64,000 nucleotides of DNA from a virus. The notes below the pieces were generated by a model. That model had not been told where the DNA came from and searched no databases. It was given only the letters and a program-made list of their open reading frames with translations. The stretch lies in the IMG/VR virus record IMGVR_UViG_3300024221_000009, positions 1 through 64,000 of that record, one strand, 5' to 3'. Position 1 is the stretch's first letter, and each line of letters opens with the position of its first letter. The position numbers were made by a program, and so were the translations under genes. Positions 1 through 64,000 of this stretch are shown piece by piece.

Positions 1-197
1 TTTATGTCCATCACATGGAAATAGATTCAATGTTTGATTTTATTAATCAAAGAATATCTAGTCCTCCAGAGTATTGGATTAATCCTAAAGATTTACCAGG
101 GAGTATTACTGGTGGATTTTTAGAAGTTTTTGTAGATTACGACACTTACACATCAATCAGAGAAGTATCAGAACATTCTAATTGGTCTGATCTATAA
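1..197 (+). CDS. 3' part of hypothetical protein (frame open to window edge)
   Basis: The frame of ORF 15..197 stays open upstream to position 3, so the gene probably starts before the window. Confidence 0.5.
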   Translation, partial: YVHHMEIDSMFDFINQRISSPPEYWINPKDLPGSITGGFLEVFVDYDTYTSIREVSEHSNWSDL

Positions 198-236
198 TAT
201 CTACTATATTCATAGAGATATAATCTATAGCCTAGG

Positions 237-264
237 GAAACTTTTATATTTAAATGAATATAAT
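237..264 (+). promoter_or_regulatory. GAAAC-N17-TATAAT promoter (class II)
   Basis: GAAAC 237-241, 17-nt spacer, TATAAT 259-264; same geometry at 5188, 9928 and 50323. Confidence 0.7.
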
Positions 265-270
265 AAGTGT

Positions 271-519
271 ATGGCAAAGAGAAAAGAAAACAAAGTTAAG
301 CACATTTTTGTAAAGAAACCCAAAATAGGTTCTAAATACTATTTTGATTTCGCAGGTGGCTGGGAATATGGAGAGCTTATAGCTGAATCTGAAAAGTTAA
401 CTGATCATTATGGCCATAATTGGTATTTATTACAAAATAAAAGCCAATCAAATAGGTATATAAAATATCCAGTATCTATTTATAATCTTAGAAATAATAA
501 AGAGGAAACTAAAAAATAA
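271..519 (+). CDS. hypothetical protein (82 aa)
   Basis: ORF directly behind a class II promoter. Confidence 0.7.
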   Translation: MAKRKENKVKHIFVKKPKIGSKYYFDFAGGWEYGELIAESEKLTDHYGHNWYLLQNKSQSNRYIKYPVSIYNLRNNKEETKK

Positions 520-523
520 AAAG

Positions 524-1246
524 ATGTATACTTCAACAGAATTAAAAGGAATGTTATTTATAGATATTGAGACAGCATCTCAATATGAGACTTTAAAAGA
601 TCTAAAAAAAGATAAAGAAAGTTTATATGATTTATGGATCGCTAAGGCAAATCAGATAAAATCATTCGAATCCGATAAAGCAGATTTAACTGATCAAGAT
701 ATGTTTAAAAGAACCTCTTCACTTCACCCTGAATTTGGTAAAATAATTACAATATCAATAGGTCAAATTAAATTTGATGAAATCGGAATGCCTGTAAAAA
801 CAAATATAAAATCTTTTTATGGAGATGATGAAATATCTTTGTTAAATGAATTTAATCAAACGATGCAAGCTGTATTTAATCAAAACTCTAGTGTTAAACT
901 AATAGGGCATAACATTAAAAGATTTGATATGCCATGGATTATTAAAAGATGTCTCATCAATGGAATTACACCTATTCACCAATTCCATTTACAGAAACAA
1001 AAACCTTGGGAAAACTGTTTATTAGATACTTTAGAGATTTGGAAATTTGGAGGATATTCTGGAGCATCATTAGACCTTATTTGCAATATATTTAATATTC
1101 CTTCACCTAAAGACGCTATGAAAAATACAGATGTTTCAGAACATTATTGGGGAGGAAGGCTTGAAGATATTAAAAATTATTGTGAAGGAGATGTTTTAGC
1201 GACGATGAATGTCATGTTAAAAATGTCAAATATGCCAATTTTATGA
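524..1246 (+). CDS. PolB-related 3'-5' exonuclease (DnaQ/RNase H-like fold)
   Basis: ExoI FIDIETA, ExoII GHNIKRFD and ExoIII YCEGDV motifs. Confidence 0.85.
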   Translation: MYTSTELKGMLFIDIETASQYETLKDLKKDKESLYDLWIAKANQIKSFESDKADLTDQDMFKRTSSLHPEFGKIITISIGQIKFDEIGMPVKTNIKSFYGDDEISLLNEFNQTMQAVFNQNSSVKLIGHNIKRFDMPWIIKRCLINGITPIHQFHLQKQKPWENCLLDTLEIWKFGGYSGASLDLICNIFNIPSPKDAMKNTDVSEHYWGGRLEDIKNYCEGDVLATMNVMLKMSNMPIL

Positions 1247-2082
1247 AAGTATGGGCCTACGTCATAGCATGGAATGAGGAATTGATGTTACCTTATTACC
1301 TAAGACACTATTCTACATTTTGTGATAAAATAATAGTATACGACAATATGTCAACAGATTCAACGAGAATGATCGCAGAATCGTATGGGGATCTTGTAGA
1401 AGTTGTACCTTTTGACAGTGGAGAAGAGTTTAATGACTATGTTCATATTGAATTAAAGAGAAATAGCTTAAAGAACGCTAAAGGGAATGCTGACTTTGTA
1501 ATATTATGCGATTGTGATGAGTTTGTTTTTCATAAAGATATAAGATCTTTTTTAAATGACAACAAAGATTGTAGTGTATTTTATCCTGCAGGTTTTCAAA
1601 TGATTTCAGATGATTTTCCTAAGGATTTAGAAGGTCAACTTTATGATTATGTTCAGTGGGGAGAACCTAGTCCATGGTATACTAAACCTATGATAATCAA
1701 TTTAAATGTAATAGACGACGTTAATTGGGTTGAAGGTGCACATGAATTAGATCCCAATCTTAATTTAGGTTCTTTTTGGCATCCAGTACCGGAAGATATT
1801 AGACCTATTGGAGAATATAAAGAACATGTTTGGGGAAAATGGCAAAAGATGTGGGAAATATTAGACACATTTAATTCTAAACCTCTTAAAATGCTACATT
1901 ATAAATATTTAGGAGCAGATTATGTATCGAATAGATACAAGTTATATGCTAAAAAAATGAGTAAAGAAAACCATGATAATAATATTGGAATGCATTATGA
2001 GATTATTTTAAAACAAGGAAGTGACGCTATTCAAAAAGAAATAGATGAGATTAAGTTAAAGGCAGTTAGAGTAAAAATATGA
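1243..2082 (+). CDS. GT-A fold glycosyltransferase (family 2-like)
   Basis: AWNEELMLPYYLRHY, YDNMSTD and DxD motif DCDEF. Confidence 0.8.
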   Translation: MKVWAYVIAWNEELMLPYYLRHYSTFCDKIIVYDNMSTDSTRMIAESYGDLVEVVPFDSGEEFNDYVHIELKRNSLKNAKGNADFVILCDCDEFVFHKDIRSFLNDNKDCSVFYPAGFQMISDDFPKDLEGQLYDYVQWGEPSPWYTKPMIINLNVIDDVNWVEGAHELDPNLNLGSFWHPVPEDIRPIGEYKEHVWGKWQKMWEILDTFNSKPLKMLHYKYLGADYVSNRYKLYAKKMSKENHDNNIGMHYEIILKQGSDAIQKEIDEIKLKAVRVKI

Positions 2083-2318
2083 ATATAAATCAAATACTTA
2101 GATCTGGTAAATATGCTGGATATACTATTGGAGAAATATACGCTAAAGATCGAAGGTACATTAACTGGGTTTTAGAAAACAGACCTGAAATGCTCAAAAG
2201 CCATGCAAAAAAACCTAAAGAAACTACATATAAAAAACCGACATACGTAGATCCACCCGATATTCCTAAAGAGAACGTTATCAAAGGAATTTCTCCTAAT
2301 GAAGCCTTTGGATTATAA
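2079..2318 (+). CDS. small protein with exonuclease X C-terminal-like (GKY..G...Y..W) motif
   Basis: SGKYAGYTIGEIYAKDRRYINWVLEN. Confidence 0.5.
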   Translation: MNINQILRSGKYAGYTIGEIYAKDRRYINWVLENRPEMLKSHAKKPKETTYKKPTYVDPPDIPKENVIKGISPNEAFGL

Positions 2319-2344
2319 TTATTTTTAAAATAAATGCACAAATA

Positions 2345-2378
2345 TTTTTTTATGTCGTTTATTTTGCTTATATTAGTA
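2345..2378 (+). promoter_or_regulatory. class I (early, Bacteroidota sigma70-like) promoter
   Basis: TTTTTTTATGTCGTTTATTTTGCTTATATTAGTA; 33/34 identical to 22066-22099; TATATTAG resembles the TAnnTTTG -7 element. Confidence 0.65.
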
Positions 2379-2399
2379 CTATAATTAAAACCATATAAT

Positions 2400-2681
2400 A
2401 TGTACGAAGACGAATTTGAAGATTTTAACTCAGAAGAACATGACGATTTTATGCCATCTGAGATGGATGAACATCTAGAGCTTTTAAAGGATAAATTAGC
2501 TCGTGCTAACTATAATGCTATAGTTAACCAAGGAGTCGATCCTGAAACTACAAACAATATTGATATAATTCAAAAGCTTATTCAAGAAACTATGCAATAT
2601 TTTGAAGATCTTGAAGAATACGAAAAATGTGCAGGATTAAAAAAAGTACTAGACACATTAGAAGAACACGTTAGTATTTAA
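2400..2681 (+). CDS. small acidic protein with C-terminal UVR-like 'EEYEKC' motif (paralogue 1)
   Basis: QYFEDLEEYEKCAGLKKVLD. Confidence 0.6.
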   Translation: MYEDEFEDFNSEEHDDFMPSEMDEHLELLKDKLARANYNAIVNQGVDPETTNNIDIIQKLIQETMQYFEDLEEYEKCAGLKKVLDTLEEHVSI

Positions 2682-2713
2682 TGGATATATAATATAATAT
2701 TAAAATATTAAGC

Positions 2714-2857
2714 ATGGAAGAAAAACAATTAGAAAGAATAGCTAATTCACTAGAAGAAATAGTTATACTTATGAAGAATAAGCAAAAAAGAGAAATAAAC
2801 GAAACTCTTCGTAAAAATAAAAACTCTAAGCCTAGCAAATCTAGTAAAAACATTTAG
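2714..2857 (+). CDS. 47-aa basic protein (below ORF-track cutoff)
   Basis: ATG 2714 to TAG 2857, [24 protein letters not shown]...; fills the gap between a GATATATA motif (2684) and dnaJ. Confidence 0.6.
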
Positions 2858-2859
2858 AG

Positions 2860-3654
2860 ATGGATCCTTATAGTGTACTTGGTGTAGATAAAAAATCTTC
2901 ACAGGACGACATAAAAAAGGCTTATAGAAAATTAGCAAAGAAACATCATCCTGATAAAAATAATGGTGATGATTCCAGATTCAAAGAAATTGCAGATGCT
3001 TATGAAACTTTAGGAGATTCTAAAAAAAGAAAAGAATATGATTCTATTAATTCTTTTTCTAATTCTGGCTTTTCAGACATTTTCAGTAAATTTAACGGTG
3101 ATTTCTCAAGTATGTTTGACAATGCGTTCGGACAGCAGGCTAAAGGAAATGATGTTACTATTAGAATAAGATTATCTCTATTAGAAGTTTATCATGGTAC
3201 TACTAAATATGTAGAGACTTCAAACCAACAATTCAATATTAAAATTCCAAAAGGCGTTCATGAAAACGCTAAATTAAGAGTTAAAGGAAAAGGAATGCCA
3301 CACCCTGTTAATTCTTCCGCACCGTCTGGAGATGCTATTATAATAATAAACATAATGCCTGATCCTAATATAATAGTTACTAATGGAGATATATGGTTAG
3401 ATTATGAACTTCCATTTTATGATTTATTATTAGGAGGTGTTTTTGAAATCAATACAGGGTTTAATGATGTTAAAATTAAAGTTCCAAAAAATTCTCAAGA
3501 AAATAAAGTTTTAAGAATAAAGGGCATGGGATTTCCGATATATAATACTAATCAGTATGGTAATTTGATGATTAAGCTAAGATCTTCAAAAATAACAATG
3601 ACTGATGAGCAATTAGAACATATTAAAAAAATTAAAGAATTAAATAATGGATAG
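2860..3654 (+). CDS. dnaJ: DnaJ/CbpA-type co-chaperone (J domain + C-terminal domain, no Zn finger)
   Basis: DPYSVLGV...[14 protein letters not shown] domain; LRVKGKG and LRIKGMG C-terminal repeats. Confidence 0.92.
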
Positions 3655-3907
3655 TTTAGAAGATTTTCCAGATTTTTCAGAAGAAAGCAACTGCAACCTT
3701 GAGAGTTTACAAGAAAATTCAAAGGTTACTATGATGAATATGATCTATAACGCGATTATGAGTAATGAAGATAGAGCAATAGGAAGTGATACTTCTCCAA
3801 GCGAAAAAGTAGAAGCTCTTAATAATATAATAGATTTTTTCGTAAGCTGTGAAGAATATGAAAAGTGTTCTAATATTAAAAAAATCATCGATAAAATACA
3901 ATGCTAA
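3647..3907 (+). CDS. small protein with UVR-like 'EEYEKC' motif (paralogue 2)
   Basis: [20 protein letters not shown]. Confidence 0.6.
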
Positions 3908-4089
3908 AGATAGAGGTTAAAAAAGGAAATATCGAACAAGCTCTTAAATCTTATAAATATAAGGTAAACAGAACTAAGCAAAGACAAGCAATCAACGAAA
4001 AGAAAGAATATACAAAACCATCTGTCACCAAACGCAGAAAAATTCAAAAAGCAAAGTATATTCAAAAGAAATCTGAAGACAATTCTTAG
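3901..4089 (+). CDS. rpsU: phage-encoded ribosomal protein bS21
   Basis: 62 aa, basic; NIEQALK.YK.K...EYTKPSVTKR..IQKAKYIQ is the bS21 pattern, with a Bacteroidota-like KAxY C-terminus. Confidence 0.88.
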   Translation: MLKIEVKKGNIEQALKSYKYKVNRTKQRQAINEKKEYTKPSVTKRRKIQKAKYIQKKSEDNS

Positions 4090-4211
4090 CAGCTTTAGAT
4101 TATAATATCATTATATTTTTTTTACTGGATTGGAACGTTTCTCAACCGTTCCGGGTATATATAAAAAGTAAAGTATTACATAATACATTACGTTAAAAAC
4201 ATTAACAAGAA

Positions 4212-4469
4212 ATGAAAGATATATTAGGAGAAGATAGAGACTCTTTAATGAGATCTTCTTATTATACCATTACTAGAAATTTTACAAAGACCGTGAATAG
4301 GTTTATTGTATTTAAAGAAGGTAATGACATTATTGAAATACCACATGGTATCGGGCAAAGATCTGATTTCATAGACATTCTTGTTGAATACTTCGAAAAA
4401 CTTGAAGAATATGAAAAGTGTGATAAGCTAATGAAATTAAGAGAACTTGTTATGATGGCAGGTAACTAA
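4212..4469 (+). CDS. small protein with UVR-like 'EEYEKC' motif (paralogue 3)
   Basis: EYFEKLEEYEKCDKLMKLRE. Confidence 0.6.
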   Translation: MKDILGEDRDSLMRSSYYTITRNFTKTVNRFIVFKEGNDIIEIPHGIGQRSDFIDILVEYFEKLEEYEKCDKLMKLRELVMMAGN

Positions 4470-4483
4470 AAATAAAATAAAAT

Positions 4484-5188
4484 ATGAGCAATAATTCTGA
4501 CAATAAAAATAGTAGGGTAAATAGAAACAAAATAAATGTTAAACCTGAAAATATCAGAGTGCAATTAAGACAATCACAACAAAAATACGTTCAAAAAATA
4601 TTAGAGAACGACATAACATTCTGCCAAGGGCCAGCAGGAACTTCAAAAACATTCACGGCCTGTTATGCTGCATTAAAGCTATTTGCAGATAAAAAAATTA
4701 AAAACATAATTCTTTGTAAACCAATACAAGAAGCTGGTGAAAAATTAGGATTTTTACCAGGGGATGTTAGCGATAAAATAGATCCATACATGCAATCTTA
4801 TATAACTAATCTAAATAAGATTATAGGACACGCAACAACAGAACAATTAGTAGAATCTGAAATTATACAATTTAGACCAATGGCCTTTATGAGAGGAGAT
4901 ACGTTTGACGATTCTTTAATGATTTTAGATGAAGCCCAGAACGCGACCTTTAAGCAGTTAATGTTATTCGTTACGAGAATGGGTAAAGGATCTAAGGTTA
5001 TTGTTACTGGTGATGTTAGTCAATATGATATTGCAAAAAACAATATAGGTTTAGAAAAATTCACTGACTTGATGGAAGGTATTAAAGGTATTGGAAATCA
5101 TATTTTCACAGAAAAAGATATAGTACGTGCAAAAATATTAAAGGACGTTGTAAAGAGATACGACAAGTGGAAATTAGAAAATGAGTAG
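4484..5188 (+). CDS. phoH: PhoH-family ATPase
   Basis: GPAGTSKT, GEKLGFLPG, MRGDTF, ILDEAQN, TRMG, TGDVSQYD. Confidence 0.93.
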   Translation: MSNNSDNKNSRVNRNKINVKPENIRVQLRQSQQKYVQKILENDITFCQGPAGTSKTFTACYAALKLFADKKIKNIILCKPIQEAGEKLGFLPGDVSDKIDPYMQSYITNLNKIIGHATTEQLVESEIIQFRPMAFMRGDTFDDSLMILDEAQNATFKQLMLFVTRMGKGSKVIVTGDVSQYDIAKNNIGLEKFTDLMEGIKGIGNHIFTEKDIVRAKILKDVVKRYDKWKLENE

Positions 5189-5215
5189 AAACAAATGATA
5201 AATCTTTAGTATAAT
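5188..5215 (+). promoter_or_regulatory. GAAAC-N17-TATAAT promoter (class II)
   Basis: GAAAC 5188-5192, TATAAT 5210-5215. Confidence 0.7.
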
Positions 5216-5231
5216 ACCTAAAGGTTTTAAT

Positions 5232-5870
5232 ATGTCAACACAAATTTTACTTAAAGGTTCTTATAATAACGACTCCAGTATTTTAGAGGTAGGAATCGAC
5301 GAAGCAGGTAGAGGAGCACTTGCAGGACCAGTCACAGTTTCTGCAGTTATAATGCCACATGGATTTTCACATCCTTTAATTAAAGATTCTAAATTACTTA
5401 ATGAGTCTCAGCGCAAAGAAGCTAGAGAAATAGTTATAGAAACAGCTATAGCGTATTCAGTTGTACATATTGATATTAATCAAATAGAAAATACAAATAT
5501 TCTTAGAGCAACTTTAAAAGGAATGAACGACTCTTTATTTGAATTAAATAAAAATTCAAATGATTTTGATTTTATATTAGTAGATGGCGATCAATTCCAC
5601 GGATATGAAGGTATACCATTTAAAACAATAGTGGGTGGAGATAATAAATATACATCAATCGCTGCAGCATCAATATTGGCTAAAACCGGAAGAGATGCAT
5701 TAATGAAAAAACTTAGCGAAATAGAAGAGTTCGAACAGTATGGTTGGAATTCAAATAAAGGATATGGAACAAAACAACATATTACTGCGATCAAAGAAGG
5801 AGGACCAACAGAACATCACAGGCCTAGTTTTATTTCTCATATATTAACAACCACAGGACAATTATTCTAA
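5232..5870 (+). CDS. rnhB: ribonuclease HII
   Basis: GIDEAGRGALAGPV, DSK, VDG, SIAAASILAK, NKGYGT, HRPSF. Confidence 0.95.
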   Translation: MSTQILLKGSYNNDSSILEVGIDEAGRGALAGPVTVSAVIMPHGFSHPLIKDSKLLNESQRKEAREIVIETAIAYSVVHIDINQIENTNILRATLKGMNDSLFELNKNSNDFDFILVDGDQFHGYEGIPFKTIVGGDNKYTSIAAASILAKTGRDALMKKLSEIEEFEQYGWNSNKGYGTKQHITAIKEGGPTEHHRPSFISHILTTTGQLF

Positions 5871-6214
5871 TGCGTAATTTAATTATCGGGACCCTTCTTT
5901 TTACATTAGGGCAATCATTGATTTGGATTCAAACAAACGGACAGTTTATTTGGCCATGGTTTAAGAAAAATCCATGGTTAATTAGTTTTGGTTTTGGAGG
6001 AATTATAAGTTATATTCTAATTAGAGCCACTGCGTTTGTTGCTTCATATTATGAAGGACTATTATGGCCAGGTAGATTTATAGGTTTTTCAACCGGTATT
6101 TTTATATTTACTTTTATGACTTATTATTTTATGAAAGAAGGAATAAATATTAAAACAGCTATTTCCTTAGTGTTAGCATTTGCTTTAATAAGTGTACAGC
6201 TTTTCTGGAAATAA
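5870..6214 (+). CDS. small membrane protein, about 4 TM helices (SMR/DMT-like size and topology)
   Basis: Four hydrophobic segments in 114 aa; ends ...YFMKEGINIKTAISLVLA. Confidence 0.55.
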   Translation: MRNLIIGTLLFTLGQSLIWIQTNGQFIWPWFKKNPWLISFGFGGIISYILIRATAFVASYYEGLLWPGRFIGFSTGIFIFTFMTYYFMKEGINIKTAISLVLAFALISVQLFWK

Positions 6215-6249
6215 ATTGTTAATAACTTTTGAAAATAAATTCCCAAACA

Positions 6250-6290
6250 TTTTTTTGTTTGGGTTTTTTTGTTTATATTAGTAGTATAAT
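6250..6290 (+). promoter_or_regulatory. class I promoter
   Basis: T-tract...TTTGTTTATATTAGTAGTATAAT; TATATTAG at 6274-6281. Confidence 0.55.
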
Positions 6291-6306
6291 TAAAACAGAT
6301 AAAGTT

Positions 6307-6531
6307 ATGATTAGATCAAAAAAAACTAAATCCGAAATTGTAATCGACCTGACAGGTCCAGATGGAAATGCATTTGCCCTTATGGGTTATGCTAAAAGTT
6401 TTGGTAAGCAAGTTGGTATGAGTGAGTCTTATATCAAGGATATGTTAGATAGAATGATGAGTTCAGATTATGAAAACTTAATTAAGGTTTTTGATGATGA
6501 ATTTGGTTCTGTTGTAATTTTAGAAAGATAA
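6307..6531 (+). CDS. conserved small phage protein (IDLTGPDGNAF type); start revised from 6229
   Basis: ATG 6307 lies just after the class I promoter; the 6229 TTG extension runs across the promoter. Confidence 0.7.
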   Translation: MIRSKKTKSEIVIDLTGPDGNAFALMGYAKSFGKQVGMSESYIKDMLDRMMSSDYENLIKVFDDEFGSVVILER

Positions 6532-6543
6532 TTCGAAAAAAAT

Positions 6544-6590
6544 GCATAAAAGTTTTTTTATCCCAACTATTATGCTTATATTTAACTATA
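6544..6590 (+). promoter_or_regulatory. class I promoter
   Basis: GCATAAAAGTTTTTTTAT...TGCTTATATTTA, same architecture as 2345 and 22066. Confidence 0.55.
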
Positions 6591-6607
6591 ACAAAAAAAC
6601 GTAAAAC

Positions 6608-7021
6608 ATGACAAATTTTAAATTCAATGCAAGTGAAATAGTTTGTAACGGAATTACAGGCGGAGCAGCACAGCTTTTAACTCAAGAAAATTATCAAACA
6701 TTATCAGCCTTTTTGAAAACACATTTTATGATGGCTTCAAAAAAACAAATCTTAGAGGAACTACAAGACTCTGATCAATTACAAGATAATTGGCATATTG
6801 GTTCAAGAGTAGAAGACAATGATAAGATTTTAACAAGAATGGCAAGCGGCTTATGGGACTATTCAATTAATATATTTAAAGGAGAAAAACACTTAGCTGA
6901 AATGTGGATGAACGCACAGGTAAACAACATGACAGCAAAAGATATTATTACAGTTTTAGAATCTGCTTTAATGGATTGTGCAACAGCAGATCACTGGTAT
7001 ACTTTTGAAAAAGAATATTAA
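6608..7021 (+). CDS. hypothetical protein (137 aa)
   Basis: ORF behind a class I promoter, A-rich start context. Confidence 0.7.
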   Translation: MTNFKFNASEIVCNGITGGAAQLLTQENYQTLSAFLKTHFMMASKKQILEELQDSDQLQDNWHIGSRVEDNDKILTRMASGLWDYSINIFKGEKHLAEMWMNAQVNNMTAKDIITVLESALMDCATADHWYTFEKEY

Positions 7022-7026
7022 AAAAT

Positions 7027-7260
7027 ATGAAATTATCTATGGATGATCGAGTTAATAGGATTATTAACTCTGACAAAATAGTTTATTTAGAAGACATGAC
7101 TGTACATTCAGTAAACTCTGTAGAAACCGTAGGAAAAGATCTTCTTTTTGTTAACACAGGTTCAGGTCTATTATTTCAAGACACAGATGTAATGACACTC
7201 GAGGAAGCATGTGACGCAGAAAGATTCGTAAACAAAATAAAAAAACAATGTAAAATATAA
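7027..7260 (+). CDS. hypothetical protein (77 aa)
   Basis: ORF packed between neighbours. Confidence 0.6.
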   Translation: MKLSMDDRVNRIINSDKIVYLEDMTVHSVNSVETVGKDLLFVNTGSGLLFQDTDVMTLEEACDAERFVNKIKKQCKI

Positions 7261-7263
7261 TAT

Positions 7264-8187
7264 ATGGCACAAGTAAATTTAGGGTACTGTTGTATCAATC
7301 TCACATTACAAGAAAAAGAAGGTATCAAAATCGGTAGATCTATGATCAAGCGAACGTTTCAAGCAAAAGGCATCAAATACGCTGGTGAATTAGCTGAAGC
7401 AAATGTTCGTGATATGATTGAAATTATTAAATGGAATAAAAAGAAAGGTATCAATATCTATCGTATGTCTAGTTCTATGTTCCCTTGGATGAGTGAGTAT
7501 GAGCTAACTGATTTACCTAATTGGAAAACAATCAAAAACTTATTAAAAGGCGCAGGTACTCTTGCACAATCATATAATCAAAGAGTTGGTTTTCACCCAG
7601 GTCAGTTTTGTGTATTACCAAGCCCTACTCAAAAGGTTGTTGAAACTACAATACGAGAATTAAATCAACATGCATTTATTATGGATACGATGGGACTACC
7701 TCAAAACCACACATATTCTATGAATATACATGTAGGTGGTTCATACGGCGATAAAGAATCTGCAAAGCAAAGATTTATAGATAACTTTAAAAGACTTGGT
7801 GATTCTGCAAAAGCAAGACTTGTTCTAGAAAACGATGACAAGCCAGCACAGTATTCAGTTCAAGATCTATACGAGATATATGAACAAATAGGTACTCCAA
7901 TTACTTTTGATTATCACCACCATAGATGCTATGAAGATCCAATGCCTGAAGAAGATGCTCTTCGACTTGCTTCAAAAACTTGGCCAAAAGGAATTCGACA
8001 ACTATGTCACTATTCATCATCCAAAAAGCTACATGAAGACGCTAGTGTTATTATCAGAGCACATGCTGATTATGTTTATGAAAAGATAGAAACATATAAC
8101 ATGGATCTAGATATTGAACTAGAAGTAAAAGCAAAAGAACTTGCATTAATCAAATATCAAAAAGACTACGAATTAGTCCTAAGTTAA
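7264..8187 (+). CDS. uvsE: UV-damage endonuclease (UvsE/UvdE)
   Basis: LGYCC, YRMSS, FHPGQF, NIHVGG, LENDD, FDYHHH, HYSSS, AHAD, EVKAKE. Confidence 0.93.
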   Translation: MAQVNLGYCCINLTLQEKEGIKIGRSMIKRTFQAKGIKYAGELAEANVRDMIEIIKWNKKKGINIYRMSSSMFPWMSEYELTDLPNWKTIKNLLKGAGTLAQSYNQRVGFHPGQFCVLPSPTQKVVETTIRELNQHAFIMDTMGLPQNHTYSMNIHVGGSYGDKESAKQRFIDNFKRLGDSAKARLVLENDDKPAQYSVQDLYEIYEQIGTPITFDYHHHRCYEDPMPEEDALRLASKTWPKGIRQLCHYSSSKKLHEDASVIIRAHADYVYEKIETYNMDLDIELEVKAKELALIKYQKDYELVLS

Positions 8188-8202
8188 ATGAATATATAAC
8201 CT

Positions 8203-8742
8203 ATGAAGTTTATAAAAACATTTGAAGATTGGAACAATGTTTCACCTGAATTAAAAGCTCACATCGAAGAAGGATTAGATCTTACTAATTCATTCTTTCG
8301 TTTAGGAAGTGATGCATATTCTAAATTGTTTGAAGAAGTAAAACAATACTGGGATAAAAACAATATAATATTAAAAGGTCCTTCAGGATGGATGGCTAAA
8401 AATTTAGACGTAGGTACTTCAGCATTATATACTCCACGTGGCGGTAAAACTATTAAAGTTAAATTAGACTCTCCAGAAAGAGGAGGTAAAAAGAAATTTA
8501 TAGTATATAGAGACGGAGGAAGAAAAGATAAAGAAGGAAACATTCTTGCAAAGAAAGTAGAATGGGGAGATCCTAATCTTTCTGTAAAAAACGATGATCC
8601 TGGAAAGGCTGCTAGTTTTTGGGCAAGACATGGATGTGATAAAGCAGCTAAAATGGATCCTATGAAAGCAGGATTCTGGGCATGTTATGGGCCTACATTA
8701 TTTGGAAAACAACTTGGCTTAAAAAGTGATCAACCATGGTAG
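8203..8742 (+). CDS. conserved phage protein (F.ARH.C...FW.C type) with capsid-targeting-like N-terminus
   Basis: MKFIKTFEDW start; KKVEWGDP...SFWARHGCD...AGFWAC. Confidence 0.6.
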   Translation: MKFIKTFEDWNNVSPELKAHIEEGLDLTNSFFRLGSDAYSKLFEEVKQYWDKNNIILKGPSGWMAKNLDVGTSALYTPRGGKTIKVKLDSPERGGKKKFIVYRDGGRKDKEGNILAKKVEWGDPNLSVKNDDPGKAASFWARHGCDKAAKMDPMKAGFWACYGPTLFGKQLGLKSDQPW

Positions 8743-9086
8743 AAAAAGATTGCAAATGTAAATCATGTAAATGTAAAGACATGACAATGGATGAAATGAT
8801 ATCTATGATAGATGATCAGACATTACCTTTTACAGAGACAATCGTTTCAGAAAATGAAATCATAAGAGAATTTAAAGAAAAATATCCAGACCACTTATAT
8901 AAATGGCACAGTGATCCTGAAGATAGACTTATTAAAGTATTAGAAGACTCCGATTGGAAATTTCAATATGACAATGAGATACCAACTCCATTACTTACAG
9001 GGATTGATATTAAAATACCGAAAGGAACAATTCATAGAATTATACCAGGTAAATCTCAACTAAAAATACTTATAAAAAAGAATTAA
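8736..9086 (+). CDS. cupin-like protein
   Basis: WHSDPEDR...WKFQYD...IPKGTIHRI. Confidence 0.55.
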   Translation: MVEKDCKCKSCKCKDMTMDEMISMIDDQTLPFTETIVSENEIIREFKEKYPDHLYKWHSDPEDRLIKVLEDSDWKFQYDNEIPTPLLTGIDIKIPKGTIHRIIPGKSQLKILIKKN

Positions 9087-9148
9087 AAATCAACAATATA
9101 ATATAGATATATAATCTAATAATAAAAAACAATAATTTTTAACATATT

Positions 9149-9871
9149 ATGGCAAAATTAAAATCATTTGAACAGTTTTTATCTGAAATGGATAGAACTG
9201 AAGAAATTCAACAAGACGTTGTTGAATTAGGAGCTCCAGATGAAAAAGGGTCTGAAGAAGCACAAGCTAAAGCAGAAACTGTACAATCTGAAAGAGACGA
9301 AGTTAAGGAATTAACAGAAACTGAAGAAACTGATGTTAAAGAAGGTAACGCCTTTGGAGATGCAGTTAGAAAAGCTAAAGAAGCTGGTGAGAAAGAATTC
9401 GAATTCGAAGGAGAAACTTACAAAGTAGAAGAATCTGAAGAGGTTGAAGCTGAAGAGGTTGAAGAAGAAGCAACTGAAGAAGAAGCTGTTGAAGAATCTG
9501 AAGAGGTTGAAGCTGAAGAGGTTGAAGAAGAAGCAACTGAAGAAGAAGCTGTTGAAGAATCTGAAGAGGTTGAAGCTGAAGAAGAATCACACAAATCAGT
9601 ATCTGAAATGTTAACAGAAGTTTATGAGTCTTGTAAAAACGAAGCTAAAGCTTACGAAGACGATGCACATGACGAACACACTGTAGAATCTTATATGAAA
9701 GAAAACGCTGCATTAATCGCTGCGTTAGCTGCAAAATCTTTAAAAGAAATGAAAGAAGAATACGCAGTAGAAGCTTATGAAGCTGCTTGTAATTCTATGA
9801 TAGAGTCTTACACGAATAAAATGAATGAAATGAAAGAATCTGATAGCGCACATGACGCTGAAGAAGCTTAA
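9149..9871 (+). CDS. highly acidic internal head/scaffold-like protein
   Basis: MAKLKSFEQFLSE start, Glu-rich repeats, GATATATA motif at 9106, terminator downstream. Confidence 0.6.
   Translation: MAKLKSFEQFLSEMDRTEEIQQDVVELGAPDEKGSEEAQAKAETVQSERDEVKELTETEETDVKEGNAFGDAVRKAKEAGEKEFEFEGETYKVEESEEVEAEEVEEEATEEEAVEESEEVEAEEVEEEATEEEAVEESEEVEAEEESHKSVSEMLTEVYESCKNEAKAYEDDAHDEHTVESYMKENAALIAALAAKSLKEMKEEYAVEAYEAACNSMIESYTNKMNEMKESDSAHDAEEA
9428..9582 (+). repeat. 63-bp perfect tandem repeat, about 2.5 copies (EESEEVEAEEVEEEATEEEAV)
   Basis: Units 9428-9490 and 9491-9553, partial unit 9554-9582. Confidence 0.95.
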
Positions 9872-9894
9872 TAACATATAATTTACTCTCTAAT

Positions 9895-9922
9895 AAAGCC
9901 TGGATATTTCCAGGCTTTTTTT
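9895..9922 (+). terminator. intrinsic terminator
   Basis: AAAGCCTGGA-tatt-TCCAGGCTTT stem followed by a T-tract. Confidence 0.85.
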
Positions 9923-9927
9923 ATTTA

Positions 9928-9955
9928 GAAACTATTCTACGTTTATTGATATAAT
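9928..9955 (+). promoter_or_regulatory. GAAAC-N17-TATAAT promoter (class II)
   Basis: GAAAC 9928-9932, TATAAT 9950-9955, immediately after the terminator. Confidence 0.72.
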
Positions 9956-9976
9956 ATATCAATAAAACAAATAAAC

Positions 9977-10393
9977 ATGCCAAGATTACCTATTGAAATA
10001 ATTTACATGCAAAACGCATATCAGTTTGCAAAGTTAAGTTATGCTGAAAGAAGAAAGGTAGGGTGTATTATCGTAAAAGATCATCAAGTTATTTCTTTCG
10101 GATATAATGGAATGCCACATGGATTTAATAATGTGTGTGAAGATGGTAATATAACAAAACCAGCAGTCTTACATGCTGAATCAAATGCAATTATGAAAGT
10201 TGCTAAATCAACAATGAGTTGCGAAGGTGCAGAGCTATATACGACAACATGTCCTTGTTTTGGATGTGCAAAGTTAATTATACAAGCTGGTATATCAAAG
10301 GTATATTATACAGAAGATTATAGAGATATGAGCGGTGTTGAACTATTACAACAAGCTGGTATTATTGTTGAACAAGTAAATGTTTGGAATTAA
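9977..10393 (+). CDS. dCMP deaminase
   Basis: VGC, GYNG, HAESNAI and CPCFGC zinc-deaminase motifs. Confidence 0.92.
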   Translation: MPRLPIEIIYMQNAYQFAKLSYAERRKVGCIIVKDHQVISFGYNGMPHGFNNVCEDGNITKPAVLHAESNAIMKVAKSTMSCEGAELYTTTCPCFGCAKLIIQAGISKVYYTEDYRDMSGVELLQQAGIIVEQVNVWN

Positions 10394-10599
10394 TGGGATT
10401 TAATAAAAGATACGTACCAGAGGTTAAAGAATTAAAAAAGACACTATTAGAGAAAGGATCTAATTGGTTTTATAAAATATATGTAACATCACCAGATGCT
10501 CTTATAGGTCCATCTGAATCAATTGAGTTTATTGAAGAATTTCAAAAAAACAATAAAATAAACAAAACCGATTTTAGTGATATAATAATAAATTCATAA
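10384..10599 (+). CDS. hypothetical protein (MGFNKRY type)
   Basis: ORF overlapping the previous stop; may start at the second Met (10393). Confidence 0.6.
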   Translation: MELMGFNKRYVPEVKELKKTLLEKGSNWFYKIYVTSPDALIGPSESIEFIEEFQKNNKINKTDFSDIIINS

Positions 10600-10600
10600 A

Positions 10601-11101
10601 ATGGCAGAAGTGAAAGATAATATAGAAAAATACCAATGGAAAAAAGGAGAAAGCTTTGGTAAAATAGTTACAGTTGATCATAGAGATTCTAAGTTTACAT
10701 ATTTTACAGATGGTTCTCAAATTTTTAACAATGTTATTGGTGAGTTTCTAGAGAAAGTAGAAAATGATGTAATTCCATTTCCTACTGTAACCCCATCAAT
10801 CAAGATAGAAGATAAAGAGCCTGTACCTACGCAGCAAATTTCTGTAGAACAAGAACACCAACCTTCTATTATGGGTAAGATGATTACTAAAATGAGTAAG
10901 AAAAATGTAGTTAGTGTTCCTATTCAAATCAATTTAAACATTCCTACACCAGCTCTACATTCTATGTTATCTGAAAGTATGGAAGACGAGGATCTTAATG
11001 ACGAGATAATGTCAGTTGCCCTTTCTCAAATAGAATTAGATAAATTACAAGAGTACATTAAAGGAAATATTGTAGAATTCTTAAAAGAATACTACTCATA
11101 A
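10601..11101 (+). CDS. hypothetical protein (166 aa)
   Basis: ORF preceded by TAAAC-N17-TATAAT (10559-10586). Confidence 0.7.
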   Translation: MAEVKDNIEKYQWKKGESFGKIVTVDHRDSKFTYFTDGSQIFNNVIGEFLEKVENDVIPFPTVTPSIKIEDKEPVPTQQISVEQEHQPSIMGKMITKMSKKNVVSVPIQINLNIPTPALHSMLSESMEDEDLNDEIMSVALSQIELDKLQEYIKGNIVEFLKEYYS

Positions 11102-11146
11102 TATAAAAAGTATAAATATACTATAATCAATTAAACATTTATAAAA

Positions 11147-11539
11147 ATGGCAAAAGGATCATCATACGCTAGAAAGCAAAAAAGACAACAATTTAGACAA
11201 GCAGGTTTTTTAAAAATAAAAAACATGTTCGGTAGATTTTCAGAGCAAGGAATAGCATGGTATACTAAAATGGCTGAAGACGGAAAAGAATCAGAACGTA
11301 TAAACGAAAAGAGAAGATTAGACTCAATTGAAGAGCAACTAATGTCTAAATTAAATATATTAAAAGAAACTTGGGAATCTTTCGGATATAACTCTGATGA
11401 AATTTCTAAATTAGAAGAAGCATGGACAATAACTGCAATTAAAGATAAAGATACTTATAGAGCTGATAAAAAACAGGCAAATGTATTAAGAAGAGAAGCT
11501 CAACAATCTTTAGCAGCTAGAAAAAATGCAGGAAATTAA
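11147..11539 (+). CDS. hypothetical protein (130 aa, basic N-terminus)
   Basis: ORF with A-rich start context. Confidence 0.7.
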   Translation: MAKGSSYARKQKRQQFRQAGFLKIKNMFGRFSEQGIAWYTKMAEDGKESERINEKRRLDSIEEQLMSKLNILKETWESFGYNSDEISKLEEAWTITAIKDKDTYRADKKQANVLRREAQQSLAARKNAGN

Positions 11540-11840
11540 ATTACAACTAGCAGATAATGGCGTAATTAGATCAGTGGTTGATGACAATATTAACGGTGCT
11601 GGAGAAACTTACGAATCTACTACAGTATATGAGTTTGATAGTATATCGAACAAAATTAAATTTATTGAAGAACTTTGTATAGACGTTGGTCTAGAATTAG
11701 GAAACTCTAAATCTAAAATACAGATACAAATTGATTCAGATTGGGGAGAACATTATAAAGCTTCTCCCTCTGAAATTGATTTTAAAATAAAGAATTTGGA
11801 ACTCAAAATAAAAGAGTTGCAAGAAAAGAAAAATGGATAG
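11526..11840 (+). CDS. hypothetical protein (104 aa)
   Basis: Overlapping operon-like ORF. Confidence 0.65.
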   Translation: MQEIKLQLADNGVIRSVVDDNINGAGETYESTTVYEFDSISNKIKFIEELCIDVGLELGNSKSKIQIQIDSDWGEHYKASPSEIDFKIKNLELKIKELQEKKNG

Positions 11841-12243
11841 TAATCTAAATATAGAATGTGTTTGGTATAAATCAAAGAGAGATTTCAATAAGTTCGTAAG
11901 ATCAATTGAAGATCCTCAATTAAGTATCATAGATTATTCTATAATTAAAAATAAACTTATAAAGGCAGATCCTTATAATGAGGAGCCAATAGACTCTATC
12001 ATAGGTTTAAATATTATCCAATCTTTAAAAAACGCAGTTAATCCTGAAAAGAAACCTATCACAACAGTAGTATACTCGTTTAAAAACTTAAATATAGATA
12101 CAGTTTCTAATACAAAGGATTTAATAAATTCAATAACTGAAAGAGAAATTAGCTTCGTTTTAAATGTTTTAAACATGGATCAAATACCTTCTAAAGCAAT
12201 TTTAAGCAAGTTTGATTTTGTCAAGTTTGTAGATAATGGTTAA
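11833..12243 (+). CDS. hypothetical protein (136 aa)
   Basis: Overlapping operon-like ORF. Confidence 0.65.
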   Translation: MDSNLNIECVWYKSKRDFNKFVRSIEDPQLSIIDYSIIKNKLIKADPYNEEPIDSIIGLNIIQSLKNAVNPEKKPITTVVYSFKNLNIDTVSNTKDLINSITEREISFVLNVLNMDQIPSKAILSKFDFVKFVDNG

Positions 12244-12826
12244 TCATAGACTTTTTAGTAAAGGTGAATATATTCACGCTTTAATTTCAAACACAAGATA
12301 TTCAAATATAGTTTTTCCGGTAAGGGCAATTATATATGACGTTAAGTTCGATGAGACAATGCCTAAATATCAGATTAGAATAGTTAAGTTCTATGATGAC
12401 ATTAATTTTTTAAAAAGGTATTTCTTCGATATGAACTTTGATAAAAATTTCGATGGAGGTTCAACTAAATTTAGATTTAATAGAGATAAATTTAAAACTA
12501 AAGATGAACTTACTAAATATCTAGATGCGAACGCTGAAACCTATTCAATTGTAGTCGATTCAGTTATGTGTACCAAATCATATAACCAGATTTCAGAGTT
12601 ATATAATAATATTCAAGATTTTTTAATTGAAAAAGAATTAAGAGATTTATATGAAAAAGCCACAAGATCCTCTTATTCTAAAGGCCAATATTATTATGAA
12701 TCCAAAGGAGTATTTGAAGCTCATCTTAAAAAGTTTTTAGGAGATAGAGCACCTTCCAATAAAAAATACTACGATAAATTACTTTTTAGACCAACAGGAC
12801 CAGATTACGATAACTTAAAAGCATAG
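12236..12826 (+). CDS. hypothetical protein (196 aa)
   Basis: Overlapping operon-like ORF. Confidence 0.7.
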   Translation: MVNHRLFSKGEYIHALISNTRYSNIVFPVRAIIYDVKFDETMPKYQIRIVKFYDDINFLKRYFFDMNFDKNFDGGSTKFRFNRDKFKTKDELTKYLDANAETYSIVVDSVMCTKSYNQISELYNNIQDFLIEKELRDLYEKATRSSYSKGQYYYESKGVFEAHLKKFLGDRAPSNKKYYDKLLFRPTGPDYDNLKA

Positions 12827-12877
12827 GAATAAATCTGAATATATATAATACTAGTTTAAATAATATTATATAATTAC

Positions 12878-14650
12878 ATGCCAGGACTTAATATAAAAGG
12901 TGCGACTAATTCGGTTGGAAAGGGAATCAGTAAAGGAATTCAAGGTGGGATAAACTCTATTAAAAGGGCAGCCGGCTTTGACGTTGATTTAGAAAATCCT
13001 GACGGGGTTCAATCTCAACTTACTTCTAGAAATACAAATAACTCTTTAAAATCTAATCAAGAATTAGATAATAACTTAAATATCGCAGGAGTATCTGGGG
13101 ATATTACAGTTGAAAATGTAGGTACTGATGGCTCTAAATTTTATACAAATTTAGAAGAGTCAGTCACTCATACAATTCCTGACGGTTTAGACGGAAAAAC
13201 GACCGGAGGAGACATTACAATAGGTCCAAGACCATTTTCTTTATTTAGTAAATATTCTTTAGTTGATTTTAGAGGAAGTGTTTTAAACCCAGAAGGTGGT
13301 AAAGCCGGTGGTGCAAGTAAGCATTTTAATAAAATTGACCCGAGTGTATTAGCAAATCCAACTGCATCTAAAATTATACAAATGACCGAAGGAATTGCCG
13401 ATAATTATGGATATGCATATAGTTATTCTGATTTTGCATTAACACGTTATTTTGGTAAAATACCAAATAACATGATGATTACTTTAAGAAGATTTTCATT
13501 TCCATGTCCTGATGATATTATATCTCCAAAAAGTATGGGCGGTGAGAGTGTACCTCAACCGGATATTGCTCGAGCTATTACTTGGATGGGAGAATCTACT
13601 GGTAATAATCTATCAGATATTATGAAATTTTCACATGGTTTCAATTGGAAAGAAGCTGAGGCTAAAGTCCAAACACTACAATCTCAAACAAAATCGAGAT
13701 CGGGTACATTTGGAGCTAGAATCGCGGGAGACAGGTTATTATCAGCTGCAGCATCTGCAGCACAGGGTAAAGACGCTTATGAAACGGCATCAGCAGACGC
13801 AAATGCAGGGTATGATTCATTTACTAATACATATCCTAATCACGTGTTTGGCCCTATCAATGTAATTAATAAAGTTTTAATGAGAGAACAGGGTATGACA
13901 TTTAATCAAGAATTTAGTCTTAAGTTTGAATATGAGCTAAGAGATCTTGGAGGATCAAATCCTAAAATTTTAATGATGGATCAACTTGCAAACATATTGG
14001 CTCTTACATATAATAATGCTCCTTTTTGGGGTGGGGCCGTTAGATATATTGGAGATGGATCAATTACTAAACCGCTAGGTGATATTGAAAAAATAAGAAA
14101 TGGAGATTTTGGAGGTTTTATGCAGACTGTTCTTCAAGATATTACAAAGAGTGGGAGAGGAGCTAGTCTGACTCAAATGTTTGACAATGTAAAAGATGGT
14201 TTAAAAAAGAATGGAATTGGTAAAGTTTTTGGAAATTTATTAGGAGGTGGTTTAATGAAAATGTTTAATACTCCACAGGGAGGACAAGCAGTTCAGTCTC
14301 TTTTAACTGGTGATTCAACTGGACAATGGCATGTTACTATTGGTAATCCATTAAATCCTATTGCGGTTATGGGTAATATGGCATGTACTGATACTGAAGT
14401 GAATTTCGAAGGAGCTATGGGACCTAATGATTTCCCGGAAAGAATGGTAGTAATTGTTAAATTAAAACCAGCAAGACCAAGAGATAAAGCTGAAATTGAA
14501 TCAATGTTTAACCTGGGTCGTGGTAGATTCTACATACAACCATCAGACTCAGTAGATATTAATGCAGTAACAGATGTAGATGCTTATGGTAAAACCAAAG
14601 GCAAAAACTCGAATATTGTTAAAGAATTGAGAAAATTAGCAAACGGATAA
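12878..14650 (+). CDS. putative baseplate/tail-tube initiator protein
   Basis: First gene of the tail module, late motif at 12837, followed by a LysM/gp53-like gene; function inferred from position. Confidence 0.45.
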   Translation: MPGLNIKGATNSVGKGISKGIQGGINSIKRAAGFDVDLENPDGVQSQLTSRNTNNSLKSNQELDNNLNIAGVSGDITVENVGTDGSKFYTNLEESVTHTIPDGLDGKTTGGDITIGPRPFSLFSKYSLVDFRGSVLNPEGGKAGGASKHFNKIDPSVLANPTASKIIQMTEGIADNYGYAYSYSDFALTRYFGKIPNNMMITLRRFSFPCPDDIISPKSMGGESVPQPDIARAITWMGESTGNNLSDIMKFSHGFNWKEAEAKVQTLQSQTKSRSGTFGARIAGDRLLSAAASAAQGKDAYETASADANAGYDSFTNTYPNHVFGPINVINKVLMREQGMTFNQEFSLKFEYELRDLGGSNPKILMMDQLANILALTYNNAPFWGGAVRYIGDGSITKPLGDIEKIRNGDFGGFMQTVLQDITKSGRGASLTQMFDNVKDGLKKNGIGKVFGNLLGGGLMKMFNTPQGGQAVQSLLTGDSTGQWHVTIGNPLNPIAVMGNMACTDTEVNFEGAMGPNDFPERMVVIVKLKPARPRDKAEIESMFNLGRGRFYIQPSDSVDINAVTDVDAYGKTKGKNSNIVKELRKLANG

Positions 14651-14651
14651 T

Positions 14652-15140
14652 ATGAAATCAATAGATAATAAAAAAGTAAAAAATAATAAACTCAGATTAA
14701 CTGAGCCTTGCGTTCTATTTAATGAAAATGTTAAAACCATGACAGTATACACTGTACATGCTGATGAAGTTGGTAGAATTGATTTAATTGCCGATAGAGT
14801 ATATAACAATACAACATACTCTGAACAAATATTAAAATTCAATAACATTTCTAATCCATTTTCAATTAATGAAGGAGATGTTCTTAATATACCATATACT
14901 GATCTTCCATTTAAGAATTGGAAAACTATTAAACCACAAGATAAATCAGATAGCTCACATCCTATTAAAGATCAATTTATGGATAGTAAGAGATTAACTG
15001 TTAAAGATCAGAACAGAATTGAATATTTAAAACAAAAGGCATCACAAAAATTAAACGGATCTAAAGAAATACTTCCACCTAATATCCTTAAAGATGGAGA
15101 AAAGAATATGGATATAGAAGGAGGCACAATTACTATTTAA
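14652..15140 (+). CDS. baseplate wedge LysM/gp53-like protein
   Basis: GRIDLIADRVY...ILKFNNISNPFSINEGDVLNIP. Confidence 0.7.
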   Translation: MKSIDNKKVKNNKLRLTEPCVLFNENVKTMTVYTVHADEVGRIDLIADRVYNNTTYSEQILKFNNISNPFSINEGDVLNIPYTDLPFKNWKTIKPQDKSDSSHPIKDQFMDSKRLTVKDQNRIEYLKQKASQKLNGSKEILPPNILKDGEKNMDIEGGTITI

Positions 15141-15141
15141 T

Positions 15142-16983
15142 ATGGCAGTACAGGGTAAAATTTTAACTAAATTAGAACCAACCATAGAACTTGATAAGCT
15201 TAAATTTAAATCTTATAAAGAGTCTGAGGGAGATAATCCTGGAGATAACAATACATCTCAAGAATTAGGTGTTGAGTTTCCTTTAATATTTGTTAATGGT
15301 TATAGGTTTAATAAACCAGACATTAAGCATTTTGACATATCTTTAGCGGAGTTTTCTCCGACAATAAACATAACTATAATAGATTCAGAATCCTTATTTT
15401 CAGCTGATTCATACCCAAGAGATGGTGATGTAATTAACGTAAGAATAGCTTCTAGAGCAAAAGACATATATAAGGATATTAGAATGGATTTTGATATTGT
15501 TGATGTGATATCACCTCCTAAATCTGCAGAAGCAAATAATATGGGAGGAGCTATTTATACGTTAAGTGGTAGGATGAAAATACCAGGATTATATGCAGAA
15601 CAATGTAAATCATACGGAGTAGGAACTACATTAGATCATTTAGAAAAAATAACCACTGAACTTAAATTAGGTTTAGCTTCAAATGTAGATTTAACCGACG
15701 ATTCAATGAATTTAATAACGCCGTATGAGCCAATTAAAGACACTATCGAGGATTTAGTAAAACACTCTTACGTCAATGAAGATTCATTTGTGACATGTTG
15801 TGTAGATCCTTATTATTATTTTAATTTCGTAGATTTAAATTCTATATTAAATGCAGATGAAGACTTTGAAGATGCTATTTCTTCTTTTGACGAAAATATA
15901 AATGACACATTAGGACCTGAAGCTACTAATGAAACTAATTTAATAGATAAATCCCCATTAGCAATAACATCTTTTTCAGGAGCAGCCGGCACTAATGTAC
16001 ATATTTCAAAATATGCAATACAAAACAATTCTGGGGAAATAGTAAAAAAGAACGGATATAAAAGAGTTCTTCAATTTTTTGAGAATGATTCTGAGGAAAC
16101 TGGATTAGTAAACTTTGATGTTGAGCCTTTATCTTCTAATAATCTTAAAGACATACATGAGCCTCTTAAAGGACGTAGGGACGAGGAGAGATACAAACAA
16201 GAAATAAAATATAAGTATGTTGGCAGAAGACATAGTGATGCAGAAACATCGAATACACACTTAAATTACAACTTTGCAGGATTACATAATGTTCAAAATC
16301 TTCAAGAGCTTGATAAGGTTTTTTTAGAAGTTGAATTATCAACATGGAATCCTGCTATATATAGATATCAAAAATTGCCAGTTGCAATATACTCAGAAAC
16401 TCCTGATAAAACTGCGGCCGATGCTGCTTTAAAGACCAAGAAAGAAGAATTAGGATTTGAGGCTAAAGAAAAAGAGGAAATAGCCGACGGTAGTAGAAAT
16501 GAAAACGATGGTGTTGGGGTAATTGATGAATTCTTAAGTGGGTTTTATATTGTTGGAGAAATAAGTTATGTATATACAAGGAAAACAGGCAAAACTGTAC
16601 AAAAGATGAAACTTCTCAGAAGAGAATGGCCAAGTCGCATAAATAATATACCTGAAAATATTTCAGAACCTGCACCTGAGCCAGCGCCTCAACCAGCGCC
16701 TCAACCGGCTCCTGAACCAACCCCAGAACCGGCACCAGAGCCTACACCGGAACCTACACCGGAACCTACGCCAGAGCCAACGCCACACTTATATGAAATC
16801 TTAATAACTGGTAATACGTTGCAAATAGTTGTATTTGACGCAAGTGGAGCTGAAGTATATAGAGGTGAACCTAGAATTAGTGTAAACCCAATACTAGATG
16901 AGGGTGGAGTTGTAAATGAAGCTAAAGCAGCTTTAGATCCATCGAAACAAGATCCTAACGTCCAAAACATGCGAAAAAAATAA
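15142..16983 (+). CDS. putative baseplate hub-like protein with Pro-rich linker and appended C-terminal domain
   Basis: Lies between the LysM and spike genes; hub-like end FLSGFYIVGEISYVY...KLLRREWP. Confidence 0.5.
   Translation: MAVQGKILTKLEPTIELDKLKFKSYKESEGDNPGDNNTSQELGVEFPLIFVNGYRFNKPDIKHFDISLAEFSPTINITIIDSESLFSADSYPRDGDVINVRIASRAKDIYKDIRMDFDIVDVISPPKSAEANNMGGAIYTLSGRMKIPGLYAEQCKSYGVGTTLDHLEKITTELKLGLASNVDLTDDSMNLITPYEPIKDTIEDLVKHSYVNEDSFVTCCVDPYYYFNFVDLNSILNADEDFEDAISSFDENINDTLGPEATNETNLIDKSPLAITSFSGAAGTNVHISKYAIQNNSGEIVKKNGYKRVLQFFENDSEETGLVNFDVEPLSSNNLKDIHEPLKGRRDEERYKQEIKYKYVGRRHSDAETSNTHLNYNFAGLHNVQNLQELDKVFLEVELSTWNPAIYRYQKLPVAIYSETPDKTAADAALKTKKEELGFEAKEKEEIADGSRNENDGVGVIDEFLSGFYIVGEISYVYTRKTGKTVQKMKLLRREWPSRINNIPENISEPAPEPAPQPAPQPAPEPTPEPAPEPTPEPTPEPTPEPTPHLYEILITGNTLQIVVFDASGAEVYRGEPRISVNPILDEGGVVNEAKAALDPSKQDPNVQNMRKK
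16666..16785 (+). repeat. 12-bp degenerate tandem repeat x10 encoding (E/Q)P(A/T)P
   Basis: GC-rich island: EPAPEPAPQPAPQPAPEPTPEPAPEPTPEPTPEPTPEPTP. Confidence 0.9.
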
Positions 16984-16996
16984 GATAAATAGTTAT

Positions 16997-18187
16997 ATGT
17001 CAGACTTTAAGAGAATATCAGATTTTAAGAAAAGTAAGTTATCTAGATACCCGTATCAAGATCCAACATACTTGTCTTTTGTTATGCTTTTTGATTTTAC
17101 AGATCAAATAAATTCACCACTATTATCTTTAAGTGCTGAAAATTATCTAGCTAAATTGGCTAATGCCGATTCAACTGAATCTGAGTTTTATAAAGAAAGA
17201 TTAGAAAATTTACAAAATTTTAAAAAGGCTTTAAAAACTATCAATAATGAAATGCCATGGTACTGGCAAAGTCTTTCTGGTTTAGAAAGAACTCAACAGT
17301 ATAATCCTGAAAATGCGTATATGGGAGGAGACGATGCAAGAATTGAAATTACAACATTAGAATCTTTAAATCTACCTGTAGCTGGATTAATGCATCTTTA
17401 TAGAAAAGCTGTATTTGATGAAAGAAAATGGAGTTATATTCTTCCTAGCAATTTACGTAAATTTAGAATTTATATTTATGTAAGTGAAGTTAGAAAAATT
17501 AAAGATAATGCAAAGCCTAAAATCGGTGGTTTAAACAAAGATGCTCTTAGAGGGTTTCCAGATAATTTTAAACCAACTTTAAGTATAGAAGATAAAAATA
17601 AAGAAATATCTGGAGTTTCGGGTAGACCTTATTTTATGATATCATTAAAGGATTGTGAATTTGATATAAAAGAAGGTGTTGAGATATTTACAGATTTACA
17701 AAAATCTCCAGAAGCACCTGCAACTGGTAAAATTGCATTTAATTATGAAGTGTTATACAATGTAGAATCTAGAGTTTTAAATGGTATAATAACAAGTGAA
17801 TTTGGTTCTGATAATTTAGCACCATCTCCTGATGGAGAAGGAGTTTCACCAAATACTGTTGGTGATTGGTTATTAGATAAAGCGAAAGAAAAAGGACAGG
17901 CGTTTGTCGATAGAGCAGTTGGTGATTTGAAAAACCAAGGTTTAGAAAAAATGCAAGAATTAAAAGCGGCTGCAAAGGACGCGACTATTGGTAGATTAGA
18001 TAGAAGTATTAATAATATTTATAAAGAATTTATAACTGGTGTAGATAATGCAACTGGCGATATAACTAACAATATTAAAGAATCTATAGGCGAAAATATT
18101 CATGGATCTGCCGCAGGTGCAGATACTGTATTAGATGCTCTTACTACTGCGTCTAGAAACTCTTTAGGAAGCGTATACGATGAATAG
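16997..18187 (+). CDS. putative tail-tube-fold/baseplate structural protein
   Basis: In the tail module; YQDPTYLSF, WYWQSLSGL; function inferred from position. Confidence 0.45.
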   Translation: MSDFKRISDFKKSKLSRYPYQDPTYLSFVMLFDFTDQINSPLLSLSAENYLAKLANADSTESEFYKERLENLQNFKKALKTINNEMPWYWQSLSGLERTQQYNPENAYMGGDDARIEITTLESLNLPVAGLMHLYRKAVFDERKWSYILPSNLRKFRIYIYVSEVRKIKDNAKPKIGGLNKDALRGFPDNFKPTLSIEDKNKEISGVSGRPYFMISLKDCEFDIKEGVEIFTDLQKSPEAPATGKIAFNYEVLYNVESRVLNGIITSEFGSDNLAPSPDGEGVSPNTVGDWLLDKAKEKGQAFVDRAVGDLKNQGLEKMQELKAAAKDATIGRLDRSINNIYKEFITGVDNATGDITNNIKESIGENIHGSAAGADTVLDALTTASRNSLGSVYDE

Positions 18188-18896
18188 CGAAGAACTTGAA
18201 AAAGATAATATTAGAGAAACTCACTGGTTAGGTGCAGTTGTCGATAACACAGATCCTAAAAATTTAGGTAGGTGTAGAATCAAGGTGTATGGTAAATTTG
18301 ATAACTTGCCAGACGATGCTATTCCATGGGCAACTCCTATGAATAGGGATTTACCAGGTTCACATGCAACCCCTAGAGTTGGCGATATAGTTGCAGTTAG
18401 ATTTGATAACGGAAACATATATCATCCAGAATATTGGTTTCACATTAATCAAAACAAAGAATTAAAAGAAGATATTTTAGAATCTTCATCAGCACCACAG
18501 GACGTTATCAGTTTAGTGTATGACGCTGAAAGAAACTTAAGAATATATCATTCACAAGACGACGGGTTAGTAATCACAAGAGGAAGTGGAGCTAAAGAAA
18601 GACCACTTATTCAAATAGACGAAGATGGTATGATAAAGATTTCAACAGATGAAAAGATATTCTTAGATTCTGGAAATATATTTTTATCAAATGAAGGAGA
18701 AGCTGGGGCTGACGAAAGCGAACCAGCTGTTAGAGGAGTATCTTTAGAAACTTGGTTAAATACTTTTTTAGATGATTATAAGGCACATACTCATCCAACT
18801 GGTGTAGGACCTTCTGGGCCTCCATTAGCGCCGACGCCTATTTTTATAAATCAAGCAAAGAACAATCATATTAACTATCAACAAAAAAATAAATAA
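18180..18896 (+). CDS. baseplate central spike (gp5/VgrG N-terminal OB fold, no lysozyme domain)
   Basis: GAVVDNTDPKNLGRCRIKV...IPWATP...VAVRF; C-terminal HTHPTGVGPSGPP apex motif. Confidence 0.8.
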   Translation: MNSEELEKDNIRETHWLGAVVDNTDPKNLGRCRIKVYGKFDNLPDDAIPWATPMNRDLPGSHATPRVGDIVAVRFDNGNIYHPEYWFHINQNKELKEDILESSSAPQDVISLVYDAERNLRIYHSQDDGLVITRGSGAKERPLIQIDEDGMIKISTDEKIFLDSGNIFLSNEGEAGADESEPAVRGVSLETWLNTFLDDYKAHTHPTGVGPSGPPLAPTPIFINQAKNNHINYQQKNK

Positions 18897-18898
18897 TT

Positions 18899-20710
18899 AT
18901 GCCTGCACAGTGGCCTAAATTTATTAAAAACGTATCTGACAAAATGTCAGGTCAAGGGTATGATTCAGTTGAAGAGTGGGCTCTATTTTTATCTAATGAA
19001 TATTTTAACGCTGTTAAAACTTCACAATCTCCCTATGGACAAACACATGTATCTGGTCAAAAACCTATTTTAGACACAGGGTTTGTAGCAGCCTTCAATA
19101 AAATATTTAACGAAGAAACTGTATCTTTTGAAGATAAATTTGAATTACCTAAATTTGCAGATTTTAACGAACCTACGGTAGTGCCTGATTATACTAATAA
19201 TACAACTTGTGAAATAGAAGATTGTATTAATCAAAATAGAGATTTAGAAATAACATTTATTGATTATAGAGAAAATAGCAAACCTGAAAAAACACATACG
19301 TATGATAAATTTCAATTTTTCTCTTTGTTTGAATCTTTATGCCCTGATCCTTTTGTTGATGAAAAAGATTTTACTGGCGGAATTAATATTGAAGAATTAA
19401 TAAGTGATCAATTAGAAAAAGATCAAGAGTTAATCGATGCAGGATCTCCTGATTTATTCGCGGTTTTAACTATATATGGTTTTAACGAATCTGGTAAATA
19501 TAAATTTTTATATTCTATAAACGAAGAAGATCAACCTATAGAACGAGCAAATGATGGCGTATTTACGACTCGTATATCTTCTACACCTGGAGATTATAAA
19601 TATATTTTTAAAGAAGTATACGATGAAGATCTTAATTTAATTAAAGTAATTAACAAAGAAGTGACAATTACTATTTCAGAAAAAGGAGAACCTGTTATTG
19701 TAAACACGCTAGAAGACGAGTCGGACCAGCAAGATACAACTCCAAAGATATTAGATATATTAAACACGGATTCTCTAGACCTTAGTAATAAGGATGTTAA
19801 GGATTATTTATTAAACTCTTTAACTGAGCGTGTTTTATTACAAAATGACGAAACTGAAAACTTTTATAAATGGGTTAAGCGCTTTAACAGCTTCAGTGGC
19901 GTTCATTATCCAGGGTGGGTACGAACTATATTAAAAGATTTAGAAGATAAAATAAAAGATTTAGCAGATGTTGTTAAAGATAAAGTTATAGCAGAAGCTC
20001 GCGCAAATGGAGATCTAAGAGTAGCAAGCCAATTCAGCAATATAATATACAATAGGTTTGATATACAAGAAATTATTGAAAACTCTAAAATAAATCAATA
20101 CACATGGCAGGTTAGTGAGAAATTAGATATTGATTTACCTAAATGGCTTGATCCTACCGCAATCATCGCATTTACTTATGATAAAGTATACGATATGCCT
20201 TTTGCTGGAGGACAAACCACGGTTGTTGAAGGACTAAGAAAATCAGCTAAATTAGATAAATATGATGAAGAACAAGATAAATGGTTTGATAGAGTAACTG
20301 CTTGTGTAAGTAATAAAGATATAGATTTAGCAGAAGATCCTGCTGAAGAAGACGGATATGATGATTTAGCTAAATCTATTATAGACTATTGGAAAAGCAC
20401 AACAATTCAGCCTTTGAAAGCAAGCCCACCTGTGCCGCCATGTAATACGCCGGCACCTCTAGGAGGAAAATATGTTCCTATTTATTATGGTAACCAAGCT
20501 GGATTAGCAAATAAATTAAGGAGAGCGTTTAACACTGGTAAAAAGTTTAAACTAAAAGGGATGCACAGACCTCCTTCAGTAGCAGTTGCAACTGCAGTCG
20601 CTGCTGCGTGTAGTATGCACTTATTAGAATTAAAATTCATATATTTAGGAGGAATTATAACACCAACTTCTCCTATACCTATGATCGGGTTTGTTCCCGT
20701 AGTGTTCTAG
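18899..20710 (+). CDS. hypothetical virion-associated protein (603 aa)
   Basis: Long ORF following the spike gene. Confidence 0.5.
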   Translation: MPAQWPKFIKNVSDKMSGQGYDSVEEWALFLSNEYFNAVKTSQSPYGQTHVSGQKPILDTGFVAAFNKIFNEETVSFEDKFELPKFADFNEPTVVPDYTNNTTCEIEDCINQNRDLEITFIDYRENSKPEKTHTYDKFQFFSLFESLCPDPFVDEKDFTGGINIEELISDQLEKDQELIDAGSPDLFAVLTIYGFNESGKYKFLYSINEEDQPIERANDGVFTTRISSTPGDYKYIFKEVYDEDLNLIKVINKEVTITISEKGEPVIVNTLEDESDQQDTTPKILDILNTDSLDLSNKDVKDYLLNSLTERVLLQNDETENFYKWVKRFNSFSGVHYPGWVRTILKDLEDKIKDLADVVKDKVIAEARANGDLRVASQFSNIIYNRFDIQEIIENSKINQYTWQVSEKLDIDLPKWLDPTAIIAFTYDKVYDMPFAGGQTTVVEGLRKSAKLDKYDEEQDKWFDRVTACVSNKDIDLAEDPAEEDGYDDLAKSIIDYWKSTTIQPLKASPPVPPCNTPAPLGGKYVPIYYGNQAGLANKLRRAFNTGKKFKLKGMHRPPSVAVATAVAAACSMHLLELKFIYLGGIITPTSPIPMIGFVPVVF

Positions 20711-20761
20711 AAAAAACAAATATATAAAAAGAATTATTATTAACCACTTAAATTAAAAAAA

Positions 20762-22030
20762 ATGTCACAAGACGTTAAACAAAAAAGAAAAAGACTTTCA
20801 GGAACAATGCAACCAGAAGTTGCTACTGAAAAAAAAGAAGATCGCGTTTTAGCTAATGCTAACGTACCGCCAGAAGAGTTTAATTGGGCTGAGCATGAAG
20901 CTGGATGTCCATCACAAACTAGAAAGGCAAACACGAATTTAAAAAACATTCCACATGGCTGGAAAGTTTTATGTAAGGATCCTTACGCACAAGATTTCTT
21001 AAACATTTTAATGGGCCACGAGGCAGAAACACCTAATCAACAAATGAGTATTGAGGCTGGTGAGATCTACACTGGTACTATTTATAGTGTAAATACTGAA
21101 TGGGTATCTGTTGATATTGGGTATAGAGAAATGGTGTACGTAAATTACTTAAAAGAAGAAGCAAGTATTAGAGAATCTTTTATCGTAGGAAATGAAGTTA
21201 AGATTCAGGTTTTACAAATGGGAGGAGCTAGAGGATTTGTTTTAGGATCTATTTCAGCTGGAGTTAAGACTGCCGTTGCTGCTGAGATAATGGAATCTAT
21301 TAAAGACGGAAACACTGCATATATTGGTAAAGTAGTTAATATGATACCAGGCGGAGGTTATATTGTAAATGTACAAGGTATAGATTGTTTTATGCCAGGT
21401 TCTTTGGCTGGAATTAATAAACTTCCAGATTTTGAATCTATAGTAGGAACTGAGATGTATGTAGTACCTGTTAGTTTTTCAGAAAAGAGAGGAACTATTG
21501 TAGTATCTCATAGAGAATATTTAAAAGCCATGATTCCTTCTAAGATTTCAGACCTTAAAGAAAATCTTACACAAGATTTATCAGGTAATGTTACAGGATC
21601 TGCGAAATATGGAGTATTTGTTGAATTTAACGAGTGTTTAACTGGTATGATTCATGTTAATGATTTAACACCTGAATTATTAAAGGCCCACAAAGCTAGA
21701 GAGATACAACCTGGTGATGCAATCAATTTCAAAATAAAAGAAATTGTAAGTGAAACTAAAATCATTCTAACTCAATTAGATGCTAAACCTGTTGTTGATT
21801 TATGGGAAGGTATTGAAGATCGAATTAAAGCGCCTACCCAAGTTATTGGTAAAGTTAAAGCTGTTAAAGATTATGGAATCTTTGTAGACATTGAAAAAGG
21901 AGTTGCAGGTTTATTACATATTTCAGAACTTGAAGGTATTGATGTAGAAGATATCAAACCAGGTAACGATATTAATGTTAAGGTTACAAGAATAGATGCT
22001 TCGACAAGAAAAATCTTTTTAAAACTATAA
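20762..22030 (+). CDS. rpsA: ribosomal protein bS1-like protein, four S1 domains
   Basis: S1 repeats GEIYTGTI..VDIG, GKVV..GGYIVNVQGIDCFMPGS, GNVTG..YGVFVE..GMIHVND, GKVK..YGIFVD..GLLHISE; N-terminal EEFNW motif. Confidence 0.82.
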   Translation: MSQDVKQKRKRLSGTMQPEVATEKKEDRVLANANVPPEEFNWAEHEAGCPSQTRKANTNLKNIPHGWKVLCKDPYAQDFLNILMGHEAETPNQQMSIEAGEIYTGTIYSVNTEWVSVDIGYREMVYVNYLKEEASIRESFIVGNEVKIQVLQMGGARGFVLGSISAGVKTAVAAEIMESIKDGNTAYIGKVVNMIPGGGYIVNVQGIDCFMPGSLAGINKLPDFESIVGTEMYVVPVSFSEKRGTIVVSHREYLKAMIPSKISDLKENLTQDLSGNVTGSAKYGVFVEFNECLTGMIHVNDLTPELLKAHKAREIQPGDAINFKIKEIVSETKIILTQLDAKPVVDLWEGIEDRIKAPTQVIGKVKAVKDYGIFVDIEKGVAGLLHISELEGIDVEDIKPGNDINVKVTRIDASTRKIFLKL

Positions 22031-22065
22031 AAAATTAATATTTTTTAAAAAAAAGCGGCATAAAA

Positions 22066-22099
22066 TTTTTTTATGTCGTTTTTTTTGCTTATATTAGTA
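22066..22099 (+). promoter_or_regulatory. class I promoter
   Basis: TTTTTTTATGTCGTTTTTTTTGCTTATATTAGTA, 1 mismatch to 2345-2378. Confidence 0.65.
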
Positions 22100-22122
22100 T
22101 AGTAATTAAAAAACAAATAAAG

Positions 22123-22494
22123 ATGCCTTACATCACAAAAGAACAAGTAAAATCAAAAAGAAAAGCACTTAAAGAAGCTCTTCCACAGTACAAATTATCT
22201 ATTACAACTGAACATTATTCAGGTATTAAAGTTGCAATTATGTCAGGTCCTACTGATTTTGGAACTGAATATACCCAGCTAAACCAATATCATGACTATC
22301 GTGCTGAAACTTGGAATAGAAATACTGAAGAGTATGAAAGTAATCCATCAATTGCAGATGTTATGGATGTTATTATGCCAATTTTAAACGAAGGAAAGGG
22401 AGCATCAACTGAAGATGGCGATTATGGAATGATACCTGATTACTACACTTGGGTCCATATTGGTAAATGGGATAAACCTTACGTTATTAGTTAA
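22123..22494 (+). CDS. small early-type protein, LPD29-like
   Basis: KALKEALPQYKLSIT...IKVAIMSGP resembles polyvalent-protein domain LPD29 (from recall). Confidence 0.45.
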   Translation: MPYITKEQVKSKRKALKEALPQYKLSITTEHYSGIKVAIMSGPTDFGTEYTQLNQYHDYRAETWNRNTEEYESNPSIADVMDVIMPILNEGKGASTEDGDYGMIPDYYTWVHIGKWDKPYVIS

Positions 22495-22519
22495 ATCCGG
22501 GTATTATGATAATATAATA

Positions 22520-22556
22520 CGAATATATAAACTAACTTAAGTTTAGAATATATTCG
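22520..22556 (+). promoter_or_regulatory. hairpin containing a late-promoter motif and covering the start region of 22560
   Basis: CGAATATA/TAAACT-loop-AGTTTA/gaa/TATATTCG. Confidence 0.55.
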
Positions 22557-22559
22557 CGG

Positions 22560-23855
22560 ATGAAAACATTTAATGATTCAGAAATACTGAAAAACGCCTT
22601 AGTTGGTGTAGAATTTGAATTTTATTCAAATATTTCAATAGAGGAAACTGCTAAAGAACTTGCTGGGATTTTAAATAAAAAAATCAGAGTAGAGGAACAA
22701 GCGCATAGTGACTTTGTTGTAACTTCTGATGAGTTTAAAATAGAACCAGACATGAGTGGTGGCGCCAAGTTAATGGAATTAGTAACCGGTGCAGTACCTT
22801 ATTATTCTGCGAGGTTAATGATTATTAATGTGTGTTCGTGGATAGAAAAGAATGGATATACTAATGATAGATCTTCAATACATTTGAATATTTCTTTTGA
22901 TAAAAATAAGATTGAAGATAAAAATAGAATATCTAAAATGAACGTTCTTAAGTTTATTTTAGATTTTAAAGAAAATCAAGTTTTTAAATTCTTTCCAGAA
23001 AGAAAAGATTCAGCATACGCAAAATCTATTAAATTTATTTTACCTAACAAAGATACTTATTTCTTTGACGGTAAAACAATTAATCAACAAAATTTTATTT
23101 ACCCCGATTCTAAATACTATGGAATTAACTTTGAAAAAAGACATAGTAATTATTTAGAATTTAGATATATTGGTGGAGCCGATTGGGAAAAAAAGACATC
23201 AACTATATTACACATGTTAGATAGTTTTTTAGTTCAATTATGGAATTCAACAGAGTCTAAAAGATTTACAGATCTAAATGCACTAGAACTTAAAAAAATA
23301 TTAGCAGATAATAAGAGAATTATAGATTCTAGAAGAAATTGGAGAGAAATTGAAAAAAATTGGAAACATATTCAATTCAGTGTTGATTTAAATAAAGAAG
23401 ATAAAATAGTAGATATTTACTGGGCAAATATAAAAGAACAAGTTATGCGATTATTTACGCATGGTGCGATTTCAAAAGGCCATATAAATTATGATACTGA
23501 TACCGGTAGGGTTCAAGTAAAAGATGGAAAGCTATCGTATTGCGTTGAATTAGATAATTATGATTTTATAAATTGCCATATTAGAGGAGAAGTTTCTCAC
23601 TCTGATTTATTTCAATGTCAATTAGAAGGATCTGATGTTGATGAGTGTAATTTTTATGATAATTGTCAGATAAACTCTTCCAAAGTTAAAAATTCATATA
23701 TACATAAAAGCTGTCATGCAAATGATGCGTATATATATGGAACAAATGGAATATTTAAAGGAAGTATGAAAGGCGGAATATTTAGAGAAGGTAAATACGA
23801 TAAAAAAACAGCTAAATTCGATAACACTGAAAAGGTGTTGTATCAAGAAGTATAA
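22560..23855 (+). CDS. putative amidoligase (COOH-NH2 ligase-like) with C-terminal beta-helix-like repeats
   Basis: VGVEFEF, IEPDMS, MELVT, SIHLNIS, KYYGIN, YLEFRYIGG. Confidence 0.65.
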   Translation: MKTFNDSEILKNALVGVEFEFYSNISIEETAKELAGILNKKIRVEEQAHSDFVVTSDEFKIEPDMSGGAKLMELVTGAVPYYSARLMIINVCSWIEKNGYTNDRSSIHLNISFDKNKIEDKNRISKMNVLKFILDFKENQVFKFFPERKDSAYAKSIKFILPNKDTYFFDGKTINQQNFIYPDSKYYGINFEKRHSNYLEFRYIGGADWEKKTSTILHMLDSFLVQLWNSTESKRFTDLNALELKKILADNKRIIDSRRNWREIEKNWKHIQFSVDLNKEDKIVDIYWANIKEQVMRLFTHGAISKGHINYDTDTGRVQVKDGKLSYCVELDNYDFINCHIRGEVSHSDLFQCQLEGSDVDECNFYDNCQINSSKVKNSYIHKSCHANDAYIYGTNGIFKGSMKGGIFREGKYDKKTAKFDNTEKVLYQEV

Positions 23856-23873
23856 AATAAAGTACATATAAAA

Positions 23874-24704
23874 ATGAGTAATATATTTGTAGGAGACGAT
23901 TCATGGTTAGCAGACCCTCAATTAGGGAGTGACTGTTTTAATGAATTTGTTAATGAACTAGCAGAAGAAGTTACAGGGTCTTGTATGATCCCTATGAATC
24001 TTCCAAAGAAAGAAGTTCAGAACATTGTAAAAAGAGCTAAAAAATGGTTTTATAAAAATTATGAGTATTCTGTAAAAGAATCTTTTGTAGTTTTACCAGT
24101 TGCTCTTTTTGATTCAGAATATTTTAAACAAAATAGAGCTATCACACTACCTGGAATGGATGACACTAGCAAAGGAAACGAAGTTTATTCAGTTTACGGT
24201 GTATTTGAAACAGGATCAAGATCGGGAATGACAAACGATATTAATTTCACGACCGGTGATTTTGCAATGGAAAGAATGATGGCTCAAGGATTATATGGTG
24301 GAGCTGGAACTGCAGCAGCAGCTGAAAATTTGCAAGCCTATGTTATTAATGAAAGTTTTTACGACTTAGCAAGACAAGTTTTAGAGAATCCAATTAGTTT
24401 TCAATATAACCAATTAACACATCAGTTAAAATTTATGGGAGATACTCCTAAAAAAGATGTTATATTAGAAGTATATGAAACTATTCCAGAGTGTAATCTT
24501 TTTAGTGATGAAGCATTCTTTAGATATTGCGCAGCAAAAATAAAGGTTTCGCTAGGACAAAAGCTTTCTATATTCGGATTTACATTACCTGGAAATATTC
24601 AAGTAAATGCTGATGTTATTCAAGGTTTAGGAGAAACTGAATTAGAAAATGTAATTGAAGAAATAAAAACAGATGAAGGTGCTGATTGGATGATGCATTC
24701 TTAG
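23874..24704 (+). CDS. neck/head-completion protein (gp13-like)
   Basis: FRYCAAKIKVSLGQKL..F.FTLPGNIQVNA...GETEL resembles the gp13 C-terminus. Confidence 0.6.
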   Translation: MSNIFVGDDSWLADPQLGSDCFNEFVNELAEEVTGSCMIPMNLPKKEVQNIVKRAKKWFYKNYEYSVKESFVVLPVALFDSEYFKQNRAITLPGMDDTSKGNEVYSVYGVFETGSRSGMTNDINFTTGDFAMERMMAQGLYGGAGTAAAAENLQAYVINESFYDLARQVLENPISFQYNQLTHQLKFMGDTPKKDVILEVYETIPECNLFSDEAFFRYCAAKIKVSLGQKLSIFGFTLPGNIQVNADVIQGLGETELENVIEEIKTDEGADWMMHS

Positions 24705-24720
24705 TGGTATATATAGATAT

Positions 24721-25074
24721 ATGGAGTTTTACGTAAAAGAAATAGGAGAACCAAATTTTAGCCCAGATAAGCTGCAGCAAGACGCTGAGCTTTCTATGTT
24801 AATGACTCAAATAGAAACAATACTTTTCACGAGAAAAGGAGATGTTCTAGGTGATTTAGAGTTTGGTGCAAGTTTAGAAGATTACGTATATGAATTAAGA
24901 TATAATGATTTCCAGCTAAAGAAAGTAATTAATGAGCAAATAGCTCAATACGTACCTTTAGCTCAAAAATATAGTGTAGATATTCAAGTTGATTACGCAA
25001 AAGAAGTAGACAGACACGCAGTGTTTTTAGATATTACTATTGATTCGCGACTTCAATTAGGAGTATACATATAA
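24721..25074 (+). CDS. baseplate gp25-like protein
   Basis: ILFTRKGDVLGDLEFGASLEDYVYE. Confidence 0.8.
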   Translation: MEFYVKEIGEPNFSPDKLQQDAELSMLMTQIETILFTRKGDVLGDLEFGASLEDYVYELRYNDFQLKKVINEQIAQYVPLAQKYSVDIQVDYAKEVDRHAVFLDITIDSRLQLGVYI

Positions 25075-25091
25075 AATTATAAAAAAAACAA

Positions 25092-26912
25092 ATGGCTGAA
25101 TTTAAATTTTTAAATACATCTAGAATTAAAGCTAATGAAATGATCTCAGATACGAGAACATACATTGCTCGTTTATATGGAAGAACGAGTGAGTTGTTTA
25201 CGACTGCGTCTCCTTTCTCTCAAATTCTTGATGTTTTATCTGAAATAACTAAACTAATTTTCTTCTATATTGAAGACTCTACGGTTGAGCAAAATATTTT
25301 AACTGCACAAAATCCAGAATCAATTTATGGATTATCAAGGCTAGCAGGTCATGACGCTTTTAGAGGTGCAAGTGCGTATGGCGAAATAAAAATAAGACTA
25401 AACACATCAGCATCTACAGATATTGCAGGTGACGCATTAAATATTTCTAAAAACTCTACAATTAAATGTTCTTCAAATGGATTAGAATACATTTTAAAGA
25501 CAAACGCTGATAAATTTAGAATTGAAAAAAGTAACTCAAACTATATATACATACCAGTTATTCAAGGTAAAGTTGAAAACCAAACAGTAACAGCTACTGG
25601 AGAAAAACTTCAATCTTTTAACATTATAATAAAAGGCATAACAGATCATCACTCAGTTAGAGTAAGTGTTAATAGTGAATTATGGACTAAATATGATTCT
25701 TTATATGACATGAAGGTTGGTACTAAAGGGTATTTAGTTAAAACTGGAATCAACGGAGGGTTAGATGTTTATTTTGGTAATGGTTCTTTTGGTTCAATTC
25801 CGCAAGAAGGAGCAAGTATTGATATAGAATACATTGTAACAGATGGTTCTGGAGGAAATCTCACAGGTTCTAAAGATTTAACTTTTAAATTTGTAACTGA
25901 AGGATTTGATTCTTTAGGAGAAGAACATGATTTAAACCAATTATTAGAATCTTCATTTACAGTAACTCCTAAAATGGGAGCAGACCCTGAGGATATCGCA
26001 TTAACAAAGTTAATTGCACCTCTACAGTCTCATTCATTTATTTTAGCTACTCCAAATTCTTATGAGCATTTTCTTTCAAGATACGGAATGTTCTCTTATT
26101 TAGATGCATATAACACAACTGAAGACGGATATTTAGATGACGACAATGTGATTTATTTATTTATGTTACCAGATACAAAGAAAAAACTAACAAAGAATAA
26201 AGATTATTTTAATCTAGGGTTAGATGAGTTCTTTTTCTCAAGTGATGAAAAGAATGGAATATTAAATCTATTAGAAAAAAGCGGACAACAGATGGTTACT
26301 ACTGAAGTTAAAATAGTAGAACCTAAAGTACAAAAATTTAGAATGGATGTTAAAGTAAGATATTTTGAAGGTTATAACAAAAAAACGTTATACTCTGAAA
26401 TAAGATCTAAAATTAGCGAATATTTAATTAGCATAACAAGAAGAGACCGTTTACCTAAATCAGATATCATTGCAATTTTAGAATCAATTGAAGGTATTGA
26501 TTCAGTTAACGTTAAATTTACTTCTCAAGTTGAAGAAGACGCAAGAAGAAATGGATTCTATACTTTAGAAAAAGTAACAGTAACTCCATCAACGCCGGTA
26601 TTAGAAGATATTGGAAATGGTAAATCTAAATACGTTTTCTTTAAAAGAACTGTAACAACTCAGAGAGTTGATTTTGAACCTAATGCTGCATTACCAGAAG
26701 AAGTTATTAACTTAGATTCATTTGGTGATATTATTTTAGAATCTCAAGAAGTTGCATTGTTTAGAGGAGGTTGGCAAGATAGAGATGGTGTTGAAGTATT
26801 AGATGACGCTAAGCTTGGCGAAATGGCAGCACTATCTATTTACTTTGATGAACCTGCTGTAAAGAATACAATATTCGCACAGATACAGGCTAAAAATAGA
26901 AAAGCACTATAA
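25092..26912 (+). CDS. baseplate wedge protein (gp6/baseplate J-like)
   Basis: NILTAQNPESIYGLSRLAG, VYFGNGSFGSIP, YIVTDGSGGN, GADPED. Confidence 0.8.
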   Translation: MAEFKFLNTSRIKANEMISDTRTYIARLYGRTSELFTTASPFSQILDVLSEITKLIFFYIEDSTVEQNILTAQNPESIYGLSRLAGHDAFRGASAYGEIKIRLNTSASTDIAGDALNISKNSTIKCSSNGLEYILKTNADKFRIEKSNSNYIYIPVIQGKVENQTVTATGEKLQSFNIIIKGITDHHSVRVSVNSELWTKYDSLYDMKVGTKGYLVKTGINGGLDVYFGNGSFGSIPQEGASIDIEYIVTDGSGGNLTGSKDLTFKFVTEGFDSLGEEHDLNQLLESSFTVTPKMGADPEDIALTKLIAPLQSHSFILATPNSYEHFLSRYGMFSYLDAYNTTEDGYLDDDNVIYLFMLPDTKKKLTKNKDYFNLGLDEFFFSSDEKNGILNLLEKSGQQMVTTEVKIVEPKVQKFRMDVKVRYFEGYNKKTLYSEIRSKISEYLISITRRDRLPKSDIIAILESIEGIDSVNVKFTSQVEEDARRNGFYTLEKVTVTPSTPVLEDIGNGKSKYVFFKRTVTTQRVDFEPNAALPEEVINLDSFGDIILESQEVALFRGGWQDRDGVEVLDDAKLGEMAALSIYFDEPAVKNTIFAQIQAKNRKAL

Positions 26913-27187
26913 TGGCAAATTCACCTATTCAAAATTTATTTAAAAGTAGACAAAAGAGAAATTACGAAGTACGTAAATCTGCAGTAGATTCTAGAAAAAA
27001 TTTAGGAAATGACTTCAGTGAAAATATTTTAAGAGGTTCTTTATCTGCATATATTATTAGAAATAATACGATGAATGATTTTATAGTATTAATTCAAAAG
27101 GCATTAACTGATTTAGTAAACGCAGTAACGTATTTAAAAGGATTTAAATCGTTTACAACAAAAAAAGATTACAAAAAATTTAGATAA
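26912..27187 (+). CDS. small baseplate-region protein
   Basis: Translationally coupled ORF. Confidence 0.6.
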   Translation: MANSPIQNLFKSRQKRNYEVRKSAVDSRKNLGNDFSENILRGSLSAYIIRNNTMNDFIVLIQKALTDLVNAVTYLKGFKSFTTKKDYKKFR

Positions 27188-29937
27188 TGACATATAAAAA
27201 TCTAAGATTTTACGATAACGATTCTAATGACCTTAATTTAATTTACAATGATGAATTAGATATATGGCAGGGTGTTGTATATTTACCATTAGTTTCTGCA
27301 GGGCTATATGAAACTCTAACGTTACACGTTTTAGAAAATGTAGAAGGACCTTTATTTGAAGATCTTTATGTAACTCCAATTGCAGAATCAATAGGAGATG
27401 TTGCATTTAAATTTAAATTTGAAAAAGACTATAATTCTAGCGAAGACGTTTTTCTATATAGCGCACAATCAGATAATGGAGAGCTTATAGTTAAAAAAGA
27501 CTTATTTCAATCAGAACCTATTTTATCTTCAACAACATCTACTTCAACATCAGGAGATAAAAAAGTAGTCACTGCAAATTTACAAGCAAAGCCAATTACA
27601 TGTCGAGTTGCTTTAAATTCAGAAGAAGAAGGATTTCATATAAAACCTTTAAGTATTGTTGAGGTTGTTGATGGAGTTGAAACTAGAGAAATAGCAAACA
27701 TTAAAATATACGGTGAAGTTGAGGCTGAAGACGAAAGACTTAAGACTTTATTAACTAACATCGGAATGAATTTAGGTGATTTAGATTATTTTATATTTAG
27801 AGACTCAAACATTAGCGAGCAATCACCTGACCACATTCTACTAAACCAAAAGAGAAAAGAACTATTATTACAGGCTTCTTCTATTAAACCCTTTATAGGG
27901 ACTTATAAAGCTCTTTTACGTGCTATTGATTTCTTCGGATATGATAAAATTACGTTAAAAGAATATTGGTTAAATATAAACGAACAGAGCGAGAATTTTG
28001 GAAAATTAAAAGCAGTAGCAGTTCCTAATCAGGAAGTTACAGGGTTTTTAGCTGACAAAAATAAAACAACGGATCTTCCTAACTCTAATCAGAAGAAAAC
28101 ATCTAGATTTTCTTTAGTATACAGATTAAACAACGCAACTGGAGAATTAGATCAATGGGATATTCCTAAGGTTAAAGAAGCTTTAGATTATTCTCCAGAT
28201 GAAGTTTTAGTAAAATTATATGGTTTAAAAAATAAACTTCAAAAAGATTATTTACCATTACAGGCTAAGATAGTCGATATCACAGGAGAAGGAGATTACT
28301 TTTCTCAATTTAATCAAAACGTTTGGAATAACCAACATAATATTAAAGATCAAAACGCTGGAATTGAGTTTGTGCCTGAAAAAGTACCAGCTCTTAGAAA
28401 TGTTTACATTGAAGATTTACGTAAAGTAGATTATAGACTTACAGGATTTAATCAAGACTTTAATAGTATACCGGCTTCAGATAAATTAGAAATATGCGAA
28501 TCTATAGAAACTTTTTATAGAAATTATTATGATTTAAGCAAGGACACTTTTAATACTTTAGATGGAATCCCAATTGGAGCTCCAGTATCTTTTCATGTTG
28601 AAAGAGGATTAGAAGATTCATGGGATTTTGCTGAATTTACATGGGAAGACGCAACGGATACTGGTAATCATCTTTTAACTTGGGAAAACTGGTGGCATAG
28701 AGGAGTTTATGAAATTGAATGGCATTTACTAGGACCTAGAGGATATGATAAATCTTTTAGAGGACCTGTTTACGAATGGAATCATTTTCCAATGACTTTA
28801 CCATACGCTGGTAAATATACTGTTGAAGCACATTTACATGATTTATACAATGTACGTTCTACTAGAATTCATAAAGAATGGATTGAAGTATTGAATAAAA
28901 ATGTTGAAGTATATGGATTAACTCAAAGAGCTACTAAGAAATTAAATTGGAATGAGTATACATATCAATGGAATAAAACTGGAAGTAGTTGGGATTGGTC
29001 TAGAGAAAACCTAATGCCAGTATCAGATACTATAAGTACTCTTTATTTAACAATGGATAGAGCCAATTATATGTCAGACGATAAAGACAATGGAACTCCA
29101 CATTCTACTGTTAGGAGATACATAGATCCTAATCAAGCAACTGGTTTTAACGAAACACCAGGACCATATCAATGGGGAGATTTGGAAACTCAAACATGGG
29201 AAGACGGTCCTGAAACTACTTGGAAAATGACAAGAATAGGATCAGATATAAATTCTTCATTTCAGATTAAGATAGCAAATTCAGATGGATATTCTCAAGG
29301 AACTGATTTAGTAATTGAGCAAACTGCTGGGTTTGGGACAATAAATACAGATTCATACGCAATTCAATCAACGTATCCATCTGACGCAGCTGATGTACTA
29401 GCATGGGAAGCAGTCGCTGACGAGTTAAACAATGTAGATCCTTTAATATATCCTATAATTTCTAAATTTAATTATAATGCTATCCTAGTAGACACTGATG
29501 GTAATTTAGTAACTGGGAATGGATCTTTAGGACAGGACGTTTGTCCTTATATATTAGCAGTTGGTAAAGAACCGGCACGAACTCATGATTTTAAAACAGT
29601 ATCTTTTAGTAATCCAATCGGAGGACTTATAGATCAAAAAATTAACTTTACAAGTTACAACCCAGGGTTTGATGATACATATATAATCAACAACTTAGCT
29701 GAGCTAAATTTATTAAATCATGTCACATTTTCATATGATTTAACCAACATGCCAGGGGTCGTAAAATCAGAATGGAAATTGGTTAATAATACATTAAATA
29801 TCGAGGATATATATTATAGTAATCAGAGATTAACTTATTTGTTAAAACATAAAGGATATTATACAATTAATTTAGATTTAACTGATTCAAATGGCAATAA
29901 AAATTCAATAACAAAAAATATTTTAAAAATAATTTAA
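27187..29937 (+). CDS. baseplate wedge protein (gp7-like) with Ig/PKD-like domains
   Basis: FIGTYKALLRAIDFFGY; PKD-like GKYTVEA and GYYTINLDLTDSNGN. Confidence 0.55.
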   Translation: MTYKNLRFYDNDSNDLNLIYNDELDIWQGVVYLPLVSAGLYETLTLHVLENVEGPLFEDLYVTPIAESIGDVAFKFKFEKDYNSSEDVFLYSAQSDNGELIVKKDLFQSEPILSSTTSTSTSGDKKVVTANLQAKPITCRVALNSEEEGFHIKPLSIVEVVDGVETREIANIKIYGEVEAEDERLKTLLTNIGMNLGDLDYFIFRDSNISEQSPDHILLNQKRKELLLQASSIKPFIGTYKALLRAIDFFGYDKITLKEYWLNINEQSENFGKLKAVAVPNQEVTGFLADKNKTTDLPNSNQKKTSRFSLVYRLNNATGELDQWDIPKVKEALDYSPDEVLVKLYGLKNKLQKDYLPLQAKIVDITGEGDYFSQFNQNVWNNQHNIKDQNAGIEFVPEKVPALRNVYIEDLRKVDYRLTGFNQDFNSIPASDKLEICESIETFYRNYYDLSKDTFNTLDGIPIGAPVSFHVERGLEDSWDFAEFTWEDATDTGNHLLTWENWWHRGVYEIEWHLLGPRGYDKSFRGPVYEWNHFPMTLPYAGKYTVEAHLHDLYNVRSTRIHKEWIEVLNKNVEVYGLTQRATKKLNWNEYTYQWNKTGSSWDWSRENLMPVSDTISTLYLTMDRANYMSDDKDNGTPHSTVRRYIDPNQATGFNETPGPYQWGDLETQTWEDGPETTWKMTRIGSDINSSFQIKIANSDGYSQGTDLVIEQTAGFGTINTDSYAIQSTYPSDAADVLAWEAVADELNNVDPLIYPIISKFNYNAILVDTDGNLVTGNGSLGQDVCPYILAVGKEPARTHDFKTVSFSNPIGGLIDQKINFTSYNPGFDDTYIINNLAELNLLNHVTFSYDLTNMPGVVKSEWKLVNNTLNIEDIYYSNQRLTYLLKHKGYYTINLDLTDSNGNKNSITKNILKII

Positions 29938-29938
29938 A

Positions 29939-30496
29939 ATGGCAAGTATCACAACAATTTTAGGAACAGACAGTTTAGCGTCTTCAAGAATCTTAATCAA
30001 CGACAACTTTTCGTCTCTAGACGATAACTTAGATCAGGTTACAGGTTTATTGAACGTTCAAACTCAATCTTTAGCATTAACAGGATCTGTTAGCGCTTCA
30101 GAACTTAACTTAACTAACGGAGGATCTAACTTATTTGTAGTTAACACATCAAATATAACAGCGTCTTTACCAGTTACTTTAGAAAACACATTAATATTAG
30201 AAGGAGGATTAAGACACTCTGTTGCTGCAGTTTCTGCAGTACCAACAGCAGGTAACTATGAAAAATCTACGTATCTTTTAGATGCATCTGGATTAGCACA
30301 GCCTTTAGTATTTCCAGCAGGAGATGATGGACAAGAGGTTACTATTATAGCAGACGGATCAAATGTTCAATTAGATGTTAATAACATCGCTGGACCAACG
30401 GCTGCAACAATATTACCTAACGGTACTTTAACAATGAGATACTATAACGGATTATGGTATTTAATCTCTGATGTTAACTGTACTCTTACATTCTAA
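29939..30496 (+). CDS. virion structural protein (baseplate/fibre adaptor-like)
   Basis: TDSLASSRILINDNF N-terminus typical of fibre-type proteins. Confidence 0.5.
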   Translation: MASITTILGTDSLASSRILINDNFSSLDDNLDQVTGLLNVQTQSLALTGSVSASELNLTNGGSNLFVVNTSNITASLPVTLENTLILEGGLRHSVAAVSAVPTAGNYEKSTYLLDASGLAQPLVFPAGDDGQEVTIIADGSNVQLDVNNIAGPTAATILPNGTLTMRYYNGLWYLISDVNCTLTF

Positions 30497-30516
30497 TAAA
30501 AAATAATAAAAATTAA

Positions 30517-32478
30517 ATGGCTACACCATTAATAAGAATACCGCAAGAACAGGGTGGTACTATGTATGCTTTTTCTAGCGCTGCTAGAGATCTTACTCGT
30601 GCTTATTATAACCCTGATGTTGTTTTTGAGTATTCAAAATTTGCGCTTTTAGATATTCCAGTTGTTGCTGAGCCATCACCTGGTAGTACTAATAATTATA
30701 TTCAATTTAGTAATCTATTTGAAGGTGGACCTGTTGGTGGAAACTCATCAGCGCCAAACTATAGTGATACACTACCCGACGATAATGCCAATCGTCACTT
30801 TGCACAAACTTTTCAAAATTACGCGCTTAATTTAGAAAACTTTATATTAAATGATGATGATTTTGATAACACGCTATACTCTTCTGATTCTGAAAAAATA
30901 TTTTTTAAATGGTTAAATCATTTAGGAGCTTTTAGAACAAGGCCAGCAACTTCACAAGAAGCATCTACAGGATATTCTAGAGTAGTTGAAGAAGATGATT
31001 CAGTTCAAAATGGATCTGAATATAGCCAAGTAGTTAAATATTTAGGAAATGTAGACGTAACAAATGATAAAAACTATCAAGGAGATACGTATAATGAAGT
31101 ATTTGTAAACGTACCTTCTTACGTAGGATATACACCTAAAGTTTTATTTAAATCTAGTGATTACAACACTACAGCAACTTCTTACGAGATTTTAACTAAC
31201 TCTATTAACGGTAGAAGCGGTCAAGCACATCCGGACGCAAATATTAATTTAGATCCTTTAGCAGATAGCTCAAACGGTTCTATTAATATAGACTCGAATT
31301 CAACATACAATTACGGGATTGAATGGAATTCTTCAGCATATTCTAAAATTGTAAGTGATAAAAAATTAAACAACCTTTTAGATTATTCTAAAAGAGGTGG
31401 AGATTTTAGATTTAATGCAATTCTAGTATATTATGATGTTTATTCTAAATCTAATTCTGGAAATAGATCAACAAACTTATACGGTGTTATTTTATTAGAT
31501 AATTGGAAATATGATCCAGCAAATACAGGATGGTCTTTACCAGAATTAAGTAAATATAAACCAAACGAAGTAACTGGATTAAACGGTAATGCTTTCGCTT
31601 TAAAACTTAATGTTAAATTTAATTCATCATTAGACAATGTGGGTATTGAAAAAAATATTAATGATTACTCTACGTTTTCAATGGATATTTTCTTTGACTC
31701 AACGTCTGCTCTTGAAAACGCAGCAAAGGTATTGTCAGATTCAAATAATAAATTTAATGAGTTAGCCGATAAAGTTAATGGTTTAGAAAACTTATTTTTA
31801 ACATCAGTACAACAAGAAAATTTAAATATAAGAGTTGACGAACTCGAGGTCGCTATTGAAAATGCTTCTTTAAATTTTGAAAATTCAGGTTCTGTTTTAG
31901 ATTTAATATCTGCAACAAACATTAGAATAAACCAAATTATTAACGGAGAGATACCAACTGAAGTACAGTATAATACAGATGTTATAGTACCTGGTGATGG
32001 TATTGCAGTAGATAACTCAATAGAGAATAAAGTAAAAATACATAATAAAAATTATGGATACGTATTAAATGAAGTTTATAATTACGATATAAATACAAAC
32101 GTAGTATTAGATGCGATTAATGCGGGTAATGAATATAATCCTGCTCTTGCAATTGATAAAGGTATATGGACAACTGTTAAGAAATACACAAACCTTGTAA
32201 GAATTTATTTAAACGACCAGGATGTATTCCAAAATGATCTAAATATATATTTAGATGACAGCGTTAATTCTTTTAAAGAAGGACAAGTTATTAAATTAGT
32301 ATTTAGAAAAGGTTTTTATAAATTCCATAAACAAATTAACATATATACTGACGTAAATAACGGTTGGGTTTTAAAGAAAACAATCAATTCTTCAGATTTA
32401 ATAAGTAGTAAACCATACGTTGAGCTTATTTGCGTAGACGAAACAAACAAGACATTTGAACTTGACATTATAAGATAA
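30517..32478 (+). CDS. virion structural protein (653 aa)
   Basis: Long ORF in the baseplate cluster with a coiled-coil segment. Confidence 0.5.
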   Translation: MATPLIRIPQEQGGTMYAFSSAARDLTRAYYNPDVVFEYSKFALLDIPVVAEPSPGSTNNYIQFSNLFEGGPVGGNSSAPNYSDTLPDDNANRHFAQTFQNYALNLENFILNDDDFDNTLYSSDSEKIFFKWLNHLGAFRTRPATSQEASTGYSRVVEEDDSVQNGSEYSQVVKYLGNVDVTNDKNYQGDTYNEVFVNVPSYVGYTPKVLFKSSDYNTTATSYEILTNSINGRSGQAHPDANINLDPLADSSNGSINIDSNSTYNYGIEWNSSAYSKIVSDKKLNNLLDYSKRGGDFRFNAILVYYDVYSKSNSGNRSTNLYGVILLDNWKYDPANTGWSLPELSKYKPNEVTGLNGNAFALKLNVKFNSSLDNVGIEKNINDYSTFSMDIFFDSTSALENAAKVLSDSNNKFNELADKVNGLENLFLTSVQQENLNIRVDELEVAIENASLNFENSGSVLDLISATNIRINQIINGEIPTEVQYNTDVIVPGDGIAVDNSIENKVKIHNKNYGYVLNEVYNYDINTNVVLDAINAGNEYNPALAIDKGIWTTVKKYTNLVRIYLNDQDVFQNDLNIYLDDSVNSFKEGQVIKLVFRKGFYKFHKQINIYTDVNNGWVLKKTINSSDLISSKPYVELICVDETNKTFELDIIR

Positions 32479-32483
32479 TAAAT

Positions 32484-35400
32484 ATGAGTGCACAAAATTC
32501 AATATCTCAATTACTAGAACAGTTTCTAGAATTAAATACTAATTCTTTAGAAACTTTTAATCGTATTAATGAAGCGATTTCTACAGATAAACAAACAGTT
32601 ACTGTTGATTTATATGATCCATCAAATGAGGGTAGTGTAAAATCAGTACAGATACCTGCATTTGGTTATTTGAAAAGAGAAATTGAAAGACTTAATAAAA
32701 ACTTAGAGTCAATTACGAATGTTGATAAAGGAGGCGCAAATGTAAGATTAAAAGATGGTACATATAGAACATTATTTACATCTAAATTAAAAGGACCTTC
32801 GGCTCCTATTACATCATTAGCGGCACCAACTCAGTTTAATACAAAATCAAACGAATTTTTTGAAGACTTTTTAAATCCACTATTAACTATTAAATTAGAT
32901 GTTAGTGGTCAAATTCCTGTAGAAACTGAAAGAGTTTATATAGAAAGATTTATTTTTGATGGGTCAGATCCTTTAACTTTAGAAAGATTTAAAGAAGTAT
33001 ATAAAGGAGAAAGCGAAATAAGTCATTCTAAACTAGAATCAGATATTGCAGAAAATAATCTAAAACACTACGTTGATTCAGAGGTTATTGAATTACCAGT
33101 AAGATCAGTTCAATATTTTGGTAAATTTGACGTAATTAAAATAACTAATGAACAGAGATCACAGCTTGTTGATGGTATAACTCAAACAAAAACTATTAAG
33201 TTATTCACAGTTGATAAGTTAAGTTACTCAGATGCTTCTAAATCACTTAAAGACACTGAGGTTTTAAAAGTAAATGACTCTTTAGTTGTTAACTCTGGAA
33301 AACTTAGAACAAGATATTTAATTAAATCAATAGATAATTCAACTTCTCAAATAGAACTAGAATTAATTGAAGGGTATGAGTCTATTAAAGTAGGCACTCA
33401 AATGTTAAGTGTATATAGAGATGTTGATTCAGATTTAGATATAGAAATAAACGTTGGTTTTGATGAAAGACAGATAGTTTTTATAAAACCAATAGACGCT
33501 TTATCAAACATACCATCGGATGATTATTCTCCAGGGGTTTCTTTTTATTCAAATGAATTAATTATTAACGGAGCAGACGGTAGAAAACAAACTTTATCTT
33601 CTTATTATAGAGAAGAGGTTGCAGACTTTGGTCAATTTATTAAATCGTTAAATGTTGATTATATTCCACCATCAAGCGTTGGTGTAATGCCAAAATCTCC
33701 TACGGTTTCTGCAGAAAATTTAAAAGTTGTACAAATTAATAAACACTTAACTAATAATACAACAACACAAAAGATTCAAAGATTAAAATCTGATAAAATA
33801 GCTGAAGAGCAAAATTTAAAGAATTTAAATGAATCTATTAAGCAAAAGAAAACTTTACTAAGTACTAAAAAGTTTAAGTCTACTGTAGAAAGAGATAAAC
33901 AAAGAAATGAATTAAATTCTCAAATAGCTGTCAAAGCAGCATCTACTCAATTATATTCTTCTATTGTTTCTGAGATAAAAGCTTCTGCTGAATCTTCTGA
34001 TTTGAATACAGTTAGCCCTAAATTTAGAGTTAGAGGTTTTTGGCCAGTTCCGGATCCTATTAAAATCGGAGAAGGACTTTCACAAGAAGTAGTTCAATTT
34101 AAAATAAGATATAGATACGTTTCAACTTCTGGTAAAACTAGTCAAGTTGAACAAATAGAATTTAATGACAGTAGTAGTCAAACTTCTAAAACAGCTGCTT
34201 TTTCAAACTGGGTAGAGGTTGACGGTCCTGTTAGAAAAAGAGAAAAAGGAGAAGACGGTAAATATAAATGGATTACTGAAAGTGAAGAAGACGCACAGGC
34301 GGTAAACTTTAACTCTATAGACGTTCCTATTAATTCAGGAGAATTTGTTGAGGTAATGGTTAAATCAGTTTCTGAAGCAGGTTTCCCTGCAAATCCAGTG
34401 ACAAGCGATTGGTCAGATATTATAAAAGTAGAATTTCCTGAAGGAGAGCTTTCAACTGAATCTTTATCAGATTTAGTTTCTTCAAATAATTTAGATTCTG
34501 TAAAAGTAGATATTAATGATGATTTAACATCAGCCGGTGTATTTGAACACATTAGCGATAATTTTACAGCTGGAGATAAATATTTTGCACACTCTGCAAA
34601 TGCTTTAGCTTCTGGGTTTTTAACGCAAGAACAATCGCCAATATCAATATACGATAAATTACTAGAATTACAGAACGAAATTACGAGATTAAGATCTCAA
34701 ATAGAAGGTGCAATTGGAGAACTCACTGTTGAAATTATAGATGAAGATGGTAACGTTACTCCAGTTACAAATAATTCTAGAGTTAAATTATTCGCAGGAT
34801 ATTATACTGAAGAATTACCTGAAACTAATTACAAAGGGCATATTGTAACTAAAAACTTTAAAATTAAATTATCAAATAATCAAGGAGCAGATCTTGAATT
34901 AATCGCAAGAATACTAGGAGACACTTCTAAACCATCTTGGATTTCTTCAACAAATACTACATTTGGTCTTGGAAATGGATCAGTTGACACGGTAACAGCA
35001 TCAGATTCTTATTATACAAACGAAGGTAAATATGATTTAGTACCTATCGTTTATCAGAATCTTGAACTTGAAGATTTAGTATATGATTACTTTAATGAAG
35101 GACCTGAACAATCAACTCAGTTAAGAGGACAATTCATATATTCAAGATTTAAAAATATTGCAAACGACAATACTTTTTATATAGATGATCAAGCAAATGA
35201 TATACCAAATAATAAAAGTGGTTTTGATCTTTTTGAATATGGTGTACAAGAAACATACGGTATAACTGGAGTGACTGATGTTGGATCAAACGGATGTTAT
35301 GATTTTTCTGGTGTAAACTGGGTACCAAATGCTACAGCTGGAAACAACACTATAGATTATATTTGGAATGGTATTTGTAGAACCTCTACATCAGATCCTA

Positions 35401-36116
35401 TACTAAGTGATCCAATACCAATAGGATCAGTATATGGTTATGACGACGGTGTATTGGTACACGTAAATCACCCAGCTATTGTAGAAAATCCAGATTCTGA
35501 TATTGTAGATTTACAGTCTAACGGATTCTTTAGTATTCCTAAAACAGCATCACTTAGAGCTAACGAAATTAATGGTAAAAAACAAATACCTTTAAAATTA
35601 ACAGTAGATTCTGTAACAACGGATTCATCAAATCCATATAGAACATCTATTAAAACATCGTTTGAACCTAATGATCAATATTTATTAGGTGGAAAATCAT
35701 GTGGATCTTTCTTATATCTTTCGCCTCTAGATAATAAATCACATGTTGTGAATGCTAATAATAAATCTGGTAAAAAGGTTATAAGTGCAAACGGAAATAA
35801 TAGTGTAATAATAGATTTAGTTTTCCAATACAGAATGACTGATTATAATGGAGTTGGAGATACAGGTACTGGTAGAATTGCAGGAGCTATTGGAACAACA
35901 TACGAAAATTTAACTTATTCTAAAAATATAGGTATTGATATATTAGATTCACAAGATAAAGATTTTAAATTTGATTTAGAGGTTTTTGCAAAATACAAAA
36001 CAACTGGTAAAAATATAAATTCTATTAATTCTTCAATGTTATCTAACTTTATAAATACATCTGGAGCTTCCGGTGGAGGAATTGGAGGACAACAGTACAT
36101 TCAAGAACTAAGGTAA
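32484..36116 (+). CDS. large virion structural protein (1210 aa)
   Basis: Long ORF in the tail cluster; coiled coil plus beta-rich regions. Confidence 0.5.
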   Translation: MSAQNSISQLLEQFLELNTNSLETFNRINEAISTDKQTVTVDLYDPSNEGSVKSVQIPAFGYLKREIERLNKNLESITNVDKGGANVRLKDGTYRTLFTSKLKGPSAPITSLAAPTQFNTKSNEFFEDFLNPLLTIKLDVSGQIPVETERVYIERFIFDGSDPLTLERFKEVYKGESEISHSKLESDIAENNLKHYVDSEVIELPVRSVQYFGKFDVIKITNEQRSQLVDGITQTKTIKLFTVDKLSYSDASKSLKDTEVLKVNDSLVVNSGKLRTRYLIKSIDNSTSQIELELIEGYESIKVGTQMLSVYRDVDSDLDIEINVGFDERQIVFIKPIDALSNIPSDDYSPGVSFYSNELIINGADGRKQTLSSYYREEVADFGQFIKSLNVDYIPPSSVGVMPKSPTVSAENLKVVQINKHLTNNTTTQKIQRLKSDKIAEEQNLKNLNESIKQKKTLLSTKKFKSTVERDKQRNELNSQIAVKAASTQLYSSIVSEIKASAESSDLNTVSPKFRVRGFWPVPDPIKIGEGLSQEVVQFKIRYRYVSTSGKTSQVEQIEFNDSSSQTSKTAAFSNWVEVDGPVRKREKGEDGKYKWITESEEDAQAVNFNSIDVPINSGEFVEVMVKSVSEAGFPANPVTSDWSDIIKVEFPEGELSTESLSDLVSSNNLDSVKVDINDDLTSAGVFEHISDNFTAGDKYFAHSANALASGFLTQEQSPISIYDKLLELQNEITRLRSQIEGAIGELTVEIIDEDGNVTPVTNNSRVKLFAGYYTEELPETNYKGHIVTKNFKIKLSNNQGADLELIARILGDTSKPSWISSTNTTFGLGNGSVDTVTASDSYYTNEGKYDLVPIVYQNLELEDLVYDYFNEGPEQSTQLRGQFIYSRFKNIANDNTFYIDDQANDIPNNKSGFDLFEYGVQETYGITGVTDVGSNGCYDFSGVNWVPNATAGNNTIDYIWNGICRTSTSDPILSDPIPIGSVYGYDDGVLVHVNHPAIVENPDSDIVDLQSNGFFSIPKTASLRANEINGKKQIPLKLTVDSVTTDSSNPYRTSIKTSFEPNDQYLLGGKSCGSFLYLSPLDNKSHVVNANNKSGKKVISANGNNSVIIDLVFQYRMTDYNGVGDTGTGRIAGAIGTTYENLTYSKNIGIDILDSQDKDFKFDLEVFAKYKTTGKNINSINSSMLSNFINTSGASGGGIGGQQYIQELR

Positions 36117-36191
36117 TTTTGTTTAATAATTATCTGGTTAGACTGCGGTTAAAATACAGATATATAATCTAACGAAAAAGAGTTCCCATAG

Positions 36192-39100
36192 ATGGCTATA
36201 AAGTTTAATATTGAAAATAATGAATTAGATAATAATTCTTTTGCATTACTTAGAACTAATCCAAAGTTTACTAGTAACATTAAGTTAATAGTAGATTCTA
36301 GTGAGGATATATTTTTAAGCTCTTTTAAAGCAAACAATACACTTTCTAAAGTAAAATTCCAAAAATTTGAAATTAAAAAGAATGGAGAATATTCAAATGA
36401 TGTTGCCCAATTTTTTAAAGGAGTACCTGTTAAAGAAAGGTTTGAAACATTAAGAAAAAATTCAGATATTACTCCATATTCAGAATATTCATATCAATAT
36501 GAAAATCAATATAATTACGGAGCTAGTTTTAATTCAACAAAGCTATATGATGAGCAATATAAAATGTTTGCTCCAATATGGTTAGAGAGAAGAGTACCTA
36601 GAAAATTTGTAGTGTATAGGGTTTTAGACGTAGATTATAAAAATAAATACGAAGAAACAACTGAAGGGCAAAATAGCAGAATTTTAAACTTATTAAAAGA
36701 TGCAACTATTATAAAGACGTTTGATCTAACTAGAAATAGTAATGTTGGACAATATTTATATAATCACGTATTTAGTAAAGCAATGCCAACGTCTTCATTA
36801 GATTTTAATTTTGGAGAACAAGGAGAAATATCATATAATGGTATTGATACTTCTAAAGGAGGTTTTGCTAGCAAGCTAGGTTTGATGAATTCTGAATATT
36901 TAAAAGAACAAACTCCAGAAATATACGCAAACGAATTAATAACATCTGGTTTTGAAAATAGTGAATTAATTTCAGCTAATTTAATCAACATGGAATTTAT
37001 GTTTGATGACGTTAATGCTGAAGACTATGAAATATACAGATATTTTGGATTATACGTCGATGATATTGAAGAAGGTACTTTTAAGATAAATACAATATCT
37101 TCATCTAATACTATAAGTGTTGCACCAAAAAGCGTTGAGACGTCGTATGATTTACAAAACACTGAATTAATACCAGAAGATTTTTTACCAAATACAGACG
37201 ATTTAAATAAGCCAACTTTAAATTATATAAAGTATAGTGATAAAGATTATATGCATATTAGAAATTTAAATTTTTCTAAAGATTTAAGAATTCCTATTTC
37301 TAAAAATTCGGATGATATCGATATAATAGAATATACTAAATCCGATAACAAAGTTAAAGCAATTGATAAATCTATTTCAAATAAAGGATTTATTAGCTTT
37401 AAAGTTACTGGTACACCTAATCACAATGATAGATTATTTATTGCAGATAAAACTGAAATTAAAATAGAAAATTATAGTTTATATGATTTTACTTTAATAG
37501 CAGATGAAAATTTAGATGCTGGTAAATCTGTTGATAACAGGTTCTCAACAAAAGGAGGAGTTCAATCAGTCGCTATTGCGATTGGTAGAGTAATAGATCA
37601 AAAATCTAAATTATTTAAAATTATAGTTGATAAAGATACAATAACTATAGAGGATTACGCTAACGGAGATAATAGAAAAAGACTGGTGTTTGGTATTTAT
37701 AATCAAAATCTTAATCAGTTTGTAAGTGTTGTACATGGAGAATCTGGAGACGCAAATCTTTCAAATACTCTTGTAAACAATCCACCAATAGATACTGACT
37801 TTAATGATTGGAGTATGTTTACTCCAGTTGGAGGTTCTAAAAAAGGAGCAGCATTCTTTGTTGATAAATCAGAGTTAGGAGACGTTAAAGTTAATCAATA
37901 TTTTAAATTTAGCAACTTAAATAAATATGTTAGAATTACTGCAATAGTAAACGACTATGGTGATTCTAATTTATATAGAGTTATATTAGAAAATAATATA
38001 TCTATACCTAGCGACGGCGATATTCAATTATATGATAAATTTAGACCTAGTTTTGGAAAATTTAGTGCATACGATTTAAAAGATTTCGATTTCGATTTTT
38101 ATAGTACTCAATATTCTGATTTAGGAGAACTTAAATATGAATTAAGCTCTGAAAAATTTAATAATCCTTTGATTCCTGTTTTAAAACAAGAAGAAATTGG
38201 AAATACGGAACAAAACTCTATTAATATAAGATCAGAGTATGATAGACTTTCTGAAAATAAACTTAAGGAAACTTCTCTTTTAAGTAGAGTGGTTCCAACG
38301 TTTATGAAATTTAAACTGAAAGGAGCTACTAACGCTAGAAATAAACCATACTTATTAAATGCAAGTGAGGTTTTTGGTGCAGATAATTTATCTCCCAATA
38401 TAAAAATAGAATCAGGAAGATCTATTGATAATTTAAATATGGAACATTTCCATATAAATAAAATACCTAAAAGATTTATAACTGAAAATGGAACTTTAAA
38501 TGGATTAAATTCTTATTTAGATTTTAAAACAGATGGAGATTTTACATTAGAAAAACTAAAATCAACAGACACAGATTACTTCAGTTTATATTTTAAATGG
38601 AACGGATATAAAGATTTTGAAAATGATGTATGGGTTGATGATAAGTTTAAAAATTTATTTACTAAATTTAGAGAAGGTACTGGAGAATTAAATTCTAGCA
38701 CAGTTTTTAGAGGATTAAGATATTTATACAAAAAAAGAAAGGAAACAGAAAAGGTTGAACCTACTGAATTTATTGAAACTTCTGAAATTAACGATTTTAA
38801 GTTTGGAGTTGTCTTAACGTATAATTCAAATAGCACAATAAAATCAAATAAAGTTAATTATAAAGTTGTAAAAAACGATACTTTTAAATTTATATGTGTA
38901 TTTATAGAATTAAATATAGTTTTAAACGTTGCCGGCTGGTTAGAAAGAGAGATGCTTTATAATCAAACAGATATTATAAGTGGCGAAACAACAGATCCAG
39001 TTACAGGTATTACTACTCCTATTTTGGTTGATTCAACCATACCATTTAATTTAGATTTAGCTGGAACAGATTGGAATGCCCCAACAGAGGGTTATTCCGT

Positions 39101-40667
39101 ATTTCCTTCAAATTTATTAGGAGCTAAATTTACAGAACATGTAACACCAGATAACGAAAATAACTATTCATGGATTTATTTTGACACTGGGAATGGCAAT
39201 ATTTATGGGATGAAAGTACTTTCTATTCCTAATGACTCGGAAATTATAGTAAACGGAAGGCCTGTTTTATTTAATCCTACTCCTGATATAGATCCAAACA
39301 CTGGTGAGGAAGGTTCTCCGGTAGAAAGTGGAGCCCAAGTATTAGGGGATGCTGCTATGGCGGCTTTAGCTAATGACGTTGAGTTTAAATATTGGAAAAC
39401 TGGAAAATCTGGTTGGAAAAACGTATTAGAAGAAATTGTTTCTTATAAATTTGCTCAAAGATTTAATAAATTCGGAGACATAGAATATATTACAGTAAAT
39501 AAAGAAAATATAAAATACAATGAATTTGTATTAGAAGTTCAAGATGGTGTAGAGTTTTTAAAACCCTCAATACTAACAAATTCATCAGATGGAGATAGAC
39601 CTAAATCATATCAGCTTTTTTCTGGTGAAATAGGTAAAGTTATATCAGGAAGAAACGACAGAGGATATTTTACAATTCTTAGAAGAATGAATGGCGGTTA
39701 TGATCCTTTATTTAAGGACTGTATCAGCTTTACAGATATTAACACAGAACAGAGCTTGCTTATTCCTGAATTAGGAGAAAACACAATAGAGCCAGATAAG
39801 GCAGATATGAGAGCTAATTTAATCTATAATAAATTTAGATACCTGGGAGTATCGTTTGCTTCTTATAAAAATGTAGACTCTTCTTATGGTTTTATTAACA
39901 ATATGCATTTTCATAAGGTTAATGATGAAAATTCTAAAAACTTATTAAAATTGTCTGAGACATCTGATAAACTACCTTTATATCCATTAATTGGAGAAAT
40001 AGCAATTGATAAAAAAGACTTTAATGTATTTAAATCTAAATATGCTAGCGATTATTTTACAAAATCATTGCCTGGTTTAAATAGAGAAAAAGCACATGGA
40101 ACTTTAACACCAATTGAATTAAAATCATTTATGGTTTCAACTATAATGAAAGTAAAAGATGAGTATGACTTAACTAATTTTTCTTCAACGGAAGAAACTA
40201 GTTTAGACGCGTTAGATAGAATAAGATTTAATAAATTAGACACTGCATCAATCCACTGGGTTGAAAATAATGAAGACATTATAGCTGATTTTTATTTACC
40301 AAGATCAATTTATAACGAGTTATTAGAAGATGGCATCTATCATAAATTTAAAAAATACGTAGACTCTGAAAATTCATTTGGAGATAAAACAACAATAGAA
40401 GACGATTTAGAAAAATATGTATATCATAATATTGTTAATAGGTTTATTATAGAATCTATTAGTGTTTATGGTATTGAAGGTAAAGATTTAGAAACATCAT
40501 TTGTTTCAGTTGATAATGTACAAGAATTAAAAGAAAATAATTTTAAACTAGACACTGGATTTGAGATACAAGGAGATCAAACGGATGGTTTAAGTTTTAG
40601 ACTAATATATAATAAAAGAATAGGCTATAAATATAATTTAAAGCTTCATATTAAAATACAAGCATAA
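36192..40667 (+). CDS. large virion structural protein (1491 aa)
   Basis: Long ORF preceded by GATATATA (36159). Confidence 0.5.
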   Translation: MAIKFNIENNELDNNSFALLRTNPKFTSNIKLIVDSSEDIFLSSFKANNTLSKVKFQKFEIKKNGEYSNDVAQFFKGVPVKERFETLRKNSDITPYSEYSYQYENQYNYGASFNSTKLYDEQYKMFAPIWLERRVPRKFVVYRVLDVDYKNKYEETTEGQNSRILNLLKDATIIKTFDLTRNSNVGQYLYNHVFSKAMPTSSLDFNFGEQGEISYNGIDTSKGGFASKLGLMNSEYLKEQTPEIYANELITSGFENSELISANLINMEFMFDDVNAEDYEIYRYFGLYVDDIEEGTFKINTISSSNTISVAPKSVETSYDLQNTELIPEDFLPNTDDLNKPTLNYIKYSDKDYMHIRNLNFSKDLRIPISKNSDDIDIIEYTKSDNKVKAIDKSISNKGFISFKVTGTPNHNDRLFIADKTEIKIENYSLYDFTLIADENLDAGKSVDNRFSTKGGVQSVAIAIGRVIDQKSKLFKIIVDKDTITIEDYANGDNRKRLVFGIYNQNLNQFVSVVHGESGDANLSNTLVNNPPIDTDFNDWSMFTPVGGSKKGAAFFVDKSELGDVKVNQYFKFSNLNKYVRITAIVNDYGDSNLYRVILENNISIPSDGDIQLYDKFRPSFGKFSAYDLKDFDFDFYSTQYSDLGELKYELSSEKFNNPLIPVLKQEEIGNTEQNSINIRSEYDRLSENKLKETSLLSRVVPTFMKFKLKGATNARNKPYLLNASEVFGADNLSPNIKIESGRSIDNLNMEHFHINKIPKRFITENGTLNGLNSYLDFKTDGDFTLEKLKSTDTDYFSLYFKWNGYKDFENDVWVDDKFKNLFTKFREGTGELNSSTVFRGLRYLYKKRKETEKVEPTEFIETSEINDFKFGVVLTYNSNSTIKSNKVNYKVVKNDTFKFICVFIELNIVLNVAGWLEREMLYNQTDIISGETTDPVTGITTPILVDSTIPFNLDLAGTDWNAPTEGYSVFPSNLLGAKFTEHVTPDNENNYSWIYFDTGNGNIYGMKVLSIPNDSEIIVNGRPVLFNPTPDIDPNTGEEGSPVESGAQVLGDAAMAALANDVEFKYWKTGKSGWKNVLEEIVSYKFAQRFNKFGDIEYITVNKENIKYNEFVLEVQDGVEFLKPSILTNSSDGDRPKSYQLFSGEIGKVISGRNDRGYFTILRRMNGGYDPLFKDCISFTDINTEQSLLIPELGENTIEPDKADMRANLIYNKFRYLGVSFASYKNVDSSYGFINNMHFHKVNDENSKNLLKLSETSDKLPLYPLIGEIAIDKKDFNVFKSKYASDYFTKSLPGLNREKAHGTLTPIELKSFMVSTIMKVKDEYDLTNFSSTEETSLDALDRIRFNKLDTASIHWVENNEDIIADFYLPRSIYNELLEDGIYHKFKKYVDSENSFGDKTTIEDDLEKYVYHNIVNRFIIESISVYGIEGKDLETSFVSVDNVQELKENNFKLDTGFEIQGDQTDGLSFRLIYNKRIGYKYNLKLHIKIQA

Positions 40668-40670
40668 TAG

Positions 40671-43208
40671 ATGCCAATCAGAGTTCAAGAAATATTTAGA
40701 AGCGATTTAGATCCCAATAGTGATTACTGGTGGGCTAGTGATAAATTAGATAAACTTAATTATAATTTTGGTTTGCTATCATTAGGTGGTGTACCAGGTC
40801 CACTAGGACCCCAAGGTAATGATGGTTTTACTGGTGAAAGAGGTTTTCAAGGACTGGTAGGTTTTCAAGGTCCATTAGGACATCAAGGCTCTACTGGATT
40901 AGCCGGATATTCTCTATGGAAGATAATAAGCGGAGAAGATAATGATACTTTGATTCCATTATTTCAAGACAATGGATTATCAGAGTATTCTGCAATACCT
41001 ATTATTATCGGTGGAGAAGATGACTCCATATTATGGAGCTCCGGAACCCAAGGCCCGGATCCTTATGGATATGATACTCCTTTAAATTATGAAAGTTCGG
41101 TTGCAACGTTCTATGCTAAGCAAAATAAGATTAATTTATCTTTTAGCTTAAATAATTCAGACGCTGGATATAGAATCAATGATGTAACGTCATCAACTAA
41201 TATTGTTGATTTTGGTAATTTACCAGCCGATCCAAATATCGCAGGATATTTACATGTAAATAATATTTTAGATCAAACAGAATATAATTTACAATATTTA
41301 GATGCTCAAAATGAATTTCAAAACCTGCTTTCAATTGATGAAAATGATTTAACATCGTTTTCAACGAATTCAGTATTTAATCAACCAGTTATAGTAAATT
41401 CTTTAAAATATAATTCAAACGCAGGTATTGGAAAAGTTCTAGTATCTACAAACACTGATGGTGATGTCATTTGGAAAAATCAAGTTGAAGTTTTTAGCGC
41501 TCTTCCTGAAGGTTCTGTAATATCTCTAAGAAGAGAAGATTTTAATAATATTAATTTTCATATAAACGATGCAGGATCTTTAAGTGAAGATCAAGCTAAT
41601 GAATTAAATATAATATATGGTAGAGGAAGAGAAGAAGGACCTTTTAGAGGATGGTATCTAGCTAATGGTAAAACTTGGGAATTTGATAATGGATTAGTTG
41701 CACATGCTGTTCCTAATTTAAATAGTTTTAATTATGTTATTGATAGCGGTACAGCAGGTACTGGAGAATTAGGAGGTACTGCAGGGGATGATACTACTAT
41801 TATTATAGGAGGTGGAGACACTCAAGTAAACGCCCTATATAGTAATCCAAATACGAATTATACGGTAGATCTTACTTTAAATTCTTCGGACGATACTTTA
41901 GACGTAGATAGTATTACAGGCTCTTCTGCGATTTTACATAAAAATGTAAATATAGTAAAATTAAACGAAAACAACTTATATTGGAGAACAAATCCAGGAG
42001 GAGTACCTTTAACATTAACAATAGCGCTTTCAGTACCAGGAGATAATTCTGGAGTTGCATGTAGTAATTCACAGCAGAATTATGAAATTACTAATATTAG
42101 CGGAATAAGTGAATGGATAGATACTTCAAACGCTTTAACAGGATCTACGTTATACACTTCTGTTAATGGAGCCGCAGGATCTATCGCCGTTGCTAATAAA
42201 TGGTATGCAACTGGCGGTGTTGCTAGATTTTGGAATGGAAGTTCATTTACATCAATAGTATCTTGTCCAGTTGTAAGCAATGTAAACTTAAGATATGATC
42301 TTAGTGTTACTGCCTTAAATGGAAGTGTTACATCGACTGGTATTTTTGAAATAGACGGAACAGATTTTGCAAGTGCAACAACGCTAATGGACTCTAATAA
42401 CAATAACGCTAACGGCGGATGGTATAAAGTATCTAATGATGTTAATGGATTACGTAGGTTCTGGAATGGAAGTCAATTCTTAGGAGATTCAATTAGTGAA
42501 GAGTATGTTTATGAAGAAACTAACTTACAGCTATCTAATCAATCCGGAACTAGTGCATGTTCAATGTATGGTAGCATCACTCCTGATTTTATATATTATG
42601 CAACAGACAATATACCTACTGGGCCGGCTCTAAATCAATTAAGCAACATAAAAAGCGTAGACGGTGTTGTATACGTTCACTATAATTGGATAGGATCAGT
42701 TGGCGGTCAATTTCCACTAGTTAAAGTTTATGAACAAAATATAGTTAATAGTTCATCACCTTATTCTTCTATTATTGAAGGTAGTTTTAGTGGAAACAAC
42801 GTATATGTTTCAAATATACTAACAACATCTAAAGTTGGTAAAGCAATAAGGTGTAATGACAATATAACTGGAAATACTGGAATTAATATAATAGACTGGA
42901 ATAGTGGAAACCCACCTACAGTCGACGGCACTGGCGGAGTAATCGACATATATACACAAAACGGAAGAACTTTAAAATTAATAGCAACAAATAGTAACCA
43001 AAGCCATTGGGCTATAGCAAATGTTGTTATAACTGGTTCTAACGGATTTAGTACAACTTTAAGTGTATCACTAGAAGGAGATGTTGGTTCTAGTAATCAA
43101 AGTAGAACAGATACAGATACAGTTCCATTATTGGCTGGAGAATACACATGGACTTGGGACGTACTTAACATGACAAATTCAAGTATAATTAATTTTGTGT
43201 TTGATTAA
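40671..43208 (+). CDS. tail fibre 1 (collagen-like G-X-Y segment, collar-like GWYLANG motif)
   Basis: DKLNYNF, GPQG..GFQG repeats, GWYLANG..VPNL, internal WY..RFWNGS.F repeats. Confidence 0.7.
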   Translation: MPIRVQEIFRSDLDPNSDYWWASDKLDKLNYNFGLLSLGGVPGPLGPQGNDGFTGERGFQGLVGFQGPLGHQGSTGLAGYSLWKIISGEDNDTLIPLFQDNGLSEYSAIPIIIGGEDDSILWSSGTQGPDPYGYDTPLNYESSVATFYAKQNKINLSFSLNNSDAGYRINDVTSSTNIVDFGNLPADPNIAGYLHVNNILDQTEYNLQYLDAQNEFQNLLSIDENDLTSFSTNSVFNQPVIVNSLKYNSNAGIGKVLVSTNTDGDVIWKNQVEVFSALPEGSVISLRREDFNNINFHINDAGSLSEDQANELNIIYGRGREEGPFRGWYLANGKTWEFDNGLVAHAVPNLNSFNYVIDSGTAGTGELGGTAGDDTTIIIGGGDTQVNALYSNPNTNYTVDLTLNSSDDTLDVDSITGSSAILHKNVNIVKLNENNLYWRTNPGGVPLTLTIALSVPGDNSGVACSNSQQNYEITNISGISEWIDTSNALTGSTLYTSVNGAAGSIAVANKWYATGGVARFWNGSSFTSIVSCPVVSNVNLRYDLSVTALNGSVTSTGIFEIDGTDFASATTLMDSNNNNANGGWYKVSNDVNGLRRFWNGSQFLGDSISEEYVYEETNLQLSNQSGTSACSMYGSITPDFIYYATDNIPTGPALNQLSNIKSVDGVVYVHYNWIGSVGGQFPLVKVYEQNIVNSSSPYSSIIEGSFSGNNVYVSNILTTSKVGKAIRCNDNITGNTGINIIDWNSGNPPTVDGTGGVIDIYTQNGRTLKLIATNSNQSHWAIANVVITGSNGFSTTLSVSLEGDVGSSNQSRTDTDTVPLLAGEYTWTWDVLNMTNSSIINFVFD

Positions 43209-43266
43209 TGTAATTAATTTAACTATATCTCAATAAAAAACAAATATATAATAAATATACTATAAG

Positions 43267-45561
43267 ATGGCAATTAATTTAAAACAAATATTAATATCAG
43301 ACACTGATAACATTAAATTAGACAAAGTTAACTATAACTTTGATCAGTTAGTTGCTAATGGTGGAGGACCCCAGGGTTCACAGGGTACTGATGGAATTAC
43401 AGGTTTTCAAGGAGTTACTGGATATCAAGGTTTTCAAGGAGAAATTGGTGATCAAGGAGTTCAAGGTGCTCAAGGTACTAATGGACAAGATATTTGGAAA
43501 ATAAATATAGGTGATCCAGGTCAACAAACAGTTGATACTATTTTACCAGCACATGATATAACTAGTATAGCTAATCCACCAGCTGTTGTTATAGGATATA
43601 AAACAGATGACTTTCAATATGATTTACCAGAGGGTAATTCACAATTTGTAATACACAGACATGATCCTTTTCAAAGTAATTTAGAATTAAAATATAGCGG
43701 TAATACAGATACATCTTTTACGTTTGATTTAAGAGATAACGGGCAGCCAATGACAGTTGGTAGCATACTAACTCTTAAGTTTAAAGGCACTCAAAACGTA
43801 AATGATACAAATATATTTAACAGTGTTGCTGACAAATTTATTTGGAGAAAAACAGAAGGATCTCCAGAGCTAGTTTCAATAGACGAAAACTTATTTACAA
43901 CAACTTTAGAAGCTGAATTTAATAATCTTACAGTAAATGATGGATTAACAATAAGTGATACAAGTGCTGATGTAGATAAAATTGCAGTATCTGTTGATTC
44001 AGATGGTGAAATTACTTTTAAAAGTGTTGATGAAATCGGAGGGGTGGTTCCAGTAGGTACTATAGTGTCTATGGTTCCTTCTTTTTTTACAGATTCAACT
44101 AAATTTATAAATCAAGAAACATTAAATTCGGTAAGTTCGCACCCTTTACAGATAAAGGTTGGTGCTGGTATAGGAGAGCATGCTGGGTGGTATTTATGTA
44201 ATGGTCAAGATTGGACTAACGGTGAATCAACTTATTCAACACCTGATCTAAACTCATTTTCATACACAATAGACAATGATCCTAATATTAGTGATTCAAC
44301 AAGCCAAGGAGATGCTAATGTATCTAACAATTCTCTTTCGATTATAGGAGGAGCAGATACTAGCTTAACAGGTACTTATAATCAAGCAAATAGCAATTAT
44401 ACTGTTACAGGTACTTTAGATCCTAATACAACTGAAAACTTTTATACAGCAACAGGTTCAACTTACGTTGTTAAAAAACTTCCTCAAGTAATATATTTAG
44501 GATTAGATGATTTATATTGGAGTGACGCTGGATCAAATCAAGGGTTTGTACCGAGCTCGTTTACTATACCAGATTGGACTGGAAACGTTTCGCTCACAGT
44601 TCCTTCTTCAGGTGGACATCCAGCATTTACATTAGGTAATTCAACTGATGTTAGACCTCAAGCGAGTCAACAGCCATTCCCTGCAAACACAACACAAACC
44701 GATAACGGGCCATACTCATATAATTATGAAGTGTTAGTTCCAAGTGGATATGCAAACTCAGGATCATATATTCAAGACACAATACAAGGTGTTATTGTAG
44801 AGACAAGCTATAATCCTTCATTTAATGCAGTATTAAACTTTCAACCAACAACCCCTAACACATCAGGAGCATTAAGCTATAGTGATGGACATACTGGAAC
44901 TCCAGGTTCTCAAGGAGCTGGTACAATTACAGTAAACGCACCTAATGATTATTATTTTGTAGATGACCCTGCAATAGTTTATGCTTCAGGACCTCAAGCA
45001 AATGCTTCAATATCACATGACGGCGATGTATACGCAGCGGACGGTACTACTAGTATTGGTAAAACATACGATACCGCTTTTACAATAGGATCTACAGGTA
45101 CTACAACAGAGTATACGTATTCTAGTAACGTTCCAAGTGTATTAACACAAGACGTTATTGAAACAGCAGTAGAAACATCTCTTGGAAGCGGTGGTATAAA
45201 TTGGGAATGGGCATTTTCAAGTAGTGTTATAACAAACCAACAAGGAAATCACGTATATACTGGGAGACCAAATGAAACATATAACCTACAAGTAAGCTGT
45301 TGGTACATAGGCCCAAATTCAAACCCGGTAGGTATGCAACAATTTTCAATTCAAACAACTCAATTAAGCGGTCTAAATCTAGGATACGACGTTGACTCTG
45401 ATCCTTCTTCATCTGGAGCAGACATATATATGTCAGATACTGGTAATAATACAATGCCACCGAGTGGAGGATCGTCATCAAGAATGTATGCGGGTATGTT
45501 AACAATAACTTCAACAGGTATTGGAAGTGGAGAGTTTTTAAATAGAATGCAACACATATAA
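43267..45561 (+). CDS. tail fibre 2 (paralogue of 40671)
   Basis: DKVNYNF, G-X-Q collagen-like repeat, VPVGTIV..GWYLCNG..TPDL collar motif. Confidence 0.7.
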   Translation: MAINLKQILISDTDNIKLDKVNYNFDQLVANGGGPQGSQGTDGITGFQGVTGYQGFQGEIGDQGVQGAQGTNGQDIWKINIGDPGQQTVDTILPAHDITSIANPPAVVIGYKTDDFQYDLPEGNSQFVIHRHDPFQSNLELKYSGNTDTSFTFDLRDNGQPMTVGSILTLKFKGTQNVNDTNIFNSVADKFIWRKTEGSPELVSIDENLFTTTLEAEFNNLTVNDGLTISDTSADVDKIAVSVDSDGEITFKSVDEIGGVVPVGTIVSMVPSFFTDSTKFINQETLNSVSSHPLQIKVGAGIGEHAGWYLCNGQDWTNGESTYSTPDLNSFSYTIDNDPNISDSTSQGDANVSNNSLSIIGGADTSLTGTYNQANSNYTVTGTLDPNTTENFYTATGSTYVVKKLPQVIYLGLDDLYWSDAGSNQGFVPSSFTIPDWTGNVSLTVPSSGGHPAFTLGNSTDVRPQASQQPFPANTTQTDNGPYSYNYEVLVPSGYANSGSYIQDTIQGVIVETSYNPSFNAVLNFQPTTPNTSGALSYSDGHTGTPGSQGAGTITVNAPNDYYFVDDPAIVYASGPQANASISHDGDVYAADGTTSIGKTYDTAFTIGSTGTTTEYTYSSNVPSVLTQDVIETAVETSLGSGGINWEWAFSSSVITNQQGNHVYTGRPNETYNLQVSCWYIGPNSNPVGMQQFSIQTTQLSGLNLGYDVDSDPSSSGADIYMSDTGNNTMPPSGGSSSRMYAGMLTITSTGIGSGEFLNRMQHI

Positions 45562-45564
45562 AAT

Positions 45565-46377
45565 ATGATTTTTTATAAATACATACTTGATAAAATATTA
45601 AATAAGAATACTCTAATTTTCATTGGAGTTTCTTTGTTTGTTTTGCTTTTTTTAAGACAATGTAATCAAATAGAAAACTTAAAGATAGAAATAGATAATG
45701 CTCAAAAAATATCTAATAGAAACTTAAATAATTATAAAGCGAGTTTAGATACTATTAAATTTGAGAAAAATAAGAATGAAGAAACTATTGCTAAGATAAG
45801 ATCTTATGAATTAGAGGTTTCAGATTTAAATAAATCTAAAGCAAATCTTCTTAAAAAATATAACAATGTTTTAAGCATAAATAAAGACGTTGAAGAGATT
45901 AATTCAGTAATTAGTGCAGATCTAGAGGTTAAAGATTCTATAATTAACGCAACATCTATTATTACAAAAGAAGCAGACACAACAACACTTTCAATATTTG
46001 ATAATAAAGAGTGGGATAAATATAATTGGAGAAGTTTTGATGGATCATTAAGATTAAGAGTTAATGATTCTTCATTTAGCCTACTTTCATCAGAGTTTAA
46101 CTTTAGTCAAGGTATTAGTTTGACAGCGGGTATTATAAAAACAACTGAAGGAAATAGCTTAAAAATAACTTCGCCATATCCTAATTTAACATTTACTAGG
46201 ATTGAAAATTTAAATTTAGTAAATGATGAATTAAATAGACCTATGATAGGAAAGTCAGGATGGTCTGTAGGATTTGGAGTTGGATATGGATTAAATTTAA
46301 ATCCAAATCAAGTAATTAGTGTAGGACCTACTATTGGAATAGGACTTTATTGGTCTCCAAAATGGTTAAGATTTTAA
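45565..46377 (+). CDS. membrane-anchored coiled-coil protein, possibly spanin-like
   Basis: N-terminal hydrophobic helix ending LRQC, coiled coil, Gly-rich C-terminal beta strands ending in Phe. Confidence 0.4.
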   Translation: MIFYKYILDKILNKNTLIFIGVSLFVLLFLRQCNQIENLKIEIDNAQKISNRNLNNYKASLDTIKFEKNKNEETIAKIRSYELEVSDLNKSKANLLKKYNNVLSINKDVEEINSVISADLEVKDSIINATSIITKEADTTTLSIFDNKEWDKYNWRSFDGSLRLRVNDSSFSLLSSEFNFSQGISLTAGIIKTTEGNSLKITSPYPNLTFTRIENLNLVNDELNRPMIGKSGWSVGFGVGYGLNLNPNQVISVGPTIGIGLYWSPKWLRF

Positions 46378-46393
46378 AATATAAAAAATAACA

Positions 46394-48448
46394 ATGGCGC
46401 AATCATCTAAATTTGCAAGACTTGACGAAGACGTACTATTAGAATTTATCTATCACGATCAAAGCGCGACTGATAATGCTAAAATAGAAAATGACGAAAA
46501 CGGAAGTCAACTTAAATACTTAAACACATCAAACACGAATAGTGCTGATAGAATGCTTATTCACGAGTTAGGAAGTGATGTTGTTAATTTTACAGTAAAT
46601 GTTGCAAATGGATATGTATATGTAAACAATTTCGCTTCTAGAGAGCTAATCTTAAAGAATGGAATGACATATAAATTTAATCTAAATGATGTGTCAATAG
46701 ATAATCAATCTGGGTTCTATATAAATGGAGTTGCTCAAACGCCAGTTGGTGGAATAGTAACTTATAGTCCTAATACAAATGGAAATTACACATACTCTTA
46801 TGAAAACGCATTAGGTACTTCTTTTATTGGAGGTAATTTAATGGTTGGTGACAGAGCTAATTCTTTATATGCAAGACCAGAACAGGAAACAGGTAATACA
46901 ATTAAAACAGCACCGGGAGAAGTTGGAAGATACTATGCAGTACCAACTGATAATTCAAATACATTAGCACTTTTAGGAAATGATTTAGATTATTTAAATT
47001 CTCAAGAATGGGAAGGAACAAGTTCTGCTAATTTAGGAGTTGTTCAATCTTCACAAGTACAGGCAGTATGGTATGATACTATAAGACTTCACTTAAGAAC
47101 AGGATATAGTTTTAGTGGTAGAGGATACGAAGGATTTTTATTCCAAGTAAAAGCAAAAAGAAATTCAGGAGAATATGGTTATTTTACTTCTGTTGTTTAT
47201 TTAAACTCTTCAAGCTTTGAGGTTCAAAATCCTAATCCATTTACTTTAGTTGATAGTTCTTTTTCAAAATATATTGAAATTAAAGTACCTGCACTAATAC
47301 ACATGTCAGACGCTAACAAAAATTTAGAGTTTTCTGAAACTTTTTTTGGGACAGGATCTGATGCAATACTTTCAACTGCAAATTATGAAATATCTTTAGG
47401 ATTAATATCTGATGTTAAAACTGTTACAGGATATGATTATATTGAAATTGCTGATGAAAAAGAAATAACACTAGCACAAGAAGACGAATTCGTAGATATA
47501 GCTGTTAATTTAAATGAAGATCCTAATGGAGACTATTTTCAAATATATGGAACTAAAGACGGCTCTCAATCAGGATTTGAAAACTATATTAATGGTAGAA
47601 TAGAAACAACATCAGATGACATTACAGTTTTTTATGATGTTGAAGTTAGTGAACAAATAGGTTTAAATTATATAAGTACATATCAATCAACGTTCTCACA
47701 GGTTTCAAATTTTGATCAAAACTTAATATACAGACCTGTAATTTTAAATTCTTCAGTAAGTAGTAACTTTTTATTACAAGTATCTATGAGAATTTATAAT
47801 GAAACAGATAATACACAAATATTAAAAAGAGCTTCTTTAATATACAATAAGCCTAAGAAATATGGTAGAAGAATGTCTAAAATAAATTTAAGTGGAAATT
47901 ATTCTCCAACTGTAATTTACAATAAACTAGACAATACATCAGTTAATAGAGAAATTAATCAATTTGTTAACTCATCAAGACCTGTTATAGGAGAAACTAA
48001 ATATGTGCCAGTTGCTATTAATGTATATGGCGTTGTTGCAGGATCTACTAATATAACACTACAAGGAACTGAAATAGAGTCAACGAATGAAATTGATTAT
48101 TCTCAAAATGGAGAAGGAGAAATAACTTTATCTAAAGTGTCTGATAACTTTATTAAATTTAGTATTGCTAAACCAGCTGGAGATTCTTTAGAATCTATAA
48201 GTTTGGTTAATGCTGATGATATTGTTTTAATTATTAAATCAGGGGCAGTGGAACAACAAGTTAGCCACAACCCTACTTTCCCAGATATCGATTTAGGAAA
48301 TGGAGAAGTTTTATTTAAAGTAAATAAGGCAGTCGCAACAAGATTTGATAAAGAAGATACTAATATAAATCAAGATAAGTTTTATATTAACTTAAAGAAT
48401 GGAGAAACAGAATCTCTTCTATATCACGGTAAAGTAAATATTATATAA
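46394..48448 (+). CDS. virion structural protein (684 aa)
   Basis: Long beta-rich ORF in the tail cluster. Confidence 0.5.
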   Translation: MAQSSKFARLDEDVLLEFIYHDQSATDNAKIENDENGSQLKYLNTSNTNSADRMLIHELGSDVVNFTVNVANGYVYVNNFASRELILKNGMTYKFNLNDVSIDNQSGFYINGVAQTPVGGIVTYSPNTNGNYTYSYENALGTSFIGGNLMVGDRANSLYARPEQETGNTIKTAPGEVGRYYAVPTDNSNTLALLGNDLDYLNSQEWEGTSSANLGVVQSSQVQAVWYDTIRLHLRTGYSFSGRGYEGFLFQVKAKRNSGEYGYFTSVVYLNSSSFEVQNPNPFTLVDSSFSKYIEIKVPALIHMSDANKNLEFSETFFGTGSDAILSTANYEISLGLISDVKTVTGYDYIEIADEKEITLAQEDEFVDIAVNLNEDPNGDYFQIYGTKDGSQSGFENYINGRIETTSDDITVFYDVEVSEQIGLNYISTYQSTFSQVSNFDQNLIYRPVILNSSVSSNFLLQVSMRIYNETDNTQILKRASLIYNKPKKYGRRMSKINLSGNYSPTVIYNKLDNTSVNREINQFVNSSRPVIGETKYVPVAINVYGVVAGSTNITLQGTEIESTNEIDYSQNGEGEITLSKVSDNFIKFSIAKPAGDSLESISLVNADDIVLIIKSGAVEQQVSHNPTFPDIDLGNGEVLFKVNKAVATRFDKEDTNINQDKFYINLKNGETESLLYHGKVNII

Positions 48449-48999
48449 TGATATTAAACAGTAGAAATAACTTATTTAACTTTAAATTTCCTCGTAAATT
48501 TATACCGGTTGAAGTGGCTGATAAATACAGGAAGTATTTAAACAGAATGCCTGGGAATTTAATTACAGAACCTATTGATTTTATTAACTACTCAATACAA
48601 GGTATTGCAATTCCTGGAATTGAATTTGATCCTGTAGAACAAACACCAAATGATGGTACTATTACATATCATAGAGGATCCATACCTATTCAAAACACAA
48701 TTGAAAGACAATTTCAAGTAGAGTTGCAACTATTAGATGGGTATATAAATTATTGGATTTTACAAGACACTCTTTTGTATTACTATTCTAAATCTGTTAG
48801 AGCTCCATTTATTGATGATTTAAAGCTTCAAATATTAGATGCTGAAGGAATACATGTTATGAGTGCTACATTTGAAAAACCTATTATGAACTCAATTACC
48901 GAACTGGAATTAAACATGAGTTCTAACATAGCGGAGTTTAACACATTTACAATTAACTTTTATTATAATAAATTTAATTTAAAGTTAGAAATTGATTAA
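48448..48999 (+). CDS. tail-tube-fold protein (gp3 tail terminator/gp19-like)
   Basis: SIQGIAIPGIEF...ITELEL...TFTINFYY pattern. Confidence 0.55.
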   Translation: MILNSRNNLFNFKFPRKFIPVEVADKYRKYLNRMPGNLITEPIDFINYSIQGIAIPGIEFDPVEQTPNDGTITYHRGSIPIQNTIERQFQVELQLLDGYINYWILQDTLLYYYSKSVRAPFIDDLKLQILDAEGIHVMSATFEKPIMNSITELELNMSSNIAEFNTFTINFYYNKFNLKLEID

Positions 49000-49011
49000 G
49001 ATATATACTAT

Positions 49012-49380
49012 ATGAAAACATTTTTAGATTACATGACAAATGCCAATGCAACTGAAGCAGAACTTCAAATATTGCAAGAATCTTTACAGTCGGAGTGGAC
49101 TGAATCTTTAGAAGAAAAAGTAGATTCTGCTCTTGAAGAATTTGTATCAGAATACAAGCAGGAAGATGGAACATACGATGTTGAAAGACTTAATAATGAA
49201 ATGACTAATGAAGGTATATTAGGTTCTATTTTTGGAGGTCTTACTGGGTTTGCTTTAGGAAAAACAATTGGTAAAGCAGTTGCTAAAGTCTTAGGTATTG
49301 AAAAAGGAATAATGTATGAAATGCTAACCTCTCGATTAGTTGGTGCCGCTCTTGGTGCTGCAATCGGTAAAAAACTATAA
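49012..49380 (+). CDS. acidic pro-region plus glycine-zipper amphipathic C-terminus
   Basis: MKTFLDYM start; MTNE|GILGSIFGGLTGFALG...LVGAALGAAIGKKL. Confidence 0.6.
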   Translation: MKTFLDYMTNANATEAELQILQESLQSEWTESLEEKVDSALEEFVSEYKQEDGTYDVERLNNEMTNEGILGSIFGGLTGFALGKTIGKAVAKVLGIEKGIMYEMLTSRLVGAALGAAIGKKL

Positions 49381-49382
49381 GA

Positions 49383-50045
49383 ATGATTTACGTAGCAGTA
49401 GACTTCTCTTTAAATTCACCTGGTATTTGTATTCACGATGATTCAAAGGATTCATATCACTTTGTGTCTTATATTAAAAGAGGACAAGGAACTAAAAAAG
49501 ATCAAAAGAAACAAGAAGACATTTCTCTTCTAAAAGACACCACATTAATTTATCAGCCCGACTGGGATAAAAGCGATAACTATTCAAGTGCTGAAATATC
49601 TAAAGTTAGAAGATATTCAAGAACCGCTCAAGACCTTATTGATATTATATTAAAGATAACTAAAACTAAAGACAATTATATTATTGGTTTTGAAGGAACT
49701 TCTTTTGGTTCTAAGATGGGAACTAATAATATTATTGATATGGCAGCAGGTGCAGCCCTTCTAAAAGCTGAAATGCTAAACCAATTAGATGTTAAAGCTC
49801 TAGAGACTGTAGCACCTTCAACTATTAAGAAACATGCTGGTAAAGGTAATATGAATAAAACAATGCTTTGGAAAGTTTTTATTGATAATAATATAAAAGA
49901 CCAGAAACTAGCATCCTCTAAACTATTTAATTATTGTGTTGATGAGATTGGAGAAGTTTCTAAGATCCCAAAACCTTTTGATGATTTGGTCGATGCCTTC
50001 TTCTTGAACAGCTTACTTCAAACGTTATTTAACCCTCAGGCTTAA
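49383..50045 (+). CDS. RuvC-like Holliday junction resolvase/nuclease
   Basis: VAVDFSLNSPG, GFEG, PSTIKKHAGKGN.NK, DDLVDAF. Confidence 0.75.
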   Translation: MIYVAVDFSLNSPGICIHDDSKDSYHFVSYIKRGQGTKKDQKKQEDISLLKDTTLIYQPDWDKSDNYSSAEISKVRRYSRTAQDLIDIILKITKTKDNYIIGFEGTSFGSKMGTNNIIDMAAGAALLKAEMLNQLDVKALETVAPSTIKKHAGKGNMNKTMLWKVFIDNNIKDQKLASSKLFNYCVDEIGEVSKIPKPFDDLVDAFFLNSLLQTLFNPQA

Positions 50046-50110
50046 AACTCTAAGCTTATATTACATATATGATAAAAAGTTTCAATAATAATAAATAAAA
50101 TAATAAAATA

Positions 50111-50296
50111 ATGGAAAAGAAAAAGATAGCTTCGGCACACTTATTAAAATTAAAAGAGATATTGTTTGATATGATATCACAAAACAGAATATCAGAAGCA
50201 GAAGCTCTAAATATTTTAAGAAAAGCAGGATTAATAAAGCTTCCAGAGGCTGATGGATGGATGGATGAAGAAGGATCCACATATAGAAAATTATAG
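50111..50296 (+). CDS. hypothetical protein (61 aa)
   Basis: ORF with long A-rich leader. Confidence 0.6.
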   Translation: MEKKKIASAHLLKLKEILFDMISQNRISEAEALNILRKAGLIKLPEADGWMDEEGSTYRKL

Positions 50297-50322
50297 AGAT
50301 ATATATTTTAAGATTATATTTT

Positions 50323-50350
50323 GAAACCTTTTAAAGATTCATTGTATAAT
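50323..50350 (+). promoter_or_regulatory. GAAAC-N17-TATAAT promoter (class II)
   Basis: GAAAC 50323-50327, TATAAT 50345-50350. Confidence 0.72.
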
Positions 50351-50363
50351 TAATGAAAGTTTT

Positions 50364-50436
50364 TTAAAGGTACCTTAACGAACAATCAAAGATTTAAAGA
50401 TTATTAACAAAATTAACGAAATTAAAGATTTAAAGA
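50364..50436 (+). repeat. about 8 copies of a TTAA(A/C)(G/A)A-like unit in the SSB 5' leader
   Basis: Units at 50364, 50375, 50386, 50394, 50404, 50413, 50422, 50430. Confidence 0.7.
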
Positions 50437-50437
50437 A

Positions 50438-51346
50438 ATGGCAGAATTTGACATTTTCAACTTAAGCGTAAGCGATGTTGAAACACACGACACACAAAGC
50501 ACTAAAACGGATGTACTATACAAGCCGAGTGCAGATCAAGGAAAAGATGGAACTTATAAAGCACTAGTACGCTTTGTTCCTAATCCAGCAAACCCAAGAA
50601 ATTCACTAGTTAAAAAATACGTACACTGGTTAACAGATGCATCAGGTAATGGTCGATTAATTGACTCACCTAGTTCTGTTGGCGAAAGTTGTCCAATTGC
50701 AGAAGCTTTTTTCAAACTAAGAAATAGCGATTCAGCAGTTGACCGTAAGATGAGTGAAAAATTAAAGAGACGTGAGCAATACTACTCTCTTATTAAAGTA
50801 ATTAAAGACCCTCAAAATCCAGATCTAGAAGGACAATACTTAGTGTATAAGTTTGGTTATAAGATTAAGGAAAAGATTGACGAGGAATTAAAGCCAGCTT
50901 TTGGTGAACCAACTCAAGTATTTGACCTTTTCGAAGGTAAAAACTTTGAATTGATTATAACAAGACAAGGTGAATATAACAATTACGATAAATCTAAATT
51001 CTCTGCAAGCACTTCAGCAATCACAGTAAATGGAGAAGCTGCTGAAAGAACAAAAGAGACAATGTCAGTTATTAAAACTGAATTAGATGCAGCACCATCA
51101 TTAGAGCCTTACGAGTATAAAGTATGGGATGGAGATGCAAGAGATTTCGTAAACGGAATTTTACGTCAATACTTAAATCCAGGAGGTTCAATTGATGCAG
51201 TGGTTTCAAAACCTAAAGCTGCGCCAAAGGCATCTAAGCCAGTTGAAGTATCTACACCAGTTGTAGAAACTACTTCAACAACAGAATCAACAAGTGCAGA
51301 TAGTAGTGATGATCTAGATTCTTTCTTGAATGACCTCGACATCTAA
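50438..51346 (+). CDS. single-stranded DNA-binding protein (T4 gp32-like)
   Basis: ALVRFVP, CPI, IKDPQNPDLEG...YKFG.KI, FDLFEG.NF.L, NYDKSKF; acidic tail DDLDSFLNDLDI. Confidence 0.88.
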   Translation: MAEFDIFNLSVSDVETHDTQSTKTDVLYKPSADQGKDGTYKALVRFVPNPANPRNSLVKKYVHWLTDASGNGRLIDSPSSVGESCPIAEAFFKLRNSDSAVDRKMSEKLKRREQYYSLIKVIKDPQNPDLEGQYLVYKFGYKIKEKIDEELKPAFGEPTQVFDLFEGKNFELIITRQGEYNNYDKSKFSASTSAITVNGEAAERTKETMSVIKTELDAAPSLEPYEYKVWDGDARDFVNGILRQYLNPGGSIDAVVSKPKAAPKASKPVEVSTPVVETTSTTESTSADSSDDLDSFLNDLDI

Positions 51347-52457
51347 GATAGACGAAACATTAAAGCAAAAAATTAGAAGCTTAGTAAAGCAAGTTGTAGT
51401 AAACGAGCACACTGACCCTAATAAAAGAATGCTTAAGGAAATGCCAGGCCGTTTGAGCCTGGCATGCCCTTATTGTGGAGACTCTACAACAGATACACAT
51501 AAGAAGAGAGGTAATATATATTGGGATAGTTTACAGTTTCATTGTTTTAACTGCTCTGCCCATGGAGATGTTTATTCTTTATTAAAAGATCATCACGTAG
51601 GATTCAAAGATAGAGAAGATTCTATTGCTATTATAGATTTCATACAGGAACATAGAATACAAGCAAACACTGTAGAAGTATTAGAACACGACATCTTTAA
51701 AAAGATATACGACTTAGCCCCTACTCGAGAAGAATTAAGTAAAACATTTGGATATAAAGAAATAGAAGTAGGAGATCCTGGTTATTTTTACTTAAGAGGG
51801 AGAATGTTATCTCATAAGCTTGAAAACTTTATGTATTCTCCTAAAGATAAAAGAATGGTTGTTCTTAATTTAGGCCCTAATAAAAAAGTTATAGGGTTTC
51901 AAACAAGAGCTCTTTCCAAATATAGAAACGCAAGATACCTAACGTATGATATTGAAAAAATATATCAAGAAATGAATAAAGATCTTGGAGTATCTGAAAC
52001 TGAATTAATAAGTCTTAAAAAAATATCAACACTCTTTGGTATTTTAAGAGTTGATTTACAAAGAACAGTCACTATGTTTGAAGGTCCTATTGACGCAATG
52101 TTTATGTCAAATAGTATTGGATTAGCAACAGCAGGTAGATCAACAGAAGAGTTTGATGAAATACCAACAATACGTTATATGTTTGATAACGACAAAACAG
52201 GTAAAGAGAAGATGATGCAAAAACTTCGAAGAGGTAAAGAAATATTTATGTGGGGTAAATTTCTTAATGATACCAAGCTAGATTTAAAATACGATAAATG
52301 GCTAGACGGAGTTAATAAAGAAAATAGAGATAAATATCCTAAAGAATTAGGTGATTTAAATGATCTAGTACGAGTAGCATACTATTTAAAAGACGATTGT
52401 CTTAAAAATCTGTCTGAATATTTTAGTAATTCTAAACTAGATGCATTTTACCTATGA
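51330..52457 (+). CDS. DNA primase (T4 gp61-like)
   Basis: Zn ribbon CPYCGDS...HCFNC; TOPRIM FEGPIDAMF and FDND. Confidence 0.88.
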   Translation: MTSTSKIDETLKQKIRSLVKQVVVNEHTDPNKRMLKEMPGRLSLACPYCGDSTTDTHKKRGNIYWDSLQFHCFNCSAHGDVYSLLKDHHVGFKDREDSIAIIDFIQEHRIQANTVEVLEHDIFKKIYDLAPTREELSKTFGYKEIEVGDPGYFYLRGRMLSHKLENFMYSPKDKRMVVLNLGPNKKVIGFQTRALSKYRNARYLTYDIEKIYQEMNKDLGVSETELISLKKISTLFGILRVDLQRTVTMFEGPIDAMFMSNSIGLATAGRSTEEFDEIPTIRYMFDNDKTGKEKMMQKLRRGKEIFMWGKFLNDTKLDLKYDKWLDGVNKENRDKYPKELGDLNDLVRVAYYLKDDCLKNLSEYFSNSKLDAFYL

Positions 52458-52675
52458 CAAATAAAGAAATTAACGAAATGATAGATCATGAGTTTGACGA
52501 ATTCGAACACGATCGAAACCGTAGAAAAAATATTAAAGCTTTTTTAAAACTTAAAAGCTCTATATATGATTTTACGGAAACTAAATTAACTATGACAGAT
52601 CCTAAGTTTAAGAAAAAACTTAGCACTTCTGTTTATATTAAACACAAAAATAAAAATAATAATCAACTGTTTTAA
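52454..52675 (+). CDS. hypothetical protein (73 aa)
   Basis: Coupled ORF in the replication module. Confidence 0.6.
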   Translation: MTNKEINEMIDHEFDEFEHDRNRRKNIKAFLKLKSSIYDFTETKLTMTDPKFKKKLSTSVYIKHKNKNNNQLF

Positions 52676-52686
52676 ACTAATAATCA

Positions 52687-53115
52687 ATGGCAGATTTAAA
52701 AGATAAAATACTTAAATTAGACGAATATCTAGGAAGACAAAGATTAGATTGGACTGATAAAATAAAAGAACTTACAGTTAATTTAAAGAAAGGTGTAAAC
52801 CTTGAAGAGGTTAGTTCGTTCTCATTGAGTTATCGACAAATATTAGTAGAACAGCTTGCATCTATGTCTAATAAGATGAGAGCACAAAAAGCAACAGTTG
52901 ATCAAAAGTATAAAACAAAGTGGATAGAATATTATCAATACGATTATAAACTAACCGACAAGCAACGAGAAAGATTTCTTGAAGCGGATTTAGCAGAAGA
53001 TAGACAGCTGCTAGATTTATTAGAAACACAGAAGAGCTTTATTGAAGCTTCTGTAAAAACTCTTGACAATATGGGCTTTGCAATAAAGAATCGCCTCGAT
53101 ATGACAAGAATATAA
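52687..53115 (+). CDS. uvsY: recombination mediator UvsY-like
   Basis: Helical 142-aa protein, IEYY...FLEAD...MGFAIKN, next to uvsW. Confidence 0.65.
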   Translation: MADLKDKILKLDEYLGRQRLDWTDKIKELTVNLKKGVNLEEVSSFSLSYRQILVEQLASMSNKMRAQKATVDQKYKTKWIEYYQYDYKLTDKQRERFLEADLAEDRQLLDLLETQKSFIEASVKTLDNMGFAIKNRLDMTRI

Positions 53116-53133
53116 AAAATAGTTTCATGAAAA

Positions 53134-54642
53134 TTGGTACTAACATTAACAGATGATAATCAATTTCTACGAATTGATGATGCTACTGAACTTGAGTTAG
53201 AACAGATTACAATCTCCCTTACAAAAAGAATTGAAAGTTGGAGATTTAATCCGTTAGTAAAACGAGGAGTGTGGGATGGTTATGTCTCTTATATTAAAGA
53301 TGACAAATGGATTCCAGCTGGACTATGGAGGCATGTTATACAAATTTGTAAAGATTATAAGATAGAGATTCAAATGAACGGAATAAAACGTTTAATTGAT
53401 CCAGATATTAACGCAGAAGCATTTGAAGAATGGGCTCTTAATTTCTTTAAAGGTGCTGAGATAACTCCAAGAGATTATCAAATAGAAACAGCATATAACA
53501 TACTTAAATTTAGAAAGTGTTTAGCGGAGTTGGCAACATCAGCTGGTAAAACTTTAATTAGTTTTATGACTGTTGCATATATGCTAGAAAAGAAAAAAGC
53601 TCAAAAAATATTATTTATAGTACCTAACGTATCTTTAGTTGTACAGGCCCATGAAGATTTTCATGAATATAATTACATGAATAAAGTTAATTTAAAGATT
53701 CAACAGATATATTCAGGTAAAAAAATTAAAAGTAATAAAAATATAATTATTGGTACATATCAATCTTTAGTAAAAAAAGATAAAGAATATTTTAGTCAAT
53801 TTGACGCTGTTTTAGTAGATGAAACTCACAAAGCAAAAAGCGCATCTATAAAAACAATATTACAAAAATGTACTAACGCAAAATATAAATTTGGTCTTTC
53901 AGGAACAATTCCTAAAGATGGATCTCTTGATAAATTAACTCTTATGAGCCAGACTGGTCCAGTTATTAGTGAAGTCAAAGCGGCTTTTCTACAAAAACAA
54001 GGACATATTGCAAAATGTTTGGTTAAAGTAATTCAAATGAACTATGCAACAGAAAATCAAAGACAAGCGTTTCAAGAGCTTGCGCAGAACAAATATGATA
54101 GAAAGGATGTTTTCCAACTTGAACAAAATTTTATTATTAATAACGAAGCACGTCTTGATTTTATCTCAAGCGTTATTTCCAGAGTACCCAGGAATAGCCT
54201 TGTCCTTTTTCACAGGATTGAACACGGTAAAAAATTATATGAAAAACTTAGACAAGAAAGCGATAAAAGAGTTTTTTATGTGGATGGCGGAACCAATACT
54301 GATATTAGAGAAGAATATAAAAAGAAAATGGAAGCCGGTGAAGAAGTTGTCATCGTTGCGTCCTATGGTACTTTCTCAACAGGGATCTCGATTAAAAAAA
54401 TACACAACATATTCTTTACGGAATCTTTTAAAAGTGAAGTGATTATCAGGCAATCAATAGGACGTGGTTTAAGGCAACATGAATCAAAGGACAAGGTTTT
54501 AATAATCGACTTTGTTGACGACATTAGAACGCAAGAGTGGGATAATTATCTATATAAACATGGTAAAGCTCGCCAGGCAATATATAAACAAGAAAAGTTT
54601 GATTATAATATTAAAATAGTCAATTTTGAAGGAGATATATAA
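53134..54642 (+). CDS. uvsW: UvsW-like SF2 DNA helicase (TTG start)
   Basis: PRDYQ, ATSAGKT, DETH, GLSGT, STGISIK, QSIGRGLR. Confidence 0.92.
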   Translation: MVLTLTDDNQFLRIDDATELELEQITISLTKRIESWRFNPLVKRGVWDGYVSYIKDDKWIPAGLWRHVIQICKDYKIEIQMNGIKRLIDPDINAEAFEEWALNFFKGAEITPRDYQIETAYNILKFRKCLAELATSAGKTLISFMTVAYMLEKKKAQKILFIVPNVSLVVQAHEDFHEYNYMNKVNLKIQQIYSGKKIKSNKNIIIGTYQSLVKKDKEYFSQFDAVLVDETHKAKSASIKTILQKCTNAKYKFGLSGTIPKDGSLDKLTLMSQTGPVISEVKAAFLQKQGHIAKCLVKVIQMNYATENQRQAFQELAQNKYDRKDVFQLEQNFIINNEARLDFISSVISRVPRNSLVLFHRIEHGKKLYEKLRQESDKRVFYVDGGTNTDIREEYKKKMEAGEEVVIVASYGTFSTGISIKKIHNIFFTESFKSEVIIRQSIGRGLRQHESKDKVLIIDFVDDIRTQEWDNYLYKHGKARQAIYKQEKFDYNIKIVNFEGDI

Positions 54643-54677
54643 GATATACGTAAATAAAATAAATAAAATTTATAAAA

Positions 54678-57098
54678 ATGGCAAAAATGAATAAAATCAG
54701 TTCTTTTCAAACTTTTTCTGAAGTAAGAGAGGCTGAAAATGCTGATAAACTACAACAAGAAAATCAAGCTAAAAGATTAGAGCTAACAGAAAGAATAGGT
54801 AAAATATTAGATGAAATGGAAATAACATCTTTTGAAGACTTAGACGAAGAAGTTAGAGATCAATTAGTAGAAAAAACGTTCGGATTAGTTAAAGAAGGAG
54901 ATAAAACAAAAGTTTCTAAAAAAGAAATTAAAATGCATCTGGATATGTTCCAAGCAGGAGACATCGATGGTAATGATTTATCACAAGCTATTTCTGCAAT
55001 TATATTCGGAGAAGTAAAAGGACCGGGTATGGAATCTAAAGATTCTGAACAGGTTTCAGAAGCAACTGTTGTTATGGACGCAATAAACCCTGATGATAAA
55101 GATTTCTTAAAATTCTTAAAAAAGAATAAAGTTAAAGTAATTGACACTGTAAAATCAGGCCCAAGTGGACATCCTGAAATTACAATGCAAGGAAAAAGAA
55201 AAGATCTTGAAGCAGTATTAGCTGACGGTGAATTAGGATGGGATGATCCTGGTTTAGCAGAATTTATTGAAGAATCAATAAACATTTCAGAAGCAGTAAT
55301 AGTTACTGGTAGAAGAGACGCTAAAAAAGTTTTAACAGCATACACTAAATTTTTCCAAAAATATCCAGCATTAGCTGATAGGAGATTTGCAGGTTTACAT
55401 TTAGGAGCAATCAAATCCTTAATGGTTTCTGCATTAACAGATGCTAATTTTCATAGAGAATCAGCAGCGTGCGGAAAGTCTATTAAAGGAGCAAAGCTTC
55501 AACCTGTTTTTATTAAGCCAATGGAATTAAATAAAACAGAAATTAAAATACCTGTTGGTAAAGTAGCATCTATTTTAGATGATAATGCATCTCTTATTTC
55601 TGGTGCAGCCGGCTTTTCTGGTTTAGGTATTGCTGAAGGAACAGCATTATACTTAGATTCTCTTAAATATGTTAAAGAAGCAGAAGCAGTTATTGCATGT
55701 TTTAATTCTACGTTTGAAAGTGAAGTTACTGACGTAACAGAAGGTAATGCATTTTTAGGAGCTAGAGCTAAGGCTATTGAAGAAGATGCTGAAGAATTTG
55801 AATTTAACGGTAAAAAATATCCAGTAATTAAAGAATCAGAAGAAGTTACTGAATCAGCCGAACCAAAGTGTAATAATAAAAAAGGACATTTATATAAGCA
55901 AATTGATAAGGACGGAACGGTAGAATGCGTGCACTGTGGTCTAAGAAATTCATTAAGCGAATCAGAGGTTAATGAAGCTAAATCTTTTAAAAATACTGAA
56001 GATTTTGAAGCATTTTTAAAGGAAATCGATGCTATGCCAGAAAGAGCAGTTAGAAAGATAATGGGTAAAGAATATATCGATACTCCTGGTTTTTATGAAG
56101 ATGAAAAGGATGATTATGATGATGTAATTGACTTCATGATTTCAAACATGGGTGCAGATATTTATCACCAATTAGAACAGTGGTGGGAAAACAATGTTCA
56201 AGAATCAGCAGTTACTGAAGCTAAATTTGTAAAAGATTTTGATAAAGATGTTTTAGATGCTGAAACCAAAGCAGATATAACAACTTACTACCCTTCTGCT
56301 AAATTCTTTATAGGTAAATCAACCCACTTCTTCGGAGAATTAGATAAAAATTTATTTTTTAAAGCATATTATAAAGATTATGTAAAGAAGGCTGGTGGTA
56401 AAATCGATGGTGATTTTAAAATTGTAATGATATATTCTGAAAAAGGTAGAAATTTTGTACCTTTATTTACTAGAGAAGTTACTGAATCAGTGGTTACTGA
56501 AGCTAAAATTAATTCTGACGAAGAGTTTAAAGAATATGCTACAACTGTTTTACAAAAAGCGTTTGGTGAAGATTATGACGAAGCAAAAGCAAACGAAGTT
56601 ATTGATGGTATTTTAGCAAAAGTTGACGGAGATTACGGCGCTGCTGTAGGAATGTTAACATCTTCATTAGGAGAATCAGTAGTTACTGAAAAAACATATA
56701 ATAAAAAGTCTTTAATGAAAGCAATGAAAGCCGATGATGGTATGATACAATTAGGCAATGGTCAAGAATATGTTATCTACGCTTACGGTAATGGTAATGA
56801 TGATAACGACAATATGTGGGGAGATAAATCAATCTTTGCGTTAGACCAAGACGGCGAAGAGCATGAAATTGAATATTCTGATATTGTAAGTTATAATGAA
56901 GCTAACGCTGATGGAACTATTTCAGATGATGAAGACGAAAAAAGAGAAGAACTTTTAAATAGAGTTAAAGAACAAATGGAAGAGCTATTAGCATCTGCTG
57001 AATTTGATGCTAAAGAAATTGGTGGTTCTTTTAGATCTCCTGGTATTATGTTTGATATTAGAAAACAACTTGATAAGCAAGTTAAAAAGTTTAAATAA
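54678..57098 (+). CDS. modular polyprotein 1, putative protease-processed head cargo
   Basis: About 11 unrelated segments separated by ES-x-V-[TNS]-E-A linkers; late motif at 54634. Confidence 0.7.
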   Translation: MAKMNKISSFQTFSEVREAENADKLQQENQAKRLELTERIGKILDEMEITSFEDLDEEVRDQLVEKTFGLVKEGDKTKVSKKEIKMHLDMFQAGDIDGNDLSQAISAIIFGEVKGPGMESKDSEQVSEATVVMDAINPDDKDFLKFLKKNKVKVIDTVKSGPSGHPEITMQGKRKDLEAVLADGELGWDDPGLAEFIEESINISEAVIVTGRRDAKKVLTAYTKFFQKYPALADRRFAGLHLGAIKSLMVSALTDANFHRESAACGKSIKGAKLQPVFIKPMELNKTEIKIPVGKVASILDDNASLISGAAGFSGLGIAEGTALYLDSLKYVKEAEAVIACFNSTFESEVTDVTEGNAFLGARAKAIEEDAEEFEFNGKKYPVIKESEEVTESAEPKCNNKKGHLYKQIDKDGTVECVHCGLRNSLSESEVNEAKSFKNTEDFEAFLKEIDAMPERAVRKIMGKEYIDTPGFYEDEKDDYDDVIDFMISNMGADIYHQLEQWWENNVQESAVTEAKFVKDFDKDVLDAETKADITTYYPSAKFFIGKSTHFFGELDKNLFFKAYYKDYVKKAGGKIDGDFKIVMIYSEKGRNFVPLFTREVTESVVTEAKINSDEEFKEYATTVLQKAFGEDYDEAKANEVIDGILAKVDGDYGAAVGMLTSSLGESVVTEKTYNKKSLMKAMKADDGMIQLGNGQEYVIYAYGNGNDDNDNMWGDKSIFALDQDGEEHEIEYSDIVSYNEANADGTISDDEDEKREELLNRVKEQMEELLASAEFDAKEIGGSFRSPGIMFDIRKQLDKQVKKFK
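55833..56693 (+). repeat. dispersed in-frame linker repeat, consensus GAATCAGNRGTTAMTGAAGCTAAA
   Basis: Copies at 55833, 55959, 56202, 56484, 56673; weaker copies at 55032, 55272, 55716; also 61633. Confidence 0.85.
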
Positions 57099-57103
57099 AA
57101 ATA

Positions 57104-57144
57104 GAAAAAAAGATGACCTGGATTTTTCCGGGTCAAATCTTTTT
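57104..57144. terminator. intrinsic terminator, possibly bidirectional
   Basis: TGACCTGGA-tttt-TCCGGGTCA stem flanked by an A-tract and a T-tract. Confidence 0.7.
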
Positions 57145-57158
57145 ATTATATTAGTAGT

Positions 57159-57461
57159 ATGAAGAAAGCAAAATTATATGAAGAGTTTATCAACGAAGAA
57201 ATCTATTTAACATATAGTGAAATCGTAGGTTATCAATTTGATAAGTTTTTAGAATCATATTTTAAACTAAATAAAGATAACAAAACAGTTTACGATAAAA
57301 AAGAAGATTTTACGTATGGTTTTAGAAAAGGATCTAAAACTGCACATTGGAAATATGATCACGATAATTTCGAATTACACCACAGTGAAAAAGAATTTCA
57401 TGTCTTAGGTCTTATAAATTTTTATAAACAAGCATCAAAGGGACATCCCTGGTCTAAATAA
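57159..57461 (+). CDS. small protein with capsid-targeting-like N-terminus
   Basis: MKKAKLYEEFINE start. Confidence 0.65.
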   Translation: MKKAKLYEEFINEEIYLTYSEIVGYQFDKFLESYFKLNKDNKTVYDKKEDFTYGFRKGSKTAHWKYDHDNFELHHSEKEFHVLGLINFYKQASKGHPWSK

Positions 57462-57471
57462 AACATACGCA

Positions 57472-58755
57472 ATGAAAATATTATCATTTAAAGATTTCTT
57501 AATAGAAAGAGAAAATAAAGAAGTATTAGACTCTAAATTAATTTTAGAAGGTGGGGCAGCAGGTCACATGTCACATCCATTTGATGAAAAAGATTTGACA
57601 TTTGCAGATTTTAAAAAGATAGTAACTGCTGGTCTTCAAGGTGAATTAAACTTTGAGGAAGAAGCAACTGAAAAAACGGATGGACAAAATGTATTTGCAA
57701 CAGTTCAAGATGGAGAAGTAAAATTTGCCAGAAATAAAACTGAATTAGCAAATCCAATGGACTTGGCTACTTTTAAGAATAAGTTTGAAGGACATCCAAG
57801 TAAATTAGTACAAGATACTTTTCAATTTGCTGCAGAAGATTTAGCAAACTCATTAAATAAATTATCCCCTAAAGATTTAGAAGTTTTTGATAATGGTAAA
57901 AACTGGATGAACATGGAGTTAATTTACTCTAAGAATCCAAACGTTATCTACTATGACCGCGATGTTATTCAATTTCATGGTATAAAGAAAACTGATGGTG
58001 AAGGTAATACTATTGGAGAAGATAACAAACCAGCAAGATCAATTGCGAAAGCAATGCAAGATCTTAAAATTAATGTTGGTAAAACATTTACAGTTATCCC
58101 ACCTCAAATTATTAAATTAGGTAAAGATTTAGAATTTGATAAAAATCAATCTAAATTTATAAAACAAATAGAAGCGTTAAGAGATCGTTATAAATTAACA
58201 GACGCTGATGAAGTTTCTAGATATCATGAAATGTGGTGGAGAGAAACAATAGATACAAATTTCCCTGATTTACAACAAGACTATAAAGAAGGTTTATTAT
58301 TAAGATGGGCTTATGGAAATAAGAAGTCTTTAAATATGAGAAGTCTTGCAAAGGAAATAGGAAAAGATGAAGCAGCTTCTGTTAAGAAATTCGACAAAGA
58401 AGATGTTAAAAAGAAATATAAAGAAAACATTAGACCTTTTGAAGATTTATTCTTAGAACTAGGATCTATAATTCTTAAAAATGCTTCTAATTTTGTAGCA
58501 GCAAATCCAGACAAGGAAATGCAAAGATTACATAATCAAATTAGAAGTGAATCAGAAAAAATTAAAAAAGGCGGAGGAGAAGCTCAAATTGCAAAAGTAG
58601 AAGCTGAACTTGCTAGGTTAGAAAGAATTGGTGGTGTAGAATCTATTATACCAACTGAAGGAATAGTCTTTGTATATAAAGGAAAAACAATGAAATTAAC
58701 AGGTACGTTTGCAGCCATTAATCAATTAATGGGAATTATAAAGTACGGAAGATAA
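57472..58755 (+). CDS. ATP-dependent ligase-like nucleotidyltransferase with capsid-targeting-like leader
   Basis: MKILSFKDFLIE..LILE|GGAAGHM; motif I TEKTDG, motif IV EGIVF, motif V MKL. Confidence 0.6.
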   Translation: MKILSFKDFLIERENKEVLDSKLILEGGAAGHMSHPFDEKDLTFADFKKIVTAGLQGELNFEEEATEKTDGQNVFATVQDGEVKFARNKTELANPMDLATFKNKFEGHPSKLVQDTFQFAAEDLANSLNKLSPKDLEVFDNGKNWMNMELIYSKNPNVIYYDRDVIQFHGIKKTDGEGNTIGEDNKPARSIAKAMQDLKINVGKTFTVIPPQIIKLGKDLEFDKNQSKFIKQIEALRDRYKLTDADEVSRYHEMWWRETIDTNFPDLQQDYKEGLLLRWAYGNKKSLNMRSLAKEIGKDEAASVKKFDKEDVKKKYKENIRPFEDLFLELGSIILKNASNFVAANPDKEMQRLHNQIRSESEKIKKGGGEAQIAKVEAELARLERIGGVESIIPTEGIVFVYKGKTMKLTGTFAAINQLMGIIKYGR

Positions 58756-58765
58756 ATAATATAAT

Positions 58766-60649
58766 ATGGCACTTAAAAAATTAAGAGAACATTTTCAAGA
58801 AACTAATATTAATGAGTTTCATAGATTGTTAAAAAATAGAGTAATGGTTGTTGAAAAAATTTCAGCACCATCTTTTTATGTTAGAAGAAATGAAGAAAAA
58901 TTTGAATTTTATAAATCTTCAAAATCTAAACCTCTAACAATAATAGATAGAACTATTATGTCTCTTTACGAAGTTGCCATTAAACATATACAAAGTTTAA
59001 ATCCTAAAAGTAAAAAACAATTACCAGATAATTATAGATTTGGTTTTGAATATTTACCAGAAGAAAAGGTTTCTGAATATGTATACACTAAAATACCTAA
59101 AAATACTTTAATATTAACGCACATCCACCAACTAGGTGAAAACGGAAAAGTAAAAAAGACAATTATAGATCCTTTAATTATAAAAAAATGGGCTACCGTA
59201 TTAGAAGTACAACAACAAGAAGTTATATTTGACGGAACTTTAGATTCAACTCAAAAAGAAAAGCTTATTAATTTATTAGAAATGAATGATAAAGCTTTTT
59301 CTGAGGCATTTGACTACGATATAGAAACGGATAAATTAGTTTCTTTCACAAAAGAAATATACAAGATATTTAATATTAATTCAACATCAAGCGTTCTTCA
59401 AGAGGATTTAGAATCTGAAATAGATGGTTTAGTTTTAAATTTTGCTGAAGGTAAAAAAATACAATCTTATAAATTAGAAGATTTTATTAGAAAACCTTTA
59501 AATGAAATTAGAGAAGGTTCTCATACATATCAAATAGCAATCGCAGATATATTAGAATATTTTGTTAATTATAATTTTTCAGAAACAAATTTAGTTGAAG
59601 AAAATGCAGAAAAAAGATATATAGAATTAATCTCAGCAGCATTTAACAAATACGTTAATAAAAACGCAACAAGATATATTGGAGTTAATTTCCAAAATGC
59701 AGAATTTTCTTCTTCTAAATTATTTAATTTAAATACAACATTCATTAAAAACGAAAAAACATTAACACATGTTTCAAATGAAGTTTTATCAAGTTTATTT
59801 AAAATAACATTAGGTACTTTTAGAAAGCATAAAACGAAAGCAACAGATATATTAAATGATGATATGATATCTCAATTAAATAATATAGTTGATAAAATCA
59901 ATGATGTTGTTTTTCTAGAAAAAGCAGACGAAAATTCTATATATAATTATAAGAATTTTATGATGCATAACAATATAAAAAGCGAAGTAACTTTAAATGA
60001 AGCGCTAACTGTTAAGCACGCTGAGCAAGGTAAAGAATTAGTAAATATGTTCGTTGGTAGATTTCAGCCATTCACATTAGGACACGCCAAAGTTTTAGAA
60101 GCAATTCACAAACAAAATGGATATCCAGTTATTGTATTTTTAATTAAAGCAAAATCTAAAAAGAAAGGTGACGAATTTAGAAAACCTTATTCTGAAGATT
60201 TACAAATTAAAATGTTTAAACAAGTTCAAAAGCAATATAAATTCTTAAAAGAAATTATAGTTCTTGATAGAGGTGCAATTGATTATATGTTTAACGAATT
60301 AAGACCTAAATACGAGCCAGTACTTTGGGGAACAGGATCAGACAGAATGACTTCTTATGGATATCAAGTAAATAATGATTCTTATAGAGATCAATTAAAT
60401 GTAAGATCCGATTTTGGTTTATTTGAAATACCAAGAACAGATAATAATATTTCAGCAACACAAGTAAGAAACGCAATGTTAGACGGTGATGAATCTTTAT
60501 TTAAAAAGACTACCCCAAAGGCAATTCATAAAATGTATGATGTTTTAAAGTCTGAACTTGAAAAATCTATGGAGATGGTTGCAGCTTCTAAAGTTGTATC
60601 AGAATCCGTTATGACATTTCAAGAATATATGAATAAATTAAAATCATAA
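58766..60649 (+). CDS. degenerate ligase-like domain fused to a HIGH-family (cytidylyl/adenylyl) nucleotidyltransferase
   Basis: VVEKIS and IDGLVL..YKL in the N-terminal part; VGRFQPFTLGH, GSDR and ISATQVR in the C-terminal part. Confidence 0.7.
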   Translation: MALKKLREHFQETNINEFHRLLKNRVMVVEKISAPSFYVRRNEEKFEFYKSSKSKPLTIIDRTIMSLYEVAIKHIQSLNPKSKKQLPDNYRFGFEYLPEEKVSEYVYTKIPKNTLILTHIHQLGENGKVKKTIIDPLIIKKWATVLEVQQQEVIFDGTLDSTQKEKLINLLEMNDKAFSEAFDYDIETDKLVSFTKEIYKIFNINSTSSVLQEDLESEIDGLVLNFAEGKKIQSYKLEDFIRKPLNEIREGSHTYQIAIADILEYFVNYNFSETNLVEENAEKRYIELISAAFNKYVNKNATRYIGVNFQNAEFSSSKLFNLNTTFIKNEKTLTHVSNEVLSSLFKITLGTFRKHKTKATDILNDDMISQLNNIVDKINDVVFLEKADENSIYNYKNFMMHNNIKSEVTLNEALTVKHAEQGKELVNMFVGRFQPFTLGHAKVLEAIHKQNGYPVIVFLIKAKSKKKGDEFRKPYSEDLQIKMFKQVQKQYKFLKEIIVLDRGAIDYMFNELRPKYEPVLWGTGSDRMTSYGYQVNNDSYRDQLNVRSDFGLFEIPRTDNNISATQVRNAMLDGDESLFKKTTPKAIHKMYDVLKSELEKSMEMVAASKVVSESVMTFQEYMNKLKS

Positions 60650-60696
60650 ATAAATAAAGAATATATAATCTTATAATATAAAACAAAATAAAAGTC

Positions 60697-62907
60697 ATGG
60701 ATAAATCACACTTTAATCAAGATGATAGAGTAGATGAAGGGAAAATAACAATAAAAAGACGTTATACTGAAAACTACCCTGCAAAAACTGTTGGTAAATC
60801 AGCAAAAATAAGAAACAAAATGTTGGAAGCAATTTCGGACGGGGCTATTACCCAAGAAGAATTTGATTCTATCATAGCAGAATTATCATCTGATTCAAAA
60901 AGATGGTTATCTCGTAATTCTAGGTTATTTAATATTACAGAGGCTGGAATAACATTAACAGGGTTAGGTAGAAAGATTTTATCTCAAATTACAGTAAATG
61001 AAAAAACAGAAAAGAATCCAGAAATATGGGTTCCTGGAAAATTTGATAAAGAAGTTTCTAAATTATCAGCTGATGAATTAACACTAGACAATATAAAAAA
61101 ATTATCAAAAAAACATAGAGTATTTTTACAAGATGCAATAGCGTATGTTGAATATAGCTTCGATGTTGATATTGTAGAAAATAAAGAAAATAATATGAAA
61201 ACAAAATTAGTATTTGAATCTTTCGGAGATTTTGTAAACTCATTAGATAAAAATAATGAAGAATTAAACGAAGGCACTAGAGGCCAATTCGGAATGATTG
61301 ATAAAAAAGGAAATATACAGTCAGTATATATGCATTATGATTCATATCCTGAAAACATTCTACCATTAATAAAAAGAGGTTACGGAAACTCTAAAAAAGT
61401 ACAAGCAGTTATTGATAGAGGAGATACTTCTGGATTAGATAAAACAGTTGATACTATGAATTTCTATGAAGATGGTAGAAAGCCAACTTCAGGTAAAAAA
61501 GCAGACATTGCACGTTATATTAAAAAAGCAGCTGATGATGGTGGAGCAGAATACATCTATTTATATGATGAGTCTGATAAAACTTGGTACATGGTTGATG
61601 TTTATGGAGACATGCAATTAGTTCCTGCATTTGAATCAGTAATTAATGAAGCTGTAAACGCAACTGCTTATATTAAAGCTGGTAAATTAGGTTATAATGA
61701 TCAATTCTTAGCAAAGAGATCTTTATCATGGACATTATCAGTTGACTTAGGTCTAAAAGCATCTGATGAATTTGTCGGACCATGGTTAGGATTCGATTAT
61801 GTATCATTATATGCTATTGGTAAAAAAGGAGGAACAATTATTGATGATGCCTTAACTGGTAAATATACTTATGACGAATTAAAAGCAGCAGCAGCTGATT
61901 TTTTAGGTATTAAAGAATCAGAAGAAGCTTTAGGTGAATCAGAAGATACTGAACTTAATGAAGCATTTAAATCTTCTAAATTAAGAAATTTAGTAAATAT
62001 GGATCAATCACAACGTGATGGATATGGTAAAGCAAGAAATTTAGCAGCTGCTATTTATGGATTATCAAAACTAAAATTAGATAAAATTGAAGATTCTTCT
62101 TTAATTGATGTAGATCCTAAAGAAGCTTATAAAAAATATCAAAACAATAGAGACTATTTAGTTTTTTATATAGTAGACAACGAAAAAGAAAATGAATACA
62201 GCAAAGGTTCATTTACATCATTAATAAAACCAGGTATTTTAGCTTTAACCAGAGGAAAAGACTTTTTATCAGTTCAATATGTTCAATCTAGAAATAGATC
62301 AGTTGATCGTACTTTAGGAAAAGATGATGGTAATGCAATTGGTGGTAATAAAAGATATTCTGGATATGATGCATCGGGTATTTCTTCAGTTGTAAGAGCT
62401 TCTAAATTAGCAGACAGAGCAATTGTAATTGATATTGTTAATGGTGGCGAAACTTCAAAAGAAGAAAGAAACGAAAGAGCAAGAGCAAAAGAAGGAGCTT
62501 TAGCTTTTAAATCTGACGCAGACTTTAAGAAAGCTAACAAGGCAAGATACCAAGAAATCTTATCAACTAAAGCTTCTAAGTTACCTCTTGATAAAATGGT
62601 TAATGACGCTATTGATGATTTAGGAAATCAAATTAAAGATGGTCTTAAGGCTAATAAAAAGACAGAATACGGAGAGCTTAAAATTGGAGAAAATTCTAAA
62701 GGTAGAGCAGTTAAAATCACAGATGCTTCAAACCACATGGGTAGAATCTTATCTGATTATCAAAGATATGTTGAATACATGGTAAAAGCAGAAGAAGAAA
62801 AAGGTAGAGATTATTCATCAGGATATTACGAAAAGAATTCAAAACAATACGCTAAAGATATTAAAGATGCAGTTAAAAAAATACCTACGTTCGATTACGC
62901 TTGGTAA
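60697..62907 (+). CDS. modular polyprotein 2
   Basis: Segments delimited by VDE|G, VNE|K, LNE|G, ESVINE|A, ES..ELNE|A; late motif at 60659. Confidence 0.65.
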   Translation: MDKSHFNQDDRVDEGKITIKRRYTENYPAKTVGKSAKIRNKMLEAISDGAITQEEFDSIIAELSSDSKRWLSRNSRLFNITEAGITLTGLGRKILSQITVNEKTEKNPEIWVPGKFDKEVSKLSADELTLDNIKKLSKKHRVFLQDAIAYVEYSFDVDIVENKENNMKTKLVFESFGDFVNSLDKNNEELNEGTRGQFGMIDKKGNIQSVYMHYDSYPENILPLIKRGYGNSKKVQAVIDRGDTSGLDKTVDTMNFYEDGRKPTSGKKADIARYIKKAADDGGAEYIYLYDESDKTWYMVDVYGDMQLVPAFESVINEAVNATAYIKAGKLGYNDQFLAKRSLSWTLSVDLGLKASDEFVGPWLGFDYVSLYAIGKKGGTIIDDALTGKYTYDELKAAAADFLGIKESEEALGESEDTELNEAFKSSKLRNLVNMDQSQRDGYGKARNLAAAIYGLSKLKLDKIEDSSLIDVDPKEAYKKYQNNRDYLVFYIVDNEKENEYSKGSFTSLIKPGILALTRGKDFLSVQYVQSRNRSVDRTLGKDDGNAIGGNKRYSGYDASGISSVVRASKLADRAIVIDIVNGGETSKEERNERARAKEGALAFKSDADFKKANKARYQEILSTKASKLPLDKMVNDAIDDLGNQIKDGLKANKKTEYGELKIGENSKGRAVKITDASNHMGRILSDYQRYVEYMVKAEEEKGRDYSSGYYEKNSKQYAKDIKDAVKKIPTFDYAW

Positions 62908-62908
62908 T

Positions 62909-64000
62909 ATGAAAACAATGTATACATCATTTAGCGAATTTTCAAGAGGGATTAAAGAAAACATTTCACCAGAAAGTATTGGAGGAATGGGAGATGTTAT
63001 ATTACCGAATGGTGATGAACTAGGTTCTGGCGATATTCCTTCTGAAGAAGATGATGAAAATAAAGAAAAAATAAATACAAAATCTATGGATTTTAATAGT
63101 TTTATAAACAAATCAACGGTTAGTAAATTAGTCATTGAGAAATCAGCAACAGATACTCTAGCGGATGATGTTTCTGGAGAATTATATATTGCAAAACTTA
63201 AAGGCAAGTCAGCTACTATTAAAGCAACGACTACGACAAAGACATGGGATGATGGAGTCCCGGTATTAAAGTATTTAGCAAGAGGTAAAAGTAAATCAAT
63301 GTCTTTTGATTTATATCAAAGACCTTTTCAAGTGGTACACGACTATGCACATGGCTGGTGGTACTTCACAGATGGTGGAAAATGGTACGGATTGCACGTA
63401 AGCGACGGTTATAGTGAAGCTGCTGATTTACCATTCGATATGCAAATTCCAGAAAACAAAATACAAGAAGGTGTTATGTCTGACATTCACCAAATGATAG
63501 GTAATCATAAAACTTTTGATTCATTTCAAAAAGAATTCTTTAAAGAATATGGAGATAATAAAGCTATGAAAAAAACCAAAGACTTTTTAGAATGGCTAGA
63601 AGCTTTATATTCAGATTCACAATATGCAGTATCTGAGGCAAGACCAGGTACTTACACGTACCAAATGGATAGTGAAGGAAATACTAGAAAAGTATTACCG
63701 CCATATTATGGTAATTCAGAACTTCATGATAAATCAAAAGAACTATTTAAAAAACCATGGAAAAAGCTTAGTGATAAACAACAAGATGAAGTTTTAGCAG
63801 CCTTTGAAATAGTTGAAGCAAGATCAATTGCAAAAATACAAAAAGAATATGGAAGTGTAGTAACTGATATGAAAGATCTTGTTAAAGATTATGTAAAAAT
63901 GTCAGATGATAATTCTGAAAAAGCTAAGACAAGACAATTACTTATAGATTTAACTTCTAAGAAAAAATCATTAATGTCAGAATTAGATGACGCAGTAGGT
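62909..64000 (+). CDS. modular polyprotein 3, 3'-truncated by the window (not in ORF track)
   Basis: ATG 62909, open for 364 codons to the window end; MKTMYTSFSEF..IKE; IQE|G, VSE|A, IVE|A. Confidence 0.75.
   Translation, partial: MKTMYTSFSEFSRGIKENISPESIGGMGDVILPNGDELGSGDIPSEEDDENKEKINTKSMDFNSFINKSTVSKLVIEKSATDTLADDVSGELYIAKLKGKSATIKATTTTKTWDDGVPVLKYLARGKSKSMSFDLYQRPFQVVHDYAHGWWYFTDGGKWYGLHVSDGYSEAADLPFDMQIPENKIQEGVMSDIHQMIGNHKTFDSFQKEFFKEYGDNKAMKKTKDFLEWLEALYSDSQYAVSEARPGTYTYQMDSEGNTRKVLPPYYGNSELHDKSKELFKKPWKKLSDKQQDEVLAAFEIVEARSIAKIQKEYGSVVTDMKDLVKDYVKMSDDNSEKAKTRQLLIDLTSKKKSLMSELDDAVG

Follow-up and report, generated by a model that had tools for sequence, protein, structure and literature searches.

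The array gene and its linkers

The window analysed here is a stretch of 64,000 nucleotides, positions 1 to 64,000 of the IMG/VR virus record IMGVR_UViG_3300024221_000009, a contig of 91 kb from an uncultured marine giant phage. At 54678-57098 on the + strand, among replication genes (SSB, primase, UvsY and helicase), lies a gene for an 806-aa protein of pI 4.7, here called P0001 or the array protein. It consists of about ten modules separated by nine linkers, and its features are listed below, with a slash for the putative cut after Glu.

54634..54643, + strand: late-type promoter-like motif G-ATATATAA, overlapping the helicase stop codon, 44 nt 5' of the ATG
54678..55031, + strand: module N, aa 1-118; conserved leader, always first; S-F-x-x-F at aa 9-13, long helix at aa 10-46
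55032..55064, + strand: linker 1, ESKDSEQVSE/A; pLDDT < 50 at aa 111-126
55065..55271, + strand: module B, aa 130-198; alpha/beta, pI 4.9; its position varies in relatives, where it also occurs in the second array
55272..55295, + strand: linker 2, ESINISE/A; P1 Glu205 at least 90% conserved
55296..55715, + strand: module C, aa 207-346; helical, basic (pI 9.5); core module, pLDDT about 90
55716..55745, + strand: linker 3, ESEVTDVTE/G, aa 347-356; Glu355 at least 90% conserved; predicted within a helix, where confidence dips
55746..55832, + strand: module D, aa 357-385; helix and beta-hairpin; invariably after C
55833..55856, + strand: linker 4, ESEEVTE/S
55857..55958, + strand: module Z, aa 394-427; Cys-x4-His ... 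Cys-x2-Cys, zinc-ribbon-like bead
55959..55979, + strand: linker 5, (SLSE/)SEVNE/A; tandem site, end point of shortened variants
55980..56201, + strand: module E, aa 435-508; helical, acidic; behind a short capsid targeting sequence (CTS) in the relative P0227
56202..56222, + strand: linker 6, ESAVTE/A; an RNA contig has a loose end at 56201
56223..56483, + strand: module F, aa 516-602; beta-rich, basic (pI 9.05); relatives have a copy in the second array
56484..56504, + strand: linker 7, (EVTE/)SVVTE/A; Glu608 at least 90% conserved
56505..56672, + strand: module G, aa 610-665; three-helix bundle; most conserved module, the C-terminal end in most relatives
56673..56693, + strand: linker 8, ESVVTE/K; homology of an RNA contig begins at 56673
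56694..56888, + strand: module H, aa 673-737; small, beta-rich
56889..56903, + strand: linker 9, SYNE/A; pLDDT < 50 at aa 739-748
56904..57098, + strand: module I, aa 743-806; helical, then the stop codon
57114..57135, + strand: terminator-like hairpin, 9 pairs then a T-run, just past the ORF

The linkers share a consensus core of (V/I/L)-(T/N/S)-Glu followed by Ala, Ser or Gly, or by Lys in linker 8. The first-pass annotation had placed nine such linkers in the 806-aa ORF, and the sequence bears this out, with all nine at the coordinates given there. The pattern E-S-x(0-8)-[VILMY]-[TSN]-E-[AGSK] matches the array protein eight times, as against a mean of 0.105 and a maximum of 2 in 5000 shuffles, an excess that is not explained by chance. 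Of the core [VILM][TSN]E[AGS] there are 9 copies where 0.64 are expected from its rate in the remainder of the 91-kb contig (Poisson P = 3e-8). Leaving out P0001 and the two linker-bearing genes at 60697-62907 and 62867-64390, the strict motif has one marginal match elsewhere in the 91 kb. The linkers are also alike in their DNA, as their Ser codon is TCA in 7 of 7 cases, compared with about 37% across the whole ORF, and two of them are identical at 22 of 24 bases.

The segments between the linkers had been described as mutually unrelated, and all pairwise BLASTP comparisons of the ten modules gave E-values > 0.5. The description of many beads also stands, although they number about ten, of 29-140 aa, and not eleven. 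The majority of the modules are acidic.

Predicted structure of the modules

In the AlphaFold2 model of P0001 (pLDDT 69, pTM 0.30), the stretches with pLDDT < 50 coincide with linkers, and the nine (V/I/Y)-(T/S/N)-E sites sit in low-confidence linkers. The protein is modelled as beads on unconfident linkers with no fixed inter-domain arrangement. Linker 3 is modelled inside one long continuous helix that joins modules C and D, and these two modules always travel together in homologues. Because module D and the zinc-ribbon module are modelled poorly, the idea of a self-contained small domain is not established for each bead.

None of the modules belongs to a recognized fold or family. Sequence searches of Pfam, PHROGs, NCBIfam and the PDB with P0001 and with single modules returned nothing significant, Foldseek of the full model against the PDB and BFVD gave no match at E <= 0.001, and the ESM Atlas gave no usable match. 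A separate model of C-D (pLDDT 84) had no Foldseek match, and its best VIA Z of 4.9 points to a generic helical bundle. The sole Foldseek lead is to small T4-like 'frd-gp32 intergenic 8.8 kDa' proteins (probability 1.0). Module B weakly matches phrog_5922, with a clear match in 7 of 70 relatives, and module Z weakly matches zf-CHCC, Zn_ribbon_RPB9 and YheV. Pfam finds just 6 sporadic weak matches in 70 diverse relatives.

Module shuffling and conservation of the linkers

The P0001 family comprises 971 clusters at 50% identity and is present in marine metatranscriptome libraries, from which we take it that such arrays are probably widespread in nature and transcribed there. Among cultured phages, megablast and tblastn with the whole protein and with modules B and G gave no match, and a set of 50,697 phage records yielded no homologue.

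Relatives gain, lose and reorder modules precisely at linkers, and turnover is high, with about 190 segment clusters among the 261 proteins sampled. The core modules N, C-D and G keep their order across homologues: in each of the 167 homologues that carry N, this module begins no later than residue 5, and G is found in 211 of 260. In the close relatives P0003 and P0007 deletions and swaps run exactly from linker to linker, modules are exchanged between the first and second arrays, and variant RNA contigs lose homology at linker edges, starting exactly at 55959 or 56673. An RNA-contig joint at 56225-56483 has short sides and was set aside. As judged from these alignments, the linkers are also in-frame joints for the gain, loss and reordering of modules in related phages.

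In one alternative to cleavage, P0001 works as a flexible multi-domain chain, for example a hub or multivalent binder in the infected cell. Its linkers would then be conserved mainly for recombination, and their likeness to a protease site would be secondary. The linker-to-linker exchanges, the breaks in the RNA contigs, the hopping of modules between arrays, the TCA bias with its near-identical linker DNA and the place of the gene among replication genes all fit this picture. Given the codon bias and the breakpoints, linker conservation could indeed partly serve shuffling and not cleavage. However, the junctions keep the P1 Glu at 90% conservation or more, with variation at P2 and P4 and in linker length. 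In distant relatives, whose linker DNA and length differ, the hydrophobic P3, the T/N/S at P2 and above all the P1 Glu persist. This argues for selection on the peptide and not on DNA identity alone, and counts against an uncleaved chain. Conservation of the linker Glu in homologues, on which the first-pass annotation had staked its reading beforehand, holds.

Promoter motif and transcription

The motif upstream of the array gene is one of 18 copies of [AG]ATATATAA on the + strand; the - strand has 3. In 12 of these 18 cases an ORF begins no more than 60 nt downstream, against an expectation of 6%, and the ORFs so preceded include the portal, protease-scaffold and tail genes as well as both arrays. 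The homologous gene has the motif at 43-48 nt upstream in 17 relatives, although the overlap of the motif with the helicase stop codon means that this conservation could be partly due to coding. In two seawater metatranscriptomes RNA contigs begin 12-15 nt ahead of the ATG, at 54663 and 54666, which is no more than a weak hint. Copies of the T4 late promoter TATAAATA number 20 where 19 are expected, and a scan for sigma-70 promoters likewise gave no enrichment.

The prohead protease and the linker motif in head proteins

The same contig encodes an S77 (gp21-type) protease fused to an acidic scaffold, with a PF03420 match at 89717-90091 (46.6 bits, above the cut-off); the gene lies at 89684, and its first ~165 aa are the protease domain. 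The head genes run portal, small ORF, protease-scaffold, followed in relatives by a gp23-type capsid protein; a search of the contig itself for PF07068 (Gp23) found nothing, as the contig ends within the protease-scaffold gene. This gene set indicates a head of the T4 type, made with an S77 (gp21-type) prohead protease.

In T4, gp21 cleaves after the Glu of L/I-x-E (PMC9026906). The proposal that the linkers are sites of this type agrees with their core, which fits the rule and is enriched in P0001 as described above. The same motif recurs in the head proteins. The N-terminus of the capsid protein reads M-A-N-LINE/A and GINE/S in two relatives and LINE/A in LR756500, a 462-kb phage, and the junction between protease and scaffold is RVNE/S or RVNE/A in this genome, in a related genome (G001) and in LR756500. 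The cultured Tenacibaculum phage PTm1 has QITE/S and IINE/S in the first 55 residues of its capsid protein and AISE/S after the protease domain. The chance of two sites within the first 30 aa of a capsid protein is P = 3e-4. A cut at LINE/A would trim just 7 residues off the capsid protein. The linker motif appears to mark the expected maturation sites of head proteins as well. Its occurrence in two places that involve no shuffling, the capsid protein N-terminus and the protease-scaffold junction, is a second difficulty for an uncleaved chain whose linkers are mainly joints. The peptide ESVV(T/N)EA was not found in LR756500, so arrays are not common to all relatives that have this capsid protein and protease.

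A putative capsid address

The T4 CTS is MKTYQEFIAE, in which residues 4 and 7 are critical for targeting and the cut falls after E10 (PMC9026906, PMC8442874). In the P0001 family S-F-x-x-F at aa 9-13 is invariant, with aromatics at i and i+3, the spacing of T4 residues 4 and 7. The N-terminal logo has no conserved hydrophobic-x-E site after the family leader such as the T4 CTS has. Based on the aromatic pair, we suggest that the leader resembles a T4 capsid targeting sequence and is a putative address.

Near-canonical CTS-like N-termini are found in 5 ORFs of the contig, where 0.3 would be expected, and are conserved in relatives. The small ORF between portal and protease has one (MKKVRLYEDFIAE), the scaffold bears CTS-like Y-x-x-Y-hydrophobic-x-E repeats, and in the relatives P0191 and P0227 family modules stand behind a short CTS. 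Others lie directly downstream of the array gene, together with two further linker-bearing proteins:

57159..57461, + strand: ORF of 100 aa; CTS-like N-terminus MKKAKLYEEFINE/
57472..58755, + strand: ORF of 427 aa; CTS-like N-terminus MKILSFKDFLIE/, kept in relatives as MKIYTNFTEFLNE/
58766..60649, + strand: ORF of 627 aa; TLNE/A at aa 410, NMN-adenylyltransferase-like domain at 428-569, VSE/S at 611, CTS-like C-terminal tail
60697..62907, + strand: second array, 736 aa; sites at aa 80, 190, 316 and 420; late-type motif at 60660
62867..64000, continuing to 64390 beyond the window, + strand: third linker-bearing protein, 507 aa; VSE/A at aa 255, ESVNE/S at aa 388

A reading of the ORF at 57472 as an RNA ligase, from a K-T-D-G motif, was without support. 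In the second array a phrog_1987 module (aa 193-302) sits exactly between LNE/G and ESVINE/A, and the match of the array 2 module to a free-standing phage protein family runs from position 2 of the profile and begins exactly at P1'. The C-terminal module of the third protein is joined to module E in P0227.

A model for the array protein

We propose that P0001 is a capsid-targeted cargo precursor that the prohead protease cuts into small internal proteins, a reading to which we give somewhat better than even chances. Hypothetically, P0001 would be synthesized late and enter the assembling prohead core through its conserved module N, by analogy with the T4 CTS. The S77 (gp21-type) protease would then cut every (V/I/L)-(T/N/S)-E linker after its Glu, with a probable extra cut after the Glu of a preceding hydrophobic-x-E/S. 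About ten small proteins of 3-15 kDa would be released, and these would remain inside the capsid until they exit together with the DNA. The motif with its specificity and conservation, the shuffling at linkers, the protease gene and the promoter motif are observed; targeting, cleavage, head retention, ejection and the roles of the modules are steps that we infer. Sequence and comparison thereby support the first-pass interpretation in part.

Several features sit awkwardly with the cargo reading. The gene is located among replication genes, its promoter motif overlaps the helicase stop codon, the leader is without a conserved cut site, and linker 3 is predicted within a helix. The mostly acidic modules are unlike the basic internal proteins of T4, the linkers have a codon bias and a role as breakpoints, a LINE/A cut would shorten the capsid protein by so little, and the cultured phages searched do not carry the family. 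The uncleaved chain takes up some of these points, but it leaves the CTS-like leader and the late-type promoter motif unexplained and, with the two difficulties above, we regard it as unlikely, if the most serious of the alternatives.

It is less probable still that P0001 is a prohead core or scaffold-like component, targeted and cut as in our model but with its fragments mostly expelled during maturation, as for T4 gp22, gp67 and gp68. In T4, processing breaks the core proteins into many fragments, which exit from the head (PMC9026906), and the mostly acidic modules, the acidic scaffold with its own CTS-like repeats and the conserved order of N, C-D and G would all be at home in a prohead core. 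However, as folded domains the modules measure 6-15 kDa and some have kin among small phage proteins that stand alone, their fast turnover is unlike that of a size-determining scaffold, and an enzyme-like domain occurs among the neighbours that share the putative address.

Cleavage outside the capsid, by another Glu-specific host or phage protease acting on a cytoplasmic polyprotein during infection, would satisfy the conserved P1 Glu, which requires just a Glu-specific endopeptidase, and the position beside replication genes, but we consider it very improbable in view of the motif shared with head maturation sites, the late-type promoter motif and the CTS-like leader, and since no second protease was seen in the 91-kb contig, where the search was for the S77 enzyme and found it.

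Returning to the cargo model, a broader hypothesis can be offered tentatively, at somewhat less than even probability. A plug-and-play polyprotein may serve marine giant phages of Bacteroidota: behind a single capsid address come anonymous small proteins in a row, and the linker that bounds each of them is both cut site and recombination joint. Sets of pre-made takeover or anti-defence cargo could then be reshuffled between genes and genomes and would arrive with the DNA in equal numbers. If true, a tailed dsDNA phage would be using a polyprotein strategy, the modules would amount to a large reservoir of small effectors for injection, and hundreds of anonymous small domains would become candidates for the first-entering phage proteins, with anti-defence or takeover roles. 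The linker rule would be a simple predictor of head cargo in uncultured T4-like phages.

Comparison with known systems

In RNA viruses, polyproteins are single translation products cut at stereotyped linkers by a viral protease into functional proteins. Their protease and domains are unrelated to those considered here, and they serve genome expression, whereas the role proposed for P0001 is the loading of capsid cargo.

The polyvalent proteins of phages and conjugative elements also resemble the array in architecture. They combine 2-15 unrelated domains in variable arrangements and are predicted to be packaged with the DNA and to enter the cell along with it, and the authors liken them to viral polyproteins and propose proteolytic release (Iyer et al. 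2017; PMC5512222). P0001 likewise places many unrelated domains of variable architecture in a single phage polypeptide. However, polyvalent proteins are defined by recognizable enzymatic or DNA-binding domains such as a zincin-like peptidase hub, ART, ArdC, kinases and NTases, and by embedded peptidases, and no polyvalent-type effector or hub domain or embedded peptidase was found in P0001, in its single modules or in 70 diverse relatives. P0001 instead has tiny anonymous modules, a presumed trans protease and one linker motif at every junction.

The heads of giant phages such as phiKZ, 201phi2-1 and SPN3US hold many non-structural proteins. In phages of the phiKZ/SPN3US type a diverged gp21 homologue cuts after the Glu of a three-residue motif, with some substrates cut multiply (PMC10052503, PMC9026906). 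There the cuts remove N-terminal propeptides and yield one mature protein per gene, whereas in P0001 sites occur at every junction along the whole chain and not just near the N-terminus. The reports on phiKZ, 201phi2-1 and SPN3US describe no array of unrelated shuffled modules with a site at each junction. The literature searched gave no description of a polyprotein array whose modules are shuffled and joined by a single stereotyped linker for a protease acting in trans. Even so, the claim that this is not a described system was too strong, as polyvalent proteins, phiKZ/SPN3US head proteins and the T4 internal proteins are precedents for the principle.

[quoted passage not shown] Their N-terminal address has two aromatics three apart, as does the putative address of P0001, and they are varied non-structural head cargo, as proposed for the modules, encoded like P0001 outside the head gene cluster. 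Unlike P0001, each T4 cargo has its own gene, its own 10-residue CTS and a single cut, and the T4 internal proteins are basic, whereas the modules of P0001 are mostly acidic. The array, known from sequence, has about ten unrelated modules behind one 118-aa leader, with stereotyped and possibly double sites, and its modules are shuffled between genes and genomes at the putative cut sites. If cleavage and packaging hold, the CTS/gp21 principle of T4 would be extended from single small proteins to shuffled arrays, which would explain how one address loads many different small proteins in giant phages.

Linkers and modules of array 1

The open reading frame at 54678-57098 (+), here called array 1, encodes 806 aa and had been described in the first-pass annotation as a string of unrelated mini-domains joined by a recurring protease-site-like linker. 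All nine linkers quoted there were found at their positions, and the mutual unrelatedness of the segments between them was confirmed for all ten (modules N, B, C, D, Z, E, F, G, H and I, from the N- to the C-terminus). The pattern E-S-x(0-8)-[VILMY][TSN]E[AGSK] occurs eight times in array 1 versus 0.105 in 5000 shuffles, and the core [VILM][TSN]E[AGS] nine times versus 0.64 expected (P = 3e-8; expectation taken from the contig's remaining 26.5 kaa). Outside array 1, the strict motif is present on the whole contig twice in ORF 60697-62907, once in ORF 62867-64390 and in one marginal case. The region holds the following linker-bearing genes (arrows mark proposed cuts):

54678-57098 (+): array 1
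58766-60649 (+): 627 aa; an unassigned 410-aa part, TLNE↓A, an NMN-adenylyltransferase-like domain, VSE↓S and a C-terminal tail resembling a capsid targeting sequence
60697-62907 (+): array 2, the second linker-bearing protein
62867-64000 (+, to the window end): the third linker-bearing protein

The AlphaFold2 model of array 1 (40-sequence alignment; pLDDT 69, pTM 0.30) leaves the inter-domain arrangement free, and its pLDDT falls below 50 at 111-126, 199-205, 350-352, 385-438, 507-517, 601-608, 665-674 and 739-748, which are the linker positions. A caveat to the bead picture is helix 332-368, which passes through linker 3; the modules flanking that linker, C and D, invariably co-occur. Most modules have a pI of 4.1-5.1, the exceptions C, Z and F being basic.

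Neither the whole protein nor any single module has a significant match in Pfam, PHROG, NCBIfam or PDB; no hit was found in the ESM Atlas, and no fold match for C-D, the best-modelled unit. Across 70 diverse relatives (48 kaa), Pfam hits are sporadic and weak, and there are matches to several PHROG families of small proteins without assigned function (phrog_1987, n = 20; phrog_5922, n = 7). The phrog_1987 module of array 2 (aa 193-302) is bounded exactly by LNE↓G and ESVINE↓A, and its match, from profile position 2, begins exactly at the P1' residue of LNE↓G, so that a cut there would recreate a free-standing phrog_1987 protein. BFVD matches to small T4-like early ORFs point in the same direction.

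Homologues and module shuffling

A word-indexed search returned more than 630 homologues of array 1 and an exhaustive HMMER search 971, each representing a 50% cluster; in the latter, matched stretches start and end at linkers. Module order varies among homologues, and module N begins at residues 1-5 in all 167 that have it. C-D and G form the conserved core, with G the usual C-terminus, while B, Z, E, F, H, I and about 180 more segment clusters are variably present. Close relatives (86-93% identity in shared parts) lack E or Z-E-F, with gaps running exactly from linker to linker, and in variant contigs from marine RNA libraries homology begins or ends at 55959, 56201, 56507 and 56673, all linker edges. 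Synteny is kept from helicase through array 1, the homologues of ORFs 57472 and 58766, and array 2. Modules are exchanged between the two arrays: in ten relatives the phrog_1987 module lies inside array 1, and array 2 of these relatives holds B and F.

The linkers could also serve as recombination joints, which would account for the breakpoints and for the linker codon bias (Ser is TCA in 7/7). We regard this as a second role, compatible with cleavage at the linkers by a protease and not an alternative to it.

In three relatives (P0269, P0277 and P0279, at least 99% identical to aa 1-431), on contigs up to 80 kb, the array gene stops two residues past linker 5 (...SLSEEQLER-stop), so either the reading frame shifts at the linker or the gene is split in two.

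The linker as a proposed prohead protease site

The T4 prohead protease gp21 cleaves after Glu in L/I-x-E (PMC9026906). The family-wide linker consensus is E-S-V-V-(T/N)-E-A, in which P3 is hydrophobic, P2 small and polar, P1 Glu and P1' Ala, Ser or Gly. The first-pass annotation had made its reading depend on homologues retaining the linker Glu. In an alignment anchored on flanking modules, P1 Glu is near-invariant at the three junctions covered, and its loss was not found there; P2, P4 and linker length vary, as in the C-D junction variants VTEG, MNEG, LEER, INER and IAEG. Most array 1 linkers also have hydrophobic-x directly before their leading Glu (IEE↓S, IKE↓S, LSE↓S, VQE↓S, VTE↓S, LGE↓S), so a linker may be cut twice and thereby free a pentapeptide.

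The contig encodes a gp21-type (S77) protease fused to an acidic scaffold, and the linker tetrapeptide recurs where maturation cuts are expected in head proteins.

Linker-type sites in head proteins
Capsid protein N-terminus, relatives G001 and G005: LINE↓A (residues 4-8), GINE↓S (23-27)
Capsid protein N-terminus, uncultured phage LR756500: LINE↓A
Directly behind the protease domain, own genome, G001 and LR756500: RVNE↓S or RVNE↓A
Scaffold tail, G001 and LR756500: VNE↓S, VTE↓A
Capsid protein, first 55 residues, cultured phage PTm1: QITE↓S, IINE↓S
After the protease domain, PTm1: AISE↓S
Scaffold, PTm1: several LNE↓S and VNE↓A

In the protease-fused scaffold (contig 89684-91386, beyond the window), Y-x-x-Y-(L/V)-x-E motifs also recur, alongside long acidic repeats of E, V and T. 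In the tail-gene region, a 1210-aa protein (32484-36116, +), for which no family match was found, has RINE↓A at residues 28-31, resembling an N-terminal propeptide site.

Capsid-targeting-like leaders

The T4 capsid targeting sequence (CTS) is MKTYQEFIAE (PMC8442874), in which residues 4 and 7 act in targeting and 8 and 10 in processing (PMC9026906). In 29.4 kaa of the contig, a pattern derived from this sequence, aromatic-x-[DEQT]-aromatic-[ILVMS]-x-E, has 12 copies, of which five fall at ORF residues 6-7 (about 0.3 expected). Relatives retain these N-termini.

ORFs with CTS-like N-termini
57159, directly downstream of array 1: MKKAKLYEEFINE
57472, directly downstream of array 1: MKILSFKDFLIE
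Contig 89273-89614 (beyond the window), 113 aa, between portal and protease, almost the T4 CTS: MKKVRLYEDFIAE
8203-8742 (+), late-type ATATATAA motif upstream: MKFIKTFEDW
9149-9871 (+), late-type ATATATAA motif upstream: MAKLKSFEQFLSE

In homologues of ORF 58766 a comparable motif is C-terminal, behind an A-E↓S site (AE↓S...FLTFDDFIKNI). The adenylyltransferase-like domain of this ORF matches TIGR00125 at 35.8 bits and NMNAT models weakly; judged from its sequence, the protein may be an enzyme sent to the head via its C-terminus.

In the array family, S-F-x-x-F at residues 9-13 is invariant and leads into a long helix. Since no conserved cut site lies directly behind this leader, the entire 118-aa module N may be the address. 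In some relatives (P0191 and P0227), the same modules follow a short canonical leader.

Promoter motifs and expression

The T4 late promoter motif is not enriched on the contig. The motif [AG]ATATATAA is strongly strand-biased (18 versus 3), and 12 of the 18 copies have a start codon no more than 60 nt downstream. Copies stand before the portal, small core ORF, protease-scaffold, two CTS-bearing ORFs, four genes of the tail region and both arrays, and none stands before the SSB, primase, UvsY and helicase genes. Before the array gene, where the motif overlaps the helicase stop codon, it is kept 43-48 nt upstream in 17 relatives, and a good terminator hairpin lies 3' of the array 1 ORF. RNA contigs from two runs start at 54663 and 54666 and are not bridged to the helicase gene; as a transcription signal these starts are only a weak hint.

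A second repeated element, TTATATTAGTA(G/C)TAT(AATTAAAAC), probably another promoter class, occurs at 2368, 6273, 22089 and 57146 and at contig 66884. It lies behind T-rich hairpins, and ORFs 2400, 6307 and 22123 each begin about 32-34 nt after it. Because the copy at 57146 overlaps the ORF 57159 start codon, the start or transcript of that ORF may be mis-assigned.

Phage and host

The window covers the initial 64 kb of an IMG/VR viral fragment of 91,386 bp (30.5% GC) that CheckV estimates to be 28% complete, which implies a genome of about 300 kb or larger. LR756500 (462 kb; 49% identity) has the capsid protein nearest to that of close relatives; next are the Lak megaphages of Prevotella and Tenacibaculum phage PTm1. 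Seawater metatranscriptome libraries contain this stretch, and a 62-aa ORF (3901-4089, +) encodes ribosomal protein bS21 (PF01165, 41.6 bits, above cut-off). The capsid kin, bS21 gene and seawater RNA together indicate an uncultured marine giant phage with a T4-type head, the host of which is probably a member of the Bacteroidota. [quoted passage not shown]

Interpretation and comparison with known systems

On the sequence evidence we lean slightly towards array 1 being a capsid-cargo polyprotein, which would be loaded into the capsid and cut at its linkers by the prohead protease. The protease-site reading would account jointly for the bead-like structure, the leader, the promoter motif, the peptide-level conservation and the identity with head-maturation sites in four lineages. 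That the modules might be effectors is suggested only by analogy to T4 IPI and Alt and by how rapidly modules turn over.

In T4, an address and gp21 processing are established for non-structural head proteins, and it is from sequence that array 1 is likened to them. Polyvalent proteins, multi-domain proteins predicted to be packaged and proposed to be released by proteolysis, have been likened to viral polyproteins (PMC5512222), and giant-phage head proteins with several cuts are already known (PMC10052503). In the literature searched, no account was found of anonymous small modules arrayed with a single trans-protease linker at which they are shuffled. Given these precedents, array 1 would be a variant of an established principle, its apparently new feature being the linker-shuffled array of anonymous small modules.

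Follow-up and report, generated by a model that had tools for sequence, protein, structure and literature searches.

Why should the linkers between unrelated protein modules be spelled almost identically in DNA? The question arises from a 64,000-nucleotide window (the whole stretch of DNA analysed here), which belongs to a T4-like marine phage that has not been cultured. The linker peptide E-S-x-V/I-T/N-E, followed by A or K, separates unrelated modules in genes A and B, and it is written with a near-identical word of 18–24 nt whose consensus is GAA TCA GTA GTT ACT GAA GCT AAA. A sequence-only reading of the window had listed six such strings and proposed them as recombination joints for module shuffling. 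All six lie where it placed them, in frame within genes A and B, and their shared 18-base pattern is far above chance: four positions (55959, 56202, 56484 and 56673) match the degenerate 18-mer GAATCANNNGTTANTGAA exactly, against an expectation of 0.00 in 100 dinucleotide-preserving shuffles. A looser pattern also picks up 61633 in gene B, and the linker at 55833 is a variant longer by one codon.

The linkers and the genes that carry them

The features used below are as follows; arrows mark candidate cuts.

49383-50045, +: RuvC-like gene, upstream of gene A
50438-51346, +: gp32-like SSB gene, upstream of gene A
51330-52457, +: primase gene, upstream of gene A
52687-53115, +: UvsY-like gene, upstream of gene A
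53134-54642, +: UvsW gene, upstream of gene A
54678-57098, +: gene A, ORF for a predicted 806-aa polyprotein; leader, constant module, then variable cassette region
54888-54896, +: V-K-E↓G, N-terminal candidate cut site of gene A, non-canonical spelling
55053-55061, +: V-S-E↓A, N-terminal candidate cut site of gene A, non-canonical spelling
55272-55292, +: E-S-I-N-I-S-E↓A, N-terminal candidate cut site of gene A, non-canonical spelling
55725-55742, +: V-T-D-V-T-E↓G, N-terminal candidate cut site of gene A, non-canonical spelling
55740-55835, +: invariant 31-aa peptide G-N-A-F-L...P-V-I-K-E, between two candidate cut sites
55833-55856, +: Linker 1, E-S-E-E-V-T-E↓S-A (GAATCAGAAGAAGTTACTGAATCA)
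55959-55982, +: Linker 2, E-S-E-V-N-E↓A-K, following a Zn-ribbon module
56202-56225, +: Linker 3, E-S-A-V-T-E↓A-K
56475-56507, +: Linker 4, compound site E-V-T-E↓S-V-V-T-E↓A-K; the copy listed in the sequence-only reading begins at 56484
56673-56693, +: Linker 5, E-S-V-V-T-E↓K
56889-56900, +: degenerate boundary S-Y-N-E↓A, preceding the C-terminal helical module of gene A
60697-62907, +: gene B, ORF for a second predicted polyprotein of 736 aa; PHROG 1987 at aa 193-302
61273-61632, +: 'GTRGQFG' module of gene B, matching phrog_1987, a stand-alone family of 128 positions, over positions 2-117
61633-61653, +: gene B linker, E-S-V-I-N-E↓A
62867-64000, +: gene C, third polyprotein-like gene, extending to 64390 in the genome
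64028 (genome position beyond the window): gene C linker GAATCAGTAAATGAA

Gene A matched no Pfam or PHROG family, and its more than 1000 homologs are all metagenomic. Its AF2 model (pTM 0.30) has folded blocks parted by pLDDT dips below 50 at the linkers. Dips also occur near the N-terminal sites (residues 70-78, 112-126, 189-205 and 348-353) and at the 56889-56900 boundary (residues 738-749), where relatives have a full E-S-x-V-x-E linker; candidate cut sites coincide with 9 of the 11 low-confidence segments. Linker 1 is the border between the constant part of the gene and its cassette region. The four N-terminal sites are peptides of the same kind written in other codons (AGT, ACA and GCA, for example), without the linker word. 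Only the 31-aa peptide was found by blastn in all relatives.

The linkers also resemble protease sites. T4 gp21 cleaves after L/I-x-E, and cleavage was first seen at a Glu-Ala bond (PMC9026906). A Peptidase_S77 (gp21) match above the cut-off (PF03420, E 1.3e-13) lies at 89717-90091 of G000, in a gene that comes after those for the portal and a small acidic protein. Every linker carries a hydrophobic-x-Glu motif (V/I-T/N-E) in which P3 is mostly Val instead of Leu, and by sequence the linkers fit the rule of this phage-encoded, T4-type prohead protease. The major capsid protein of relatives begins with the same motif (M-A-N-L-I-N-E↓A-E), and the 'GTRGQFG' module matches a free-standing phage family from position 2 onward. 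We infer that a gp21-family protease cuts after the last Glu of the linker and releases the modules, which are probably head-internal cargo. Gene A homologs share a conserved leader, M-x-x-x-x-K-I-S-S-F-x-x-F-S-E, and neighbouring genes begin M-K-K-x-K-L-Y-E-E-F-I-N-E; these may be akin to the capsid targeting sequence (CTS) of T4.

The T4 internal proteins IPI, IPII, IPIII and Alt carry a capsid targeting sequence and are processed by gp21 (PMC9026906, PMC12373910). They share with the present modules a T4-type head protease with cleavage (predicted here) after hydrophobic-x-Glu, and both are small, non-essential proteins, cargo in T4 and putative cargo here, whose repertoire is highly variable among relatives. 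However, each T4 cargo has its own gene and N-terminal targeting peptide, whereas here many modules of putative cargo stand in one reading frame behind one leader.

Relatives differ at the linkers

Module content and order vary widely among relatives. The 173 proteins with the constant module display 103 architectures, one module family is found next to 20 different modules on its left and 17 on its right, and permutations of module order occur. The 'GTRGQFG' module, which is in gene B here, lies inside the gene A homolog in most relatives (P0009, P0010, P0012 and L003-L020). Differences between close relatives end in linker motifs. Relative L073 shows 99% identity on the downstream side of linker 55833 but no relationship on the upstream side; when it is compared with L067 and the window, the crossover falls inside the shared G.ATCAG of that linker, with 99.1% identity on one side and 90.6% on the other. 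Similarity to L001 stops at 55978 (Linker 2) and picks up again at 56207 (Linker 3), similarity to L002 picks up again at 56496 (Linker 4) with a 6-nt overlap, ACTGAA, and at Linker 5 the HSPs of many relatives stop at aa 665-671.

The same pattern appears in bulk. When 501 DNA-similarity breakpoints were placed against the regex-defined linkers, 33% were no more than 12 nt away from one and 50% no more than 24 nt, compared to 7% and 13% under the null, for which the highest of 200 values at 24 nt was 17.6%. At 90 mosaic junctions the overlaps are mostly shorter than 30 nt (one is 42-47), and most of the overlap sequences inspected are linker words. Contigs from four independent seawater metagenome runs, from four studies, have branch points or loose ends at 55835, 55963-55969, 56189-56223, 55740, 54899 and 56896. 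At Linker 1, runs X4 and X6 both branch at 55835, and run X20 has a joint from 55845 to 56210, which leads from Linker 1 to Linker 3. Loose ends lie at 55963, 55965 and 55969 in Linker 2, at 56189, 56193, 56210, 56222 and 56223 around Linker 3, at 54899 and 55740 by the N-terminal sites of gene A, and at 56896 in X20, with an alternative linker upstream. Similarity breakpoints, mosaic junctions and assembly branch points agree, bearing out the expectation of the sequence-only reading that modules are gained and lost with breakpoints in the linkers. We conclude that the linkers are the sites where relatives differ by module gain, loss, replacement, reordering and gene-to-gene transfer.

Surviving junctions would also sit at linkers under selection on random recombinants, and apparent microhomology is expected for any junction inside a shared motif. 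Illegitimate or microhomology recombination might therefore occur anywhere, with survival only of joints in flexible, cleavable linkers; uniform spelling would then reflect common descent of linkers with their modules plus mild codon and context preference, and DNA homology would have no role. We regard this account as a serious contender, although on balance doubtful. Compound or stretched linkers (E-V-T-E-S-V-V-T-E; an acidic filler in L001) speak for it and indicate that exchange is not always in register, but the canonical six-residue form predominates.

Spelling of the linker word

Codon choice bears on the same alternative. The six listed linkers, which were chosen by DNA likeness, all use TCA for the first Ser, although TCT is commoner genome-wide (0.38 versus 0.32 for TCA). 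The sequence-only reading had pointed this out; across the family the preference is only moderate (58-63%). Counting one representative per non-orthologous linker context (n=43), we found GTA in 17/17, GTT in 31/33, ACT in 14/14, GCT in 17/19 and TCA in 27/43, where usage in the same genes is 0.42, 0.52, 0.50, 0.43 and 0.36, respectively. The signal is strong at codons 3, 4, 5 and 7, where GTA, GTT, ACT and GCT, respectively, are preferred. Dipeptide context moves codon choice in the observed direction, which speaks for the selective account, but explains only part of the preference. Genome-wide, Thr-Glu dipeptides use ACT in just 54%. That 43 non-orthologous contexts share GTA-GTT-ACT at 94-100% argues against selection alone, and because the modules between them are unrelated, the linkers did not arise by tandem duplication. 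Silent codons also agree better among linkers of the same gene than in shuffled sets (0.824 versus 0.760 ± 0.016, P<0.001), and the canonical spelling is followed slightly more closely where neighbours vary than where they are fixed (0.83 versus 0.76, p=0.034).

Other results favor the selective account. Where a linker keeps both neighbours, its silent sites are no better conserved than those of the flanks, with linker/flank differences of 0.61/0.63, 0.72/0.71 and 0.85/0.83 in three divergence bins. In place, such linkers drift like their flanks, so the word is under no detectable extra purifying selection. No allelic recombination hotspot was seen across the linker of an adjacent module pair, as distances correlate as well across it (r 0.81) as within the modules (0.67 and 0.82). 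Invariant columns of the constant module likewise keep column-specific codons (major-codon fractions 0.39-0.90), and shared descent inflates some of the counts because family members are not saturated at silent sites. The synonymous-site conservation expected from the sequence-only reading thus holds between non-orthologous linkers, which exceed codon usage and dipeptide context, and fails for linkers in place.

Could the DNA identity simply be a by-product of a conserved peptide and AT-rich codon bias, with no shuffling at linkers? The genome has 30.5% GC and strong bias (GAA 0.85, AAA 0.81), and the 31-aa invariant peptide illustrates that full peptide conservation alone gives ~85-90% DNA identity. 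However, codons 3-5 exceed codon and dipeptide-context expectations about two-fold, architectures vary massively and breakpoints lie in linkers. Contradicted by the breakpoint, codon and architecture results, this reading has next to no chance of being right. Because content and order vary, breakpoints fall at linkers and identity goes beyond codon usage, none of the refuting outcomes named in the sequence-only reading was observed, and its proposal is borne out in part.

Silent positions might instead be fixed for a reason in RNA or translation, such as off-frame stops or decoding speed at domain boundaries, recombination being incidental. Through exactly the GTA, ACT and GCT choices, the canonical word places TAG in frame +1 and both TGA and TAA in frame +2. 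Yet TCA and GTT create no stop, and where codon 5 is Asn there is no AAT preference (AAT:AAC 31:17 versus a background of 0.60), though AAT-GAA would give the same TGA. The genome-wide use of ACT before Glu and the silent drift of orthologous linkers also count against this explanation, which we consider very improbable.

A dedicated sequence-specific enzyme, either a homing-type nuclease or a site-specific recombinase, could target the word and start exchange. The canonical word contains a 6+6 dyad, TCAGTA-GT-TACTGA, and uses a single spelling though several equally palindromic ones are possible. But four of the six pairs follow automatically from coding S-V-V-T-E, the full dyad is present in only 9 of 43 linkers, wobble changes that would compensate one another are absent, and linkers in place are free to drift at silent sites. 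No candidate enzyme came to light; the contig covers about 28% of the genome. A site-specific step is not indicated, and we find such an enzyme extremely improbable; the phrase 'cassette array without an integrase' in the sequence-only reading serves as an analogy only.

A proposed route of exchange and its parallels

The best explanation, in our judgement, combines polyproteins that have protease-site linkers with homology-guided in-frame crossover; its mechanism is unproven, and we give it slightly better than even prospects. Genes A, B and C would be polyproteins that string unrelated small modules together by cleavable linkers. Because these are spelled with one near-identical 18–24-nt word, general phage recombination could pair non-allelic linkers, whether these belong to a single genome or to two relatives infecting the same cell, and produce in-frame crossovers, although the homology is short (18–24 nt with 1–4 mismatches) and the N-terminal candidate sites of gene A lack the word. 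Every exchange would copy linker DNA and keep the word uniform by concerted evolution, while selection would retain only in-frame, cleavable junctions, and a dedicated recombinase would not be required. The sequence-only reading correctly identified the UvsW, UvsY and gp32 genes, but a specific role for them at linkers is unsupported and adjacency is uninformative; we found no evidence that makes the recombination and replication genes at 49383-54642 more than context. Given that the word is shared and that module changes among relatives fall exactly at it, the linker probably has a dual purpose, as head-protease cut site and in-frame crossover point.

The closest parallel in DNA is with the promoter-early stem-loop (PeSL) cassettes of T4-type phages (Arbiol et al. 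2010, PMC2839356; Comeau et al. 2014, PMC4122927), which their authors explicitly compare with integrons and with Botstein's linker sequences. In both cases exchangeable units are flanked by short conserved DNA motifs, and where close relatives differ by an insertion, deletion or replacement, the difference ends in a motif. The mechanism proposed for both is general recombination by the phage itself, acting on small homologous patches. PeSLs are, however, intergenic elements of ~100 bp with a promoter and terminator, whereas the 18–24-nt word lies in frame inside ORFs and is therefore only analogous to a PeSL; it also has to preserve the frame, and it encodes what is probably a protease site. 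Inverse PCR has demonstrated recombination products for PeSLs, while the junctions described here are those of natural sequence variants. Integrons, too, hold arrays of exchangeable units bounded by a repeated site, but they need an integrase and structured attC sites and exchange entire genes as cassettes. In the present arrays the units are protein modules joined in frame, and the word has only its peptide-dictated 6+6 dyad, with no attC-like structure indicated.

Two protein systems are also similar. The glycine-rich motifs of the T-even tail-fibre adhesin gp38 (Tetart 1996/1998; Trojet et al. 2011, PMC3157838) are intragenic, separate hypervariable segments, and have chimera-forming exchanges within or near them. 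They are the structural core of one folded domain with a fixed segment order, in contrast to the present linkers, which are modelled as disordered spacers between autonomous modules free in number and order. The polyvalent proteins of phages and conjugative elements (Iyer et al. 2017, PMC5512222) are likewise long and built of many domains in widely differing combinations, and their proposed fate is to enter with the DNA and be processed into units. Unlike gene A, which is without a Pfam or PHROG domain, they have recognisable enzymatic domains, and cutting is attributed to a metallopeptidase domain of their own; neither a repeated linker word nor a joint at the DNA level has been described for them. 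We found no published description of such a DNA-fixed polyprotein linker in the literature.

Joints of domain shuffling are rarely visible and are usually inferred long afterwards. Here they are short, recognisable and numerous, and shuffling is caught in the act, as near-identical relatives and co-occurring seawater variants differ exactly at linkers. Tentatively, and with prospects a little short of even, we propose that an 18–24-nt dual-use device allows large marine phages to shuffle a shared stock of more than 100 small cargo modules, both inside genes and genomes and from one to another, its word kept uniform by concerted evolution, as a protein-level counterpart of gene-cassette systems without a dedicated recombinase. 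This would extend the 'linker sequences' idea of modular phage evolution from intergenic DNA to coding sequence, and would offer a concrete design rule, open to testing, by which exchangeable cargo could be loaded into T4-type capsids. The modules, if delivered from the capsid, may be anti-defence tools like the T4 internal proteins. If the DNA word guides exchange, abundant ocean phages would have a simple means of recombining the proteins that they deliver from the capsid without breaking the reading frame or the processing sites.

Linker copies and the gene A family

The sequence-only reading reported six linker strings, starting at 55833, 55959, 56202, 56484 and 56673 in gene A and at 61633 in gene B, and all of them are present in the window. 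Each is in frame and encodes E-S-x-V/I-T/N-E. The pattern GAATCANNNGTTANTGAA has four matches in the window and none in 100 dinucleotide-preserving shuffles; a slightly looser pattern also picks up 61633, in the next large gene, and the copy at 55833 is a variant that is one codon longer. As claimed, Ser is spelled TCA in six of six linkers even though TCT is commoner across the 91-kb genome (0.38 versus 0.32), these six copies having been picked for their likeness to one another. The N-terminal third of gene A holds four more candidate cut sites with a similar peptide and a different spelling. Elsewhere, a 1210-aa ORF of the presumed structural region (32484-36116) contains, at 33036-33092, two sequences 39 nt apart that match the linker pattern with 1-2 mismatches.

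The window comes from a 91,386-bp viral contig of 30.5% GC, with an estimated completeness of about 28% (CheckV) and genes almost all on one strand. Its relevant features are as follows.

5' of gene A: RuvC-like resolvase, gp32-like SSB, primase, UvsY-like protein and UvsW
54678-57098, + strand: gene A, 806 aa
57472-60649, between genes A and B: two enzyme-like genes, one with a 427-aa product without a family, the other with a 627-aa product whose residues 428-569 form a cytidylyltransferase-like domain (PF01467, E 1.6e-10)
60697-62907: gene B, the second polyprotein gene
Same contig, outside the window: portal protein, small acidic protein and T4-type prohead protease (Peptidase_S77, E 1.3e-13)

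Gene A matches no Pfam or PHROG family, and both the gene and its constant module have zero tblastn or megablast matches among 50,697 deposited phage genome records, in which the closest UvsW (55% identity) belongs to a 462-kb uncultured phage. The gene A family was found in metagenomes only, where it has more than 1000 relatives, marine in every case with a stated source. Gene A itself recurs near-unchanged (88-97% of sampled 31-mers) in seawater and marine viral metagenomes from 16 studies spanning 2017-2025, so its architecture is stable and widespread despite the plasticity of the family.

One segment hardly varies. At 55740-55835, with a cut-site motif at either side, gene A encodes the 31-aa peptide G-N-A-F-L-x-A-R-A-K-A-I-E-E-D-A-E-E-F-E-F-N-G-K-K-x-P-V-I-K-E, which is invariant even in relatives whose constant module is just 44-51% identical to that of the window, and it is the sole part of gene A detected by blastn in all loci. 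Some relatives have a second, diverged copy (G-N-A-F-G-A-A-R-A-E-A-I...). The peptide proved unsuitable as a neutral reference for silent sites because some of its own codons, AAC and GCT among them, are fixed.

Module shuffling and its breakpoints

Module content and order vary among relatives, as the idea of module shuffling anticipated. We split 210 proteins wherever a linker-like motif occurred, and on clustering the pieces fell into 112 module families; the clusters are crude, families 0 and 1 each lumping several modules, so the resulting 103 distinct architectures among 173 proteins with the constant module are an approximate count. The high diversity of architectures is independent of clustering details. 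Members of one module family have 20 different neighbors on the left and 17 on the right, counts which, like all others taken here over related sequences, do not represent independent events. Even the nearest homologs of gene A differ from the window in module content and order, among them the closest relatives P0002, P0004 and P0005, which are 82-67% identical and arrange their modules otherwise: homolog P0005 carries the 'SDEEFKEY' module ahead of the 'FVKDFD' module, the opposite of the window order, and the 'GTRGQFG' module, which lies in gene B in the window, is inside the gene A homolog in P0009, P0010 and P0012. Which paralogous gene houses a module also differs from phage to phage (loci L004, L018 and L020). 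A gene at another locus (L052, 5416-8088) has two modules separated by at least five tandem copies of an acidic unit of 12 residues, T-E-E-V-E-E-T-E-E-V-E-E; the array looks like expanded linker-like motifs, as out-of-register exchange would give.

We then asked where related sequences part company. From 126 IMG/VR and metagenome loci we kept 76 non-redundant ones, the window's stretch included, in which we counted 90 polyprotein-like ORFs and, by regex, 363 linkers, and called a breakpoint wherever a blastn match of at least 85% identity ended and the next 60 nt were less than 50% identical. These ORFs hold 501 such breakpoints. Measured from the last Glu codon of a linker, 33% are no more than 12 nt away and 50% no more than 24 nt, compared with 7% and 13% for random positions (highest of 200 trials, 10% and 17.6%). 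Many of the off-linker breakpoints lie at cut sites outside the regex, such as P-V-I-K-E|G or E-D-E-V-T-E|A. In 90 cases a gene combines two other sequences as a mosaic, and the stretch common to both 'parents' is mostly shorter than 30 nt (42-47 in one case); the overlaps that we inspected are mostly linker words, for example GAAGTTACTGAAG or GTAAATGAAGCTGAA.

Among individual junctions, locus L073 is the clearest case. From 55835 through the end of gene A it matches the window at 99.1% identity, and 5' of this it has another leader, 90.6% identical to L067; comparing all three places the crossover within the G.ATCAG that they share where linker 55833 begins. L001 has a short acidic filler in place of module 55983-56201, with both ends in linkers, and L002 lacks 55854-56495, its two matches overlapping by ACTGAA. 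We also placed Logan assembled contigs from four seawater runs, each from a different study, on gene A. Loose contig ends occur at 55835 in two runs, where the depths of the L073-type and window-type sequences are similar (193 and 207), and at 55963-55969, 56189-56223, 55740, 54899 and 56896; in one contig, 55845 runs straight into 56210. Because a linker word is too short to hold one of the assembly's 31-mers, the loose ends reflect real branching between co-occurring variants.

The linker probably, by a modest preference, does two jobs, as a protease site and as an in-frame homology patch for joining non-allelic linkers. The phage's general recombination system would join such linkers at the short in-frame homology, and selection would then purge recombinants that are out of frame or uncleavable. 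The earlier proposal named the adjacent UvsW, UvsY-like and gp32-like genes as the machinery; these are ordinary replication and recombination genes for a T4-like phage, and their proximity does not speak for a special link. The main rival, a real but lesser possibility in our judgment, holds that recombination is random and that junctions sit at linkers solely through the selection step. The breakpoint data fit both readings alike, and the sole argument for homology guidance over selection is the shared spelling of the linkers.

Spelling of the linker word

Sorted by the sequence on either side, 114 strict linkers fall into 43 contexts, each of which has one representative below.

Codon choice in the linker word, as codon used, count among representatives and same-gene usage
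Codon 2 (Ser): TCA, 27/43, usage 0.36
Codon 3 (Val): GTA, 17/17, usage 0.42
Codon 4 (Val): GTT, 31/33, usage 0.52
Codon 5 (Thr): ACT, 14/14, usage 0.50
Codon 7 (Ala): GCT, 17/19, usage 0.43

Matched by position, codon identity is 0.86, 0.79 and 0.73 at codons 3, 4 and 5, where 0.44, 0.43 and 0.47 would be expected. Pure codon bias without shuffling is a poor fit. Dipeptide context shifts the expectation slightly (ACT rises to 0.54 for Thr before Glu, for instance), but general codon preference cannot give the pattern, since the two Val codons differ synonymously in a fixed order. A limit on the claim is that the silent sites of the family are not saturated: column-specific codons are kept in invariant columns of the constant module.

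The conservation at the DNA level that had been read from the window holds beyond codon usage among non-orthologous linkers, but orthologous linkers that keep their place show no excess: linkers keeping both neighbors have no extra silent-site conservation relative to the flanking modules at three divergence levels. Nor did distance correlation for one pair of adjacent modules reveal a recombination hotspot: pairwise distances taken across the linker correlate as well as those within a module. The in-place silent drift and this null result argue that the word is not under strong purifying selection and that allelic recombination is not concentrated there. Silent codons are more alike among linkers within one gene (0.824) than when shuffled among genes (0.760 +/- 0.016), and the canonical score is slightly higher with variable neighbors (0.83) than with fixed ones (0.76; p=0.034). 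It is more likely that the uniform word is kept across unrelated contexts by repeated copying through non-allelic exchange; a mild position-specific codon preference may also act on it.

Two other accounts of the spelling, a dedicated enzyme recognizing the partly palindromic word and an RNA-level cause, are poor fits. Canonical linkers, including the copy at 55962-55976, do contain the dyad TCAGTA-GT-TACTGA, four of whose six pairs follow from coding S-V-V-T-E. We rejected the palindrome as a selected feature because compensatory changes are absent. The canonical word also yields stops in both other frames (TAG, TGA and TAA); these were rejected as the reason for codon choice because Asn, Ser and Val-4 do not fit.

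The head protease and known recombination linkers

T4 gp21, the prohead protease, cleaves after L/I-x-E, and a Glu-Ala bond was the first example (PMC9026906); the linkers here read V/I-T/N-E, in most cases with Ala next. Two related contigs (L129, 1243-2700; L128, 1453-2940, minus strand) encode a major capsid protein that starts M-A-N-L-I-N-E-A-E-I-R, a sequence that suggests a propeptide of just seven residues with the linker motif at its end. The gene after the capsid gene begins with the targeting-like M-K-L-S-K-K-L-M-L-F-E-E-F-T-E. The protease gene of the window's contig (L022 1468-3168, or 89684-91386 of the whole contig) is fused to a long acidic scaffold-like tail, and its ORF runs off the contig; at its end this tail repeats E-E-T-E-E-V-E / E-E-T-K-A-V-E many times in near-tandem arrangement, and these repeats in turn amount to strings of V-x-E motifs.

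An AlphaFold2 model of the gene A product (mean pLDDT 70, pTM 0.30) has confident folded blocks between low-pLDDT segments. Those with pLDDT below 50 (residues 70-78, 112-126, 189-205, 348-353, 384-424, 508-514, 602-607, 666-685 and 738-749) match the positions of candidate cut sites. The gene B module at 61273-61632 aligns to positions 2-117 of a phage family of stand-alone proteins that is 128 positions long, so a cut after L-N-E would restore the N-terminus of that protein. Sequence and model support, without proving, that gene A encodes a bead-on-a-string polyprotein processed by the head protease.

Three genes on the contig start with M-K-K-A-K-L-Y-E-E-F-I-N-E (57159-57200), M-K-I-L-S-F-K-D-F-L-I-E (57472-57510) and M-K-K-V-R-L-Y-E-D-F-I-A-E (89273-89320 of the whole contig), which we take to resemble the T4 capsid targeting sequence, with a cut-site motif at the end. 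Judging from these starts, the whole of 54678-64390 may be a head-cargo locus.

Comparable systems are known. T4 internal proteins are cleaved by gp21 and variable among relatives (PMC9026906, PMC12373910), and the polyvalent proteins (PMC5512222) are variable cargo proteins, too, of great length and subject to processing. Short conserved sequences are established as recombination linkers in T4-type phages for the intergenic PeSL cassettes (PMC2839356), and conserved internal motifs act likewise in tail-fibre adhesin genes (PMC3157838). Unlike the PeSL joints, which are intergenic, the joint here lies within a reading frame and encodes a probable cut site, and the linkers bound autonomous modules that change in number, order and host gene. 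A full-text literature search returned no description of such polyproteins or of an E-S-x-V/I-T/N-E linker. The idea of recombination at linkers is thus already known in T4-type phages, and what differs here is the combination of an in-frame joint, a probable cut site and autonomous, movable modules.

Follow-up and report, generated by a model that had tools for sequence, protein, structure and literature searches.

A modular polyprotein of a predicted marine jumbo myovirus with a probably captured phage module between putative prohead-protease sites

Results

Layout of the polyprotein locus

The window analysed here is a 64,000-nucleotide stretch, positions 1 to 64,000 of the IMG/VR virus record IMGVR_UViG_3300024221_000009. 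It contains a plus-strand open reading frame (ORF) of 736 amino acids plus stop, just as an earlier note on this DNA had described, which divides into an N-terminal propeptide and five modules, A to E, joined by linkers (Table 1). The predicted model gives module A a helix-helix-helix-hairpin-helix topology. Module C reads GTRGQFGMI...SVYMHYDSYP...GAEYIYLYDESDKTWY...PAFE and is flanked by L190-N191-E192 and S314-V-I-N-E318/A319, where a slash marks a predicted cut. At the DNA level, the SVINE318/A linker has 20 of 27 bases in common with a linker of ORF 54678. An assembly error fusing two genes was considered and rejected: the identical protein is present on 41 contigs, and contigs from DNA and RNA libraries bridge position 61195 with zero indels (all are assembled contigs, and the RNA libraries may contain DNA).

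Table 1 Features of the polyprotein ORF and its neighbours (positions in the window; a slash marks a predicted cut)
Feature	Position	Strand	Basis or remark
Whole polyprotein ORF	60697..62907	+	ORF list; identical protein on 41 contigs
N-terminal propeptide, aa 1-14, MDKSHFNQDDRVDE/G	60697..60738	+	pLDDT below 50
Module A, aa 15-102, KRRYTENxPA unit, end VNE/K	60739..61002	+	Conservation, breakpoints, model
Module B, aa 103-166, three-helix unit	61003..61194	+	Many relatives without module B
Internal ATG (Met167), T4-CTS-like tag MKTKLVFESFGDFV, spacer and predicted cut site L-N-E192/	61195..61272	+	
Module C, aa 193-313, phrog_1987 domain	61273..61635	+	Profile, phmmer, tree, AF2
Linker SVINE318/A	61636..61650	+	Motif, breakpoints
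Module D, aa 319-407 (KAGKLGYNDQF...)	61651..61917	+	Distribution in relatives
Acidic linker, three candidate sites IKE/, LGE/, LNE422/A	61918..61962	+	pLDDT below 50 at residues 404-422
Module E, aa 423-736	61963..62904	+	In all of the best 120 of 470 relatives
Neighbouring polyprotein, same cluster	54678..57098	+	Module C in its orthologues of other phages
Next cargo gene	62909..64000	+	Likely true start MKTMYTSFSEF, 1 base past the stop of ORF 60697-62907

In the full-length structure model (pTM 0.31), pLDDT drops below 50 at residues 99-109, 161-194, 313-338 and 404-422. These stretches include four internal predicted sites, and short dips occur inside modules too. Searches with the whole ORF found no Pfam family at cut-off and none in NCBIfam, and Foldseek with the whole model returned nothing at E ≤ 0.001; the model has weak winged-helix fold matches, probably on module A. 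A Pfam match to Toxin_BN_H at residues 137-224 fell short of its cut-off (19.8 bits, with 52.2 needed); it covers a helical linker modelled with low confidence, and we dismissed it as chance.

Modules are exchanged at the predicted cut sites

The whole polyprotein has 470 homologues at E ≤ 1e-3, of which the best 120 were compared in detail. Among these 120, modules are gained and lost exactly at predicted cut sites. The five modules are distributed independently of each other, and 172 of 277 internal alignment breakpoints fall within 6 residues of the five sites, against 8.8% expected, with the remainder in linkers. Internal alignment starts likewise bunch at residue 12 (44 HSPs), by the N-terminal propeptide. 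One relative with a module E that is 89% identical (P0008) joins a tag straight to E and lacks C and D, another (L029) has separate genes for tag plus E (CTS-led) and tag plus D, and in a third (P0043) module D is tandemly duplicated. Module C was also found in another polyprotein gene, in the orthologues of ORF 54678 in L079 and L081. Modules A, B, D and E were found in no cultured relative.

Units released from such a chain could be parts of the scaffold, core or inner body, either expelled after cleavage like the fragments of T4 gp22, gp67 and gp68 or kept as a structural body like that of the phiKZ-like jumbo phages. Such a role would suit a jumbo phage (roughly 240-320 kb by CheckV figures) and is in keeping with the cutting of T4 core proteins at many sites (PMC9026906); module E, strongly conserved across the best 120 of 470 relatives, always C-terminal and ending in an invariant Y-A-W, also looks the part. 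However, the modules are compact and folded with no internal sites, and their set varies freely between close relatives, which fits accessory cargo. Moreover, unrelated phages without this type of head have module C as a free protein, and the adjoining tagged genes include a nucleotidyltransferase-like enzyme. We therefore consider structural parts unlikely.

Cleavage motifs mark the module boundaries

Alignment breakpoints and linkers of low pLDDT both fall at the predicted sites VDE14/, VNE102/, LNE192/, INE318/ and LNE422/. The narrow motif [LIV][TN]E[AGSK] occurs five times in the ORF against 0.35 expected, a count reached in 0 of 5,000 shuffles, and its density is 4.4 per 1,000 aa in the cargo-cluster ORFs versus 0.72 elsewhere in the 91-kb record. 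T4 gp21 cleaves at the motif L/I-x-E (PMC9026906). A gp21-type Peptidase_S77 gene is located at 89684 of the record (domain 89717-90091; 46.6 bits versus a cut-off of 27) and is also found in four of five long relatives; the cargo cluster lies about 25 kb away from the head genes.

Directly before the [GAS]-T-R at which module C begins, [LIV]-x-E is present in 112 of 113 embedded copies, and in 11 of 14 short single-module genes, the other three being stand-alone genes that were mis-sorted. These single-module genes form an intermediate class in which a T4-like head tag leads to [LIV]xE/ and then [G/S]TR, as in MKNIKLFEEFINEKPINE/GTRS (P0162) and MNNIKNFSDFINESQEINE/GTRS (P0165). Because of descent from one or few ancestors, the 112 junctions are not independent events.

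Common ancestry of the junctions would also be compatible with an ordinary uncleaved multidomain protein that works as one chain, cytoplasmic or virion-bound, its [LIV]xE motifs being flexible linkers inherited with the modules; the loosest motif, [LIVM]xE, is indeed barely enriched (23.7 per 1,000 aa in the cluster versus 20.4). Yet the narrow motif is enriched six-fold, stands more than ten-fold above shuffles and is found at every module boundary, and [LIV]xE precedes module C regardless of upstream content. In the stand-alone family, the N-terminus at that residue is invariably free, and the genome holds both an S77 protease and T4-like tags. We regard an uncleaved chain as quite unlikely. 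Cleavage of the linkers is the reading we favour. Strong indirect evidence for it comes from the phrog_1987 relatives elsewhere, whose beginning always coincides with the residue that would be exposed by the predicted cut.

Module C belongs to a family of stand-alone phage proteins

The free-standing phage family that the earlier note had proposed for module C does exist: searched alone, the segment matches the uncharacterised family phrog_1987 (segment residues 1-110 on profile positions 2-117 of 128; E 4.5e-18). A phmmer search of 1.84 billion representatives gave 854 matches, among them about 50 stand-alone proteins of 105-147 aa in which query residue 2 is aligned to their residue 3. Their N-termini read M-[A/S]-T-R (M/ATRS, M/STRS and similar, the slash here following the Met), and the Met aligns with the Glu of LNE/. 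The position of the initiator Met is thus occupied by a residue of the predicted cleavage site, Glu192, as had been proposed. At the 3' boundary, single-module genes end where module C has ...PAF; the stand-alone homologues begin and end at the linker boundaries, and none extends across them.

Two residues, T2 and Y96, are invariant in 43 family sequences (the module C of the ORF included), and G7, Y19, H21, D23, G24, G50, Y65 and W105 occur in at least 90% of them; the ORF has S at the conserved G24 position (HYDSYP). Module C is a member of the family and has T2, Y19, H21, D23, Y96 and W105 in common with it. It differs from the stand-alone genes (proteins of about 105-150 aa) in lacking a separate gene and start codon: it lies within a longer chain, directly behind a predicted protease site. 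Stand-alone forms occur in unrelated phages of Streptococcus and Synechococcus. The suggestion that the ancestral product was a cytoplasmic early protein found no support, as Streptococcus suis prophages place the stand-alone gene between terminase and portal.

Modelled alone with AF2, module C reaches a pLDDT of 95.9, and its predicted fold is shared (TM 0.75-0.77) by uncharacterised proteins of Cronobacter phage GAP32 and Campylobacter phage PC5. For function, the predicted-fold search of BFVD yielded uncharacterised phage proteins only, from phages of Cronobacter, Campylobacter, Yersinia, Listeria and Roseobacter. Module C had no matches in Pfam and NCBIfam and fell in unnamed viral clusters only in the protein atlas. 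Against the PDB, the best result was E 0.46 in a sequence profile search and E 0.08 with Foldseek, and the best Z of 4.2 in VIA-align wide lies inside the noise range.

In an unrooted tree of the 150 representatives nearest the query, the recruited copies all lie on one side of a branch of length 0.73, and constraining all 84 of them together is not rejected (p-AU 0.994). Since the tree is unrooted and samples the nearest 150 representatives, the choice between capture and escape rests on parsimony, by which module C would have been recruited from an ordinary stand-alone phage gene of the phrog_1987 family, most simply once. In the reverse direction, modules of the polyprotein would have escaped, acquired a start codon where the cut falls and become the stand-alone phrog_1987 genes. 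This reading draws on the lack of a root, on the 10-11 switches between single and embedded forms and on fission that does happen, as in L029, but is highly improbable given that the stand-alone forms have diverged much further (end branches of 0.6-2.3 versus about 0.1-0.5 for recruited forms) and occur in the unrelated Streptococcus and Synechococcus phages, with similar predicted folds in phages of five more host groups, and that one clade can hold all tagged or embedded forms.

Head tags and a possible internal start

The in-frame ATG at 61195 encodes Met167 in the context aataaagaaaataatATGaaaaca and is followed by the targeting-like MKTKLVFESFGDFVNSLDKNNEELNE; both had been pointed out before. 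In this internal tag, F176-x-x-F179-V180 has the T4 spacing of an aromatic residue, Phe at +3 and Ile/Val at +4. The T4 CTS is MKTYQEFIAE (PMC8442874), of which residues 4 and 7 serve targeting and residues 8 and 10 processing (PMC9026906). Near-T4 strings also start the small gene between portal and protease, at the gp67/68 position (MKKVRLYEDFIAE), and the genes adjoining the ORF (MKKAKLYEEFINE and MKILSFKDFLIE). The N-terminus of the ORF itself, MDKSHFNQDDRVDE/, is a weak tag variant and the putative diverged counterpart of the relatives' head tags MNFQDFLNE/ and MFESFDDFINE/, while the strong tag is internal.

The MKT...ESFxxF motif is N-terminal in one relative (P0062) and in the split genes of L029. 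The proposed fusion of two cargo genes is supported by this homology between the internal tag and gene starts, and by the genes being separate in one relative, L029. The earlier label of a fossil gene start holds in so far as the site is homologous to true gene starts, but "fossil" does not fit a Met and tag that are retained and look selected. Both are kept in 74-75 of 78-79 distinct internal contexts (about 95%; relatives at 40-60% identity). The leader is start-like as well: the A content at -20 to -1 is 0.68, whereas other internal ATGs have 0.39 and real starts 0.52; the local folding energy is -0.7 kcal/mol, compared with -4.1 and -1.5; and the second codon is AAA in 22 of 26 start contexts, which are phylogenetically related. 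Genes here have A-rich leaders and no Shine-Dalgarno sequence. A requirement for an Asn/Lys-rich peptide could alternatively produce the A-rich tract.

The retained Met and tag, together with the start-like leader, suggest that the site is under selection rather than decaying, putatively as an internal head tag, as a second start site or as both. Four relatives have the ESFxxF core without Met, so the core has a role independent of initiation; the same four cores also lack the N/K tract. A TATAAT-type motif precedes many genes here, and none was found by eye just upstream of 61195. The string TAATATGAAAACA at 61191 recurs at 62905, where the true stop/start lies, and we put this down to A-rich leaders combined with Met-Lys-Thr.

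Discussion

The ORF is modular in its sequence anatomy and its homology, and the genome contains a prohead protease gene. We propose that it probably encodes a head-cargo polyprotein that is cut at its linkers by the S77 protease, with module C captured and the internal start retained; cleavage, packaging, injection and internal initiation are the steps that we infer. The source appears to be an uncultured marine jumbo myovirus, distantly T4-like. Folded units A-E would be strung on short disordered linkers, each ending in [L/I/V]-x-Glu, the T4-type (gp21, peptidase S77) motif, and T4-type capsid-targeting tags (aromatic-x-x-Phe-[I/V]) would bring the chain to the scaffolding core. After prohead assembly, the protease would cut the linkers and free the units within the capsid, from where, by analogy with T4, they may enter the host together with the DNA.

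At the junction with module C, a P1 Glu would stand in place of the initiator Met, so that the cut would give the same [G/A/S]-Thr-Arg N-terminus as Met removal in the stand-alone protein. The internal Met167 and its tag would be the retained start of a formerly separate CTS-led gene, now selected as an internal head tag, and are probably a second translation start too. A further-reaching version is conceivable but doubtful: the cluster would take plug-in cassettes, any small phage gene behind a tag or a linker becoming virion-delivered; the conserved internal ATGs, with their A-rich and unstructured leaders, would be real starts, giving nested, separately tagged cargo sets in differing copy numbers from one mRNA; and a free [G/A/S]-Thr-Arg end would be required for module C to act, presumably against host defence, from the first moment of infection.

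For decades, foreign proteins have been loaded into phage heads by means of the T4 capsid-targeting tag. Abundant marine jumbo phages appear to do naturally, and at large scale, what engineers did with this tag, and the captured phrog_1987 module provides an internal control for linker cutting. If true, the proposed system would offer a rule to predict virion-delivered proteins of uncultured phages and point to many candidates for effectors that act early or for anti-defence proteins. It would also provide natural linkers and tags with which to engineer multi-protein delivery, and tractable nested translation starts in a host without Shine-Dalgarno use.

We found no paper on this cleavable cargo polyprotein arrangement, although three known systems resemble it in part. 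Polyvalent proteins (Iyer, Burroughs, Anand, de Souza, Aravind 2017, PMC5512222) likewise combine many unrelated domains in one phage polypeptide, with predicted co-delivery with DNA and with the same domains also solo elsewhere, and the five modules here fall within their range of two to fifteen unrelated domains. They are typically MuF or portal fusions with zincin-like peptidases and ARTs, hallmarks that Pfam and NCBIfam did not find on the ORF, and any processing is autoproteolytic, whereas here the head-maturation protease would release the units by cutting at repeated short linkers.

The jumbo phages phiKZ, 201phi2-1 and SPN3US share a diverged gp21-like protease. Many of their head proteins are processed by it at short motifs, with the cut after Glu and often with several sites in one protein (PMC9026906, PMC10052503). 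Their processing, however, strips propeptides from paralogous inner-body proteins instead of separating unrelated modules, no T4-type CTS has been described in them, and we found no sequence similarity between the ORF and proteins of these three phages.

The third likeness is to T4 IPI, IPII, IPIII and Alt. In both systems, a short tag combines an aromatic residue, Phe three on, Ile/Val and Glu (MKTYQEFIAE in T4; MKKVRLYEDFIAE here; MFESFDDFINE in relatives), the cut after L/I-x-Glu is assigned, here by prediction, to an S77 prohead protease, whose gene is present here, and varied, fast-changing payloads follow a conserved tag (PMC9026906, PMC3012670, PMC8442874). No payload here is homologous to the T4 IPs. 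T4 cargo consists of single genes cut once (Alt at both ends), whereas the chain here joins as many as five or more unrelated units, with a predicted site at each joint, tags that recur within the chain and units that move between genes.

Module C corresponds to a free-standing phage protein

The earlier note had likened the segment between LNE and SVINE/A (slashes mark predicted cuts) to a stand-alone phage family. Such a family exists: the module C segment matches phrog_1987, a family of unknown function, with an E value of 4.5e-18 and from profile position 2 onwards. The coordinates in that note for the ORF, Met167 and the segment were also correct. The fused frame as an artefact is ruled out by an identical 736-aa protein on 41 contigs and by contigs from DNA and RNA libraries that span the internal ATG without indels.

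Coordinates of the polyprotein ORF and its internal features
Feature	Position	Strand	Description
Polyprotein ORF	60697-62907	+	736 aa
Internal Met167	61195	+	context aataaagaaaataatATGaaaaca
Module C	61273-61635	+	residues 193-313, flanked by L-N-E192 and S-V-I-N-E318/A

When the module C segment was run with HMMER against all 1.84 billion representatives, 854 hits came back; those examined were classed by the sequence ahead of the domain. About 50 stand-alone proteins (105-147 aa), including Streptococcus suis prophage genes placed between terminase and portal and genes of cyanomyoviruses, have only Met ahead of the domain and begin M-[A/S]-T-R. Eleven single-module genes (134-180 aa) carry a T4-like tag and site ahead of it, for example MKNIKLFEEFINEKPINE/GTRS or MNNIKNFSDFINESQEINE/GTRS, and 113 copies are embedded in long chains, preceded by [L/I/V]-x-E in all but one (112/113). 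Residue 3 of the stand-alone proteins aligns to query residue 2, so that their Met falls on Glu192, and the single-module genes stop at the position of the window's ...PAF; both ends of module C are therefore gene ends elsewhere, and with the segment searched alone the gene starts and ends of relatives coincide with the linker boundaries. The predicted cut after Glu192 would expose G-T-R..., and removal of Met would leave the free proteins starting with [A/S]-T-R...; within the domain, Thr2 is invariant in the family alignment. The description of the stand-alone members as 'early' proteins found no support.

Module C folded alone reaches a pLDDT of 95.9. Nothing on its function came from Pfam, NCBIfam, the protein atlas or the PDB, the last searched by sequence and twice by fold, and BFVD returned uncharacterised phage proteins only. 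At 61321-61358, a 38-base stretch coding for the conserved SVYMHYDSYPEN core, contigs fork in all four sequencing runs examined; other, more deeply covered contigs match there with three mismatches and then diverge, indicating near-identical DNA at the module C core in co-occurring phages.

In an unrooted tree of 133 domain sequences, sampled from the representatives nearest the query, tagged and embedded copies are found together on a single side of a branch (length 0.73, SH-aLRT 85), with 10-11 switches between the single and embedded states; the AU test does not reject a single clade of all 84 recruited copies (p-AU 0.994). Most simply, the domain would have been captured once, with repeated fusion and fission afterwards; the direction of this history rests, given such a tree and sample, on the free forms being far more divergent and far more widely spread among hosts. 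P0261, a 296-aa metagenomic protein with an embedded copy (LLTE/STRS), falls among stand-alone forms when the tree is unconstrained and may be a second capture, although the single clade stands unrejected.

Modules are exchanged at the linkers

Among the best 120 of 470 homologues, module E (aa 423-736) is common to all 120 and modules A, B, C and D are variably present. Of the 277 internal alignment breakpoints, 172 lie no more than six residues from one of the five predicted sites, where 8.8% would be expected, and the remainder are inside linkers. One relative has 89% identity in E, yet its tag is fused straight onto E (P0008); others have the tag then D, without C (P0010), or two copies of D (P0043). 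Relative L029 carries separate genes in the same neighbourhood, tag plus E (twice) and tag plus D. In L079, L081 and other relatives, module C is housed instead in orthologues of ORF 54678, the first polyprotein of the cluster, and thus moves between genes. The linker DNA after module C (61630-61656, GAATCAGTAATTAATGAAGCT) has 20 of 27 bases in common with ESVVTEA linkers of ORF 54678 (56481-56507), microhomology that might ease the transfer of modules from one gene to another.

AlphaFold gives the full-length chain a pTM of 0.31, with pLDDT below 50 at residues 1-34, 99-109, 161-194, 313-338 and 404-422; these stretches take in all five predicted sites, and modules C, D and E contain shorter dips as well. 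Module A (60739-61002) has a helix-helix-helix-hairpin-helix topology, with weak Foldseek matches to winged-helix DNA-binding domains, among them CggR, PadR and MarR, at E >0.1 despite a probability as high as 0.99. Module E is always C-terminal and its last three residues, Y-A-W (62896-62904), are invariant in 18 aligned relatives, which suggests that its free C-terminus matters.

Head protease and capsid-targeting tags

The record encodes a homologue of Peptidase_S77 (T4 gp21) joined to a long acidic tail, and a Peptidase_S77 gene is also present in four of five long relatives. The protease ORF (record 89684-91386, past the window end) has a scaffold-like tail of >350 aa, extremely Glu-rich and repetitive, that runs off the contig. 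A small gene between portal and protease (record 89273-89614, also past the window end) starts MKKVRLYEDFIAE, nearly the T4 capsid-targeting sequence; in T4 this position is held by gp67/gp68. T4 gp21 cleaves after L/I-x-E, and in the T4 sequence MKTYQEFIAE residues 4 and 7 are required for targeting and residues 8 and 10 for processing (PMC9026906, PMC8442874). Genes adjoining the polyprotein ORF have the N-termini MKKAKLYEEFINE, MKILSFKDFLIE and MKTMYTSFSEF, and the narrow motif [LIV][TN]E[AGSK] is enriched six-fold in the cargo cluster and >ten-fold over shuffles in the two polyproteins. By analogy with T4, we infer that the polyprotein units would be cleaved, packaged and ejected.

The enzyme-like genes at 57472-58755 and 58766-60649 have tag-like N-termini (MKILSFKDFLIE and MALKKLREHFQE), the latter gene with a cytidylyltransferase-like domain (Pfam E 1.6e-10) downstream of a TLNE/A site; both may be packaged enzymes. 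For the next gene, listed as an ORF from 62867, the likelier start is ATG 62909, which lies one base past the polyprotein stop and opens the T4-like tag MKTMYTSFSEF.

Genome and host setting

The window has a G+C content of 30%, and nearly every long ORF in it reads along the + strand. Judging from PHROG matches in the window (gp6-like baseplate wedge, gp5-like hub, gp32-like SSB, primase, gp41-like helicase and UvsY), the phage is a myovirus distantly related to T4. CheckV completeness is 28% for the full record of 91,386 bases, of which the window is the initial 64 kb, and 41-75% for relatives of 125-205 kb, which points to jumbo phages of roughly 240-320 kb. The portal DNA is 73% identical to an unannotated 462-kb 'uncultured phage' record, and the window stretch is present in many seawater metagenomes and six seawater metatranscriptome assemblies. 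No Shine-Dalgarno sequence was found at gene starts of the record, where leaders are A-rich instead; such starts are compatible with a host that initiates without Shine-Dalgarno pairing, for example Bacteroidota. TATAAT-like strings lie 10-25 bases 5' of many genes across the record.

The internal ATG of the polyprotein

Nearly all relatives carry the motif M-x(2-6)-[F/Y/M]-E-S-F-x-x-F internally; it is also the true N-terminus in other genes and in P0062, a relative protein that has it twice. The internal ATG had been called a 'fossil' gene start: origin as a gene start agrees with these N-termini, but there is no decay: of the 78 distinct internal contexts, 74 keep a Met within 10 residues upstream of the tag core (75 of 79 in a second count), versus 22% by chance. 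Spacing from Met to core is variable, as would be unusual if the residue were structural.

Twenty-six distinct internal tag ATG contexts were compared with other internal ATGs of the same ORFs and with first ATGs of long ORFs. At positions -20 to -1 the A content is 0.68, 0.39 and 0.52, respectively, local folding energy is -0.7, -4.1 and -1.5 kcal/mol, and AAA is the second codon in 22 of the 26 tag contexts. The four Met-less cores are also without the Asn/Lys-rich tract (0.06 versus 0.44), a pattern that fits a working initiation region in a Shine-Dalgarno-less system. This evidence is tempered because the contexts are mutually related and because the Met-less cores show that the tag also has a role independent of initiation. 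ATG 61195 is possibly, though not quite probably, a real second translation start.

Comparison with known systems

A literature search for a modular arrangement with repeated tags and protease-site linkers found no description. Most similar among known systems are the T4 IP/Alt cargo, the polyvalent proteins of Iyer et al. (PMC5512222) and the multiply cut phiKZ-like head proteins. In none of these three do T4-type tags recur together with head-protease sites that separate unrelated modules open to exchange. The analysis here also covered selection on the internal start, the transfer of module C from gene to gene, the split forms and a test for a single origin.
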